A stretch of 57,342 bases of DNA, counting the filler, from Stramenopiles sp. TOSAG23-2 (Eukaryota), in NCBI GenBank assembly GCA_900128395.1. It is 3 parts of 3 records of this genome, joined end to end, with 100 filler letters (N's around TTAATTAATTAA, not from the genome) between each part and the next. Parts side by side here need not be neighbours in the genome. Positions count along the whole stretch, not along the records: positions 38,322 to 57,342 come from LT649593.1; 2 more parts are not named here. The stretch is one strand, 5' to 3'. The stretch's first letter is position 1. Each line of letters opens with the position of its first letter. The notes beneath the pieces are model-generated. The model saw only the letters and a list, made by a program, of their open reading frames with translations. It was not told the origin of the DNA and did no database searches. Below, one piece after another: positions 1-57,342 of this stretch. Both the position numbers and the translations under genes were made by a program.

Positions 1-4
1 TCAC

Positions 5-3000
5 TCACGCCAACCGTTTACTCAACCTCCACATATCTTTCGGTCTAAATTTATCATGCAATGGTTCTATTTTTTCTTTTCTTTTTGCTCTTGATAATTC
101 TTGTGGATTTGATACTTTATAAAAATCAGGTGCTAATTTTAATAGCCATTTCGCATCTACTATCATCACATTTCGCATATATTCCTTCGTGGTCATTACT
201 AATTCATGATATACAACCCATTCTGGATTCTTATTGAATAATGCACTGGATGGATGTAAATATACAGGTTGGCCTTCCACCATAGTTCGATAACCTTCTT
301 GTGGATGTCGCTTTGCACAATTTGTAAAATATCCACTAACAATCGCTTGGCAAACTTTTTTATAATCTTTTCCAGCAGATAAAATATTGAAGTGGTATCT
401 ATCCATAATTCCAACCAATTGCTTCCGTATATCTTGAGCTCGTTTCATAACTCGTTGTTGAATATAATTATCATGACACCATTGCGCAGAACATTTATTT
501 TTCTCCCATGCATCATATACTGCTAGTAACATAATATGATCACCTTCTGGTTGAAAGAACCGTGCTTTTTTTTGATCCGCAGCAGCTTGTTTTTCTTTTG
601 GCCGATAGAATACATTGTCAATCGATAACATCGAAACTACTGTTAACACTTCTTTGCTGCATGTTAACTCCACTGATTTAATTAAAATTTTAGATAATTG
701 TGGTTCCAATGGAAACTCTGCCATTTTACGTCCTAAACGAGTCAATAATCCTTCCGAACCTAATGCACCAAGTGCATGTAACATTCTCAACGCAGTTAAA
801 AGTGTTTCTGCAGGCGGTGGATCCATGAAATCAAAACTTAATAAATCAGTAATGCCCATAGCTTTCATGTTCAAAACAACGTTTCCAAGATTTGTACGTT
901 GTATTTCTGGTACTGGTGATGGTAGCATTTCATTTTTATATGCACTTTCCGTAAATAAACGATAGCATTTTCCAGGACCAGTTCTACCTGCTCTACCAGC
1001 ACGTTGCCGCGCAGATGCTTGGGAGCATGGCACTACTACTAACGAATCCATACTTGTTCTTGCATCGTATACTTTCTGTTTACAAAAACCAGGATCTACT
1101 ACATATAAAATTCCATCAATTGTTAATGATGCTTCTGCAATATTAGTTGCAACAACAACTTTTCTACTCCCTGGTGGAGCTGGTTCAAAAATTCTAGTTT
1201 GCATCTCTGACGGCAATGCACTGTAAACTGGTAAAATAATTAACTCAGGCACTTCATTCCCACTTTTTAATTGTTTCATGCGATTGTATAATGTTTCACA
1301 TGCTGTGTCGATTTCTTCTTGTCCTGTTAAAAATAATAAAATATCACCAGCTGGTTCCGTTAAATGTATTTGCATAACCGTTACCAACGATGCTTCTAAA
1401 TAATCTGTTTCAGGCTCTTTGGTATACATCACTTCTACAGGGAAAGTACGGCCTGGAATGGTAAAAATTGGACAGGAAAAGAAATAATTAGAAAATTTCT
1501 GTGCATCTAATGTAGCACTTGTAACAATTAAATGTAAATCTTTTCGTCTACGTAATAATTTTTTCAATAAACCAAATAAAACATCAGTATGAATTGTACG
1601 TTCATGTGCTTCATCCAACATGATGGCACTGTAACGTCTTAATGTATTATCCATCAAATATTCACGCATTAACATACCATCTGTCATATATTTAATACGA
1701 GTCTGTTTACTAGTACAATCATCAAAACGTATATTGTACCCAACTTCCTCACCAAGTCTACATCCATATTCCTCTGAAACCCGTTTTGCCACACTAATCG
1801 CAGCAACACGACGTGGTTGCGTACATCCAACAATACCACGTTTTGTAAACCCAATTTCACCTAAATATTGGGTCATTTGCGTTGTTTTTCCACTCCCAGT
1901 TTCGCCGATAACGACTAAAACTTGATTTGTTTTCATTGCCTGTAATAAATGTTTCTTTAAACGAAAAATTGGTAATGATTCTCGTTGCTCTTTCATTGAT
2001 TTCCCATGGTCATTAAAACCAAATGATACACCTTTGTAACGTGTTTGTGTTTTCCATTCTGGCATAGATAATTCACTTGTTAAACCTATTCCTCTTAATT
2101 CTGCAGCTAAATGTCGTTCTCCTGGATTTGCCATAGGATCATGCCAAGGTCGATTTAAATCTTTTGGTATACTATCTAATATTTCCTGTTCTTGGGCTTG
2201 TCTCGCCTCTCTCCTTTCCCTTGCAAATTCTTGTTGACTTTCAGCAGCTCTTTGCATACTGCCTTCTGGAACTTTAACAATTGGTGTTGGTTGATTGGAA
2301 GAGCCATGTAAAAGTGCAGTGTTTTTCATCATCATACCTTTGATAAAAGTTGGTTGCATATCATTTAATTCAACATCTATTTCCCCCTCTGTTTCTTCAT
2401 AGCCTAATACACCATGTTCTTCATCAAAATCTTCAAGATCTTCGATGCTAGTTACACCTGATCTTTTTAATTGTTCAATTTCCCATTTTTCATAATCTCC
2501 CATAGGTTGTTTTCGTCTTGATTTTTTATTGCTGCGACCATATTGATTGTTGTTGTTGTTCTGTTCACTGTTACTACTATTACCAAAATTTGGATCTAAT
2601 TCACGTTCACGTTTTGAACGGCGTTTGCCTAATGGAATTTGATTTGATGATGACGCGTTACGGTTTGGTTCATATCGTTTATTATTATTATTGTTATTAT
2701 TGTACATATTATTATTACTATCATTATTATTATTATAACTAGACGAAGATAATGAATTTGAATTTCTAGTCATTGTTGATGAGGATGAAAGGCTTGAATT
2801 TCCTGATCTGGTTGATTCAGCTTTTTGTGGTAATGATGGCGCACCATAACTCATTCGTATAGCTGAATTGGTGGCACTATGAGCTCCTTTACCTTGCGGT
2901 TTAGCAAAGTTATTATTATTATTTTTTTTTTTCACACAAATAATATTATACAATGAATCAAATAATACTTTTGGAAATTTTGCACCATTACTTTCTAAAT

Positions 3001-3148
3001 TCTTAGCAAATTTATCTTTATCCCACTTGCTTTCTTTCGCTAAATGTATTACAAATTCTGCTAAATTTTTATCGCCCATACCAATATGTTTTTCTAATTC
3101 TATACATATTTTTGAAACTAATGCAAGTTGTGCTAGTTGTTCTGCCAT
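5..3148 (-). CDS. PRP22: Pre-mRNA splicing DEAH-box RNA helicase PRP22/DHX8
   Basis: [25 protein letters not shown] and QRAGRAGR motifs. N-terminal '[23 protein letters not shown]' and 'EKWEIEQL' segments and C-terminal 'KIEPLHDKF....WRLSK' are typical of DHX8/Prp22. Single exon. Confidence 0.96.
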
Positions 3149-3697
3149 TTTGTTTTTAATTTCTTAGCGGAACAAAAAATTGTTGATGTATTTGTTGAGA
3201 AATATATTAATGATATTCTTTGCAAAAATTCTTATATACAAAAAATATATATTTATAAAATGATGCTATGTTTCCTTTGTTTCTAAAATATCAATACAAT
3301 AATACAATACTTTATATCAATTGATCTGATGTATATATATATATATATCTGTTGGAGTCTTTGTAAATGTGATTTGCATTTTATTAAATTAGATATATAT
3401 CATAACATTATTTTTGTGATGATTGGTGAAGAAATTTGATATATTAGAATACGAAATACTATACTTATATAACCAAATATATAGCCCGCTTTTTTGGAAA
3501 GCAGGAGAGAAATAATAATAATAATAAAAATTTAAAATACATATATAGCTTACGCAACTGTGCAAATATCAAGGTGAGAAAATAATTCTTTCGTATTTCG
3601 TAAAAATAATAAATGCTTTCTTCTTCTACGTATTTATGTGCGTCTAAGACCCATTTTCTCTCTTCTTGATTTAAAATCAAAGAATAATATTAACTAA

Positions 3698-4975
3698 TTA
3701 ATTCTTCTTTAATTGTTCTTTAGCATATGTATCAATCATTACATCCAATGAATTCATTCGTGACCAATTTTGAAATCCACCCCATGAAATTAAACCATCG
3801 TTATTACTATCTAATTCCTTCATCAATTTGTTTAAAATTACATCAACACCATCTTGACGTCGGAAAACATAGCCACCTTGTTCACGGCCTTGTACTAAAT
3901 GCTTACGAATGTAACGTTCCATTTCAGCTTTATCAATGACACCATCCTTTGATGTATCAATACCATCAAAGACTTTTGACTGTGCTTCTTGCCTTTCATT
4001 GTGTGCTGCAAGAACTGTTCCTACCATTTCATCAAGGCCAACCGTAGGTTCATAACCCAGGTCCCTTAATGGTTCGTCCGTAGACAAATCATCTGGCCAT
4101 AAATTGGCAAATTTGTTCATATTACTATCTAAATCCACAGTTACTTCAAAATCAGGATAATGTTTTCTTATCTCTGCAAACAAATCATTTGCAGTGAATG
4201 AAAGACCTGGCATGCAATATCCACGTTCAGGTTCTTTTAAAAGACCTTCATCTGCATTTTGAAGCGAAATTAGACCACGCATAAGGTCATCTACAAAAAT
4301 CATTGGCAACATAACATCCAGGTCAACTGGGCATACATATGGTTGACCCCTAGATGCAGCCATTAATGCATCTAGCGCATACTCTGTCGTGCCGTTTCCC
4401 CAAATTGATTCACTATGTAACACACCAGGCAAAACGGCAAAACGTGGATCACCACCTGACGTTTCAGCAAATGTTTTCATCAACTCGCGACAACCACGTT
4501 TTTGTAGCCCATAATCTGAGCCAGGATCTTGAGTTGGATTTTCCGTCAACCAACGTGCAGTTGCACCAGAGCGTGGTGCAGTGGCCCCAAAGGAACCGAT
4601 CGAATCTGTGAAGCAGATACGACGAGCCCCGACTTCACCCATGGCCTCTATGACGTTGCTCATCCCACCAATCGTCACGGCTTCAGCAATTGCAGGATCC
4701 ATTGCTGTCTCGACAGATAACGGTGCAGCTAAATTCCATACCGTTGTATTCTCATCTGCATATTTACGAAATAAATCTTTAAGTGCATCTTTATCCCTAA
4801 CATCAACATTTCCAACAGCAACTGAATCAGATCCAAGTGATCGCGTAATACTTCCTGGCATATGTTCCATACGATCTGATGCAATAACTCGCCTACCATG
4901 CTTGGAAAGCGCATCACATAAACGTTTTCCAATTGCACCAGCAGCACCAATAATTAAAGTAGTATTATTGGACAT
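3698..4975 (-). CDS. L-threonine 3-dehydrogenase-like extended SDR with C-terminal EF-hand pair
   Basis: GAAGAIG Rossmann motif, YGLQK (YxxxK) and 'GNGTTEYA' (cf. TDH PGGGTTDYA). C-terminal loops DTSKDGVIDKAE and DSNNDGLISWGG. Confidence 0.8.
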   Translation of the reverse strand: MSNNTTLIIGAAGAIGKRLCDALSKHGRRVIASDRMEHMPGSITRSLGSDSVAVGNVDVRDKDALKDLFRKYADENTTVWNLAAPLSVETAMDPAIAEAVTIGGMSNVIEAMGEVGARRICFTDSIGSFGATAPRSGATARWLTENPTQDPGSDYGLQKRGCRELMKTFAETSGGDPRFAVLPGVLHSESIWGNGTTEYALDALMAASRGQPYVCPVDLDVMLPMIFVDDLMRGLISLQNADEGLLKEPERGYCMPGLSFTANDLFAEIRKHYPDFEVTVDLDSNMNKFANLWPDDLSTDEPLRDLGYEPTVGLDEMVGTVLAAHNERQEAQSKVFDGIDTSKDGVIDKAEMERYIRKHLVQGREQGGYVFRRQDGVDVILNKLMKELDSNNDGLISWGGFQNWSRMNSLDVMIDTYAKEQLKKN

Positions 4976-5648
4976 TTTCCCCCTCTTTTTAATCGAAACT
5001 TTATATATGTCGTAAAATTATTCTCACTTACAAGTATTCCAAGAAGAAAAAAGATGCATATATCTATATCTATATAACAAACAATTCTCTTATATGAGTG
5101 CTAATAAATATTTCCTCTTATTTCTTGTTCTATATATTATATTTCGTTTCAGAATGTATCATCCAGCACACCCACTGTACCATATTTTTAAATTGCACAG
5201 GAGGTTCAAATATTTATTATTACGTATTAATTTTGTATAAATGATGATGATGAAATAATAATAATAATAATAATAAAGAAGAAAGTAAATTGCTACAATT
5301 ATTCGGGAGAGAAGCTTCTTTCTATTTTTTGTTAAACTTCAAGCCCGGAAAGGAACAAACATCTTTTCCCATAATGATTAGTTTTAAATGGATTTTGAAA
5401 TGCTTATGGCTATAGGAATAGCATGCTAATGCATTCACGAAGTTTAAGGGAATTTACCCACCGACTAATATAAGCCCAAAACGATCAAGAGTTCTATATA
5501 TACCTTTCTTTTTGTTTCAAAAAAAATGGAACAGCTGGTAGAACAAATATTAATAAATCTCTTTCCAATGATACAATGACCACCTCATTGCACCTTGGAT
5601 TCCTTGAAAAGACATTAAAAGGAACACAGGGGGACGCCACTGTTGGAA

Positions 5649-8207
5649 ATGTATAATAATGATAACACGGGAATTATCAGATTTGGTTGGAATGGTATGA
5701 ACCAAATTTCATCAAAGGAAGAGGAAGTTATACCACCATCTACCTTTTCAGAAATTGCACACCATAAAATTAGAGATGTTGCATTAGGAAGTATGACAAC
5801 TATTTTTGTTACAAAGCAAGGCTTGTTAATTGGGTGTGGATCAGATTTAAATGGAATATTACTTGGAAATGGAAAAATTGATAAAGAAAAGAAAGTAAAA
5901 GTTCCAATACAATTGAAATTAAAATTTAAAGTATTAAAATGTTTTTGTGGTGCTACACATATTGGAGCGATTGATTTTTTTCGAAATTTACATACTTGGG
6001 GTTGTAATGAATTTGGACAATTAGGGAGACTTATAGATGTAGACAATAAAATTGAATACGAACCAGAAATATGCATAAAGGATGCCCCTGTAAAGCAAAT
6101 AGCTTTAGGATTTTCACATACAATTATATTATTAGAAGAAGGTAAAGTGATGGTATGTGGTGATGGAAAAAAAGGACAACTAGGATTAGGTATGGAAAAA
6201 GTTTTATCACATGAAAACCAAAAATGGATCGAACAATATATTTCAACCTATCAACCAACATTTATGAAAGATTTTGAACATTTAGATATTGTTTCTATTG
6301 CAGCGGGTGATTACCATTCCATTTTTTTAGATGCGCAAGGTTTTGTATATAGTTGTGGTGATAATACATATGGAAGATTAGGATTTGCAAGTAAAACATT
6401 TGTTTGCAAACCCAAAAAATTAACCGTTTTTGGTTCGAAAAAACATCGTAAAGTAATAATAGATAAAAATGATGACAACGATGAAGCTAAAAAGAATGCC
6501 AATGATAATAATGATGATAAAAAACAAAAAGATGTAAATAATAATAATAATAATAATGTCAATAACGATGATAAAAAAGAGGAGGATGTAGTTACTGAAT
6601 CATATACTTTAAAAGCTATGCGAATTGGTAGCGGAGGGGCATCGAATTATGCAATTGCTAATGATAATAATGTATATACGTGGGGCTTTAATTCACGTGG
6701 TCAACTAGGACAAGGCACGTTTAATGATTGTATGTTGCCAACACCATTACAATGCTTTGGCAATAATACTGAAATAATCATAATAGATATAGCTATGGGT
6801 GAGGATCATACAATTTTTTTATCAGATACTGGAAACTTGTACGCTTGTGGATTAGGATCTAGTGGAAGATTAGGTATTGCATTAAATAATACAAATGGCA
6901 ATATTTATAGTAATAATAATAATAATAATGCTATTAATGAAGAGTCTTTCAATATTCCATTTTTGATTCCTGATCTACCATTTAATGGCGATATGTTAAC
7001 CAAAATTTGTTGTGGTGGCGCGCATTTTGTTGGAGTTCACATAATTGAAGATCAGGAAGGATTTGTGAAACGAATGAGAAAACAAATAGCAGAATCTGAA
7101 ATTGCAGAAAAAAAGCGATTAGCAATTATAAATCATGAAAAAGAACTTTTAAGGCAAAAGAAGGAAGCCGAGGTAAAAGAAAAAGAAACTGCAAGAATGT
7201 TTAAAGACATGAAAGAAGAGTTTGATCGAGCTAGAAAAGAAATGGAAGCAAAAAAGAACTTGGAGGAACGTCAAAGATTAGAAGCTATAGAAAAAAAGAA
7301 AAGGGAAGAAGAGGAGGAGGAGAAAAAGAGACAGATTGAACGAGAAAAAATATTGATGGAAAAAAAACGATTAGCACAAGAAAAAAGAGAAGCTGAAGAG
7401 TTAGCAAAACGGCAACGAGAATTAAAACGTAAGGAAGAGGAGAAAGCTAAAGCTCTTGCTGAACAAATGCGAAAAGAAAAAGAAGATGAAGATAAACGAC
7501 TGAAGGAGAAGGAGGAGCATCTTGCAAAATTAAAAGAGGAGCAAGAGCGAAAAATGCAAATAAAGTTGGAACAAGAACGAATGGAAAAAGAAAGACAGGA
7601 TATAGAGCGAAAGGAGCACGTCGAAAAACTTGTTTCCGAAGCAGTGGTAACAGCAGTGGATACAGAGCTTGAACGGGCTGAACAATTTAAAGTCAAACAG
7701 TATAAACTTGAACAAGAAGAATTGGAACGCAAAGCGAGAGAAGAAGAACAGGAAAAGGAAGCGGCAAGAATAGCTGCTGCTAAGCAATTAGAGCTTCAAC
7801 AAAAGAAAATAGAAGAAGAACTAAAATTTAAAATGGAGCAAGTTAATTTGAAAAAAGCTGAAGAACAAGAAGAAGCAAAGAAAAAACTTCAAAAATTGAG
7901 TGCAGAAAAAGTTGAAGTAATAGTTAAAAAACAAAGTTCTGAAAATAATAATGGTGAAAAAGCAAATATTAATGAAGAACAAGAAATTCTTTCCAATTTA
8001 AAATCAAAAGTGGATGATGCTTCGCAATTCACAATATCAAAAAATAATGCAAAAAATGCAGGAAAGATGAAATATCAAAAAGGTCATACTAATAATAATA
8101 CCAATAGTAATGGGAACAAAAACAAAAAAGAGAAAGAAAAAAATAAAAAAACCAGTAAAGATGACAATAAATCGAATGAAATAAAAACATTTGAATGGAT
8201 TGGGTGA
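5649..8207 (+). CDS. RCC1-repeat protein with long Glu/Lys-rich coiled-coil C-terminus
   Basis: Repeated RCC1 motifs (TWGCNEFGQLG, SCGDNTYGRLG, TWGFNSRGQLG, IAAGDYHS, IAMGEDHT) followed by ~350 aa of charged helix. First ATG is at 5649. Confidence 0.88.
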   Translation: MYNNDNTGIIRFGWNGMNQISSKEEEVIPPSTFSEIAHHKIRDVALGSMTTIFVTKQGLLIGCGSDLNGILLGNGKIDKEKKVKVPIQLKLKFKVLKCFCGATHIGAIDFFRNLHTWGCNEFGQLGRLIDVDNKIEYEPEICIKDAPVKQIALGFSHTIILLEEGKVMVCGDGKKGQLGLGMEKVLSHENQKWIEQYISTYQPTFMKDFEHLDIVSIAAGDYHSIFLDAQGFVYSCGDNTYGRLGFASKTFVCKPKKLTVFGSKKHRKVIIDKNDDNDEAKKNANDNNDDKKQKDVNNNNNNNVNNDDKKEEDVVTESYTLKAMRIGSGGASNYAIANDNNVYTWGFNSRGQLGQGTFNDCMLPTPLQCFGNNTEIIIIDIAMGEDHTIFLSDTGNLYACGLGSSGRLGIALNNTNGNIYSNNNNNNAINEESFNIPFLIPDLPFNGDMLTKICCGGAHFVGVHIIEDQEGFVKRMRKQIAESEIAEKKRLAIINHEKELLRQKKEAEVKEKETARMFKDMKEEFDRARKEMEAKKNLEERQRLEAIEKKKREEEEEEKKRQIEREKILMEKKRLAQEKREAEELAKRQRELKRKEEEKAKALAEQMRKEKEDEDKRLKEKEEHLAKLKEEQERKMQIKLEQERMEKERQDIERKEHVEKLVSEAVVTAVDTELERAEQFKVKQYKLEQEELERKAREEEQEKEAARIAAAKQLELQQKKIEEELKFKMEQVNLKKAEEQEEAKKKLQKLSAEKVEVIVKKQSSENNNGEKANINEEQEILSNLKSKVDDASQFTISKNNAKNAGKMKYQKGHTNNNTNSNGNKNKKEKEKNKKTSKDDNKSNEIKTFEWIG

Positions 8208-8532
8208 TAAAATGCATAATAATTTAAAAAGAAAATAAGTTAGCTTTCATTATATTTTCGTGTTTATAAAAATGATAGGACATAAAAATATCTCGTGCTC
8301 TTTTTTTTTCGTATCATACGACGTATATATTTAACTATTAAAACACTACGAAGTGTATGATATCATATGTGTGTATGAGATACACATTTACGAGTGTAAT
8401 ATATGAGCTCCGGAGCTCGTATATATAATATATAAATTTTATCAAGATTTATAAAAACATTAAAAATGTAATATTGCAAACCCCTCTTTTATTATTATTA
8501 TACGAGTACTATGATACACACGAAACCCCTTG

Positions 8533-10731
8533 TTACCTTTGTCCATTGCTCAATTTTTCACCAGACACCATTAAAACATTTCGTTGTGTAAATCTACATT
8601 TTAATACGTTCGTATTTCTAGTTTGATATGTTTTTAAATGCGGTTCAAAATCAGCAGCTTTGCGCGTCGTTTGCTTTTGTACAAGCGCTGCATCCCATAA
8701 ACGTAATCTACCATCACCACTAGCACTAGATAATATAGTCCCATCGACGCTATAATCTAATGACCATACATTTTTATTGATGGAATCACTAGGTTGTGTC
8801 CATTCTAACGTAGAAGATTTAACCCCTTTCTTTATACTCCAAATATTTATTGTATTGTCATTACCAGCACTTGCAATAAACTCCCCATTTGGAGAAAATG
8901 CTAATGCATTAATTGGACCATCATGACCTTCAAACAATCTCACTTGCTTTGCGTCGCGGCAATCCCATAAACGAACAGTAGAATCACTAGATCCAGTACC
9001 AACTAATAAACTATTTGGATGAAACTTGACAGTTTCAACATCACTCCTATGACCGTGAAAATGGCGGACTGGGACGGTTCGTTCCATTGTCCACATGTAT
9101 CCTAAGTTATCATGGGAGCCAGAAACAAAGAAATATCCATACGGTCCAAAATCTACATCCCATGCTGGGCAGAAATTTTCCGTACCAAGCATAAATGTGA
9201 CTGCTGTAGTTTGTGTTTTCACATCCCACAATTTTATTTTACTATCCAGCGATGATGTTAAGAGCAATTTATTATCTGGTGCAATTGAACATGCTGTTAC
9301 TGCCATTGTATGACCAACTAAACGTGCATATGCTTCATCCGGTTGGCCTTTTGATATCGCAACATTGCTACGATTGTAATTAATGGAATTTTGATTGTTC
9401 CATACACCATATTCTTTCCCAATATTTTTTTCTCCATCTAAACGCCATAAACGCGCAACATTGTCGGAATAACCCCCTGCAATGACAGTGCCATCGGAAC
9501 TGACATCCATGCTCGTAAGTGAATCTCCACTATTTAACATGGTAAAACATGCAATGGATGGTAATGTTGGATCATCTTTTCCAGTAAAGCTGTAATGTTT
9601 TGTACCGCCCCTCGGCTTGTTCTTTCGATCTGCCATGTATCCCAAATGACACATTTTCTTCACGTCTTCCTCCATTGCTCTTCTAGTTATCGCATCATCT
9701 CGTGTATATAACTTTTCAATAATGTCACTTTTCCAATCTCCAGATTTTTTAATGTTTTTATCTTTTCTCTCCATATAATCTGGCATGTTTTCATCTGCAC
9801 TACTCAAAGCGCCGATCCAAACAACTTCTTCTTCATACTTCGCATTCCTTATTTCATAATCTTTTACTTTATTTTCCAATTTTGTTTTTTCTCGTTTACC
9901 CATCTTCTTCTTACTGTCTTGATCTTTTTGAAGTTGGTTCTTAACTCTTAGAAGATCTTGTATATAAGTTTTTTCAAGACGTCTTTTACGTTTTTGTCGT
10001 ACTCCCCATTTAACTTGCGATTGGTTAAAAATTGGCACTCGCTGTTGATTACCACCACGCGCACCATATTTCGAATATATGTTATCATCAATCGATGAGT
10101 CAGTTACATTGATGTTTATCTTTTGATTTACGGCTGCTAATACTAACCATAAATTGTTATCTTGTAAAAAGGATACCAATATATTAAATGCAAATGTACT
10201 CATTCTAATATTGACTTTTGAAAAATATTGTATAGAGACAGGCAACTTTTCATCATCCATAACTTGTTCTTTGGAATTAATCATAGCTAAGCTATTTAAA
10301 TCTTCAGCAAACTTTGAATCAAATACATCACGATGTGTATCCAACAATTGTCGTGCTTCTGTTACGCAATCTAATTTACACAATGCTATATAAAAATGTG
10401 AAAATACAGGAAATAATACTTGAAACAAATCAGATTTATACATATCTAAAGATTGTCGTACCCATTCATATAATTCTTTATAACTTTGCAATATATCTTC
10501 AACAGAAGCATCTCTGATAGATGTAGGTGCATCTTTTGGTGGTGGTGGTTCCTCGTCACTAATTGCATTATTATTTTCATCGAATACTTTTGCTTTTCTA
10601 GATGGATCAAGCTTATCCGCAACATCTGTAAACCCTTTATGATGTAATAAATCTGCAAGGACTGCATCTAAAACCTGACCTGACGAAGTTTTCTTTTTTT
10701 TCGACGTAGTAGTTGTTCTTGATGATGACAT
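8533..10731 (-). CDS. TAF5: Transcription initiation factor TFIID subunit 5
   Basis: LisH-like start, TAF5 NTD2 (YKELYEWVRQSLDMYKSDLFQVLFPVFSHFY), 'LPSIACFTMLN', then WD40 repeats (GHRSDVETVKFHPNS..GTGSSDSTVRLWD). Confidence 0.93.
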   Translation of the reverse strand: MSSSRTTTTSKKKKTSSGQVLDAVLADLLHHKGFTDVADKLDPSRKAKVFDENNNAISDEEPPPPKDAPTSIRDASVEDILQSYKELYEWVRQSLDMYKSDLFQVLFPVFSHFYIALCKLDCVTEARQLLDTHRDVFDSKFAEDLNSLAMINSKEQVMDDEKLPVSIQYFSKVNIRMSTFAFNILVSFLQDNNLWLVLAAVNQKININVTDSSIDDNIYSKYGARGGNQQRVPIFNQSQVKWGVRQKRKRRLEKTYIQDLLRVKNQLQKDQDSKKKMGKREKTKLENKVKDYEIRNAKYEEEVVWIGALSSADENMPDYMERKDKNIKKSGDWKSDIIEKLYTRDDAITRRAMEEDVKKMCHLGYMADRKNKPRGGTKHYSFTGKDDPTLPSIACFTMLNSGDSLTSMDVSSDGTVIAGGYSDNVARLWRLDGEKNIGKEYGVWNNQNSINYNRSNVAISKGQPDEAYARLVGHTMAVTACSIAPDNKLLLTSSLDSKIKLWDVKTQTTAVTFMLGTENFCPAWDVDFGPYGYFFVSGSHDNLGYMWTMERTVPVRHFHGHRSDVETVKFHPNSLLVGTGSSDSTVRLWDCRDAKQVRLFEGHDGPINALAFSPNGEFIASAGNDNTINIWSIKKGVKSSTLEWTQPSDSINKNVWSLDYSVDGTILSSASGDGRLRLWDAALVQKQTTRKAADFEPHLKTYQTRNTNVLKCRFTQRNVLMVSGEKLSNGQR

Positions 10732-11560
10732 AGTTATGTATGTATATATATATATATCAAAAACTTGTTTTTATATATTATTATTGTACATTAACAAGGA
10801 ATCAATTACTTAATTCCTTGTCGAAATTAAATAAATCTTTTGATCACACGTACGTATCTCTCTTCGTATTGTTCTACTGTCGTCGACCATCTAAATTATT
10901 TGTAATTTTTTTTCTTCGGACCACCATCAATTCATTATTTTTTTTGTTGATGAAAGTTAAAAAAGTGCCGCTTTCCTGGCTTTCCCATCCAGGTTTTCCA
11001 GCTTTCCAGGCTTTCCAGGCTTTCCCTGGCCGGCCTTGGGCTGGAGCTATAGCTCCTATATATATTACTTACAGACTAGTAAAACTTAAACTAAGTATAA
11101 TAGTACGTATATAGCCTCGTTTAGTAATTGGTCGTCTATAGGTGTTTTGCGGTTTGCCTGTTTGCCTGGTTTTTGTTGTGGTTTTTTGCATACGTAATTG
11201 GGTTAGTACGTAAATAGCACTAATCCATATTAATGAAATTAATGTCATAATCAATCCATCACATACCGCAGCGTATAGTTAAAAGTGGAAAAGTGCGCAA
11301 CAAAAAAACACAAAAATGAATTAGATACTGTATATATATATTTGGATATATATATACATTAATAGCTAATATTCATACTACATTGATTCATTTAATTAGA
11401 TCGAAACACGGATTAGAAATAAAAGGAAGAAACTAAAGATCTATATTAAAGGACGAAATTAGAAACTAAAAAGTGAAACAGACAACAGAATTAGTTATAG
11501 TTTAATTTTAAGATATATATATATATATTAGTAGATATAGTACGTAGATATTATTAGTCT

Positions 11561-13979
11561 ATGGAAGGAATGCGGGCATCGGCTCGTAGAGCTCTCACGG
11601 ATGATGAGTGTTTAAAGAAATTAATAAAAATATTGTTACGCGTTAAATCTGATACTTTCCTTCTTAGCGAAATAAATGCTGAATTAAGTAGAGAAAAATT
11701 ACCTGCTGAATGGCAAAGGTTAAAACAAACAGGTATTACTCTTCAAGTATTTAAAGCGCTAGGATGCATAAAATACGATTTGCAGAAACGTAGATTTTCG
11801 TGGATAACAGATTTTTATGTCAGAAGAAGTGCATTACGGCGTGATATAATCTTTGAAGATCCTGGATCAACTAAATTTCATTTGCCGGGTTTAAAGATAA
11901 TCTTGGCAAATTTTGGAAAAGTGTTAAGACCGTTTGAGGAGAAAAACAAACAGGCTGGCCAAAAAAATTTCTTTGCATTTGGAGACCTCAACTTGCCTGC
12001 CATGGACGTAAACAAAAGAGCTTATATGAAAACAATAAACAATTTGACATATCGCGTCACGCTTTTTATAATATATTTGGGATATAAGAATGATGCGAGG
12101 TATTTTTATACTTACGCTAAAGTGGCAAAGCAAGTTCGAGCAACATTTCTACGCCATCCCAGATATAGTGCCAAATGGCAAAAACAAAATCTTATTTTTA
12201 TAGTCAAATTGTTGTGTCGTTTGAATATTTTCAAAGAACATTTAAATTCAGATCCACGTTCACGTAGTTCGATTGATTATAGTTTGCCGAAATTTCCACA
12301 ACAGAATAATGAAATAAAATTTAAACCACCTGAAATGATAGAAGCTTTTCATAAGGACTTGTTTGTAAATAGAAGTAAGATTCATAAGCAACATAATAAC
12401 GATAGTAGTAGTAGTAGTAGTAGTAGTAGTAGCAGCAGCAGCAGCAGCGGAAGCAAGAACCGTAGTAGGAGTAACAAAAAGCAAAATGACTCCAGCAATA
12501 ACATCGCCACAACAAATAATAAAAATGATAAAAATAGTAGTGAAGTAACTAATGATAACACTAACAATGGTAATTCAAAAAATGGCATGAGTGTCAGCAC
12601 TACAAAAGGTCGACAGTTAAATGACAATCAACAAGGATCTTCTATACAAAAGGTTGTCAAGGATTCCTCCTCTAGCAATTCTATACTCACAAAACGAAAA
12701 GCTAGTAGCCCTGGTAATAATGGTAAAAAACAAAATGTGAAAAATAAAAAGATAAGACGCCCCACACCAACAAGTGCAACGTTAGAAACAAGTGAGGAAG
12801 AAGAAGATTCAGATGATGGCGATGATCAAGAAAAAGCAGAAGACGACGAAGAAGATGGTAGCGAATCAGATGGAAGTAGCGAAGCAGAATCGGAAAGTAT
12901 TAGTAGCAGTGAAGAGGAGGAGGATTCTGATGAGGAAGATAGTAGCGAGGATGATGATGAAGAGGATGAGAAAGATGATGAGGAAGAAGCGCAATCAAAG
13001 TCTAAAAAGCGTCGGCGTCGCAATGGGAGTAGCCGGCCACCTACTTTGAAGCGAAGAAACAATAACAGTAATAGTAATAGTAGTAGTAGCAGCAGCAACG
13101 ACAACAACAACCGTAGGAATAAAAACAACATTGATAATGACACAATCAACAGTAAAAATGGAGCGACCGTCAAAGCGATGAACAAAGTTCTTGCGACAAA
13201 CCCAAAATTAGCTAGTCATAGTTTGTTTAAATCTTTACGAAAAGCTAAACCTTCATCACCGAGAACATCATCTGTCTCGCCAACGATATTACAAGACACA
13301 AATTTACAAGTGATTACTAAGGGCATTAATGGACAGGCTTTTGAAGAGAAAGATAATGGTTTGGAAATGAATTCAGAAAAAATGAAAAAAAATGAAATGG
13401 AGAAAAAATATGTTCCAATGGAGTTGGACCCAAATACATTGGAATTAGTTGAAAGGCCGCCTGAACCAATTGTTGTTGAAGCCACGATCTCGGAAGATGA
13501 ACGAAAAGAGCAAAAACTTATTGAATTTGTTGGTGGAATGTGTTACTATCCATTTAACATTAGGGATAAACGTATATTTTTAAAAACGACAGATATGTTG
13601 GGTGCTAAGTCACTTATATTGATGAAAAGCATTAAAAGAACAGTTGTTGAAGGACATAATAGTAGTAGTAGTAGTAGTAGCAACAATAGCAATAATAATG
13701 GCAATGACAACGGTATGGGTAATGATGACAGTGCACCAACAACAACAACTACTACGACAACCACGACTACTACTACGACGATGACCAATAGCAACAATGG
13801 GAATAACAGCCATCCTATTACACCGCAAAAAAATGATATTTTTGTCGAACCAGTAAAGAAAGCAGTAACGTTACCATTTGATAATTGGGTTGTTGATGAT
13901 GTAAATTTACAAACATATAATCAAAGAATGAGTTATGGACACGACAAGAGTATTATGATTTCTGATGGAAAAAATGCAG
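11561..13979 (+). CDS. Putative nuclear protein, possible N-terminal winged-helix domain(s), long acidic/Ser/Asn low-complexity region; 3' end lost in N-gap
   Basis: Long open frame with a globular ~270-aa N-terminus, acidic tract and NLS-like KSKKRRRR. Runs into the gap at 13980. Confidence 0.7.
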
Positions 13980-14191
13980 NNNNNNNNNNNNNNNNNNNNN
14001 NNNNNNNNNNNNNNNNNNNNNNNNNNNNNNNNNNNNNNNNNNNNNNNNNNNNNNNNNNNNNNNNNNNNNNNNNNNNNNNNNNNNNNNNNNNNNNNNNNNN
14101 NNNNNNNNNNNNNNNNNNNNNNNNNNNNNNNNNNNNNNNNNNNNNNNNNNNNNNNNNNNNNNNNNNNNNNNNNNNNNNNNNNNNNNNNNNN
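13980..14191. other. Scaffold gap (212 N)
   Basis: Run of N. Confidence 0.99.
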
Positions 14192-14247
14192 CTTCTTTTG
14201 TTTCACAAAGCACGTTCTCAAACCTCTTGCGTCACACTTTTTCTCTA

Positions 14248-14877
14248 CTAATAACCTGCAAAATCGATAGTGGTCTTTTCAGCAAGATTCTTTAATCCAT
14301 TTTCTACTTCTTTATATTCATCCTCAGCTGATTTTGTTACTTTCTCACGAAAAGGCTTACTCATCATAATCCCCCCTATACTACTCCGTCTAACATTAAA
14401 TGCATTGTTATTAACGTTATTTGTGATATTTTTATTTTGATCTATTGAAAAATTTATTTCTGACTGCCGCCTTCTTCCACTACTGCCAACTGCGCTACTT
14501 TCACTAATCAATGTCTCTTTAAATGCTAACTTGATTTTTTCTAAAATTTCTTTTTTTGAATTATTTTGAATCATATGCATAATTTGATAAGCCCGGTTTG
14601 AAATTATATATATTGGTTTTAACGTATTATCAATATTTACATTGTTAAAAATCTCTTTGCACAATTTATTTTGTATAGAATAATACATCAGTGAAGAGCC
14701 ATATATTTTATGTACATCTTTACAAATTAAATTTCCACCATAAGAAGGCGTTTCTAAGTGGTTTGATATGACTTGAAATAATATTAATTTTGAATGAGTT
14801 AAAGGTTGTTTCTTTACAGTTGAATACACTTCATCCTTTGTTTTTAAAAGTTTCAACCGTGGTCGTATGTTATTCAT
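14248..14877 (-). CDS. Hypothetical protein, possible degenerate thioredoxin-like fold without CxxC
   Basis: 209-aa ORF. The pattern 'KLILFQV...LMYYSI...LKPIYIISNRAYQIMHMIQNNSKKEILEKI' loosely resembles redox-inactive Trx-like domains. Confidence 0.5.
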   Translation of the reverse strand: MNNIRPRLKLLKTKDEVYSTVKKQPLTHSKLILFQVISNHLETPSYGGNLICKDVHKIYGSSLMYYSIQNKLCKEIFNNVNIDNTLKPIYIISNRAYQIMHMIQNNSKKEILEKIKLAFKETLISESSAVGSSGRRRQSEINFSIDQNKNITNNVNNNAFNVRRSSIGGIMMSKPFREKVTKSAEDEYKEVENGLKNLAEKTTIDFAGY

Positions 14878-15568
14878 GCTTCAAATTGGTTTATTTTTGT
14901 TTGGTTTATTTTTGTTATTGTGACAATAAGCATCTATTGATATCTACTATATGTATTGTATTGGTTTGAATTGTTATTTATGTATAAGAATGTCGATAAT
15001 ACCCGTAATACTTTATATAGTTGCTACAGTATATAATAGTTGTTGTGTATATCTACAGTACAATAGTACACTGTCGTCACGACTGTAGAAAAGTAGCTCT
15101 AGAGCTCTGAAGTACTAGTAACTCCACTTTAACTTTAATGACTGATTGAGAAATAATATATTAAGGAAAAGTAAAAGTCTGCTGTCACACATCACAGCAA
15201 TGCTATAGCTATATCCTACTTATTATACTGTACTACTATTAATACTAGTACTATCATTCTTTATCCTAACACCAGGTTAAAGGTGGTACCAGGTAATTTA
15301 TAAACGTTAGAAATTTTGTTTAAATTTCTTCTTGCTGTGGCTGCTTATTCTGATGGTGGATGGTGGTCTGGTTTTACAAATATATATATATATATATTTC
15401 AAAATTATAGAAAAACAAAGTAATATATCTATATCCTCTTCAATATAAATCCTATACATATAAATACTATTATTAATCACCTACTGATTGTATTATTAGA
15501 TAACGATATACATACACACACATATATATAATATTCATATATATATATATATATACCGAGAAAAAGTA

Positions 15569-18244
15569 ATGGATATTATTAACAAAGAAAACAATACAAA
15601 TATACCGTCAAGAAGAGTAAATACTCCATCTGTACCCCCACCTCCTTTAACAAATACACCATTAAAAGTATTTGATAATAATAGCAACAGCTGTAATAAC
15701 ACACCGATCGTAAAGAAAACACTATATACGAATACTAAGAGAACATTTGAAGCTTTAGATAAAGCTGCCGTTTCGTCTACGATTAAAATGGATCAAAATG
15801 CTATTAGTAAACCTTCAACACCGGGAAGGAATAGTAATGTAAAAGACAATAATAACAATAATAAAAAAATTTTAATATCAAACTATGATGTTGTACAAGT
15901 TTTAATGAAAGGTAGTCAACCATTGGAGCCAGGAACCCCTGCTAAGGTAGTTAAAACAAACGATGAAACATGGCTTGTCCGCACGGACGATGGTGGTGTA
16001 TATCGTGTAGATGCGAAAAATTTAAAAGCAGTTGAAAATGGAAAGGAAGAAATATATACAACTGAAACAACTAGTAGAAATGTTGAAAATAACAATGATA
16101 ATACAGTTGTTTTTCCAAACAACGAGGGAAAAATAGTAGAAAAAAACAATATCAATTTTATCAAAGATGATGAACAAAAAGATGGTGAAAATGTAAATCA
16201 AGATAATAATGATATACAATCTACTTCCACTGTGCCTACAATTACTAGGCTGCGGGAAGGACAACAAATGGTAGAAGAAGCAATCATGTTAATGTCAAAT
16301 AATAACGAAAATTTAAATCAAGAGCTACAAGCATTGACAGAAAACAGCAATGATGCTATGGCTGGATTAGAATTTAGTCTATTAATGGGTTTAAAACCAG
16401 ATCCATCTTTATATGAACATTTAACTGTTGAGCAAATTCGTGAAAAATTGTCAGAGACGTATCAAACATTATTTGCAGCGATTGAAATTGGTACAAACGA
16501 TCAGTTGCCTAGATTAACTGAGACAGTGAAATGTTTAACCAGTCGTTTAGAAGAATTAGGTTATCCACAACCATCCAAATTAAGTGCACAAATTACAATG
16601 ACACGTGCGCAAATACAAGTAGCAGTGAAAGAAAAGAAATTCGAGAAATGTTCTACATTTCAAGATAAATTGGATGAATTAATTGCGCATGATACATGGA
16701 TACGAGATGCGACGAAAGATATCACATATGCTTTGCGAAAACAGAAAGAACTATCAGAAAAATTGAATGATGCAATTGAGAAAAAAGAATGGAGTAAATG
16801 TACCTCGTTAAAAGCGGAAGTAGAAACAATTGATAAAATTATATCAATGGTCAAATTAGAAAATTGTTTAACTGAGGAAGATATTGAAAAGCAAATTGCA
16901 CAAGTAGAAGCAGATATAGGTAAATCTGTGAAAGATGGAAATTATGGTGCGTGCGAAGTGTTAAATCGTAAATTAGAATCTTTGCACATAGCACGCGATC
17001 TTGCAAGAAAATCAAATCAAATGGATAAAGATGTAGATGCATCTTTCGAAATTGTGGAACAAGATATATTGCAAACACGTGAACGTGCAGCTGAGTTAAA
17101 TGGTAGTACCAACACGTTAAAAACACCTGTAGGAGGGCAAATGACTCAAAGTAACAATGCAACTGATGCAAATATACAAAATGAAATGGGACGTTTATCA
17201 CCATCAAATTTGCGTGCACATAATCAAGAGTTTAATTTAGCAAGATTTGGTAATATCCCAAATACAAATGAATATACTCATCCAAACAATGATGATGCAC
17301 AAAGTAGTATATCAAATTTCACGTCTGTTTCCACATATGATAATAATAAATTTGTATTTAAAATAACAGATAATGAAGGAAATACGCATCGTTTTAGAAA
17401 TTTTATAAATCGTTTCGATGCATTAGTACGCAAATGTGCCTCGCGAATTGGACTTGCTGAAGGTACATTTAAATTACGCTATAAAGATGAAGAAGGTGAT
17501 ATGGTTGTGTTAATGGATGATGATGATGTGCAAGAAGCAGTTGAAGCTACACGTAATCGCCCAACAGATAATAAATTTGTTAGATTGACCTATACAATGT
17601 TGGTAGTAAACCAACAGCAGCAGCAGCAGCAGCAACAACAACAACAACACAAGCAATTAGATGAAAATGATGATGAAGAAGAAGAAGAAGAAGAAGAACA
17701 AGATGATGAAATTCAATTAGAAACAAATGCACAACGACAATTAAATTTAAATGATTCTTCTGATTATGGTGATGAAGAACAACGAAATACAAAGTTGAAT
17801 AATGAATCTTTTCCATTCCCTGAAAATATTGATAATGATTGTATTGTTGAACGTATTCCAATAGTCAAACGTGTTTTAAGTAGTAAGAAGAAGAAAAATA
17901 TTATATTAGCAGATTCAGATGAAGATGAGGATGAATCAAGTGAAGAAGAAGAAGATGATGATGATGAAGAAGAAGAGGAATCAAGTGATGATGAATCAAG
18001 CGATGAGGATGATATTAGTGAAAAAGATTTTGATAAAAATTCAGTAGAGGAAGAACAAGAAGAACAAGAAGAAGAGGAATATGAGATGATCCTAAAAGAT
18101 AAGTCTAATTGGATTAATGAATCGACTGCTGCTTTTTCAAAAAATTTAAAATCTGGTATGCCATCATTTGATGAGCCCGTAACAATTGCTATTGCAAGTG
18201 GTGTTGCTGTTTTAGGATTACTATTTTTATTTAAACGTAATTAA
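15569..18244 (+). CDS. Tail-anchored PB1-domain protein with UVR-like helical repeats
   Basis: PB1 (FVFKITDNEGNTHRF...LRYKDEEGDMVVLMDDDDVQEAV), three UVR-like helical hairpins, acidic tract, and a C-terminal hydrophobic helix ending in KRN. Confidence 0.8.
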   Translation: MDIINKENNTNIPSRRVNTPSVPPPPLTNTPLKVFDNNSNSCNNTPIVKKTLYTNTKRTFEALDKAAVSSTIKMDQNAISKPSTPGRNSNVKDNNNNNKKILISNYDVVQVLMKGSQPLEPGTPAKVVKTNDETWLVRTDDGGVYRVDAKNLKAVENGKEEIYTTETTSRNVENNNDNTVVFPNNEGKIVEKNNINFIKDDEQKDGENVNQDNNDIQSTSTVPTITRLREGQQMVEEAIMLMSNNNENLNQELQALTENSNDAMAGLEFSLLMGLKPDPSLYEHLTVEQIREKLSETYQTLFAAIEIGTNDQLPRLTETVKCLTSRLEELGYPQPSKLSAQITMTRAQIQVAVKEKKFEKCSTFQDKLDELIAHDTWIRDATKDITYALRKQKELSEKLNDAIEKKEWSKCTSLKAEVETIDKIISMVKLENCLTEEDIEKQIAQVEADIGKSVKDGNYGACEVLNRKLESLHIARDLARKSNQMDKDVDASFEIVEQDILQTRERAAELNGSTNTLKTPVGGQMTQSNNATDANIQNEMGRLSPSNLRAHNQEFNLARFGNIPNTNEYTHPNNDDAQSSISNFTSVSTYDNNKFVFKITDNEGNTHRFRNFINRFDALVRKCASRIGLAEGTFKLRYKDEEGDMVVLMDDDDVQEAVEATRNRPTDNKFVRLTYTMLVVNQQQQQQQQQQQQHKQLDENDDEEEEEEEEQDDEIQLETNAQRQLNLNDSSDYGDEEQRNTKLNNESFPFPENIDNDCIVERIPIVKRVLSSKKKKNIILADSDEDEDESSEEEEDDDDEEEEESSDDESSDEDDISEKDFDKNSVEEEQEEQEEEEYEMILKDKSNWINESTAAFSKNLKSGMPSFDEPVTIAIASGVAVLGLLFLFKRN

Positions 18245-18394
18245 AGGAGTGAGAGTGTATATTACGAACCGTATAAAATAAAGAAGTATATTACACACAC
18301 ACACACATATATATTATATATATATACTTCGTCGTACGAAATATAAAATATACGTCGTATATAATTATACACCCCCTGTACCCTGCACCTCTTT

Positions 18395-19060
18395 TTACTC
18401 TACACAACATTTTACAGTATCATTCGTTACATATTGTTTTTGTACAATTACATACCAATTGTGATATTGCTTTCCAGCTTCTAAAATTTTCAAACTTTTT
18501 GTTTTATTGACTAAATTTTCTAATTCATGTTCTTCAAATAAATGATAATATCGCCATAATGTTTTAGATATACCATTTGTATTCGTTACAGTCTCATTGT
18601 TTTTGTTCATATTTGTATTCATAGAAGATGAACTTGAACTATTATCATTTAATTTTCTTTTTTTTATTGCATTGTTGTTATTATTATTATTATTATCATC
18701 ATAAACTTTTTGTAATTGCCATGGTATTAATACATCACTACTCAAATTTTGAAATTTCTTTTGTTCTTTTGTCCATACATATATTAATGCGGTACCACCA
18801 ACTTTTAAACATCGTTCAATTTCAAAAACACTTTTTTGTCGTTGAGAAGCATCAACAAGATGATGTATCACAGCAATGGACATGATAGAATCTATGCTAT
18901 TATTGCGAAAAGGTATATTTTCTTGGACAGATGCGACAGTACATATTTTTTTATCTTTTCCAACAAATTTTAATAATCCAGTCGATATATCTAAACCTAC
19001 ATAAAATAATTCATCTTTCCTCATACTCATATTTCTTCCATTTCCACACCCAACATCTAA
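18395..19060 (-). CDS. tRNA wobble-uridine methyltransferase TRM9/ALKBH8-like, 5' truncated by scaffold end
   Basis: The frame extends upstream of the listed ATG to the SAM motif LDVGCGNGRN at 19060. Also SIAVIHH, ALIYVW..EQ, DVLIPW, RYYHLFEEHEL and NWYVI. Confidence 0.88.
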   Translation of the reverse strand, partial: LDVGCGNGRNMSMRKDELFYVGLDISTGLLKFVGKDKKICTVASVQENIPFRNNSIDSIMSIAVIHHLVDASQRQKSVFEIERCLKVGGTALIYVWTKEQKKFQNLSSDVLIPWQLQKVYDDNNNNNNNNAIKKRKLNDNSSSSSSMNTNMNKNNETVTNTNGISKTLWRYYHLFEEHELENLVNKTKSLKILEAGKQYHNWYVIVQKQYVTNDTVKCCVE

Positions 19061-19061
19061 T

Positions 19062-19161
19062 NNNNNNNNNNNNNNNNNNNNNNNNNNNNNNNNNNNNNNN
19101 NNNNNTTAATTAATTAANNNNNNNNNNNNNNNNNNNNNNNNNNNNNNNNNNNNNNNNNNNN
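19062..19161. other. Artificial scaffold linker (44 N + TTAATTAATTAA + 44 N)
   Basis: Stop-in-all-frames spacer; identical 100-bp structure at 38222-38321. Confidence 0.97.
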
Positions 19162-19308
19162 TTACCAGTGCAATTTCTGAAAAGTAAGCGCAAGATTAAA
19201 ATACACACACCGCGTCATCTAATACGTGACGTCTCCGCGGGCTTCCTGTTCTTTATTGAAGAAATTATGAAACCATATCATGATGCGTTACGTATGCATA
19301 TCATATGA
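19162..19308 (+). CDS. Possible 3' end of a gene cut by scaffold start
   Basis: Open frame from the first base (LPVQFLKSKRKIKIHTPRHLIRDVSAGFLFFIEEIMKPYHDALRMHII*), higher GC than the AT-rich sequence that follows. Confidence 0.4.
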   Translation, partial: LPVQFLKSKRKIKIHTPRHLIRDVSAGFLFFIEEIMKPYHDALRMHII

Positions 19309-19584
19309 TAATTTAATATTTTATATGATATATATATGAGGAGTGTTTGTTGTGTGTTGAATTTTTTTACGTACGTTTTTAAAATATTACGCTTTTCGTG
19401 TATGATATAAAAAATTCTCTTAGTGCCTTACTTAAAATTTTAAAAAGATTTTATTTACTCATAAATATCGTGTATGATATATAAAATGTTCTCTTACTCA
19501 TATATTATATAAATTTCTTTTACTCCCGTTCATTAACATCTTAAATCAAAAATGATTTATAAAGTTTAGTTTAGTAAAAATTAT

Positions 19585-20130
19585 TTAGTATTCAAAAGAT
19601 TGTTCCTCTGTCTGTGATTCAGAGTTAGACGAAAGAGATACTCCTTCTCCATAAAGTTGTAAATCACATGGTTTAATCAATCTAAATGTTTTTGTATTGT
19701 CATTATGCATATCCAATTTAACTTTTAATTTTCCATCCTTACGTGAGGTCGCTTCAATAACTGTCCCTCTACTTCCTTGTTTAAATGTTGTCTTACCTGT
19801 TGTATAGTCCTTCGTTAATTGTAATATATATGTGTTTTTCTCTTACTCATATGTTATTTGTAATATAATATATATATTGATATATATATATGAACATAGC
19901 CGAAGTAAAGGAGCATGCAGCTTCTAATTGGATTTCTACCACATGTAGAGATATACAAACTGCGATTATTAAAACTTGCGAGTCTTACCTGTTGTATAGT
20001 CCTTCGTTAATTGTATTTCGCGCCCAACAATGCTCACAACATTCTGAGTCTCTTTAAAACTCAGAGAGTACATCTCAGGAGATGACTGTAATTGACTATT
20101 GTCACTATCTTCAAGATCAACATCCTGAGT
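19585..20130 (-). pseudogene. Interrupted gene fragment (SH3/KOW-like beta module)
   Basis: The frame ...VGREIQLTKDYTTGKT / TFKQGSRGTVIEATSRKDGKLKVKLDMHND...EY* becomes continuous if one 34-bp direct repeat (19790-19823, 19982-20015) and the intervening 158 bp are removed. Confidence 0.5.
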
Positions 20131-21229
20131 CTCTTAGTGTATGATATATATATCATATGATATTATATGTTACGAGCGCGTAGGATATTTTTATATATTT
20201 TAATGCACACCATAATAAAATTTTTTTACGAATCGAAATATTACGACTTCGTACTCGTACATGATTACCTGATTTTTACAATTATTGGAGCGAGATATTA
20301 AATTATTTTTTTACAACCTTCACTAATTTTATTATATATAACTAGGCTTACGCTGCCGGCATTGTTAAATAAACCATTAAATGATTCGGTGCATTTTTTT
20401 GTAACATGGTTTGAGAATGCCGGCATCGTATTCTTTTGTGGCGATTGGTAGTGAAATGTATATAGGAAAAGTTTCACGCTTAATAGTATGTTATTTTTGT
20501 ACTCAAAATAGTAGGTACACATCATGTACCATACACATAGGCAGGTTTTAAAAAGTAGGTACACAGCAGGTGTTAGTAGTGTGTGTATGTATTAAATACC
20601 ATATGCACAGCATTAAACATTCTACATATTTACTCCCTGCTATCTCCATATGTAAAATTACATGTATTTTTTTTTCAATAGTGTGTAGTTATATTAAATT
20701 TTATGGATATTAAATAAAATATTATACTGATATGTATAATTCTTACCATAATCAATATAGTGATTATTTACTATAATTACCTTAATTAAGATATCCTATA
20801 TATTATTCTCTTATCTTCATTATTGATAAATAACATCCATATTTACTTGTTTAAGGATTATTATACATTAGTAACTAAATTTACATTACAAAAACTTTTG
20901 GTTTAATTGGATTTCTTTTATTAAATTTTTTTCTCAAATCCACGCATCACTGCCTTCTAAAACTTGCTGCTAATGAGGTGCTAAATTAACAGAAAAATTT
21001 GTTGTAAGTTAATACAAAAAAATTTTCGTTAATTTTTCGTTGTTCTATTAATAGAATTGCTTTTTGATAGGACCCGTGTAGTAAGAACATTCAAATACTA
21101 AAACGTATAGGAAAAAATGGATAGTTTCAAAATACATGTATAGAGAATGGTATACTAACGATTTGTGCACTGCGAGATCTCAAATTTTATTATAAGATAA
21201 TTAAGTTTACGCATATTTTAATTTATATT

Positions 21230-22512
21230 TGGCAGCCAAAAAGATCAGACCAGCCATTTTACACATAGGATAAATGTTATACTCTTACTATACAAAAATA
21301 TTTTAAAAATTACTTTTTTGTGCACAAAAGTGCACTTTTTTTTGTTATTCTAATATCGTACTTAATTTTTCATTGATTTTCCCCCTTATCGAAGTAATTA
21401 TTTTTACTGGATTAACACTTGCACTTTTTTTTGTTATTCTAATATCGTACTTAATTTTTCATTGATTTTCCCCCTTATCGAAGTAATTATTTTTACTGGA
21501 TTAACACTGTATAGCAGTGAAGTGGTATCATAGACCTATACACCTGCTAATAATACATACATGATCCGGTTATTCAATGTACCCATATGAAAAATGATAT
21601 TTTAACATTAAATGGTAAATATTTTTCAGAGCGACAAGGAATACATTTCATATGGTGTTCTAACCGATTGGGATTCCATTCATACATGTCAGGGATGATA
21701 TATTTGGCCTGGATCCAGCAAATATTCATAGGAACAATATTTACATTCCGTGGCGTGTACCATTAGATTCTTCATTTGTCATAAATATAGCATATTTTCT
21801 TTATTCGATAACATTATAACGGTTTGTATAAATAATTGATTAGAAAACATCAATAAACGAGCTTGCAAGTAGGGAAAACATATCGATTACATTTAAATAT
21901 ATCATAGAAGAGGAAGCGATAAGCTTTTGGAAGATAAAAATAAAAATGTATAATAAAAAATGATAAAATATTTTATATTGAATTGACATTAATTTCTCTC
22001 TATTACACCAATATATCAATATTTAGCATAAATATAATTAAATCATTACACACGACGACACATATTAAATATTATTTTTGTACATATTTCTTCTACCAAA
22101 TTATAATTTACGTTTGTTAAGATATATGATGGATGTTTCCATTATATATACCACCACGAACGATGTATTTCATATTAATCTGAGAGTAATTCAAATATTT
22201 ACCATGCTGAAATATATTATTATTTTGTTGATTTGTATTCAATACGTTATGAAATTAATAGTAAACAGTTGAATTTTGTAATATTTTCAATTGTTACCTT
22301 AAAAGCCTATACGGAAATAGTATACTAAAATTATACTTAAAATATTTATTTTAATTATTTTAAGGAATTTTATTGGGAAACAAATTTACGTAATGCTATT
22401 TCCCTATCAATAAAACAGTAAAAAGAATTTTATTGGGAAACAAATTTACGTAATGCTATTTCCCTATCAATAAAACAGTAAAAAATGGCTGGTCTGATCT
22501 TTTTGGCTGCCA
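21230..22512. mobile_element. Non-autonomous DNA transposon (MITE-like) with 31-bp perfect TIRs
   Basis: TGGCAGCCAAAAAGATCAGACCAGCCATTTT at 21230-21260 and its exact reverse complement at 22482-22512. Flanks are ATTTATATT / TTTTATATT. No transposase ORF inside. Confidence 0.75.
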
Positions 22513-22587
22513 TTTTATATTTTTTTATATTTTTTAAAAACATAGCTATTAATTTAAAAAATACTCTCTCTCTCTCCGATAATGCAT

Positions 22588-22853
22588 TTAGGCGGCATGA
22601 AGAGCTATTTTTTTATATTGTAGTGCAAAGTTTGTCATGTAATATCTTGATACTGCACTAGCATCTACCAATCCATCTTCGCCTTTGAACGCGGCAAATA
22701 CTTTGCTGGTTATACTACCAGTATTTGGCCAAAATTTGTGGAACTCTTCTTCATTCATTCTCTTATCACCCATCCACCACCATCAAGATCCACTAAATTA
22801 AATATTTCACGGAATTCTGCTACTTCCTCCGGTGTTGCATCTGTACCTTCCAT
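22588..22853 (-). pseudogene. Frameshifted/internally deleted calmodulin-like EF-hand gene
   Basis: ATG at 22853 gives MEGTDATPEEVAEFREIFNLVDLDGGG, then a stop within a few codons. A shifted frame continues GDKRMNEEEF...SKVFAAFKGEDGLVD...*. Confidence 0.6.
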
Positions 22854-23273
22854 TTTTATTTTCTTTCAGTTTGTCTGTGTTTCGTTTATTGTTATTCGTA
22901 GTGTTCTATATTATATATATATATAATTACTACATCTGTTGTTATATATCATCAGGTATTTCTTCTTGCTACTTCCTCCGGTGTTGCATCTGTACCTTCC
23001 ATTTTTATTTTCTTTCAGTTTGTCTGTGTTTCGTTTATTGTTATTCGTAGTGTTCTATATTATATATATAATTACTACATCTGTTGTTATATATCATCAG
23101 GTATTTCTTCTTCTATACGTATACATGTGTACAACTGAAGAATTGTGTGTGGAAAATACACCAACGGTCAAGGTAAGTAATGCTATTAACCTGGTAATTA
23201 GTGCTAAAATAATATACAAAAAAATATATAATATAATAAATAAATATAATTTCAATAAATAATAATTAATTAT

Positions 23274-23821
23274 TGTTGATCAGGAAAAGTTCAACCAGAA
23301 GAAGTATTGGAAATGACATCAAGTCCTTTAGTAGATATAAAGGCAAACCTGAAAGAAGAAGAATAGCAATTAATGTTGATCAGGAAAAGTTCAACCAGAA
23401 GAAGTATTGGAAATGACATCAAGTCCTTTAGTAGATATAAAGGCAAACCTGAAAGAAGAAGAATAGCAATTAATGTTGATCAGGAAAAGTTCAACCAGAA
23501 GAAGTTTTGGAAATGACATCGAGTCCTGTAGTAAATATAAAGGCAAACATGAAAGAAGAAGAAGAGCAATTAATGTTGATCAGGAAAAGTTCAACAGAAG
23601 AAGTATTGGAAATGTCATCAAGTCCTTTGGCCTCTATATTACATGTTATCCCAACACTTTGGCAGCTGTTAACGATTCCATCCATATTACAAATAAGATG
23701 TTGATCAGGAAAAGTTCAACAGAAGAAGTATTGGAAATGTCATCAAGTCCTTTGGCCTCTATATTACATGTTATCCCAACACTTTGGCAGCTGTTAACGA
23801 TTCCATCCATATTACAAATAA
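23274..23821 (+). repeat. Tandem repeat array (100-bp units plus a 125-bp duplicate) overlapping 5' end of downstream gene
   Basis: TGTTGATCAGGAAAAGTTCAAC recurs at ~23274, 23374, 23474, 23574 and 23699. Units 1 and 2 are identical and unit 3 is diverged. Confidence 0.9.
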
Positions 23822-25674
23822 GTTTATCGTGCAGAGATATGAAAAATACGGTAGATATGATATTACTATCCTATGATCGCTGGAAACACAATTCATTGGT
23901 ATTAAACGTTAGAACTCGCAAAGATCTAGCAGATATATGCAACACATACCAATTTGGTGGATATTGTATTCCATTTAAAGTGAATGATTCACCAAATTTA
24001 TTGAAAATCAATTATTCCAGTGGTATGTTTGAAAAGTCTGTATTCGAAATGAAAAATCAATGCAAATGGACAGGTTTTGAAGATACCTTTCTTATGCGCT
24101 TTCACGACGTGAAATTTGGTGAAGAAAAAATGGATCCACCAGAATCTATTGCTAACCGTTTCCGAAAATTCTCAAATCCTTTGCTTGATCCAGACTTTTT
24201 GCTAAATGAAATAACTCTGGGAAGTATTGGTATGCTTTTACCTGGCAATACTACATATACTGCATACTGGGCTCAATTGCCAGTTTTCAGCGATACGGAG
24301 GGGCGGCAAGTTTTTGAAAATTCAATTCAACAAATGTCTAATCTTAATGATCCTAATCCAGACTATCGTTGTATGCCAGTAACCCACCAACGGCTAGGAT
24401 TTTTGTATATCCCTGGTGCTATTTTTCCAGATCCAGTTACAAGGAATAAAGTTGTTGAGTGGGCTAATGATAAATACAAAAGTGAATTATGGCATATCCC
24501 ATGGAAACGACGACCAAAAAGTGTTAGCAATGTTTGGCGTGAGGACGATATGAAAGCAACATATGGCAATATAGGAGTGACGTATACCCACTTCCATTTG
24601 AGAAGTGAGAGAAAAATGAGAGGATCCCACTATGTGGGTGAGCGTCATGACATAAACAACCCAGACATTTTGCCCAAATTTTGCAGAGAATCAATGCATT
24701 GGCCTAAATTGTATCCAATTGTTTCAACACAGCCTATGGATAAAATTAACGAGGAAACAGTTTTGATGTACATGGAATTATTACAAAAGGCTAGCAATGA
24801 ATGTTGTCGACCAACAGTTGTTCTTTTGAAAATGAAAGCAGCTGCACATTTTGACATTGTGTATTTTATTCTTGATGGGCATCATAAATTAATAGCTATG
24901 CAACGGCTTGTTGAAAACCAAAAGAAACAATTATCTACTTCAAGCACTTTAATAAATAATCAACGGCTTAATTTTTTGATTATTGGACGTTCACAGGCAT
25001 GGGACGGAAATTTAGATGATGGATCTGCCGTTAATATTGAAATACCCAATTATGGAAACCATCATTTTTACAATGACCATAATGGTGGTTTAATAGAACA
25101 TTTTTCAAATTGTCAAATAGAAAAAGTTGATGGCTGTTTGAACTTACCCAGTTTTGCAGTTAAGAAAGCATTACGATATAAAAAAGCGATGCAAGTGCTT
25201 CATAATGATTTTCAAGTGGCAAGTATTGTTGGAGGTCTTATAGATAAAGTCACAAGAAATGAACAGATACGACTTGCAGAGTTAAGAAAAGATAAATATA
25301 AAATTATACGGAAAATTATGTCTTTGCGAGATGAATTAGGTGCTTTTGTACCTAGCTTGCCTGCAATAAATTGGAAAAATAATCCAATACTAAATGCTGG
25401 CGAAGAACATTTTACAAGACGAGAAAAAAAGAACAAATGGTTTGAAGCTAATAATCCAAGATGGTATGATTTCACAATAAATGAGTTACAAAATATGCTT
25501 GATATGTTGATAGATATGTGTAAAGCAAATGATTCTTTAGAAGGATTGCCTTTACAGCTGAGCAAGTTGGGAATTGTAGATTCTTCTGATTCAAAACCAC
25601 CGGAATCTGATGAAGAGCCGTTAGATCTATGTTTAGTCAAATCATTATTTGATGGTAATAATGATGATTATTAA
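23698..25674 (+). CDS. Hypothetical protein with F-box-like N-terminus and ParB/Srx-like DGHH motif
   Basis: ILHVIPTLWQLLTIPSILQISLSCRDMK (F-box-like) and RPTVVLL...VYFILDGHHKLIAMQRL. The start is uncertain because of upstream repeats (ORF track start 23473). Confidence 0.7.
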   Translation: MLIRKSSTEEVLEMSSSPLASILHVIPTLWQLLTIPSILQISLSCRDMKNTVDMILLSYDRWKHNSLVLNVRTRKDLADICNTYQFGGYCIPFKVNDSPNLLKINYSSGMFEKSVFEMKNQCKWTGFEDTFLMRFHDVKFGEEKMDPPESIANRFRKFSNPLLDPDFLLNEITLGSIGMLLPGNTTYTAYWAQLPVFSDTEGRQVFENSIQQMSNLNDPNPDYRCMPVTHQRLGFLYIPGAIFPDPVTRNKVVEWANDKYKSELWHIPWKRRPKSVSNVWREDDMKATYGNIGVTYTHFHLRSERKMRGSHYVGERHDINNPDILPKFCRESMHWPKLYPIVSTQPMDKINEETVLMYMELLQKASNECCRPTVVLLKMKAAAHFDIVYFILDGHHKLIAMQRLVENQKKQLSTSSTLINNQRLNFLIIGRSQAWDGNLDDGSAVNIEIPNYGNHHFYNDHNGGLIEHFSNCQIEKVDGCLNLPSFAVKKALRYKKAMQVLHNDFQVASIVGGLIDKVTRNEQIRLAELRKDKYKIIRKIMSLRDELGAFVPSLPAINWKNNPILNAGEEHFTRREKKNKWFEANNPRWYDFTINELQNMLDMLIDMCKANDSLEGLPLQLSKLGIVDSSDSKPPESDEEPLDLCLVKSLFDGNNDDY

Positions 25675-26292
25675 TTTTAAAGTACGAGAGTGTGGACACT
25701 CGTGTATTATAAATTTTTTTACGTGGTTTATTATATATATATATATATACGAGGATCGTATATATGTAAAAAAAAATTTATTTAATTTTGTTGTTTTTTT
25801 TGTTTTGTGTTGCTTGTGTGCTGGTTTATCGAAATTAAAATATGCTCACACATTTTCCCCTTAATTCGGGCAGCTCTATTTATATTAGCACAGGCCTTCT
25901 GTTATATTACCTGGTACCAGGTAAATACCAGGTAATGTGTGCTTTCACATCCAGCTCTTTTCTGTCTAACTAACGTCATCGTCAACATCCGTCATCAATA
26001 TAAGTATAAATATGCATATTCCCTGCCCTGAAGTGTATGGGTGTCAATAAAAAGGTGTTGTAGTTGTGGGGATTAGTGAGGAAAAAGACGTGTTAAGGTT
26101 AGGAGAGAAAAATTATTTAGTAGTATTGAGTAGAATATATTATAGTATCAAGTAGGTATTTTCCTCTAGTTAGTAATATTGTTATTTTGTTGCAACAAAG
26201 TGCACACTTCAAAGGGTGTAGGAAGATTATAGCGAAGTGGTTCCTATTCCTTAGAGTATGGATTGGTACAACGTCAAATGTCACGCGGAGAG

Positions 26293-26409
26293 GCCGTACA
26301 CACCAGGGGTTATTTTTCCGTTTTTACGCCGTACACACCAGGGGCTATTCTTCCGTTTTTACGCCGTACACACCAGGGGTTATTCTTCGTTTTTTACGCC
26401 GTACACACC
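26293..26409 (+). repeat. 35-bp minisatellite, ~3.3 copies
   Basis: GCCGTACACACCAGGGG(T/C)TATT(T/C)TTC(C)GTTTTTAC units start at 26293, 26328, 26363 and 26398. Confidence 0.92.
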
Positions 26410-27134
26410 TTGTCCAAAGTATCACTTCAAGTGGTGGTACTGCCGAAGTATTTTTTGGTGATGGGAGTAAGTTACTTCTTATATTCCCCTAAACTTTTAA
26501 AAAAAGATATCCTCTCTAACACATCACTCATTCATACGCCACGCTACCCTCCACAGCTGACCCAAACTTCTTGCATGAAACAGTTACGCACATTGAAGAA
26601 AATGTTGGTCCAATCCATTGTGCAGTGTACAATATTGGTGCACAAATCGGAAATCGCACCATAGCTAAAACTTCTTACCGTATATTTGGCTTAGCATTAA
26701 ATATGGGAGTTACTGGTGCTTTTGCTGTTGCGAAAGAATGTTCACCATATATGATTAAACGTGGTAGTGGTACAATTATTTTGACTTCATCAACTGCTGC
26801 GTACCGTGGGAATCGAGGGCAACATGCACATACTGCTGCCATGGGTGCACGTAAAAATTTATCTCAAAGTTTAAATCATGAACTTGGACCTCAAGGTATT
26901 CATGTTGTTCATGTATGTTTAGATGGTCCAGTGGCAAGCCCTGAAACAATTGGTTTATTAATGCCAAAGATGTATGAGAAAATGATGGAAAGTAAGAAAC
27001 CAAATGATGAAATGATACTTCCAGAAAATGTTGCGGATACATATTGGTACTTATACTCACAACCACGATCTAATTGGACATTGGATCTCGATATTCGCCC
27101 ATGGAAAGAAAACCCCTGGATGAACAGTGCATAA
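26409..27134 (+). CDS. Short-chain dehydrogenase/reductase (bacterial-type), two exons (26409-26466, 26557-27134), 5' part disrupted or missing
   Basis: A GTAAGT...CTCTAAC...CACAG intron at 26467-26556 joins LVQSITSSGGTAEVFFGDG-T-DPNFLHETV in frame. Also YNIGAQIG, GTIILTSSTAAYRG and LNHELGPQGIHVVHV. No intact GxxxGxG found upstream. Confidence 0.8.
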
Positions 27135-27423
27135 AAATGTTTATTACACATGGTGTGTGAGAGATATCATACTTACTTATAAAATAAAAATAAATATGGT
27201 GTGTGTGTGTGCGGCAATAATAATGGAGTGTTATGATACACGAGAGAGAAGTTTGTGTGTACCGACGAAAAATTTACGCCTTGTATGCATTATATAAAAT
27301 TGATGTGCGTGTAAAATACTGAAAATATTTTATTTAATAAAAATATAAAAATCTCTCGTTTTTTTCTAAACACTATACGAATGTGTTTTTTAAATCTCTA
27401 GCATACTCTTACACCCCCTCCTT

Positions 27424-30400
27424 TTAGACGATCATACTATGACATAATGGACAAGTTGCTAAACCTCGCAATTCTTTTTCAAGTGCTTTATGACGGCAAA
27501 CTTTGCATGTCCATGGTATAGACTGTACATTTCCTAATGATTGCCCAATAGGTTTCCCAGATGCGATACAAGGTGGAAATTTTGTTCCACAATTTTCACA
27601 TGAAGTATGAAATTTAGCAATTTCATGTTTACAATTTGGACATGGTAACATACGAAGTTTGCTTGGATTTTTTGGTTGGCAAATGGAAAAAATGGAAAGT
27701 GCCATATCACTATATCGATCGCGTTCTTTTTGCGTTATACCTTTTTGGGTTTCAAGTTTCGTAAATGCTTTTGAACATTCAAAAAAATGTTTATTATAAA
27801 ACGTAGTGAGTGCTATTAAACTATAAATGGTTACGGTATCCAAAATATCTTCATATTCCGCTAAACGTAATGCTGTCATCATCGCGCCATCTACATTGCC
27901 ATCGTATAATTGCCGGTGTGCTAATAAGTAAAAATGGATTGCTTCTGCACCTTTCCATGGCGCATCCAACACTTTGCTAGATCCAACTGCTGTATCTAAT
28001 GTCATCAATGTATCCAATGTTGCAGCAGTAGTTTCAGCAGCAGTGGCACCTGTCATTGTCATCGTGCTCATATTTAATGTCTCATTTTTAAAACGTTCCA
28101 ATTCCAAGCCAGCCAATACGAATAATTTCTTAGCCTGTATATAATTCCCTTTGTTTTTCACTGATTCCTCAGCAAGTGTACAAAGCAATTTCGCCGCATC
28201 AGAACTTTTATTTGCTTTTCGATACAATTCAATTGCTTTTAACCTATTGCCTTGCTCAAGCATACTTGCAGCATATTTAGCAAGTAAGCTTTCAATTTGT
28301 GGAAAGTCATGTTCACGTGCTAATTTTACCGCATCTTTCCATTGGTTCAACATCACACAACAATCAACAGCAGCTTTCACGTCTCCACATTTTAAATATG
28401 CTTCCACTGCCTCGTCACACATGCCAACGCTTTGGAATTTCTCACCAATACTACGTAACATTTGAGATGCTTCTGGCAAAGCTCTCGACACTTTTGCTAA
28501 TCCTTTAAAATCTTCTGTGCGATATAAACATTCAGCTAACATTTCTAAATTATCACTTTTTTTATAATTTATCGCTGCTTTCGACCATAATTGCCGAGTA
28601 GCATAATATTCCCCAATGTTATCATATGCTTCCTTTAACAATGCATCAGATCCATCCATTTTGGACAATAGATTGACAACTTTGAACCAATCTCCCAAAC
28701 GTTGCCTTAAATCAACTGCTAACATTGGCCTATCAATATCTTTATAAAGTTGAACCGCTTCTTCAAAATTTTGAAAATATGCCATTACCTCTGCACGTTG
28801 TTTATTTTTATCTTTCAAATCGCGCAAACGTTTTACAAATTGTATACCTTGATAATCTTTGCAATTGACGAATGATTTTTCTGCTAATGTAAACTTCAAT
28901 GCTTTCAATGCAGCTCCAGATAACAATTTCCATAATCGCGGATGTCCATTTTCCTCAATTTCTTGCAATGCATCATCTAAACCAACATTTAATAAATCTC
29001 GCACATGCCTTAATGTTTTCGTTTCATAATCAATCATCATATCTTTCTCCGGTTTATCCGGACTGGCCATAACTTCGTCTAACATGACAGCACGTATGGT
29101 CAAATCTTTAAAAGTGCATAAATACCCTGAACTTAACACAGGCTCTTCTGGGTCTAAACCATTGAAAATGTACATCCGTGTCTTTTCCATCATTGCAAAT
29201 AATTTTGGATTATCTTCAGACCATACCATATCCCATGAATCTTTTCGTTCAAAATCAAGTGTCTTTCCTGTACGTGACATGGTCATTCCAGGGCTGTTCA
29301 TGCCATTTGGATCATTTGCTTCACGGGTATTTATTGCTTCGCAATCAAAAAATGTTAAAATACCAGTCATATCAATGATGGATAAACGTGTACTATCGCA
29401 ATTGATACCGATAATATGTGGTACGCATCGGACCATGTATTGGCTTTCAAGCGATATGTGTGGCAACGTATAACGATGCAACGTACCAGAGGCGCGGCCA
29501 ACAATTAAATACTTTTGATTTGCAGTTATGCAATAAATTTCATCACTTGTTGGCCGAGCACGAATCGCATCGTAATCTGATACTTTTTGTCCTATACGAT
29601 CATCATTATTATATCCACTTTCATCGATGTGAAAGATTCGTTCACGTCCTTCCTTTCTCCTTAAACCAGCGCCTGTGTCTAACGATGTCAATTTAGATAC
29701 CGGCGTGCGATATTGCCATACATACACTGATTCTTTGCTTGCAACGATTACGTGATATTTCGTCATTGTTGTATACGTCGGTTCTAAATCAATATATTTA
29801 GAATCAACTGGGCTACCGATGGAATTGCATAGAATTAAAATAAATTTTCCACTGCCATCATCACTTTTTGTTACCAAGACACAATTATCACCAGCAGCTT
29901 TGATACGAATTAGATTCTTCACATATTTCGTATATTTCTCACCGTTGTTTGTATCCCAAAAAACAACACAATGTTCTTTACGTTCTGCTTTACTATATGC
30001 ATATGCTAACGTATTTCCAAAATATCCCCATTTATAATCTGGACGAATATTTGCAAAATAAATAAAATGATCCACGGCTAATGCAATACGTAAACCACCA
30101 TTTTCCCAACTCAATGCATTGATCCCTTTCCCTGGAACTTTCAATGATCGTAAATGTTCACCAGTTGGGGAATAAAATTGAACTACACTTAATTGCCTCG
30201 TATCTCCATTTTTCAATTGTTGTTGTTTCGCACCACTACAAGCAAGAACGGTACCATTACAGTTCCATTTGATATGTCGTAGCTCCATACCACAATCAAT
30301 TAATACTGGCCTATCATCATATTCACCGCGTGTGATTTGCAGACGACCATCATCAAACCCAATTGCTAATACAGGGGCATCCGTAGATACATATCCTTGT

Positions 30401-31044
30401 GTCCCATCATACCAATGCACGCCAATAATATTCGCTGGGCCACCATTTTCTAACGCATACAAAGGTAAGCTTGCTAACCTATTACCAAGATTATCATATG
30501 TATGTACTTTATTTTCTGGTGTTATGAATAATATATGACGGCCATCTGGGGACCATTGAACAAATTGTAAATCGTGTTTCAATTCTTTCCCCCATAATCG
30601 GTTACCATCTACGGAACCGACAATAACAGCACCATCCTTGTAAACGATACAAATTTTTTGCCCATCTGCCGTCCATGACATATCTTTTACAACAGATCTA
30701 TTTCTGTTATTAATCATTTCCTCAAACCACATACCTTTATGTAACATCCAAACGATAATTAAACCGTTCTCATCACTGGTTGTTAATTTACGATAACTGG
30801 AATTCCATGTGGAGCAGACAACTGCTCCGTTATGTCCTTCAAGTGTTTGGTTCATAGACAAATTACTAGGTGCTGCTACACCTTTTGCTTTTGAATCTTT
30901 CCCTGCTTGTGATTCCAGTTTCAATACTTTCAACATACCTTTTTCACCACCACATGCTATCCATCCTTGATCCATATTCCATGATAACGAATGTAATTTC
31001 GCATTGTTTGGTATTGCTATTTTTTTCGATAAATATATGAACAT
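27424..31044 (-). CDS. WDR35: Intraflagellar transport complex A protein IFT121/WDR35
   Basis: Conserved start MFIYLSKKIAIPN (ATG 31044), NLSMNQTLEGH, RKLTTSD, IYFANIRPDYKW, TPR-like helical half and C-terminal zinc-finger CxxC motifs. Confidence 0.97.
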   Translation of the reverse strand: MFIYLSKKIAIPNNAKLHSLSWNMDQGWIACGGEKGMLKVLKLESQAGKDSKAKGVAAPSNLSMNQTLEGHNGAVVCSTWNSSYRKLTTSDENGLIIVWMLHKGMWFEEMINNRNRSVVKDMSWTADGQKICIVYKDGAVIVGSVDGNRLWGKELKHDLQFVQWSPDGRHILFITPENKVHTYDNLGNRLASLPLYALENGGPANIIGVHWYDGTQGYVSTDAPVLAIGFDDGRLQITRGEYDDRPVLIDCGMELRHIKWNCNGTVLACSGAKQQQLKNGDTRQLSVVQFYSPTGEHLRSLKVPGKGINALSWENGGLRIALAVDHFIYFANIRPDYKWGYFGNTLAYAYSKAERKEHCVVFWDTNNGEKYTKYVKNLIRIKAAGDNCVLVTKSDDGSGKFILILCNSIGSPVDSKYIDLEPTYTTMTKYHVIVASKESVYVWQYRTPVSKLTSLDTGAGLRRKEGRERIFHIDESGYNNDDRIGQKVSDYDAIRARPTSDEIYCITANQKYLIVGRASGTLHRYTLPHISLESQYMVRCVPHIIGINCDSTRLSIIDMTGILTFFDCEAINTREANDPNGMNSPGMTMSRTGKTLDFERKDSWDMVWSEDNPKLFAMMEKTRMYIFNGLDPEEPVLSSGYLCTFKDLTIRAVMLDEVMASPDKPEKDMMIDYETKTLRHVRDLLNVGLDDALQEIEENGHPRLWKLLSGAALKALKFTLAEKSFVNCKDYQGIQFVKRLRDLKDKNKQRAEVMAYFQNFEEAVQLYKDIDRPMLAVDLRQRLGDWFKVVNLLSKMDGSDALLKEAYDNIGEYYATRQLWSKAAINYKKSDNLEMLAECLYRTEDFKGLAKVSRALPEASQMLRSIGEKFQSVGMCDEAVEAYLKCGDVKAAVDCCVMLNQWKDAVKLAREHDFPQIESLLAKYAASMLEQGNRLKAIELYRKANKSSDAAKLLCTLAEESVKNKGNYIQAKKLFVLAGLELERFKNETLNMSTMTMTGATAAETTAATLDTLMTLDTAVGSSKVLDAPWKGAEAIHFYLLAHRQLYDGNVDGAMMTALRLAEYEDILDTVTIYSLIALTTFYNKHFFECSKAFTKLETQKGITQKERDRYSDMALSIFSICQPKNPSKLRMLPCPNCKHEIAKFHTSCENCGTKFPPCIASGKPIGQSLGNVQSIPWTCKVCRHKALEKELRGLATCPLCHSMIV

Positions 31045-31733
31045 CTTGTCTTTCAAGAAAATAAATATTATTTATACTTCTCTCCCTTTTATATCTGTCT
31101 GTGATAATATTTTCGATATGTATATATCTATATATATATTGTATATATCTATATGTAGTTACAAAGTATTTGTTTTGAATATGTTATAATTAATGTGCCT
31201 CTCCTCTGTTATCAATTTATTTGAAAATCTGATTATTAATTCAAGGCCTATTGCAGTGCTACATGTTTTTAACGATCGCACGGATTGATCAACAACAAAA
31301 CAACAAATCTCAAGATAAAATGAATTTTGAAATCTCTGATTATTAATTCAAGGCCTATTGCAGTGCTACATGTTTTTAACGATCGCACGGATTGATCAAC
31401 AACAAAACAACAAATCTCAAGATAAAATGAATTTTGAAATCACATCGAGATTTTATAGGTATTTGATAGGATTTATAATCAGTATACTATAATATGTACT
31501 TAAATGATATAACACCTGCTGTGTTCATGTATAATAGAGCTACCACCGGTATATAACCTTAAAAGAGTCTGAGAAATAATATAAGGCCAAAATTACCAAA
31601 AAAAATACACGAAAAAAACGTTAAAATATAGAGATAGATGTATAAATATAGATGTATATTGTACAGACAGAGAATGAGATATATATATAAATACAAGATA
31701 ATTATATATATATATATATATGGAAAAAATAAG

Positions 31734-32655
31734 ATGAGCAATAATATTGGCATTAATTCAACAAATGTTGTGATGGATTCGTCCTCTTCGAAATCATCGA
31801 CCATGAATAATGTGAAAAAAATGACGAAAAAAGAAATACGTAAACATCATTAATTCAACAAATGTTGTGATGGATTCGTCCTCTTCGAAATCATCGACCA
31901 TGAATAATGTGAAAAAAATGACGAAAAAAGAAATACGTAAACATTTATTACAACAAAGTATGAATTCAAAAGAAAATAAACGTTATTTGAAACATATATC
32001 ACAAGAATTTAAAATTCCAGAAATTGCAAAAAGAAATACGACACAAAGTTTTTATAATGTACACGAGACGTCAGCATTGGATTTCGATGCATTGCCAAAA
32101 AAAGGTAAAACTAGGATGACAAAACGAAAATTAAGAAGAGCAAAAAAAGTAAAAGCAAAACATAAACAGCAAGAAGATGAATATATACAAATGATGAAAA
32201 ATATGGAAAAACAACAACAAGAGGCAAATATTATACATGCAGTTCGTGAAGTTATAGTGCCTGATATGACAAGCTTTGAAAAATATGAAATATTAGCCAT
32301 GAGTTTAATGGCGACATACATAAGTGGGAAAGAGATGAGATTAGGTTATTGGATGAAAAAAGTTGCATTCTGTTTTTGGGCAATATTATTATTTGTAGCC
32401 AGTCGTGTTAGTCATGGTTCAGATAATTATTGGCCTATACATGGTAGTTCATTGAAATATGAAAAGGTTTATAATTTTATGGTATCTTTTATATGGTTAA
32501 TGATTGTATATTTACGTTTTCCAATTGATAATTTTGTTATTAAAACTAGTATTGGTGTTTTTGTATTTTGTCTTTCGTATATATTACATGTAAGAGGTAC
32601 ATTGAAAGGAATTATACCAGAATTAGTACAAAGAAGATTGAAAATTACTCAATAA
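31734..32655 (+). CDS. Hypothetical membrane protein (~3 C-terminal TM helices), frame broken by a 97-bp exact duplication
   Basis: Removing one copy of 31751-31847/31848-31944 restores a 274-aa ORF from ATG 31734. Confidence 0.7.
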
Positions 32656-32985
32656 TATAATAATATCATATGTATATTTCAAGTGTTTTTGTATTTTGTC
32701 TTTCGTATATATTACATGTAAGAGGTACATTGAAAGGAATTATACCAGAATTAGTACAAAGAAGATTGAAAATTACTCAATAATATAATAATATCATATG
32801 TATATTTCAAAAGTTTTGGGTTTTGGGTATATTCGTATATAATTTAATTTACGCATAATTTATTTTTAATTTACTCATGATAATTCCTACTCTTCAAAAG
32901 AATAAAATAACTGAAATAATCTATCTCACACAAGTGTGTTGATATTCTCATAATCGAAAATACCAATGAAGGTAAATAGATAGTA

Positions 32986-33231
32986 TCAACTACTCATAAT
33001 AGCTGATGGAAAACGGACATCATATGAAGGCGGAGAATAAATTGTACCAGGGTACAAATCATTATACGACTCACCAAATGCACATTTTAAAGCAAAACGA
33101 TTATTATAGGCGCAAGTTTTAATAATCGCGGTTTGTATATCTCTACACGTAGTAGAAATCCAATTGGAAGCTGCGAGCTCCTTTACTTCGGCTTTGTTCG
33201 AGATTTTTGCAAATTTTGTTTTAGCGATTGT
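32986..33231 (-). pseudogene. ATG-less 81-aa gene fragment belonging to a dispersed family
   Basis: Open frame TIAKTKFAKISNKAEVKELAASNWISTTCRDIQTAIIKTCAYNNRF...SS*. An inverted homologous piece lies at 19892-19980. Confidence 0.5.
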
Positions 33232-33355
33232 TATATATATTTAATACGAAGTCGTATATAGAGGACACTCTAATAATCATAAAAGTTCACTCTATCGTAT
33301 TTGATACTTTTAATCGCGGCCCTGTATAGCATTCAAACATTTTTTATTTTATTTT

Positions 33356-35020
33356 TTATATTTTTTTTTTTTGCTTTTTGTTGCTACTACTCATCTTGGA
33401 TATCGTTGTTGTATCTTGTTTGTCTCCTCTTGTATCATCGCTTTTTCCTTCTTCATTATTTATTGCTCGTCTTCTTTTCTTTTCAAATTCATTTGTCGCT
33501 ATTGCATCATCATTACTTTCATCATAGACAATGTCATCAACATCTTCCTCATCCTCACTTTCTTCAGCAAATTTTAATGCAAAATTTTTAATCATTAATG
33601 AAACTTTTTCTTTTGCAAGTGAAAAAATATTTTTTTCTTCTTGTATCAAACATTTTGCCATGGCTGTAATATCATCGTTTCTAATACTTGCCGATAGTTC
33701 GGGTGTAAATGAATTATAACGATGTGAACATATTTCAAGCAATTTTATCAATGCACTAAAAATTATTTGAGCAATTTCAAAATCAATATATTCAGTTCCT
33801 AATTCAATACAACCCGCTTTTTCCCATTCCTCCCATTCATCATCTTCCATAATCAAAACTTGTAGGAATGTTAACAAATCTTTTGGTGGTTCCCAAGCAC
33901 CATTATTATCATCATTATTTACAACAAGTTCTGACTTTTCCAACACAAAAAATTGAAATAAAGAATTCAATTTAGCCTCAGCGAGTTTTTCATCGAGCAT
34001 ATCATACATTTCTTTACGATCAGTAGCTTCAAATGTATCACAATAAGATTCCTTTATGCTTTGTACAACTTCTTGTTTTGTAATTATTACTTTTGAATAT
34101 ATACTCGATTCATAAAAACCATATTGTCTTATTAAAATGCTGCTACCATAATTTCCATAACTAACATATAATTCATCACCAGGTTTTAAATTTTTTTCTG
34201 AATATACTTCAAAGGCATTATTTTCCTTTAATTTTAGATTGACTAATGAAGCATTCTTTTTATCTACATTTGCAGTATGGTTGATTAGATCAAAAATCGG
34301 TATAAATGCACAATATCCTATTGATGGCTTTGTATTATCAGTATGTATTATGGCGCTACTGCTAATGCTGCTGCTGCTGTTACTACTACTACCACCACCA
34401 TTATTATTATTATTGTCTTGATGATGATAATTATCATAATTACGAACTGTATTTATATCTTGTGATGCTCTAGAATATACCCATTGAAAAGCAGTGAAAA
34501 AATTTTCTTTCGTTATAATTTGTGTTGGAAATAGATCTGTTCCTAATTCATGTAATAATTGCAACACATCTTTTTCGTAAATTTTATCTAAATCAAGTAA
34601 CCCGACATTTTTTTCATCGACTAATAATGATGTGCCTTTGAGTTGTTGCTTTTCTTTTTCATTCCATAAATGTGCAATAGTTGGTGGAATTTGGGAGTTT
34701 AAGTATGCGAAGAATGGACTTTTATGTTGTTTTACAAAAAGCTCATGCATTGCAGTAAAGATAAGACCAATAACGCTAGAAAATGTACCACTATCGATAA
34801 AATCTTTAATTTTACCAGAAGGTTGTATTAAGTGTGTTTCTTTAAAATGAAAAAGGCGTTCTCCACATTTTATAGGACCATCTGTAACATAGATTCCATA
34901 TCCTTTATTGCTTTTTTTAATTTCTAAATTAGGATGATGTGTATATGTATCATCACTTTTATTACATAATTTTTCCAATATTTCAATATCAGTAGAAGGT
35001 ATTCTTCCTTTTCGTATCAT
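33356..35020 (-). CDS. SET-domain N-lysine methyltransferase (SETD6/Rubisco-LSMT-like)
   Basis: GYGIYV..PIKCGE, SPFFAYL, QWVYSRA, PIFDLINH, GDELYVSYG; helical substrate-binding C-terminal domain. Confidence 0.9.
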   Translation of the reverse strand: MIRKGRIPSTDIEILEKLCNKSDDTYTHHPNLEIKKSNKGYGIYVTDGPIKCGERLFHFKETHLIQPSGKIKDFIDSGTFSSVIGLIFTAMHELFVKQHKSPFFAYLNSQIPPTIAHLWNEKEKQQLKGTSLLVDEKNVGLLDLDKIYEKDVLQLLHELGTDLFPTQIITKENFFTAFQWVYSRASQDINTVRNYDNYHHQDNNNNNGGGSSSNSSSSISSSAIIHTDNTKPSIGYCAFIPIFDLINHTANVDKKNASLVNLKLKENNAFEVYSEKNLKPGDELYVSYGNYGSSILIRQYGFYESSIYSKVIITKQEVVQSIKESYCDTFEATDRKEMYDMLDEKLAEAKLNSLFQFFVLEKSELVVNNDDNNGAWEPPKDLLTFLQVLIMEDDEWEEWEKAGCIELGTEYIDFEIAQIIFSALIKLLEICSHRYNSFTPELSASIRNDDITAMAKCLIQEEKNIFSLAKEKVSLMIKNFALKFAEESEDEEDVDDIVYDESNDDAIATNEFEKKRRRAINNEEGKSDDTRGDKQDTTTISKMSSSNKKQKKKI

Positions 35021-35334
35021 GTTTTTTTATTCTATCTTTCGATTTAGCGATGTATGTACCATTCAACAGTATAATTATTTCTTCGATGAATTATATATCC
35101 TTGTTGTCATTTTCCAGTGTACCTGGTATTATTGTTTAATCCTTTAGCTCTATCGATAATAATTAATTATTTTACTTTGTTGTGTCTATCTAATAATAAT
35201 AACACCTCCTATATTAATATATTCAGCTATTTTATACTAACAATGAATGAATGATACGATAGAAAGATTATTACTGTATGCTTGGGGAAAATAACAATAA
35301 CAATTTGAATACATGTAGAACAAAATTATAGAAA

Positions 35335-36204
35335 ATGGGAAGTGGAGTTAGTAAAGCGCCATTTGGATCTGTAGAAGAAGCACTTGCAGCTGGTAAAACA
35401 CAAGAAGAAATAGATTTATATTTAAAAGAACAACAAATGTCATTGGAGACAACACCACAGTTAACATTATGTTATCTTAAAATGCAAGCCTTAGCTGAAC
35501 CTGCTCAAATGATGTTACACTATGCAAAAATACCATATACGTATCATTATATCTTCGATTATTTAAAGAAACCATGGGCAGAATGCAAACCGTTGGTACC
35601 TTTTGGCCAAGCGCCAGTTCTGATAGTGAATGGTGACAATGCAAATATGATTGGTGAATCTGGATGCATATGTCGCTACATTGCTAGTTTAAGACCAGCA
35701 GTTTTTAAATTAAATGATTTGGTACAAAATGCACGCTGCGACGCACTATTTGATCGTTGTAACAATACATTATTTGCACCAATGAATCCATGTGCCAATT
35801 TTTTCGTAGCAGAGATGCATACAAATACAATTGCTAAATTTATGGAAACATGGCCTGGTGTATTGAATCAATTTACAAAACAATTGGAACTTGGTCCAGG
35901 TCCGTTTTTTATGGGAGCAGAACCAAAATATTGTGATTTTGCTATTTATCATCATTTTGCAAATATACGATTATGTAAAAGCGATGCACTTGATGGAAGT
36001 CCAAGTGTAGTAAAATTCATGGAAGCATTTGAAAATTTACCTGGTATTAAAGAATATTTTTCCATGCGCCCAACGTTGACTGGTATTGGTGAAAAACCAA
36101 TGTTAGTTTATCCAGATGGAAAAGAAATGTCACCAGGAATGAAAACGGAGGGGGAAGATCCTGAATTATACAAGCGTGTATATACATTTGGACAAAATTT
36201 ATAG
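35335..36204 (+). CDS. Glutathione S-transferase with N-myristoylation motif
   Basis: YLKMQALAEP, VPFGQAPVL, IGESGCICRYIA, FFMGAEPKYCDF, PGIKEYFSMRP; N-terminus MGSGVS. Confidence 0.9.
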   Translation: MGSGVSKAPFGSVEEALAAGKTQEEIDLYLKEQQMSLETTPQLTLCYLKMQALAEPAQMMLHYAKIPYTYHYIFDYLKKPWAECKPLVPFGQAPVLIVNGDNANMIGESGCICRYIASLRPAVFKLNDLVQNARCDALFDRCNNTLFAPMNPCANFFVAEMHTNTIAKFMETWPGVLNQFTKQLELGPGPFFMGAEPKYCDFAIYHHFANIRLCKSDALDGSPSVVKFMEAFENLPGIKEYFSMRPTLTGIGEKPMLVYPDGKEMSPGMKTEGEDPELYKRVYTFGQNL

Positions 36205-36859
36205 AGAGAGAAGAGAGAAGGTAAAGGATGGAAAAATCAATACAGTATTTTTGCAAAAAGGATTAGTTCGCTAATTAGGATTGTGGAAAAAGTCGCTAAT
36301 CAGGATTGTGGAAAAAGTTGGGAAGTGCAAATGAAAACATGAGATTGAGTATTTGAGCATATTATTTACCACGGGAATTAAAAAATTTTATTGTATATAT
36401 TATAGACGTAAAGATTTTAAACCATCATCATTTCAAGGGTGGAGCCCAAGGGGTTTGAGCGTACACACAACAAATGGATAAACATGCAAAAAATACATTG
36501 CCGCATTGCCTTGATTCTATTTATATTGTATTATAATATAGGCACTTTTTTCCATACCACTCATGTACGGATATTCTCATTCCAGGCATTCCAATTTGGT
36601 CTTTTCGAAATACGACATGTAGCCCATGCTATTGCCTGCCAGGCTGTCTTTGAGAGATGATTCTTTTTTTGAAATTTTCACAACAAAATAACAACATAAA
36701 ACACACCAGCACAATATGCACCACCGAAGAATTGATGAGCAAATATACTACTAACTGTAAGTATTAATAACATTTTTCTTACCACAAATGAAAAAGTATA
36801 TATACAAACAAAAAGTAGAGACAAAACAAAATAACATACTAACTATTCAATTGGACAAA

Positions 36860-38074
36860 ATGGCAGCAGTAATATGCAGAGCAATAGCGAAACCGTTTGA
36901 ATTGTGCGGGAAAGCATGTGCGAAATCATGCGAGGCATGTGGGAAATGTTGTAACGAAATGGAAAAAGAGTGCACTAAATGTTGTGGACCTTGTTGTGCT
37001 GAAATAAATAAATGTTGTGGTGGAGTCTGCGATTATATGAGTCAATTTCTTGACAAACCGTTCAGTTCATTGGTTATATTTACATTCTTAGCAGCATTTG
37101 CACCTGCATTTTGCTTGTTTGGATTCATGGCCGATTGTAGTACAGCGGAATGTCAAAAGTGTCAAGAGAATACAGGTGGTGGACCCGACTTGTTTGTTTT
37201 CGGTATTGTTCAAGCTATCTTATTTTTAATACATTTCTTTATGGCAATTTATATTATGAGAAAATTTGATAAACCAATGGCGCATTACGGCGATACATTT
37301 TATCAACGCTTATGCCACTTGGTATGCGAAGATGTTGCCATGGCATTATATATCTGTATTTTAATATTTGCATTTATATGGAATATATTAGGTATGACTT
37401 GGAGAAATGCAACTTCTACTTGCGCTGATCATACATATAGTGTCATGGTTGAAGTCTCCATAACACTTAGTTGGATATTCTTTTTCTTTGGTGGAATAGC
37501 GTTTGCTTTTGCTGCATTGCAAGGTTCTATTGACGAGGGAGCATGTACTCATAATTGTGGAGGCCCATGTGTATTCTGTGGGCGTTTGTGTTGTGGTGCA
37601 GCATGTTGTCCAACTGATGAAGAAATTGCGATGCGTAAGCAACAGCAATTGCAAAGAGATCGTGAAAGACAAGCACAAATGGATCAACAAGGAGGACCAC
37701 AACAACAAAATATGAATAGAAACCCAGGATACGTTGCTGGGTATCAACAACCACCCCAACGACAAGCGCCTTCATTTACCAAGCCAATGCCAACAGCAGT
37801 TGCACAACCTGTATACCAACAGCAACAACAACCAGTATACGTACAGACAAACAACCAATCGCCTAACAGACCTCCAAGGAATCAACAGCAACAAGGTCAA
37901 CCAAAAAAACAAGAAAAAGATGCTGGTGAGGAGCTGGTTGATAATGCAGTTGAGGCAGGCACTGCTATTGCAAAAGGGATTGGGCGTGGTTTAATGAGTG
38001 GATTTAATATGGCTAAAAAAGCTGCACAAGATAGGAAAAAAAGCAACAGCTCAAATAAGAATACGAGAAAGTAA
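36860..38074 (+). CDS. Cys-rich multi-pass membrane protein (about 4 TM) with Gln/Pro-rich tail
   Basis: Cys clusters flank four hydrophobic segments. Probable start is MAAVIC at 36860 (alternative 36788). Confidence 0.8.
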   Translation: MAAVICRAIAKPFELCGKACAKSCEACGKCCNEMEKECTKCCGPCCAEINKCCGGVCDYMSQFLDKPFSSLVIFTFLAAFAPAFCLFGFMADCSTAECQKCQENTGGGPDLFVFGIVQAILFLIHFFMAIYIMRKFDKPMAHYGDTFYQRLCHLVCEDVAMALYICILIFAFIWNILGMTWRNATSTCADHTYSVMVEVSITLSWIFFFFGGIAFAFAALQGSIDEGACTHNCGGPCVFCGRLCCGAACCPTDEEIAMRKQQQLQRDRERQAQMDQQGGPQQQNMNRNPGYVAGYQQPPQRQAPSFTKPMPTAVAQPVYQQQQQPVYVQTNNQSPNRPPRNQQQQGQPKKQEKDAGEELVDNAVEAGTAIAKGIGRGLMSGFNMAKKAAQDRKKSNSSNKNTRK

Positions 38075-38221
38075 ATTAAAAATATATAATATGTGTTTCG
38101 TAAAATACATTTTAGTGGCGTGTGTGTGTGAGGGAAAGGGGTTTTTTTTATAATAGTCAGGTATATCTGGTACTTCAAAATTAAAAAATTTAGCTGGTGT
38201 TCTCGGTGCACAGATATTGTG

Positions 38222-38321
38222 NNNNNNNNNNNNNNNNNNNNNNNNNNNNNNNNNNNNNNNNNNNNTTAATTAATTAANNNNNNNNNNNNNNNNNNNNNNN
38301 NNNNNNNNNNNNNNNNNNNNN
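38222..38321. other. Artificial scaffold linker (44 N + TTAATTAATTAA + 44 N)
   Basis: Same structure as 19062-19161. Confidence 0.97.
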
Positions 38322-38323
38322 AT

Positions 38324-39079
38324 CATCGTCATGTACAAAAAATTATTATAGATAATGAATTTTGTTATATTATGTTTTCTGAAACATATAATAATAATAC
38401 AACAACATCTGGAAATAAATTATTACGATTGTTTGAAAATAAAATTGTTGAAGAATGGACAGCAATGTGTAAAGAAGGTCATTATTGGCCAGGACATGGT
38501 GAAAATATTTACAAGGAAGCAATTGATATATCAATTTCAACAGATACGACACGTGAAATATTATATCGATATTTGCATATTCAAAATAATGGTCCTGTTG
38601 AAGAATCAACAAATTTAACACATAAAAATTATGTAAGAAATGTGGAAAACGGAGAACAAATAAGTCATAGTGCAAGCGTAACAGTGGATCGACTTGATAA
38701 ATTTTTACAATCTGGTGCACAATATTTTTTACAAAATTGTTCTTGTGAAAATAATTATGGATGTATTCGTTTTAGTATATGTATGCCATCTGGTGATGAA
38801 ATGATTATTGATGATAATGGTGTTCTTACCAGTGGTAATAATAATAATCATCATCATCATCATCATAATAATAATAATATTGTATTGAAACCATCCGCTA
38901 CACTATTGCAATTTTATCAATTTAAACGATTTGAAAATGATGAAATAAAAATTGCAGAAGCATGGTATGCAATTGTTCCAGTTGGTGAAACGATTGAAAC
39001 AAGATGGCCTGATTGTTCAATCCAAAGAATAAATTTTTTCGATGAAAATAAGATTGATAGTAATAAGAGTAGTTTGTAG
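38324..39079 (+). CDS. Hypothetical protein, probably 5' truncated
   Basis: The frame is open from the scaffold start (HRHVQKIIIDNEFCYIMFSE...) to the stop at 39079; Asn/His low-complexity insert like other genes here. Confidence 0.7.
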   Translation, partial: HRHVQKIIIDNEFCYIMFSETYNNNTTTSGNKLLRLFENKIVEEWTAMCKEGHYWPGHGENIYKEAIDISISTDTTREILYRYLHIQNNGPVEESTNLTHKNYVRNVENGEQISHSASVTVDRLDKFLQSGAQYFLQNCSCENNYGCIRFSICMPSGDEMIIDDNGVLTSGNNNNHHHHHHNNNNIVLKPSATLLQFYQFKRFENDEIKIAEAWYAIVPVGETIETRWPDCSIQRINFFDENKIDSNKSSL

Positions 39080-39835
39080 TTTTTTTGTATCATATACTGT
39101 GTAATATGAGATATAATGGGGGAAAAAGAAAAAAAATAATGATGTATTACATTATATATATTTTCTATAACGCAGTAATAAGAGTAGTTTGTAGTTTTTT
39201 TGTATCATATACTGTGTAATATGAGATATAATGGGGGAAAAAGAAAAAAAATAATGATGTATTACATTATATATATTTTCTATAACGCATGTGAAGTGAA
39301 CTTTGTTGAATAATAGGACGGGGAATTTATTAGAAAGAAAAAAGAAAAATACGATATATATATATATACAGTATACAGTACAGAGTAAATGCTGTGTATG
39401 ATATTAACGTAAAAGAAGAGAGTGGGGAGGAGACGACCTTTAAAATGAATTCAATAAATTTTGTAGAAAATTAGAAATTAAAATCAATTTTATTTTTTTT
39501 TTATAATAATCCACCATGAGATATATAGGATTTTTTCATATACTACTAGAAGTACTAGAAAACGAAGTGGCCAGGTGGCATCAAGACTTTTCTGTCTTTG
39601 ATAAAAAAATGGGGGGCGCGAGGTGCAAAAGAGTCAACAGTGTTTATTTTTACGTAATGTGCTATATATTATAGTGTTTAAATTATAAAAATAGTTTATG
39701 TATGTAGAAGATAAAAGTATAGCTCTACAAGAAACATATTTATACAGAATAAAAGCGTTGTTCATTTATTGCTGAATCAGTTATATACTATAATACATTC
39801 CAAAGTCGTAGAAAGTGAAACTGCTTTTGTTAAGA

Positions 39836-42823
39836 ATGACGTTGTCGTTGTTAGTTCAGTTAATATTGTTTTGTTTCATATTAGTTTCGTATGTTGATTG
39901 TAAACAGGATGATTTTACTTGTGAACCTGGTTATGGTACGATACCAACAGATATTCGTACATCTGGTTTAGCATCACAATGTAGTGGTCTATCTAAAATA
40001 ACAACACCAGCAGAATGTAAATTAGCAGCTGAATATAATAGGGAGAATAATATTGATAAAAATGAAGGATATGGAGGCCGAGTGAGTTCGTCGAGGGCTC
40101 CACCTGGATGTTATTATAGTGGTGGTAGTAAATATTATTGGAATATATACACAAAATCAACAGCACAATGTAGTAATAGTTTCAAATGTATATGCAAACC
40201 AAAAACATGTATCAAATGCCCTATCAATACATATAGTGAAGGTGATATCAATCCAATATGTACACCATGTCCAAACGATAGGCCAATAACAAAAGATCCG
40301 GGACAAACTTCTGTTGATTCGTGTGTACCATTAAAATGTGAAGCTGGTTACGGTACGATACCAACAGATATTCGTACATCTGGTTTAGCATCACAATGTA
40401 GTGGTATATCTAAAATAACAACACCAGCAGAATGTAAATTAGCAGCTGAATATAATAATAGGAAGAATAATATTGATAAAAATGAAGGATATGGAGGCCG
40501 AAAGAGTGGGTGGTATTTTCCACCTGGATGTTTTTATTATAGTGGTGCTTATAAATATTATTGGAATGACTACCCAACATCAACAACACAATGTAGTAAT
40601 GGTTATAAATGTATATGCAAAACAAAAACATGTATCAAATGCCCAATCAATACATATAGTGAAGGTGGTATCAATCCAACATGTACACCATGTCCAAAAG
40701 ATACACCATATACAGCAACAAATTTATTAAATATATTTACTTCTATTAATAGTTGTGCAGAAGAAAAAGATCCACTTTATTGTGAAGCTGGTACCAAATA
40801 TTTTCATGTTGATAACGAAGATAAAATACCTGTACGTGATTCTGATACGTGTACTCATCAAATAACAACAGAAGCAGAATGTAAATTAACAGCTGAATAT
40901 AATAGGAAGAATAATATTGATAAAAATAAAGGATATGGAGACCGAGTGAGGGATACGGTTTATCCACCTGGATGTTATTATTTGAGTGGTTATGGTGATA
41001 ATAAAAATTATTATTTTAATGACAACACAACATCAACAACAAAATGTAATAATAAACGTAAATGCATCTGCAGACGAAAAACATGCCGCAAATGCCCAAT
41101 CAATCAATACTCCGCAGGTGGTGCTGGAAGTAGAGCAAAGTGTCAACAATGTGTACGACCATTCATAACAGATGAACATCGTACAAAATGTTACAATCCA
41201 GAAATTGCAAATCAAATAAAACAATTCAAATTAGATTTAGTAGCACAAAAAGAAAAACAAAATGATTTATCCATTAAAAATTCACGTTTATGGCAAAAAG
41301 AACAAATTAGAAAACGTCATGATGAATTAATGGAACATCGAAAAGACGATGATAACATGAAAGAGAAAAATCATTGCAAAAGGGAAAAAACGAAACGTAC
41401 TATTGTTTTTCCTGCAATTGAAATATCAAATGAAATAGAATTAAATGAAGATACTACATGTATTGATACAAATCGTGATGAATTATTAAAATCATTTTGT
41501 AGTTTTAGAATGGATTTAGATAATTTATTTCAAATACAAAATGTTGATGAAGAAGCAAAAACATTTTGGCCAAATATATGTTGTAAAGAACGCAAGGATA
41601 AAACATTAGAAGCATGCGAAGATCCTAATGGTAAAATTGAACGTGAAAATATTATACCATTTGCATTATCACAAGGTGGTGATTATAGTCGTCATAATTT
41701 ATATGTTGAAGTTGCTGATACGATTAAACAAGATGGTTATTTACAAAAAGGTATGATCAATTTATTGGAATCCTTACTAACACATATAAAACGATCGGAT
41801 CAAACAGATGCAAAAGATAAAGTGAATACATTCTTCGAACATATTTCATTATGTGGTCCACGTATTATTGATGAACCAGGTTCAAAAGATAAAACAAAAT
41901 TATGTCAATTATTTATTCCATATCAACATGCAATGACACAATTTTACAATTTAATTCATCATTTATTTGCAACACCTATACCAATACAAGAATCATCATC
42001 GTTGATTGAAACATCAATGGAAAAATCATTATTAAATCGTCAATCATTATCTATTACTAATAAGAAAACTCGTTTAGGAAAAAATCGTGGTACAAAAAAT
42101 TTACATTCAACATTTAATCCACATCTTGCGAATGTTATGGCATCAAAAGCAAAAGATGGAACGAAAAAAAAAGAAACATGTGCAATTGATGCAAAGTTTG
42201 GACGAAAGGAATTAGCAAAAATGAAAACTACATATTGTAAAGGTTCCAATGGATTAGATTTATCCAATACAAATGTTAAAAATATTGCATTATATTTTTT
42301 AGATAATGAAATATCAACCCATTATACAGAACATATGATTAGTGTTGAAGAAAATATACGTTATGATGTAGATGATACAACATGTCCATCAAAATTATTT
42401 CAAGCAAAAGATATATCGATACAAAAAATTGCAATGGATACAAACGGAACGGCTGAGAAAAAAGAATGGGTAGCAGTAGTTCATTTAAATACCGAATCTG
42501 AAAATGGATATTTACAAAGTGAATTACCATATTGTGATGCAAAAAATTATTTAATTAATGCAAAAGTTCATGTCAAAGCATATATTGATAATGATAATTG
42601 TTGTAAAGGTTATCGTGATTTTAAATTATGTAAAACACATGATGGTTGTGAGAAGAAATTGATACCACTGAATGATGTTAATAATAAACATTTTGTTAGA
42701 CATGTCAGGTTAACAGGTTCAGATTATGAAATTGTAGATGATGATACAAATAGGAGGAAAAGAAGAAGATTATTTACATCATCAACAAGATCTGCAAGTG
42801 GTAGTTGTGCAAATCGACTTTAA
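39836..42823 (+). CDS. Large secreted Cys-rich protein with three tandem repeats (GCC2/GCC3-like CxxCPxNTYS motifs)
   Basis: Signal-peptide-like MTLSLLVQLILFCFILVSYVDC; three ITTxAEC...PPGCYY...CIC...CxKCPINxYS modules; coiled coil; C-terminal RRKRRRL. Confidence 0.85.
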   Translation: MTLSLLVQLILFCFILVSYVDCKQDDFTCEPGYGTIPTDIRTSGLASQCSGLSKITTPAECKLAAEYNRENNIDKNEGYGGRVSSSRAPPGCYYSGGSKYYWNIYTKSTAQCSNSFKCICKPKTCIKCPINTYSEGDINPICTPCPNDRPITKDPGQTSVDSCVPLKCEAGYGTIPTDIRTSGLASQCSGISKITTPAECKLAAEYNNRKNNIDKNEGYGGRKSGWYFPPGCFYYSGAYKYYWNDYPTSTTQCSNGYKCICKTKTCIKCPINTYSEGGINPTCTPCPKDTPYTATNLLNIFTSINSCAEEKDPLYCEAGTKYFHVDNEDKIPVRDSDTCTHQITTEAECKLTAEYNRKNNIDKNKGYGDRVRDTVYPPGCYYLSGYGDNKNYYFNDNTTSTTKCNNKRKCICRRKTCRKCPINQYSAGGAGSRAKCQQCVRPFITDEHRTKCYNPEIANQIKQFKLDLVAQKEKQNDLSIKNSRLWQKEQIRKRHDELMEHRKDDDNMKEKNHCKREKTKRTIVFPAIEISNEIELNEDTTCIDTNRDELLKSFCSFRMDLDNLFQIQNVDEEAKTFWPNICCKERKDKTLEACEDPNGKIERENIIPFALSQGGDYSRHNLYVEVADTIKQDGYLQKGMINLLESLLTHIKRSDQTDAKDKVNTFFEHISLCGPRIIDEPGSKDKTKLCQLFIPYQHAMTQFYNLIHHLFATPIPIQESSSLIETSMEKSLLNRQSLSITNKKTRLGKNRGTKNLHSTFNPHLANVMASKAKDGTKKKETCAIDAKFGRKELAKMKTTYCKGSNGLDLSNTNVKNIALYFLDNEISTHYTEHMISVEENIRYDVDDTTCPSKLFQAKDISIQKIAMDTNGTAEKKEWVAVVHLNTESENGYLQSELPYCDAKNYLINAKVHVKAYIDNDNCCKGYRDFKLCKTHDGCEKKLIPLNDVNNKHFVRHVRLTGSDYEIVDDDTNRRKRRRLFTSSTRSASGSCANRL

Positions 42824-42997
42824 ATTTATGATATTTATTTTATAAAAAAAAAAGAGTGTGTGTGGCACTGTGTGTGTAAAAAATATTTTTTTTTTACGAA
42901 ATGTATTTTTATAGAGATAGAAAAAAGGATATATATGTTACTCGTAAATCTGAAAATTTGTTTTGTTATTATCTCGCCGTACACTCTCACATATTTC

Positions 42998-43915
42998 TCA
43001 CTCTCGTCTACGTTTTGTACCACCACCTCCTTGTTTCTTTTTTAATTTTCTTCCTTTCATATGTTTTGAATATTTACTTGAACGTCTACCACGTTTATCT
43101 TTATATGATTGGTTATTATTAGTATTATTATTTGTTTTCTTTTTTTTCTTTGCCATACGGCTTGATCCTTTACCACCACCTAATCTTCGTGGCAACCAAT
43201 TATCAACTGTACGACCTCGTTCAACATCTACACGAATACGTTTACCTAATAATCTTAATCCTTCTGCACGTTTATATGCAACTTTGACACTTTCTTCATT
43301 TTCATATTCAACAAATCCATATCCACGATGTGGTGTTGCTTTACTATTACTATTGTTGTTGCTGTTGTTATTATTATTATTATCACCTTGTTGTTTCACA
43401 TCTTTAATCAATGTAACTTTTTTAATTTTACCATATTCTTCTAACAATTCACGCAAATCATCTTCTCGTACATCATAACTTAAACGTGCAACAAATAATG
43501 TTGCCATAGGATTTTCAGTTATAGCATCATTATTTTTAACATTTAATTTCGTTTCTTTTTCTTTTTTCCATTTTTCAATTTCAATTTTTAATTGTTTCTC
43601 GTGCTCTGCTATTTTTTCTTTTCGTAATCGTTTGTTCTTTTCTTCTTTTGATTCTGGTGTTTCTTTCGATTCTTTTTCTACCCTTTCTATATTTTCCTTG
43701 GATGATTCGAAATATTTCATATACGTAGATACACCAGTAACTTGTATTGGTGGTTTAAAATCCAATATAGGTGGTGGTATAAATGGTATTGGTGGCCTAC
43801 CAACAAATAATGCTTTCATAGGTGGATCAAACCATGCAGCTGGTGGTGCTTTGTTGTTTTTCGCATACCCACGCTTATTGTACCCAGCTTGTTTCGGTCG
43901 TTTTTGATATGGCAT
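42998..43915 (-). CDS. SNRNP70: U1 snRNP 70 kDa protein
   Basis: LFVGRPPIPF, NPMATLFVARLSY, RGYGFVEYE, RVDVERGRTVDNWLPRRLGGGKG. Confidence 0.95.
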   Translation of the reverse strand: MPYQKRPKQAGYNKRGYAKNNKAPPAAWFDPPMKALFVGRPPIPFIPPPILDFKPPIQVTGVSTYMKYFESSKENIERVEKESKETPESKEEKNKRLRKEKIAEHEKQLKIEIEKWKKEKETKLNVKNNDAITENPMATLFVARLSYDVREDDLRELLEEYGKIKKVTLIKDVKQQGDNNNNNNSNNNSNSKATPHRGYGFVEYENEESVKVAYKRAEGLRLLGKRIRVDVERGRTVDNWLPRRLGGGKGSSRMAKKKKKTNNNTNNNQSYKDKRGRRSSKYSKHMKGRKLKKKQGGGGTKRRRE

Positions 43916-45027
43916 CCTATCTGTATCAATATGTTTGGTTCGTTGGATTGTTTGTTAAAATATCTCTATATAGATTGCATCACATCATATCGAGATGTGT
44001 ATCGCATTGTCTATATATATCTATTTTAATTCATTTTTGGTGCTTCTTTGTGTTAGAGATTAAGATTTGTAGTAGAGATTTGTATTAGTTTCGTGCCCTT
44101 GCCGATTTTAGACCAAACAAGGCACTAAACCGAGAATGGGCATTAAGACACTATTAAACTTGTATCCTATTTCATGCGATCAACGGGCTTCAGTGCATTT
44201 TTGGTATATTTCAGGAAAATGCATTCAACTAATAGGAATCTTAGTATACAGGTATATATACTTAATATATTAAGTATGAACGAAATCAGAAAAGGTATAT
44301 TAATTTTTTCATCAAAATCGGTTAAAAAAAAGCAATACTGTGCTGTTATAACCATGAATTAAAACTACACAGTATAAGGAAAATTTCCCAAATTCCAGAG
44401 AGGTGGTTCAATTGAATCTAGCCCACCCAATCAATGGATGATTTTATTACACAGCAATAGCATTATATGGCGGTGATGGAGGATTTTGCGTTAAAAAAAA
44501 AACGATCACATTTCAGGAATTTTTATCATCTAAAAATAATCATCGAGTCAACTTGGTGATAGTAGTAAATAATTATTAATTATCGGATATTACTATTCCT
44601 ATCCGACTATAAACGGCCAGTTTGGTAGCTTAACACGACTAAACCTTATTTTTTTTGTATTAGCATAAGAATAGCATTATAATAGAGTTGAAGAGTAGGG
44701 TGCAAGCGGCCCCAAAATTTTCTTCCAACTATATTCCGAAATGTATCCAAATAGATATTAATAATAGATTAATAGTACAATATTTTGTATCATTTATGTA
44801 ATAATTCGTAGGTCCCGCTTCGTCTGCATTTTTTTTTACTAAAAAAAAAAAAAAAATGAAGAATGAAAACAGGTGGATAAATGAAATAAAACTGAGATAA
44901 ATAGACCAGAAGACGTTGTTGTATCAAACTGTATATACGGCTTGGATGCGTGGAAACAGATATATATAGGTTCGAGAAATATATAATAACCAGAGACAAC
45001 AACAACGAAAAAAGGTAAAGGAAAATC

Positions 45028-45336
45028 ATGTCGGTAATGTTGAAACCATTTGCGAGGTGGTATCAAAAAGAAGTGACAAAGCAATTGTCAAAATATGGTT
45101 TAAAATATGAGGATATGTTGGTAGAAAGTGCGGATGTACACCGTGCACATACGTTTATGACGGAGGAAGACCGTGTATCCAGGGATAGGCGTTTAAAACG
45201 TGCAATTGATTTGAATATTAAACATACATATTTACCTGTAGAAATTCAAGCATTGCAAGATCCATTAAATTTTTATTTGACTGACCATATTGACGAAGCA
45301 AAACTATTAAGAGAAGAAAGGGAATTGTTACAATAA
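45028..45336 (+). CDS. QCR7: Cytochrome b-c1 complex subunit 7
   Basis: KYGLKYEDML..E...V.RA.......R.RRLKRAIDL..KH.YLP...Q pattern; 102 aa. Confidence 0.93.
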   Translation: MSVMLKPFARWYQKEVTKQLSKYGLKYEDMLVESADVHRAHTFMTEEDRVSRDRRLKRAIDLNIKHTYLPVEIQALQDPLNFYLTDHIDEAKLLREERELLQ

Positions 45337-45727
45337 ATATATCAGTATATATATATAAATATATATACTGATATGGCATGTTCAAAAAAAGTATTTGATA
45401 ATAATAGTAATAGTTCAAAATATATAAATATTTTTCTCGTTAAAAAGTTTGAAAGGGATAGCATATATATTCATATATATATATGAGAAAGTAGTATATA
45501 CACGTATAGATGGAATATATTTTAAATCCATTATTACATCTTGTGTGTGTGTGTGTAAAATAAAGTGAAAAATATGAACTAGTATATGTACGAATTGCAA
45601 AACACAGGTGTCTTCTCTTTGCACACTCCCTTGTACAAAGTGTACAAAACCACACTCGGCTCTCGGCTACGTATATTTAATAAAAAGATTTACAGAAAAA
45701 CATACACACATTATATATAAATATTTT

Positions 45728-47519
45728 TTAATCATCAAACTCACTGAAATCATCATTGTTACTATTACCATCTTTACCCTTTGCACCCTTTGCACCACCT
45801 TTAACACGTCGTCTACGTCTTCTTCTATTTTTTTTGTTTTGACTATGACTGGACATTAATTGATTAAATCGTTGTTGTCCAACTTTGGCTATTTTTGCTT
45901 TGTCTGCTTTATCATTATGATATTGCATTGGTGGATCCATTGCTTGTTGGGATACATCATGTATCGTAGCAAATCGACAAAATAGATCATGTTCCGTACC
46001 TGCTGTTCCATAACTATCGTTTCTATTCTTTGAATAATGTTTACATCCCAACCATGTATAACCAAATACATCCAAACCAGCATCTTTTGCTGCGTTTTTA
46101 GCTTCATCAGTTAATGATGATAACAATGCACGTTTTGCTTCAAACTCATCCAGAAATTGTAAATTGCAACTACTACCATCTAAATATCGTATACCTAATA
46201 TATTATGGCCATTGAAATAATCTTTAATATCTGCATTACTTAGATTATCAACACCATACATATGTAGTACATTCGTACGACGTTTGATATTATGTGGTAC
46301 TTCACGACGTGGTACCCTAACTTTTTCTTTCTTGCCATCTGCTTCCTCTTCGCCATTATTATTTTGTGTTGGATCAACTAAACCAAAACGTTCTAAACGA
46401 GCTTGTCGTTTTTCTTGATCAATTGCTATATTAGGATCAATCACTTCCTCCGATTCCCCTGTATTATCATTGCCAAATCTAGCATTACGTTCTGCCATTT
46501 TTTTCTGTTCCTGTTCTGACATTAAATCAAATCCAGCAATAATACTACCCACTTCTGTTTGTGGATTTTCGAATGAATCAACATTTTCTGTTTTATGACC
46601 CCACCATACTGCATGTACATCAATATTATCATTATCTTTGTCATTTGGTACATGTAATTGAATTGGTTCCGTAATATCAGCTGGTGAAATACGATGATCG
46701 TATCTTTATATATATATACATAGATAAACAATTTATTTACATTCATTATGTTTAAAAATTTATGTTAGAGTTGTTTTTTCTGTGTATCAGGTGTGAAATG
46801 AAACGAAATCATATATATGTGATTCTATATTTATATATATATATTACTTACTGTCTAAAAAATTTTCCATTTAAAAATATAACAAATCCAGTTTTATTAA
46901 TAGTACAACGCCATTCAAAACGTTGTCCATCTTTAATTGGAACTTTTTTCAATTCAGTGCCACCCGCATCCCAAATATATTCACGTTTTGTCCCTAATAA
47001 TATACGACTATATTTACGTACACGGTGTAACCTTGGATTAAAATGCATTAAAAATGTTTCATGATCTTGTCCTATTGCAATATTTAATGAACAACGACCA
47101 ATTCTACGTGGCATTGTTGCCCATACAATAATTGTATTGCCTCCATCCTCTGGATTACTACTAACTGGTCCTAAAATCTGTGTAATTGGTCCACTGTTTC
47201 TAACATCACCATGGCCTTTGATTAACAAATCCGCAGATGCTTCTGCATTTTCCATCATTAAACGAAATGTATCAATAGCTGCAGGTGCTGAACCAAAACG
47301 TTGTGCACGTTGTTGTGCTAATTGCATAGCTTGTTGTATTAATGCTGGATTAATTTTATGTGAATAACTAATAGGTGGTTGTTGTTGTTCTGTTGTATTC
47401 ATGGCATTGTCTGTAGTAATAGCAGTTGTTGTCGTTGCAAAATCTGCATTTACTTTGATTTGTTCATTGTTATCACCTTCACCAAAATCAACTTCTTCCT
47501 CCTCTTCCATGGATGTCAT
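45728..47519 (-). CDS. Galectin-fold + NCBP3-like (nuclear cap-binding subunit 3) protein, two exons (47519-46852, 46703-45728), 547 aa
   Basis: A GTAAGT...AAAG intron at 46851-46704 joins FLNGKFFR-Q-YDHRI in frame (1644 nt total). Galectin motif MHFNPR..W; NCBP3 motif LHMYGVDNLSNADIKDYF...RYLDGSSCNLQF.....AKRAL. Confidence 0.85.
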
Positions 47520-47949
47520 GTTTTGATGTTGTTGTTGTTTATCTTTTAATATTAATGAATATAAAAAATAACTAATTTTGTTTTTATTATTAATATATAT
47601 ATATATATAATCAGAAATTTAATATAATTAACAAAATAAATATATCTTGTCTTCTTCTTCTTATCTCTGTATTTTTGTTTGTTTGTTCACACCGACGACG
47701 AGTAAAAAAAAAAAAACAACCAGATGTCACTATATATGTATATATATATGATATATCTAGTAATGGTAGATGTAGACAAGTGAGTGAGTGATTGTTGATG
47801 TTCTATCTATTGATAAATCTATTTTCAGGGTCATTTATTCAATTATAAAAGCGTCGTCGTTTGTTGTTGTTTTTGTGGTGTGGTTGGTGCGGTGGAGGTG
47901 CAGGTTAAGGTAAGAGAGAAGCAGGGACATACCATTATATCGGGATATA

Positions 47950-48729
47950 TTAACAATAAATACAAAAATATACACTTAAGATAATATGTAAAAATTTATA
48001 TTTATTTAGATTGACGGACGTTCTTGCAAAGCTTATGTTGTCCAGTTGGTCTTGGGTGGTTTTTAGATCATTTATATCAGACGTATTTTGATAAACTTGC
48101 GATATAAGTTTTTGCATCAGACTCGTTTTGGTTTGTGCTAACATATTGTTAGAATTGCCGTACATAAAGGTGCCATATATTACCAGAAGTAAATTCAGTT
48201 TAAATACCCCCGAACACATATTACATATGATACAAGGCCGTTTACCGGAGTAGCCAACGATACAAAATTGGGCAACAGCTGTTGCTCCAACAAGATTGTT
48301 TACCGTAAATTCTTCCAAACTACTGTCAACCATACAAATGTATTGTTGTCTTTCATAGCCCCTTTCTGATACCAGAACAAAAGCCTTATGAGTGCATTTA
48401 AACAACATTGTATCTTCATCATTTTTGAGACACCAAATTGGAATTGTCTTTTGTTTGACACCATACTTTACACAAAGTAATATATGCAAACTGTATATAT
48501 CTTCGCTCCTTTTCACAGCCAGCTTCATTTTCTGGGTGTCTTTCAATGTATATTGATCCTCAATACCAACTTGATCCTCATCAATACCAACTTGATTCTC
48601 AAAACTGGTTACAAACGACGATTGTGGATTTGGCTCTTGATTTATATATTTATCAAATGCCAATGTTAATTTCTCCATTTCTGTCATCCTGAATAAATCT
48701 TTCAAACCCATTACTGCTTTCTTATGCAT
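47950..48729 (-). CDS. Hypothetical ORF (259 aa), no recognisable family
   Basis: Long open frame in an AT-rich genome; lacks the Asn tracts of neighbouring genes. Confidence 0.4.
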   Translation of the reverse strand: MHKKAVMGLKDLFRMTEMEKLTLAFDKYINQEPNPQSSFVTSFENQVGIDEDQVGIEDQYTLKDTQKMKLAVKRSEDIYSLHILLCVKYGVKQKTIPIWCLKNDEDTMLFKCTHKAFVLVSERGYERQQYICMVDSSLEEFTVNNLVGATAVAQFCIVGYSGKRPCIICNMCSGVFKLNLLLVIYGTFMYGNSNNMLAQTKTSLMQKLISQVYQNTSDINDLKTTQDQLDNISFARTSVNLNKYKFLHIILSVYFCIYC

Positions 48730-48923
48730 TTCAGAGGAAGTTCATGGTGGTACCTTAGCTGAAGCTCCATTTTTTACTGCAACAAATAATGTAACGTATC
48801 GAATTGATTTGAATGTGGTAAAAAGAAGATTAGGGGACATGGCATTTGGGGATCAGCCATGACCCCAGGCCTTTAACCACAGGAAGAAAATTAATAATAA
48901 ACTTAATAATCATATAAATAAAT

Positions 48924-49157
48924 ATGGAGAATAATAATAACAATAACAATGAAATGATGGTAGAAATGAGACAATTGTTAAAACAATTGATTCCATTGTT
49001 GAAACAGCAAAGGAGATCTCAAAAGGTAAACCAGCCAACAGGCTATACATTGTTTAGGAGGAATGGGGGAAGAGCGTGGAATGCTCTTACCCAAGAAGAA
49101 CAAGGTGTGTGGAATACAGAAGCAAAAGCGATAGGAAGAGGAAGAAGAGTTCGTTAG
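48924..49157 (+). CDS. Small protein with partial HMG-box-like motif
   Basis: KVNQPTGYTLF ... GRAWNALTQEEQGVWNTEAK. Confidence 0.5.
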   Translation: MENNNNNNNEMMVEMRQLLKQLIPLLKQQRRSQKVNQPTGYTLFRRNGGRAWNALTQEEQGVWNTEAKAIGRGRRVR

Positions 49158-49432
49158 AGAGTGAGAGCGGAGTTCGCGGCGAGCTTTGAACCTTTTTTTT
49201 CCGTTTTTAGTGTTGAAATTAAGGTTATTGTTTGAAAAGAAGAAAACCTTAACCTAAACCTAAAACCACTACACAAAAAAAAAAGCTAAAAAAACTACTG
49301 AAAAACAAATTAAAATGTAATTGCAATTTAAATTGTTGTTGATGTACATAGTTCGTCATGTTTCATTCATCCACAAAAAAAAAATACAAGACAAGATACA
49401 AAAGAACTATATAGCAAAAATCATCTTCAACA

Positions 49433-51316
49433 ATGTTACGGAATATAATACAAAACAATGGTGTGAAATATTTAAGACAAAGTCGTAATAATAATAAAAA
49501 AAATATTTTTTTGTATCATTATTTTTTCAATTATCATAGTCCAATTCAACAAATACCATTACCCACACAACAACAACAACAACAAGTACAATATCGATAT
49601 ATATCATCAAACATCCCACCGTTTTTAAATGAAACAAAAAACGATGCTGTGCAAAAAATAATAACATTAGAGCAACTTGATACAAATTTAAATCAAACAA
49701 AATCATATCGTAAAACATATATGATTGATTTAGACAATGATCTTGCAGATGATGATGATAATAATAATAAAATGAAAAATGTATTGAAAGATATTCGTTT
49801 AAAAGCAGCATCACGTGACCGACTATTACTTGTAAATAATAATAACAAAAACAACAAAGATGAAATAGAAATACTTACCAATGAAATTGGTTGGTTAAAA
49901 ACACGTGAATTTATCGAAGAAGATGATGATTCAATAATTACTGAATATCTTCCAAATGAAGGTAAATATATTACAGACATGTCCAATTTTATATTTAAAA
50001 CAATTATTGGATATGAACGTTTAGAACATCAACCAATTGATTTAAGAAATGCATTTGCATTTTATTATGGACATATTTCTGCATTTACTGATATCATTGC
50101 ATTGCAATTGCCTGCATATGAGGAAGAACGTATAAAATTTGAACGTGGAGTAGATCCAGATGTCGATAATCCAGATAATATTGATCATCGACATTCAGAA
50201 CGTCATCAAATTTGGCCATCACCAAATGTATTTGAAAAATATGCAAATGATGTTGAACTTGCATTGGTTGATTTAATAAAAGAAAATGGTATGACAAGAG
50301 AATCCGTTCTTGTAACAGAACATGCTGATATGCATTATGAAACATTGATGTATAATTTAAATGGTTGTATGGATATGTCAACAACACGATTAGAGGATCG
50401 AAACGATGGTATAAATGATGGCACCGTGCCAATTCATCCATTTGCAACATTTATGACACCAATTGAAACAAAACGTATTGATGATTCTTTATTAATGGAA
50501 TATCCATATGTAGCAATACCAACAACAACAAAAATAAAATTAGGAATAAATGAAAATGAATTTAATTCAAATGGTTTTGGATGGGATATTGAATTGCCAG
50601 TTCAAACACAAGATGAAGTCGTAAATGCTTTTCTAGTTGGACAACTTCCTGTAACAAATAATGAATTTCTTGAATTTATACAAGATAATGGATACGAGAG
50701 AGAAGAATTTTGGGAAACAAATGCATATGAATGGATAAAACGTGAATCTATTCAACATCCCAAATTATGGTTTGGTGCATCGTCATCATCATTTGGTGTA
50801 CGAACTGTATGTGATGGGATCGTAATGAATGATAAAAGTGGTGATTGGCCAGCAATTGTTACATTGTTTGAAGCAAATGCATATTGTAATTGGAAAGGTA
50901 ATGGTGCACGAATCATGACCGAAGAAGAATACCATGCCATATTTAATAACAATGATGAATTATATGCATATGCTAGTAAATATGGCAATAATAATTGGAA
51001 ATATCGATCGTGTGTACCAGTTGGAACAATGAATGATGGTATTATGCGCCATCAAGAAGATGATGATAATAATAAAAAAATATATGATTTAGTTGGAAAT
51101 GGATGGGAATGGACATCGTCAATATTAAAACCACTTGATGGTTTTGAAAGTATGAAAGATTATCCTGAATATAGTTCTGATTTTTTTGATGGCAAACATT
51201 ATGTTGTAAAAGGTGCAAGTTCATTTACTGGGAAAAGCAATCAACGTCTTAGTTTTCGTAATTGGTATCAAGGGAATTATCCATATGTACATGCAAAGTT
51301 TCGTATCTGTATGTGA
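49433..51316 (+). CDS. Ergothioneine-pathway sulfoxide synthase (Egt1/EgtB-type; DinB_2 + FGE-like domains)
   Basis: PIDLRNAFAFYYGH, FERGVDPDVDNP, iron motif EHADMHYETL (HxxxHxE), PVTNNEFLEFI..GY, GNGWEWTSS, YPEYSSDFFDGKH and RLSFRNWYQ. Confidence 0.9.
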   Translation: MLRNIIQNNGVKYLRQSRNNNKKNIFLYHYFFNYHSPIQQIPLPTQQQQQQVQYRYISSNIPPFLNETKNDAVQKIITLEQLDTNLNQTKSYRKTYMIDLDNDLADDDDNNNKMKNVLKDIRLKAASRDRLLLVNNNNKNNKDEIEILTNEIGWLKTREFIEEDDDSIITEYLPNEGKYITDMSNFIFKTIIGYERLEHQPIDLRNAFAFYYGHISAFTDIIALQLPAYEEERIKFERGVDPDVDNPDNIDHRHSERHQIWPSPNVFEKYANDVELALVDLIKENGMTRESVLVTEHADMHYETLMYNLNGCMDMSTTRLEDRNDGINDGTVPIHPFATFMTPIETKRIDDSLLMEYPYVAIPTTTKIKLGINENEFNSNGFGWDIELPVQTQDEVVNAFLVGQLPVTNNEFLEFIQDNGYEREEFWETNAYEWIKRESIQHPKLWFGASSSSFGVRTVCDGIVMNDKSGDWPAIVTLFEANAYCNWKGNGARIMTEEEYHAIFNNNDELYAYASKYGNNNWKYRSCVPVGTMNDGIMRHQEDDDNNKKIYDLVGNGWEWTSSILKPLDGFESMKDYPEYSSDFFDGKHYVVKGASSFTGKSNQRLSFRNWYQGNYPYVHAKFRICM

Positions 51317-51641
51317 GATGGAGAGTGACCAGGTGAGATGACATATGTGAGTGTGTGAATGCGGAAAGGAGAGATATCAGATGTGTGAAATGATGTTGTA
51401 TTTATTAGATAAGAAAGTGTGTCTAAAACAATATATTTTTAATAATATTTTTCAACTTAAAAACCACCTCTTACTCTTGTACTACAGTATATGTTTTGTT
51501 TTGAATTGCATCTAAATTCAATATTAAATTTGAATGAACTAAGATTATTAATTATAAATAACTAAGAGACAGAGAGTATAATTATACACACATATACAGA
51601 AAACATATATATATATATATATATATATACAATTACACACC

Positions 51642-52601
51642 ATGGCGTCAATAGCTACGAATCTACCACCTGCAAAGCGACAACGCACTACGTCGTTAAA
51701 ACAATCGACAATTGAAGCGTTAGAAGAGGAACGTGCAGAACCTATTGAAATTGGTATATTAGTTTTACCAGCTGGATTTGAGTCTGCCTGCGGGATAATG
51801 ACAAAAATACTTCTACATTTAGATATTCGATCATTATGTAATGTGAAACGATCATCTTTGATCCAACAATGTAGAAAAGCATTTAGATGTGATGATTTTG
51901 AACGTGTACGTGATGAAGCATTGAGTATTGATTATGAAGGTAGAAGAAGTATAAATGAGATGAGACTTTCACATCCAGCGAGAAGACTTTATTTATTAAT
52001 TGAAAGATATCAAAGAGAGTTTCCACGTGGTACTTATCACAGAGGTCGAATACCAACACCTATCGTATGTGCATGTCAACACGGACGTACGAATGATGTA
52101 GAATTATTTATGAATCTTCATCCTTTTCACAAGTATATTACTAATCGTGATGTGAATGGCTACAGAGATGATATGACATTGAAAGATATGGTGAGTCAAG
52201 TCGGTAAAACTAGTGAAGGTTATGATCGTACACCTTTAATGGCAGCTGCAGAGAACGAAGATTTCCAACTAGTTAAATATTTGATTGAACAATGTGAAGC
52301 TGATCCTAATATTGCAAATAGTGTTGGATGGAATGTATTGCATTGTGCATCATGGCGTGACAGAACGACTATTGATTTGATTCAATTCTTGTTGAATTAT
52401 ATGTCTCTTGATAGTATTAATCAGCGTGATAGAGTGTATGGACAAACTCCTTTAGACTGGTGTTATGAATTTAATGATAGCCCAATTCAACAAGAGATCA
52501 TTGCACTTTTACGTTCAAAAGGTGGAATTGCAAATAAATTTGATGCAAATGGTAATCGTATAGAATCAGAATCAGAAGACGATGAAGTAGACGATTACTA
52601 A
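51642..52601 (+). CDS. Ankyrin-repeat protein with weak F-box-like N-terminal segment
   Basis: TPIVCACQHG, TPLMAAAENE..LVKYLI, GWNVLHCA, GQTPLD; upstream IMTKILLHLDIRSLCNV. Confidence 0.85.
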   Translation: MASIATNLPPAKRQRTTSLKQSTIEALEEERAEPIEIGILVLPAGFESACGIMTKILLHLDIRSLCNVKRSSLIQQCRKAFRCDDFERVRDEALSIDYEGRRSINEMRLSHPARRLYLLIERYQREFPRGTYHRGRIPTPIVCACQHGRTNDVELFMNLHPFHKYITNRDVNGYRDDMTLKDMVSQVGKTSEGYDRTPLMAAAENEDFQLVKYLIEQCEADPNIANSVGWNVLHCASWRDRTTIDLIQFLLNYMSLDSINQRDRVYGQTPLDWCYEFNDSPIQQEIIALLRSKGGIANKFDANGNRIESESEDDEVDDY

Positions 52602-52798
52602 AAAGAAATTGAAAAAAGTAAAGGCGAGAGAAGAGGAGAAAGTGAGAATGTAAAAAATTTTAAAAAATAGTTTTAAAACAAAAACATGTGTACGAATATC
52701 GTATAAAAAATCTTAAAATGCCCGGAGCCCGCTTCCTCTTTCATACCCCCCAGTCAAACGTCCATCACACATAAGTTTTTAAAAAATTAATTTTACTA

Positions 52799-55051
52799 TT
52801 ACCGCCCTGGCGCCTCCCCCGTACTTATAATCTGCAATAACGCACCGATGTTATTTTTCTTCACCGCTTTCCTACATGCAGCTATTACTTTTGTTGATGG
52901 TTTACCAATACGTAACCTTGCTGCTTTTTGTATCACACTATTTAAATGTTTTAAATTTTCCATTAAATGCGCATGGTTATTTGCACGTTTCGAATACTCT
53001 CGTATCAAATCACTATTTAAACCATATAATGAATTATATGTCTTTTTCATACGATTATAATCGCACATAATACGTGCATCTTCCGCTCTTATTACTAATG
53101 TTTTCACTAAATGAGAATTATCTGCCATTTCCGCAGTTAATTGCTGTCGTATTTGTTTAAAATTATCCACGTTGTCTAAGACATTTCGTAACTTATCCAT
53201 TTCAACTGGAAACTTCGCCGTTGTTTCTAAATTATCAATTTGTATACTTTGACCCATATCTTGAATCAAATCCCCTACAATTGCCATATCATCGCACATA
53301 ATGGTAACTTGACAACCACCATTTTTACGCTCATCAACTAAAAATACCAATGGCATTCCATTACGTAAGGAACTGAGTTCCAATACAATATTTACATTTG
53401 CTTCTTTTAAATACGTATCCTCAGCCGTTAATGTTATTTGTTTTGCAAGCCAATTCGCTATCACTCGCACTTGTTTTTGCAATGTAAATACACAACTAGA
53501 ACTTGGTCGTTGCACAGGTCCTTTGGATGGTGCAAACATTGCAAATTTAGGTAATTTATGAGGCAATTTAAATACATGAAATTGTTCATTGTTTCCACGT
53601 GCTCCCACTAATGCATGGATTTCTAAATCCGTTGCAATATCTTTTTGTGGCCTTAATGGTATAACAAGTGTATTGGATGCATTTTTTGGATGCACGACAT
53701 AACTTTCACCATCAAATACACCACCATCCATACTATATACAGCTGCACAACGTACAACACTATTATTATCTGTTGTTGCCACGGAGGAATCTTTTGTTTT
53801 TGATTCTGTCGTTTTCGTTTCTGTTTTCAATATTAAATCTAAACATGATTCCTCATCATTAATACGCAATTCAACTCCGATGGATGTATCAGGTGAAATG
53901 ACTGCATGTCCACTATCACCACTTTTAATCTGTCTCACGTTTCCTTGCAAACCTTTTAATTTCATTAATAATTCTTGTTTTTCTTGCAATAAATCTTCAA
54001 CAACTGCATCTCCTTTTTTCTCATCGACCATCAAAGTTGTCCATAATTTATCATCATATGCAGAATATCCTCTTACATGACCATCTTGACTACATACAAT
54101 AATTTGATCTTGACTTTCATCTACTTTGTAATTTGCAGTAACCATTCCACTAACAAGATCACTTAATGTATCTTTGTAGACGACTTTACCATCATGATCA
54201 CGCCGTACTTCAAATTTACCATTGCCCCATCCAGTACATAATTCTTTTACCCCATCATTATCTAAATCAAATGCTTTTAATGCAGTTGCTTTGTTTCTTG
54301 ATTTAACACGCCAAATACGTTTACAATCTTTGTATACACCTACGGTACCATTATCCAATGAGTAACCATATAATTGTCCACTTAATGCTTCCAATCCGCG
54401 TATACGCGATGTTTCCGTAAATTCATTTAATACTTCTTCCCCCCTAAAATGTCGTATTTCGTAATCATCACTACCTACTAATAATTCTGGTTTTCCATCA
54501 CCATTTACATCAGCAAGTGCTAATGCATATGCATGATCCCCACAAACTGTCCAAAATTCTTCTTGTCCACTTGCACTAAACCCATGTACGGAACAATTTC
54601 CTCCTACCAATGCTAATGTTGGCGCATCTGGTGCAGTATCAACTTTTCCACACAATAATGAATCAATACCATCTTGTACTTCTTTATAAAATAAATCTGT
54701 ATTTTCATCCACATTATATGCTAATAAATTTGTTCGTGTACCAATACATAACACATCTTTTCCATCCAATTTTGGATCTACTGGACCACATGCAACGGCA
54801 GTAATGTGGTTATTAATATTTAAAAAGGTAACTTTGTCTTCATTATTACTATTATTATCAACGTTTCCAAATTGATTATTATTATTATTATTTACATTTG
54901 TTTCGTGTGGATTATGCATCAATACTTTACCACCCGTGGTACCACAAGTTAAAGTTGGATGCTTTCCATCATAGAGTCCAACCGTAACACAACCTGGTAA
55001 AATAGTATTATTTAACGTGAATTTAAAGGATGCACCATATTCTAAATTCAT
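52799..55051 (-). CDS. BBS2: Bardet-Biedl syndrome 2 protein (BBSome)
   Basis: VGLYDGKHPTL.CGTTGGKV..HNP, LVGGNCSVHGF...GQEEFWTV, ELLVGSDDYEIR, LPKFAMF, AEDARI, IQKAARLRIG. Confidence 0.97.
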   Translation of the reverse strand: MNLEYGASFKFTLNNTILPGCVTVGLYDGKHPTLTCGTTGGKVLMHNPHETNVNNNNNNQFGNVDNNSNNEDKVTFLNINNHITAVACGPVDPKLDGKDVLCIGTRTNLLAYNVDENTDLFYKEVQDGIDSLLCGKVDTAPDAPTLALVGGNCSVHGFSASGQEEFWTVCGDHAYALALADVNGDGKPELLVGSDDYEIRHFRGEEVLNEFTETSRIRGLEALSGQLYGYSLDNGTVGVYKDCKRIWRVKSRNKATALKAFDLDNDGVKELCTGWGNGKFEVRRDHDGKVVYKDTLSDLVSGMVTANYKVDESQDQIIVCSQDGHVRGYSAYDDKLWTTLMVDEKKGDAVVEDLLQEKQELLMKLKGLQGNVRQIKSGDSGHAVISPDTSIGVELRINDEESCLDLILKTETKTTESKTKDSSVATTDNNSVVRCAAVYSMDGGVFDGESYVVHPKNASNTLVIPLRPQKDIATDLEIHALVGARGNNEQFHVFKLPHKLPKFAMFAPSKGPVQRPSSSCVFTLQKQVRVIANWLAKQITLTAEDTYLKEANVNIVLELSSLRNGMPLVFLVDERKNGGCQVTIMCDDMAIVGDLIQDMGQSIQIDNLETTAKFPVEMDKLRNVLDNVDNFKQIRQQLTAEMADNSHLVKTLVIRAEDARIMCDYNRMKKTYNSLYGLNSDLIREYSKRANNHAHLMENLKHLNSVIQKAARLRIGKPSTKVIAACRKAVKKNNIGALLQIISTGEAPGR

Positions 55052-55521
55052 CTTTTTAATTTAAAAAAAATTTATTTTTTTTTTCTTTTCCTTTTAGAAA
55101 TTTATATATATGCTTCGTATCTATAATATATATATATAAGTAGTAGTAACAACAAAATGATACACAACAATATATGATATATCTATAAATATATATATAT
55201 ACTATTCACATCAATACATCGAGTTGGGGTGTATATAGGTCCATTTTTAACTGAAATTCATTTTAATTTTCGAATTCCACATTCTCATCAAGTATAAATT
55301 ATGTGTCTTTTTGATAGGAAAACTAGATGTATTATTCTATAAATTTTTATAATTTTTTTTTTTTAAAATTAAAATCATCTCTTTTTTTTTCTGCGCTTCT
55401 GCGCCTCTGCGCCTCTTTCTCTTCTGCTTTTGCCTTTTTGGATTGAAATTTTTCTGAAAAAAATATTTTTTAATTCTTATATTTTGTTTGTTTGTTTTCT
55501 CTCTCCGACTTTAAACATACA

Positions 55522-55560
<39 letters not shown>

Positions 55561-55614
55561 CGTGTGTAAGTTGATACAGCATTACTATTGTTGTTGTTAT
55601 TGCTGTGGTTGCTA

Positions 55615-56817
55615 CTATTGCGATTGTGGTGGTGGTTGTTGTTTATATGGCAATGGTTGATGAAATTGTTGTTGATGTAACATCTGTTGCTGTTGTGGAA
55701 TATATGATACTGGTGGTGGTTGTTGTTGCTGTTGCATCGGAACGATTGGTACATTCATTGGAAACATATGATTGTTATTATGATAAACCATTGAACCTGT
55801 ATTATTCATCACACCATTATCTAGACGAACTTTGATTTGCCTTCCATTGATACGTGTACCATTCATTTCTTTAATCGCACGTTTTGTCGTTTCAGCATCT
55901 TTAAAACGTACAGTACCACATCCTTTTGAACGACCATCATGGTTCAACTGTATAATTGCAAATTCAGGATTATATTGAACAAAACTATCTTTCAATTCCA
56001 TCCAAGTACATGTCCATGGCAAATTAGTGACAAAACAAACAGAATCTTTTACGTATACTTTAGGTTTCGTTGTTTTTTGCGCTTGTTGTTGTTGTTGTTG
56101 CTGTTGTTGCTGCTGCTGCATGTGATGATGATGTGCCATTTGCTGTGCCATTTGATGATGTGTCATTGGATTTGCCATTGGGATCATTCCATTTGCCATT
56201 TGATGATGATTTTGCATTTGATTATTTGCATGCGTATACATAAATGGTTGATGCATATTCAACGTTGTTTGCCCATGTTGCTGCTGGTGTTGCTGATGCA
56301 TTTGCGCTTGTATATGCGGTGGAAATTGCGATTGTTGAAATGGATTTTGATGATGATTTTTAAAAATACTATTATTGTGATGGTGATGTGGATTATAATG
56401 ATGGTGTTGTTGATGATGATAATGTCTATTATCACGACGTTTTGGTTTAAATTTCCGTGACTGGTCTTTTTTACCAACATCATAACGAACTTCCAACATT
56501 CTACCATTGTAATTGAAACCATTTAATAATTGTATCAATTTCACCGATCCTTTCGAATTTACGCATTTAATAATTGCATATCCTCGACTACGATGATCAC
56601 TTCCATAAATTACAGTAGCTGATTCAATAACATTGCCAATTCTCCCTGTTACATTTGTTTTTAAAAAATCATTGAATTCTACATCTGTCACGGACCAAGG
56701 CAAATTATTTACAAAAACACTTTTCACATCTTTGTTGTTGCTTTTTTTTGTCATTGTATTTGCATTTTTTCCATTTGTTTGTAACTGTTCGTTGACACTA
56801 TTCTTAGTTGTAATATT
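55615..56817 (-). CDS. GBP2/hnRNP-M-like RRM protein (two RRMs seen; 5' part rearranged)
   Basis: VFVNNLPWSV...GSDHRSRGYAII and CFVTNLPWTCTWMELKD...DGRSKGCGTVRF...MNGTRINGRQIKVRLD. The frame is open upstream of ATG 56754. Confidence 0.85.
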   Translation of the reverse strand, partial: NITTKNSVNEQLQTNGKNANTMTKKSNNKDVKSVFVNNLPWSVTDVEFNDFLKTNVTGRIGNVIESATVIYGSDHRSRGYAIIKCVNSKGSVKLIQLLNGFNYNGRMLEVRYDVGKKDQSRKFKPKRRDNRHYHHQQHHHYNPHHHHNNSIFKNHHQNPFQQSQFPPHIQAQMHQQHQQQHGQTTLNMHQPFMYTHANNQMQNHHQMANGMIPMANPMTHHQMAQQMAHHHHMQQQQQQQQQQQQAQKTTKPKVYVKDSVCFVTNLPWTCTWMELKDSFVQYNPEFAIIQLNHDGRSKGCGTVRFKDAETTKRAIKEMNGTRINGRQIKVRLDNGVMNNTGSMVYHNNNHMFPMNVPIVPMQQQQQPPPVSYIPQQQQMLHQQQFHQPLPYKQQPPPQSQ

Positions 56818-56820
56818 AAA

Positions 56821-57342
56821 AATAACATTGTTTGTGTGAAAAATTTAAGTAATCGTACAACAGCTGAAGATTTAAAATCATTCGTAGTCGGTGCTAATGT
56901 TGGTAATATTATAAATGTTGAACTAAAAACATGTAATGATGAAAATAAAAATGACGACGGTAATCATAATAATAATGTTTCATTATCCAATATGTTGGGT
57001 ATTGTAACGTTTGAATCTTCTGAAGACGCAGGTGCATGTATCGAAAATTTAAATGGTAGTATCTTTTTTGAACGCCAATTACAATTAATGCCATTTCGCA
57101 ATGTAAAAAAAGAAGTAAAACAAAATATTGATGATGCAATCAATGAAAACACCAATACTATGCTAGCTACTGGTGTTGTTGTTGGTGTTGATCATTCTAG
57201 TATTAGGAGTAGTAGCAATGAACAAAAAACGAATGATGATGATGATGATATTGGTATAACAACAACAACAAATAATGTTATTAATACTACAACGAAGAAT
57301 AGTGTCAACGAACAGTTACAAACAAATGGAAAAAATGCAAAC
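56821..57342 (+). CDS. RRM-containing fragment, inverted upstream part of the adjacent RRM gene; runs off window end
   Basis: NNIVCVKNLSNRTTAEDLKSF...MLGIVTFESSEDAGACIENLNGSIFFERQL. Its last ~75 nt are the reverse complement of ~56759-56835. Confidence 0.75.

Follow-up and report, generated by a model that had tools for sequence, protein, structure and literature searches.

The gene at 45728..47519 on the minus strand of a 57,342-nucleotide stretch of Stramenopiles sp. TOSAG23-2 DNA (GCA_900128395.1; the whole stretch is referred to as the window) is best read as encoding an NCBP3-family protein of a MAST-4-like marine stramenopile. Taking all lines of evidence jointly, we consider it likely that this is one spliced NCBP3-family gene whose product carries an inserted galectin fold and acts as a predicted bridge between the cap-binding complex (CBC) and UAP56. 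Here we document the splice, the domain order, their conservation in relatives and, on a structural model of the homologue P0006, the galectin fold.

A single spliced transcript encodes both domains

The gene comprises two coding exons separated by a short intron, all on the minus strand. Exon 1 (46852..47519) begins with an ATG at 47519-47517 and encodes aa 1-222 and the first two bases of Gln223; exon 2 (45728..46703) supplies the last base of Gln223 and aa 224-547 and ends with a TAA stop at 45730-45728. The intervening 148-nt intron (46704..46851) has a GTAAGT donor from 46851, an AG acceptor at 46705-46704 and a GC content of 19%, versus 35% in the exons. The spliced coding sequence (1644 nt, 547 aa) contains no internal stops, whereas the unspliced frame runs through exon 1 and meets its first stop, at codon 224, inside the intron. 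A relative that is 83% identical (L002) has a 107-nt GT..AG intron at the same codon and in the same phase. The preliminary description had proposed that removal of 46851-46704 unites two open reading frames and that the junction completes the C-terminal signature of a galectin. Both proposals held: the GT..AG intron yields an open 547-aa frame and its joint occurs in RNA contigs, the junction reads ..FFR-Q-YDHRI.. as claimed, and the galectin domain is complete only across it. The predicted lack of a signal peptide also agrees with the N-terminus of the 547-aa product, which is acidic and without a hydrophobic run.

RNA evidence came from assembled contigs of mixed communities in four metatranscriptome runs (X2, X3, X5 and X6). 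The exact joint 46703->46852 (a skip of 148, CT..AC on the plus strand) was present in polyA contigs from two of the four runs, representing two studies, placing both domains on a single spliced transcript and bearing out the junction at 46852/46703 for which RNA-seq reads had been proposed as a check. In X5, one contig (side 255) of 1518 nt covered 45705-46703 and 46852-47369, and in X6 the joint was again carried by one contig (side 30). The joint was absent from the contigs of X2 and X3; X2 contigs end at 46665 and begin at 46852, and missing coverage does not count as evidence. RNA contigs extend to 47540. An X2 record joining 47687 to 45823, with 22 foreign letters between them and T-rich loose ends, was taken as an assembly chimera. 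We consider it extremely improbable that the gene model is an artefact in which two adjacent genes were falsely merged. Prokaryote-style gene calls in databases do split the gene (P0003, P0004 and P0005), and one X3 contig (46173-47848) retains the intron, but the GT..AG joint is exact in both studies, the stop that would end exon 1 lies only inside the intron, the galectin domain is whole only over the junction, and P0006, P0007 and P0035 each run collinearly as one protein.

The inserted domain has a galectin fold

The galectin-fold domain (46586..47240 including the intron, minus strand; aa 94-262) contains H-F-N-P-R at aa 159-163 and W-W-G-H at aa 256. Exon 1 alone matched Gal-bind_lectin (PF00337) at 31.5 bits, above the Pfam cut-off of 22.1, and full-length homologues scored 42.3-57.4 bits. 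A family HMM recovered one domain over the junction, aa 94-262, at 212.9 bits versus 161.2 bits for exon 1 alone. The structural model is that of P0006, a homologue with ~66-74% identity to the window protein (74% in exon 1, 68% in exon 2). Its overall pLDDT was 74.8, with the galectin and RRM-like domains mostly above 90. In Foldseek, this model gave 386 PDB matches at E<=0.001; these include galectin-8N (7aen_A, E 4e-10, TM 0.83), and the top ranks among the matches listed were all galectins. VIA returned a best Z of 18.8 (rmsd 2.4 A, 144 residues aligned), galectins occupying ranks 1-21 (Z 12.3-18.8) and other lectin or glucanase sandwiches reaching Z<=12.0; because galectin-domain matches filled both lists, they barely cover neighbours of the RRM-like domain. 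With the Pfam cut-off passed and the P0006 model matching galectin CRDs, the galectin assignment of the preliminary description stands, and we are confident from this homologue model that the inserted domain adopts the galectin beta-sandwich.

UAP56-type motifs, RRM-like domain and C-terminal helix

Three R-x-x-R-F-G motifs were located on the minus strand by regular expression: a helix at 47292..47348 (aa 58-76) with R-A-Q-R-F-G at aa 71; a second motif at 46472..46534 (aa 280-300) with a G-F-D-L.. lead-in and R-N-A-R-F-G at aa 295; and a third at 46382..46423 (aa 317-330) with R-L-E-R-F-G at aa 325. The equivalent of motif 1 is a helix at residues 66-83 of the P0006 model, with pLDDT ~96, the G-F-D..R-x-x-R-F-G block of motif 2 aligns to green algal, Ancoracysta and oomycete members of the NCBP3 family, and motif 3 of the window protein matched Tho1_MOS11_C (PF18592) at 19.2 bits, under the cut-off of 26.8. 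The published DDX39B/UAP56-interacting motif consists of R, K/R at +3 and F at +4, and in Tho1 the residues R139/R159, K142/K162 and F143/F163 touch the C-terminal RecA domain of DDX39B (PMC10508174). The three window motifs, earlier likened to those of Tho1/MOS11/SARNP, fit this consensus. For human NCBP3, a SARNP-like 'putative UCM' is reported, with an AlphaFold-Multimer prediction on UAP56 RecA2 (PMC12823420); the UAP56 motif is already published for the human protein, and the new element is the galectin domain.

The NCBP3 RRM-like domain (PF10309; Pfam core 46121..46279, minus strand, aa 365-417) lies in exon 2 and scored 39.6 bits, over the curated cut-off of 28.9, upholding the NCBP3 assignment; residues 367-472 of the P0006 model have pLDDT >90. 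Human NCBP3 carries the cap-binding motif W-L-D-D in the beta2-beta3 loop (PMC4595607), at a position where alignment A6 places Y-L-D-G of the window protein (aa 396-399; 46175-46186). The window protein departs from W-L-D-D, retaining one aromatic residue and one Asp; the equivalents are W-L-D-G in P0006 and P0007 and W-[LI]-[ND]-D in algal members. Further downstream, a C-terminal helix and basic tail (45800..45880, minus strand; aa 498-524, G-Q-Q-R-F-N-Q-L-M-S-S .. Q-N-K-K-N-R7) form a candidate CBP80-binding helix and NLS. Human NCBP3 binds the CBC via helix 574-594, in which W581 is key and Q578, L584 and I585 are named, and has a basic stretch at 591-597. Set against these residues as named in a paper's text rather than by chain alignment, the window helix has Phe in place of Trp, preceded by Q at -3 and followed by L at +3 and M at +4, and Q-N-K-K-N-R compares with the human basic stretch. 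P0035, P0185 and P0047 have Trp at the position of this Phe, and the helix (498-521) has low pLDDT in the P0006 model. PDB sequence searches yielded no NCBP3 chain with a relative's C-terminus and no meaningful match with exon 2. NCBP3 is reported to co-purify with DDX39B/TREX.

A widespread core with a lineage-restricted insert

NCBP3 was detected in 79 of 86 homology matches scanned, with Tho1_MOS11_C at E<=0.001 in 57 of these 79 and above the cut-off in 36; members include Volvox, Chlamydomonas, Astrephomene and Ancoracysta. In each of the 15 full-length proteins checked, three R-x-x-[RK]-F motifs precede the RRM. The core of three motifs and RRM is widespread in eukaryotes and ordinary, not special to the window protein. 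The insert, in contrast, lies between motifs 1 and 2, which are 223-241 aa apart in the galectin-bearing type versus 50-63 aa in 10 of 11 insert-free proteins (106 aa in Volvox P0071). At least five lineages share the insert, with identity falling to ~40%, and both domains exceed Pfam cut-offs in the full-length homologues P0006, P0007, P0185 and P0035. An architecture search across protists, as advised in the preliminary description, thus found the galectin and NCBP3 combination conserved in relatives. Counting its NCBP3 and RRM fusions together, this galectin subtype was seen in MAST-4-like lineages and labyrinthulomycetes, and it is missing from the NCBP3 proteins of algae, Ancoracysta and oomycetes; a metagenome scan for relatives returned only L001 and L002. 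In the literature, titles and beginnings of abstracts contained no relevant report linking galectin with NCBP3, no report combining a galectin domain with an RNA recognition motif was found, and a search on stramenopile galectin/RRM gave no 'galectin' paper among the matches listed.

The window galectin domain is most closely related to that of a labyrinthulomycete family in which the domain is joined to a canonical RRM, exemplified by the Hondaea fermentalgiana 'Galectin-related protein' (P0165). RRM_1 exceeded the Pfam cut-off in 7 of the 11 scanned members of this family, fell below it in 3 and was missing from 1. The NCBP3-type and galectin-RRM domains form a protist-only set that separates from 41 tandem-repeat galectin domains with SH-aLRT 99. 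Fusion of the same galectin subtype to an RRM in a second protist family strengthens, for this part of the tree, the idea of a galectin fold that acts together with RNA-binding proteins.

Other stramenopile NCBP3 proteins carry an N-terminal PF12248 (Methyltransf_FA) domain in place of the galectin insert, including those of Bremia lactucae (TDH71962.1), Albugo laibachii (CCA21932.1) and Aplanochytrium (EP00510_P004187). Atlas clusters suggest that diatoms share this combination. The Atlas matches (0.87, 0.75) are leads only. Comparison of the galectin-type and PF12248-type domains by hhalign gave a probability of 0.4% from very shallow alignments, too little to establish that the two folds are distinct; P0096, which bears PF12248, had no match when its sequence was searched against the PDB, and no report tying farnesoic acid to NCBP3 was found. 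The presence of a different extra domain in these proteins suggests that stramenopile NCBP3 benefits from carrying one more domain.

Proposed function and alternative explanations

By analogy with human NCBP3, the C-terminal aromatic helix and basic tail would dock on CBP80 of the cap-binding complex and the RRM-like domain would contact capped RNA. Each R-x-x-R-F-G helix, as in SARNP and Tho1, could grip one UAP56/DDX39B helicase by its RecA2 lobe, and the protein would then link a capped 5' end with several copies of UAP56 early in mRNP packaging and export. The galectin domain would have been inserted between motifs 1 and 2 in this lineage, adding one binding surface, and may have been taken from, or share an ancestor with, the protist family that combines the same domain with a canonical RRM.

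Canonical galectins contact sugar through seven residues: H, N, R, N, W, E and R. The window domain had been described as keeping H-x-N-x-R and W and lacking the downstream Asn and ExR contacts. The first part is borne out, as H-F-N-P-R and Trp are present and the second Asn is Gly; the second needs amendment, as the W-G-x-E-x-R loop holds a 3-residue insertion following the Trp, past which an E and a basic residue recur (E-L-K for the window's clade, E-L-D in P0035, P0185 and P0042). With only four of the seven canonical contacts in place, the sugar site is incomplete, and the balance tips slightly towards a non-canonical ligand, either a protein or an unusual glycan, over a classical beta-galactoside. 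We think it rather unlikely that the domain is a functional beta-galactoside lectin that anchors mRNPs bound by CBC/TREX to nuclear or pore proteins bearing glycans. Conserved sugar contacts within a nuclear protein call for a reason, given that H, N, R and Trp are invariant in 6 of 6 galectin-bearing NCBP3-type sequences aligned, that E-x-K follows in the window's clade and that the sister galectin-RRM family retains the second Asn and a D-[KR] pair. Yet every NCBP3-type member aligned has Gly for the second Asn, the loop carries the insertion, Asp replaces the basic residue in P0035, P0185 and P0042, and the structural matches include GRP and GRIFIN, galectin-fold proteins with similar losses. 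Neither GRP nor GRIFIN is known to bind lactose. More broadly, it is conceivable, and we propose it tentatively, that nuclear RNA-binding proteins have a dedicated, protist-only galectin branch in Sagenista (MAST-4 relatives and labyrinthulomycetes), built into NCBP3 in one lineage and joined to a canonical RRM in another, which serves as an mRNP-assembly module and not as an extracellular lectin.

Three features run against the CBC-UAP56 bridge: human W-L-D-D is Y-L-D-G, the Trp of the CBC helix is Phe, and Tho1_MOS11_C scores below its cut-off. The first two would suit a lineage-specific paralogue with NCBP3-like domains that acts outside CBC/TREX, for instance in RNA silencing like Neurospora SAD-8, and NCBP3-domain proteins with other roles are reported (PMC7263685). 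Such a paralogue appears quite unlikely given that the three UAP56-type motifs, RRM-like domain, C-terminal helix and basic tail occur in order and are conserved to ~40% identity. The preliminary description had gone further, proposing that the fusion would be Rosetta-stone evidence and pointing to SNRNP70 ~1.8 kb away, a closeness it allowed might be chance, and to the reported association of mammalian galectin-1/-3 with spliceosomal/U1 complexes. The U1-70K ORF (42998-43954, minus strand; U1snRNP70_N and RRM_1) is indeed 1,774 bp from the galectin-NCBP3 gene, but a UCR_14kD gene (45019-45336, plus strand) intervenes and meaningful proximity is unsupported; the L002 contig stops short of this region. 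Two independent architectures tie this galectin subtype to RNA-binding domains, NCBP3 and RRM_1. An ancient, general galectin role in spliceosome/U1 or mRNP biology, one accounting for nuclear galectin-1/-3 as well, is nevertheless very unlikely: both architectures fall within the single protist-only group, its range is narrow, NCBP3 of algae, Ancoracysta and oomycetes has no such domain, other stramenopile NCBP3 proteins have a different domain at another position, and the U1-70K gene is not adjacent. The link to mammalian galectin-1/-3 and the U1 snRNP is not sustained for a protist-only group with an incomplete sugar site; what survives of the Rosetta-stone argument is a conserved covalent fusion and a second fusion to an RRM.

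If true, the proposal of a galectin branch dedicated to nuclear RNA-binding proteins would provide the first covalent evidence for a galectin fold working inside the mRNA biogenesis and export machinery. Little is yet understood of NCBP3 as a partner of the cap-binding complex, exon junction complex and TREX, and its core of three UAP56-type motifs, RRM-like domain and C-terminal helix extends far past animals and fungi; stramenopiles have on two occasions gained a further domain on this core, each time at another position. In glycobiology, a galectin fold covalently held in nuclear RNA-binding proteins offers a clean system for its nuclear role, a long-standing question for mammalian galectin-1/-3. 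Thraustochytrids are culturable and transformable, and the presence of the sister galectin-RRM family in them makes the question testable even though MAST-4 is uncultured.

Comparison with known systems

Human NCBP3 (C17orf85/ELG) resembles the window protein in combining an RRM-like NCBP3 domain with one or more upstream SARNP-like UAP56-binding motifs. The candidate C-terminal helix of the window protein, aromatic and trailed by a basic stretch of Q-x-K-K-x-R type, is reminiscent of the human CBP80-binding helix 574-597. Both are nuclear (the window protein by prediction) and lack a signal peptide. The window protein is shorter (547 versus 620 aa), has Phe for W581 and Y-L-D-G for W-L-D-D, and alone carries the ~170-aa galectin fold between motifs 1 and 2; its RRM also contains an insertion missing from algal NCBP3 members. 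Tandem helical R-x-x-[KR]-F motifs are common to the window protein and SARNP/Tho1/MOS11, but those proteins have an N-terminal SAP domain, of which a Pfam scan found none in the window protein, where Tho1_MOS11_C reaches 19.2 bits against 26.8, and SARNP lacks both the RRM-like domain and the galectin fold. On sequence grounds, the window protein shares the motif of that family while standing outside it.

Animal and fungal galectins (galectin-8N, -9N, -4N, -3, GRP, GRIFIN and CGL2) match the fold of the P0006 model with Z 13.4-18.8 and rmsd 1.8-3.3 A across 125-146 residues, even though identity is just 14-25%. H-x-N-x-R and Trp are common to both, whereas the window domain has Gly for Asn and an altered W-G-x-E-x-R loop; those galectins are free or in tandem, whereas the window domain is embedded in a predicted nuclear RNA-binding protein. 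The galectin-RRM proteins belong to the same galectin subtype and have in common with it the N- and C-terminal extensions, which end in V-H-x-V-W-W-G-H, but their partner is a C-terminal canonical RRM_1 without UAP56-type motifs or an NCBP3 domain, and their sugar site retains the second Asn where NCBP3-type members have Gly. Finally, the PF12248-NCBP3 proteins share with the window protein three motifs, an RRM-like domain, a basic C-terminus and one extra domain, which in their case is located N-terminal of motif 1 and in the window protein between motifs 1 and 2.

The gene and its splicing

The galectin–NCBP3 gene reads on the minus strand from an ATG at 47519 to a TAA at 45730-45728 (minus strand throughout), with an intron whose GTAAGT donor begins at 46851 and whose AG acceptor lies at 46705-46704; its two exons correspond to the stop-to-stop frames 46848..47618 and 45728..46705. 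Scripted splicing of the window in place yielded a 1,644-nt coding sequence of 547 codons with 0 internal stops. The 148-nt intron has a GC content of 19%, versus 35% in the exons, and the unspliced reading reaches a stop at codon 224. Translation returned the junction peptide ..F-F-R-Q-Y-D-H-R-I.. exactly as previously proposed. An 83%-identical metagenome relative (contig L002) has the same two exons, separated by a 107-nt GT..AG intron at the same Gln codon and in the same phase.

Sequence from this stretch occurs, in part, in 24 sequencing runs (10 studies; 17 runs recorded as RNA), and contigs from four (X2, X3, X5 and X6) were examined. The predicted 46703->46852 joint, which skips 148 nt and reads CT..AC on the plus strand, that is GT..AG on the gene strand, was present in X5 and X6, polyA metatranscriptomes from different studies. 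One X5 contig of 1,518 nt carries it, spanning 45705-46703 and 46852-47369, as does one X6 contig with a shorter side of 30. The joint was found in 0 contigs of X2 and X3. X2 contigs end at 46665 and restart exactly at 46852, and one X3 contig (46173-47848) retains the intron and extends into the upstream spacer. This contig has 21 substitutions, 36 gap positions and many small indels within the intron and spacer, and probably derives from a second strain, as DNA or pre-mRNA. Such assembled mixed-community contigs show that the spliced form exists and are silent on its abundance. Each of the four RNA runs has contigs that are 3 bases shorter than the window at 46355, lacking one AAT (Asn) codon, an in-frame length polymorphism in the acidic linker after the third UAP56-type motif.

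A galectin fold within an NCBP3 protein

The preliminary description had assigned a galectin and an NCBP3 domain to one product; it was accurate, and the finding is real. Pfam recognized Gal-bind_lectin from exon 1 alone (31.5 bits; cut-off 22.1) and NCBP3 in exon 2 (39.6 bits; cut-off 28.9), with Tho1_MOS11_C at 19.2 bits, below its cut-off of 26.8. Exon 1 matched 66 chains among PDB sequences at E<=10; 60/60 matches listed were galectins, the best being galectin-4N (E 0.0028). A family HMM found a single domain at aa 94-262 of the spliced product, scoring 212.9 bits compared with 161.2 for exon 1 by itself, so the galectin domain is completed by the junction, as had been suggested.

A first structure model, from a two-sequence alignment, failed (pLDDT 34). 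The homologue P0006, modelled in place of the window protein and 74% and 68% identical to window exons 1 and 2, reached pLDDT 74.8 from an eye-checked 46-sequence alignment, with both domains mostly >90. Foldseek returned 386 PDB matches to this model at E<=0.001, headed by galectin-8N (E 4e-10, TM 0.83). In a VIA-align comparison with 48,161 chains, ranks 1-21 were all galectins (Z 18.8 to 12.3), and other lectin/glucanase sandwiches scored Z <=12.0.

The galectin fold is an insertion between motifs 1 and 2. These are separated by 223-241 aa in galectin-bearing proteins (224 aa in the window), versus 50-63 aa in 10 of 11 insert-free proteins from green algae, Ancoracysta, oomycetes, Aplanochytrium and unnamed sources; the eleventh, Volvox P0071, has 106 aa. 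The architecture is kept in P0004, P0005 and L002 (79-83% identical), P0006 (66%), P0007 (59%), the P0039/P0185/P0008 lineage (~40%), the fragment P0042 and the 591-aa P0035, which scores 54.1 bits for Gal-bind_lectin, 33.1 for NCBP3 and 29.7 for Tho1_MOS11_C.

A widespread core with varying additions

Searching 1.84 billion representatives with a profile built from two full-length homologues, we obtained 550 matches at E<=0.001; 136 of them had E<=1e-10 and 20 had E<=1e-30. The Pfam scan took in 86 of the best 150 of these 550; NCBP3 was present in 79, 57 of which also had Tho1_MOS11_C at E<=0.001 (36 exceeding its cut-off). Named sources include Volvox, Chlamydomonas, Astrephomene and Ancoracysta. 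By pattern search, all 15 full-length proteins examined carry three R-x-x-[RK]-F motifs ahead of the RRM-like domain; three extra matches elsewhere in P0007 and P0185 were judged incidental. We read the window protein as the NCBP3-family member of its lineage, which is presumably related to MAST-4, because a 59%-identical homologue is so named in EukProt.

PF12248 (Methyltransf_FA) was a different extra domain in 5 of the 86 scanned matches (P0096, P0116, P0143, P0149 and P0152), 4 of them above its cut-off; the sources are the oomycetes Bremia and Albugo, the labyrinthulomycete Aplanochytrium and two unnamed ones. It lies N-terminal of motif 1, ahead of the three UAP56-type motifs. As a lead only, the Atlas (score 0.87) suggests that this type occurs in diatom and oomycete clusters. 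Profile comparison of the galectin-type and PF12248-type domains, from shallow alignments, detected no similarity (probability 0.4%).

Origin of the galectin domain

PF00337 was present in each of the 37 galectin-side matches scanned. Twenty-eight were tandem-repeat proteins, including a giant from eel (P0036), by analogy with which alone this set is termed animal. The other nine had a single domain with a profile match extending well beyond the Pfam core and, like further relatives, end in a canonical RRM. RRM_1 was above cut-off in 7 of 11 members scanned, below it in 3 and absent from 1. They constitute a protist family with the same galectin subtype as the NCBP3 type and a C-terminal RRM (P0100, P0105, P0109, P0120, P0123, P0127, P0165, P0166, P0178 and P0206-P0210), to which the Hondaea fermentalgiana 'Galectin-related protein' belongs. 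Longer members also have in common a basic N-terminal region that contains a conserved P-x-R-Y-R..L-T-E-x-E..L-L..K-K-V-x-L-K-V block.

In a quick IQ-TREE analysis of 59 hand-picked domains (5 NCBP3-type, 13 RRM-type, 41 tandem-repeat), the NCBP3 and RRM types fell together, apart from the tandem-repeat set (SH-aLRT 99), and the two types occupied separate branches with supports of 98 and 95. The literature searched yielded neither a galectin insertion in NCBP3 nor the sister galectin-RRM family, and no paper combining a galectin domain with an RNA recognition motif. Nothing in our analysis supports the proposed extension to mammalian nuclear galectins.

Neighbourhood

The next downstream gene encodes the complex III 14-kDa subunit (45019-45336, plus strand; UCR_14kD, 72.1 bits). 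Beyond it lies U1-70K (42998-43954, minus strand), 1,774 bp from the NCBP3-type stop codon. The UCR_14kD neighbour is conserved in L002, which ends before any U1-70K position, and the proximity of U1-70K is most simply chance. BBS2 lies ~1 kb upstream of the NCBP3-type gene in L002 and is separated from it by ~5 kb in the window (BBS2 at 52799-55060). The intervening window stretch 47950-52601, compared with 3912-4990 of L002, contains frames without a Pfam match (47950-48741), with an FGE-sulfatase domain (49415-51316) and with ankyrin repeats (51582-52601), an insertion or a rearrangement.

Elsewhere, an open frame of 1003 aa (39812-42823, plus strand) begins in a signal-like manner, has Ephrin_rec_like as its sole Pfam match and contains a Cys-rich module (C-E-x-G-Y-G-T-I-P-T-D-I-R-T-S-G-L-A-S-Q-C-S-G..) in three copies. 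Two more RRM-type frames with long Gln/His-rich linkers overlap on opposite strands at the window end (55615-56844, minus; 56785-57342, plus). The N run at ~38210-38320 gives X in two reading frames.

Comparison with known systems

In the Tho1–DDX39B crystal structure, the UAP56-binding motif is a helix whose Arg, Lys +3 and Phe +4 contact the C-terminal RecA domain (PMC10508174), a definition matched by R-A-Q-R-F-G, R-N-A-R-F-G and R-L-E-R-F-G of the window protein. A figure legend in PMC12823420 gives human NCBP3 a putative UAP56 motif, with an AlphaFold-Multimer prediction on UAP56 RecA2; the motif part is therefore already known. The combination of UAP56-type motifs with an NCBP3 domain is ordinary and widespread, and has in part been published before. 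Measured against the literature searched, what is new is the galectin insertion into this known core, together with the sister galectin-RRM family.

In human NCBP3, helix 574-594 (L577, Q578, W581, L584, I585, R592) mediates binding to the cap-binding complex, and a basic stretch that finishes in Q-K-K-S-R comes after it. The window protein ends G-Q-Q-R-F-N-Q-L-M-S-S .. Q-N-K-K-N-R7, and comparison with the residues named in the text places Gln -3, Leu +3 and Met +4 around an aromatic. In this candidate CBP80-binding helix the aromatic is Phe in the window and Trp in P0035, P0185 and P0047. The human cap motif W-L-D-D (PMC4595607) is Y-L-D-G in the window protein. Compared with canonical galectins, the NCBP3-type domain retains H-F-N-P-R and the Trp, whereas the second Asn is replaced by Gly and W-G-x-E-x-R by W-D-x-x-G-x-E-L-[KD]; the RRM-type domain keeps the second Asn and has a D-[KR] pair.
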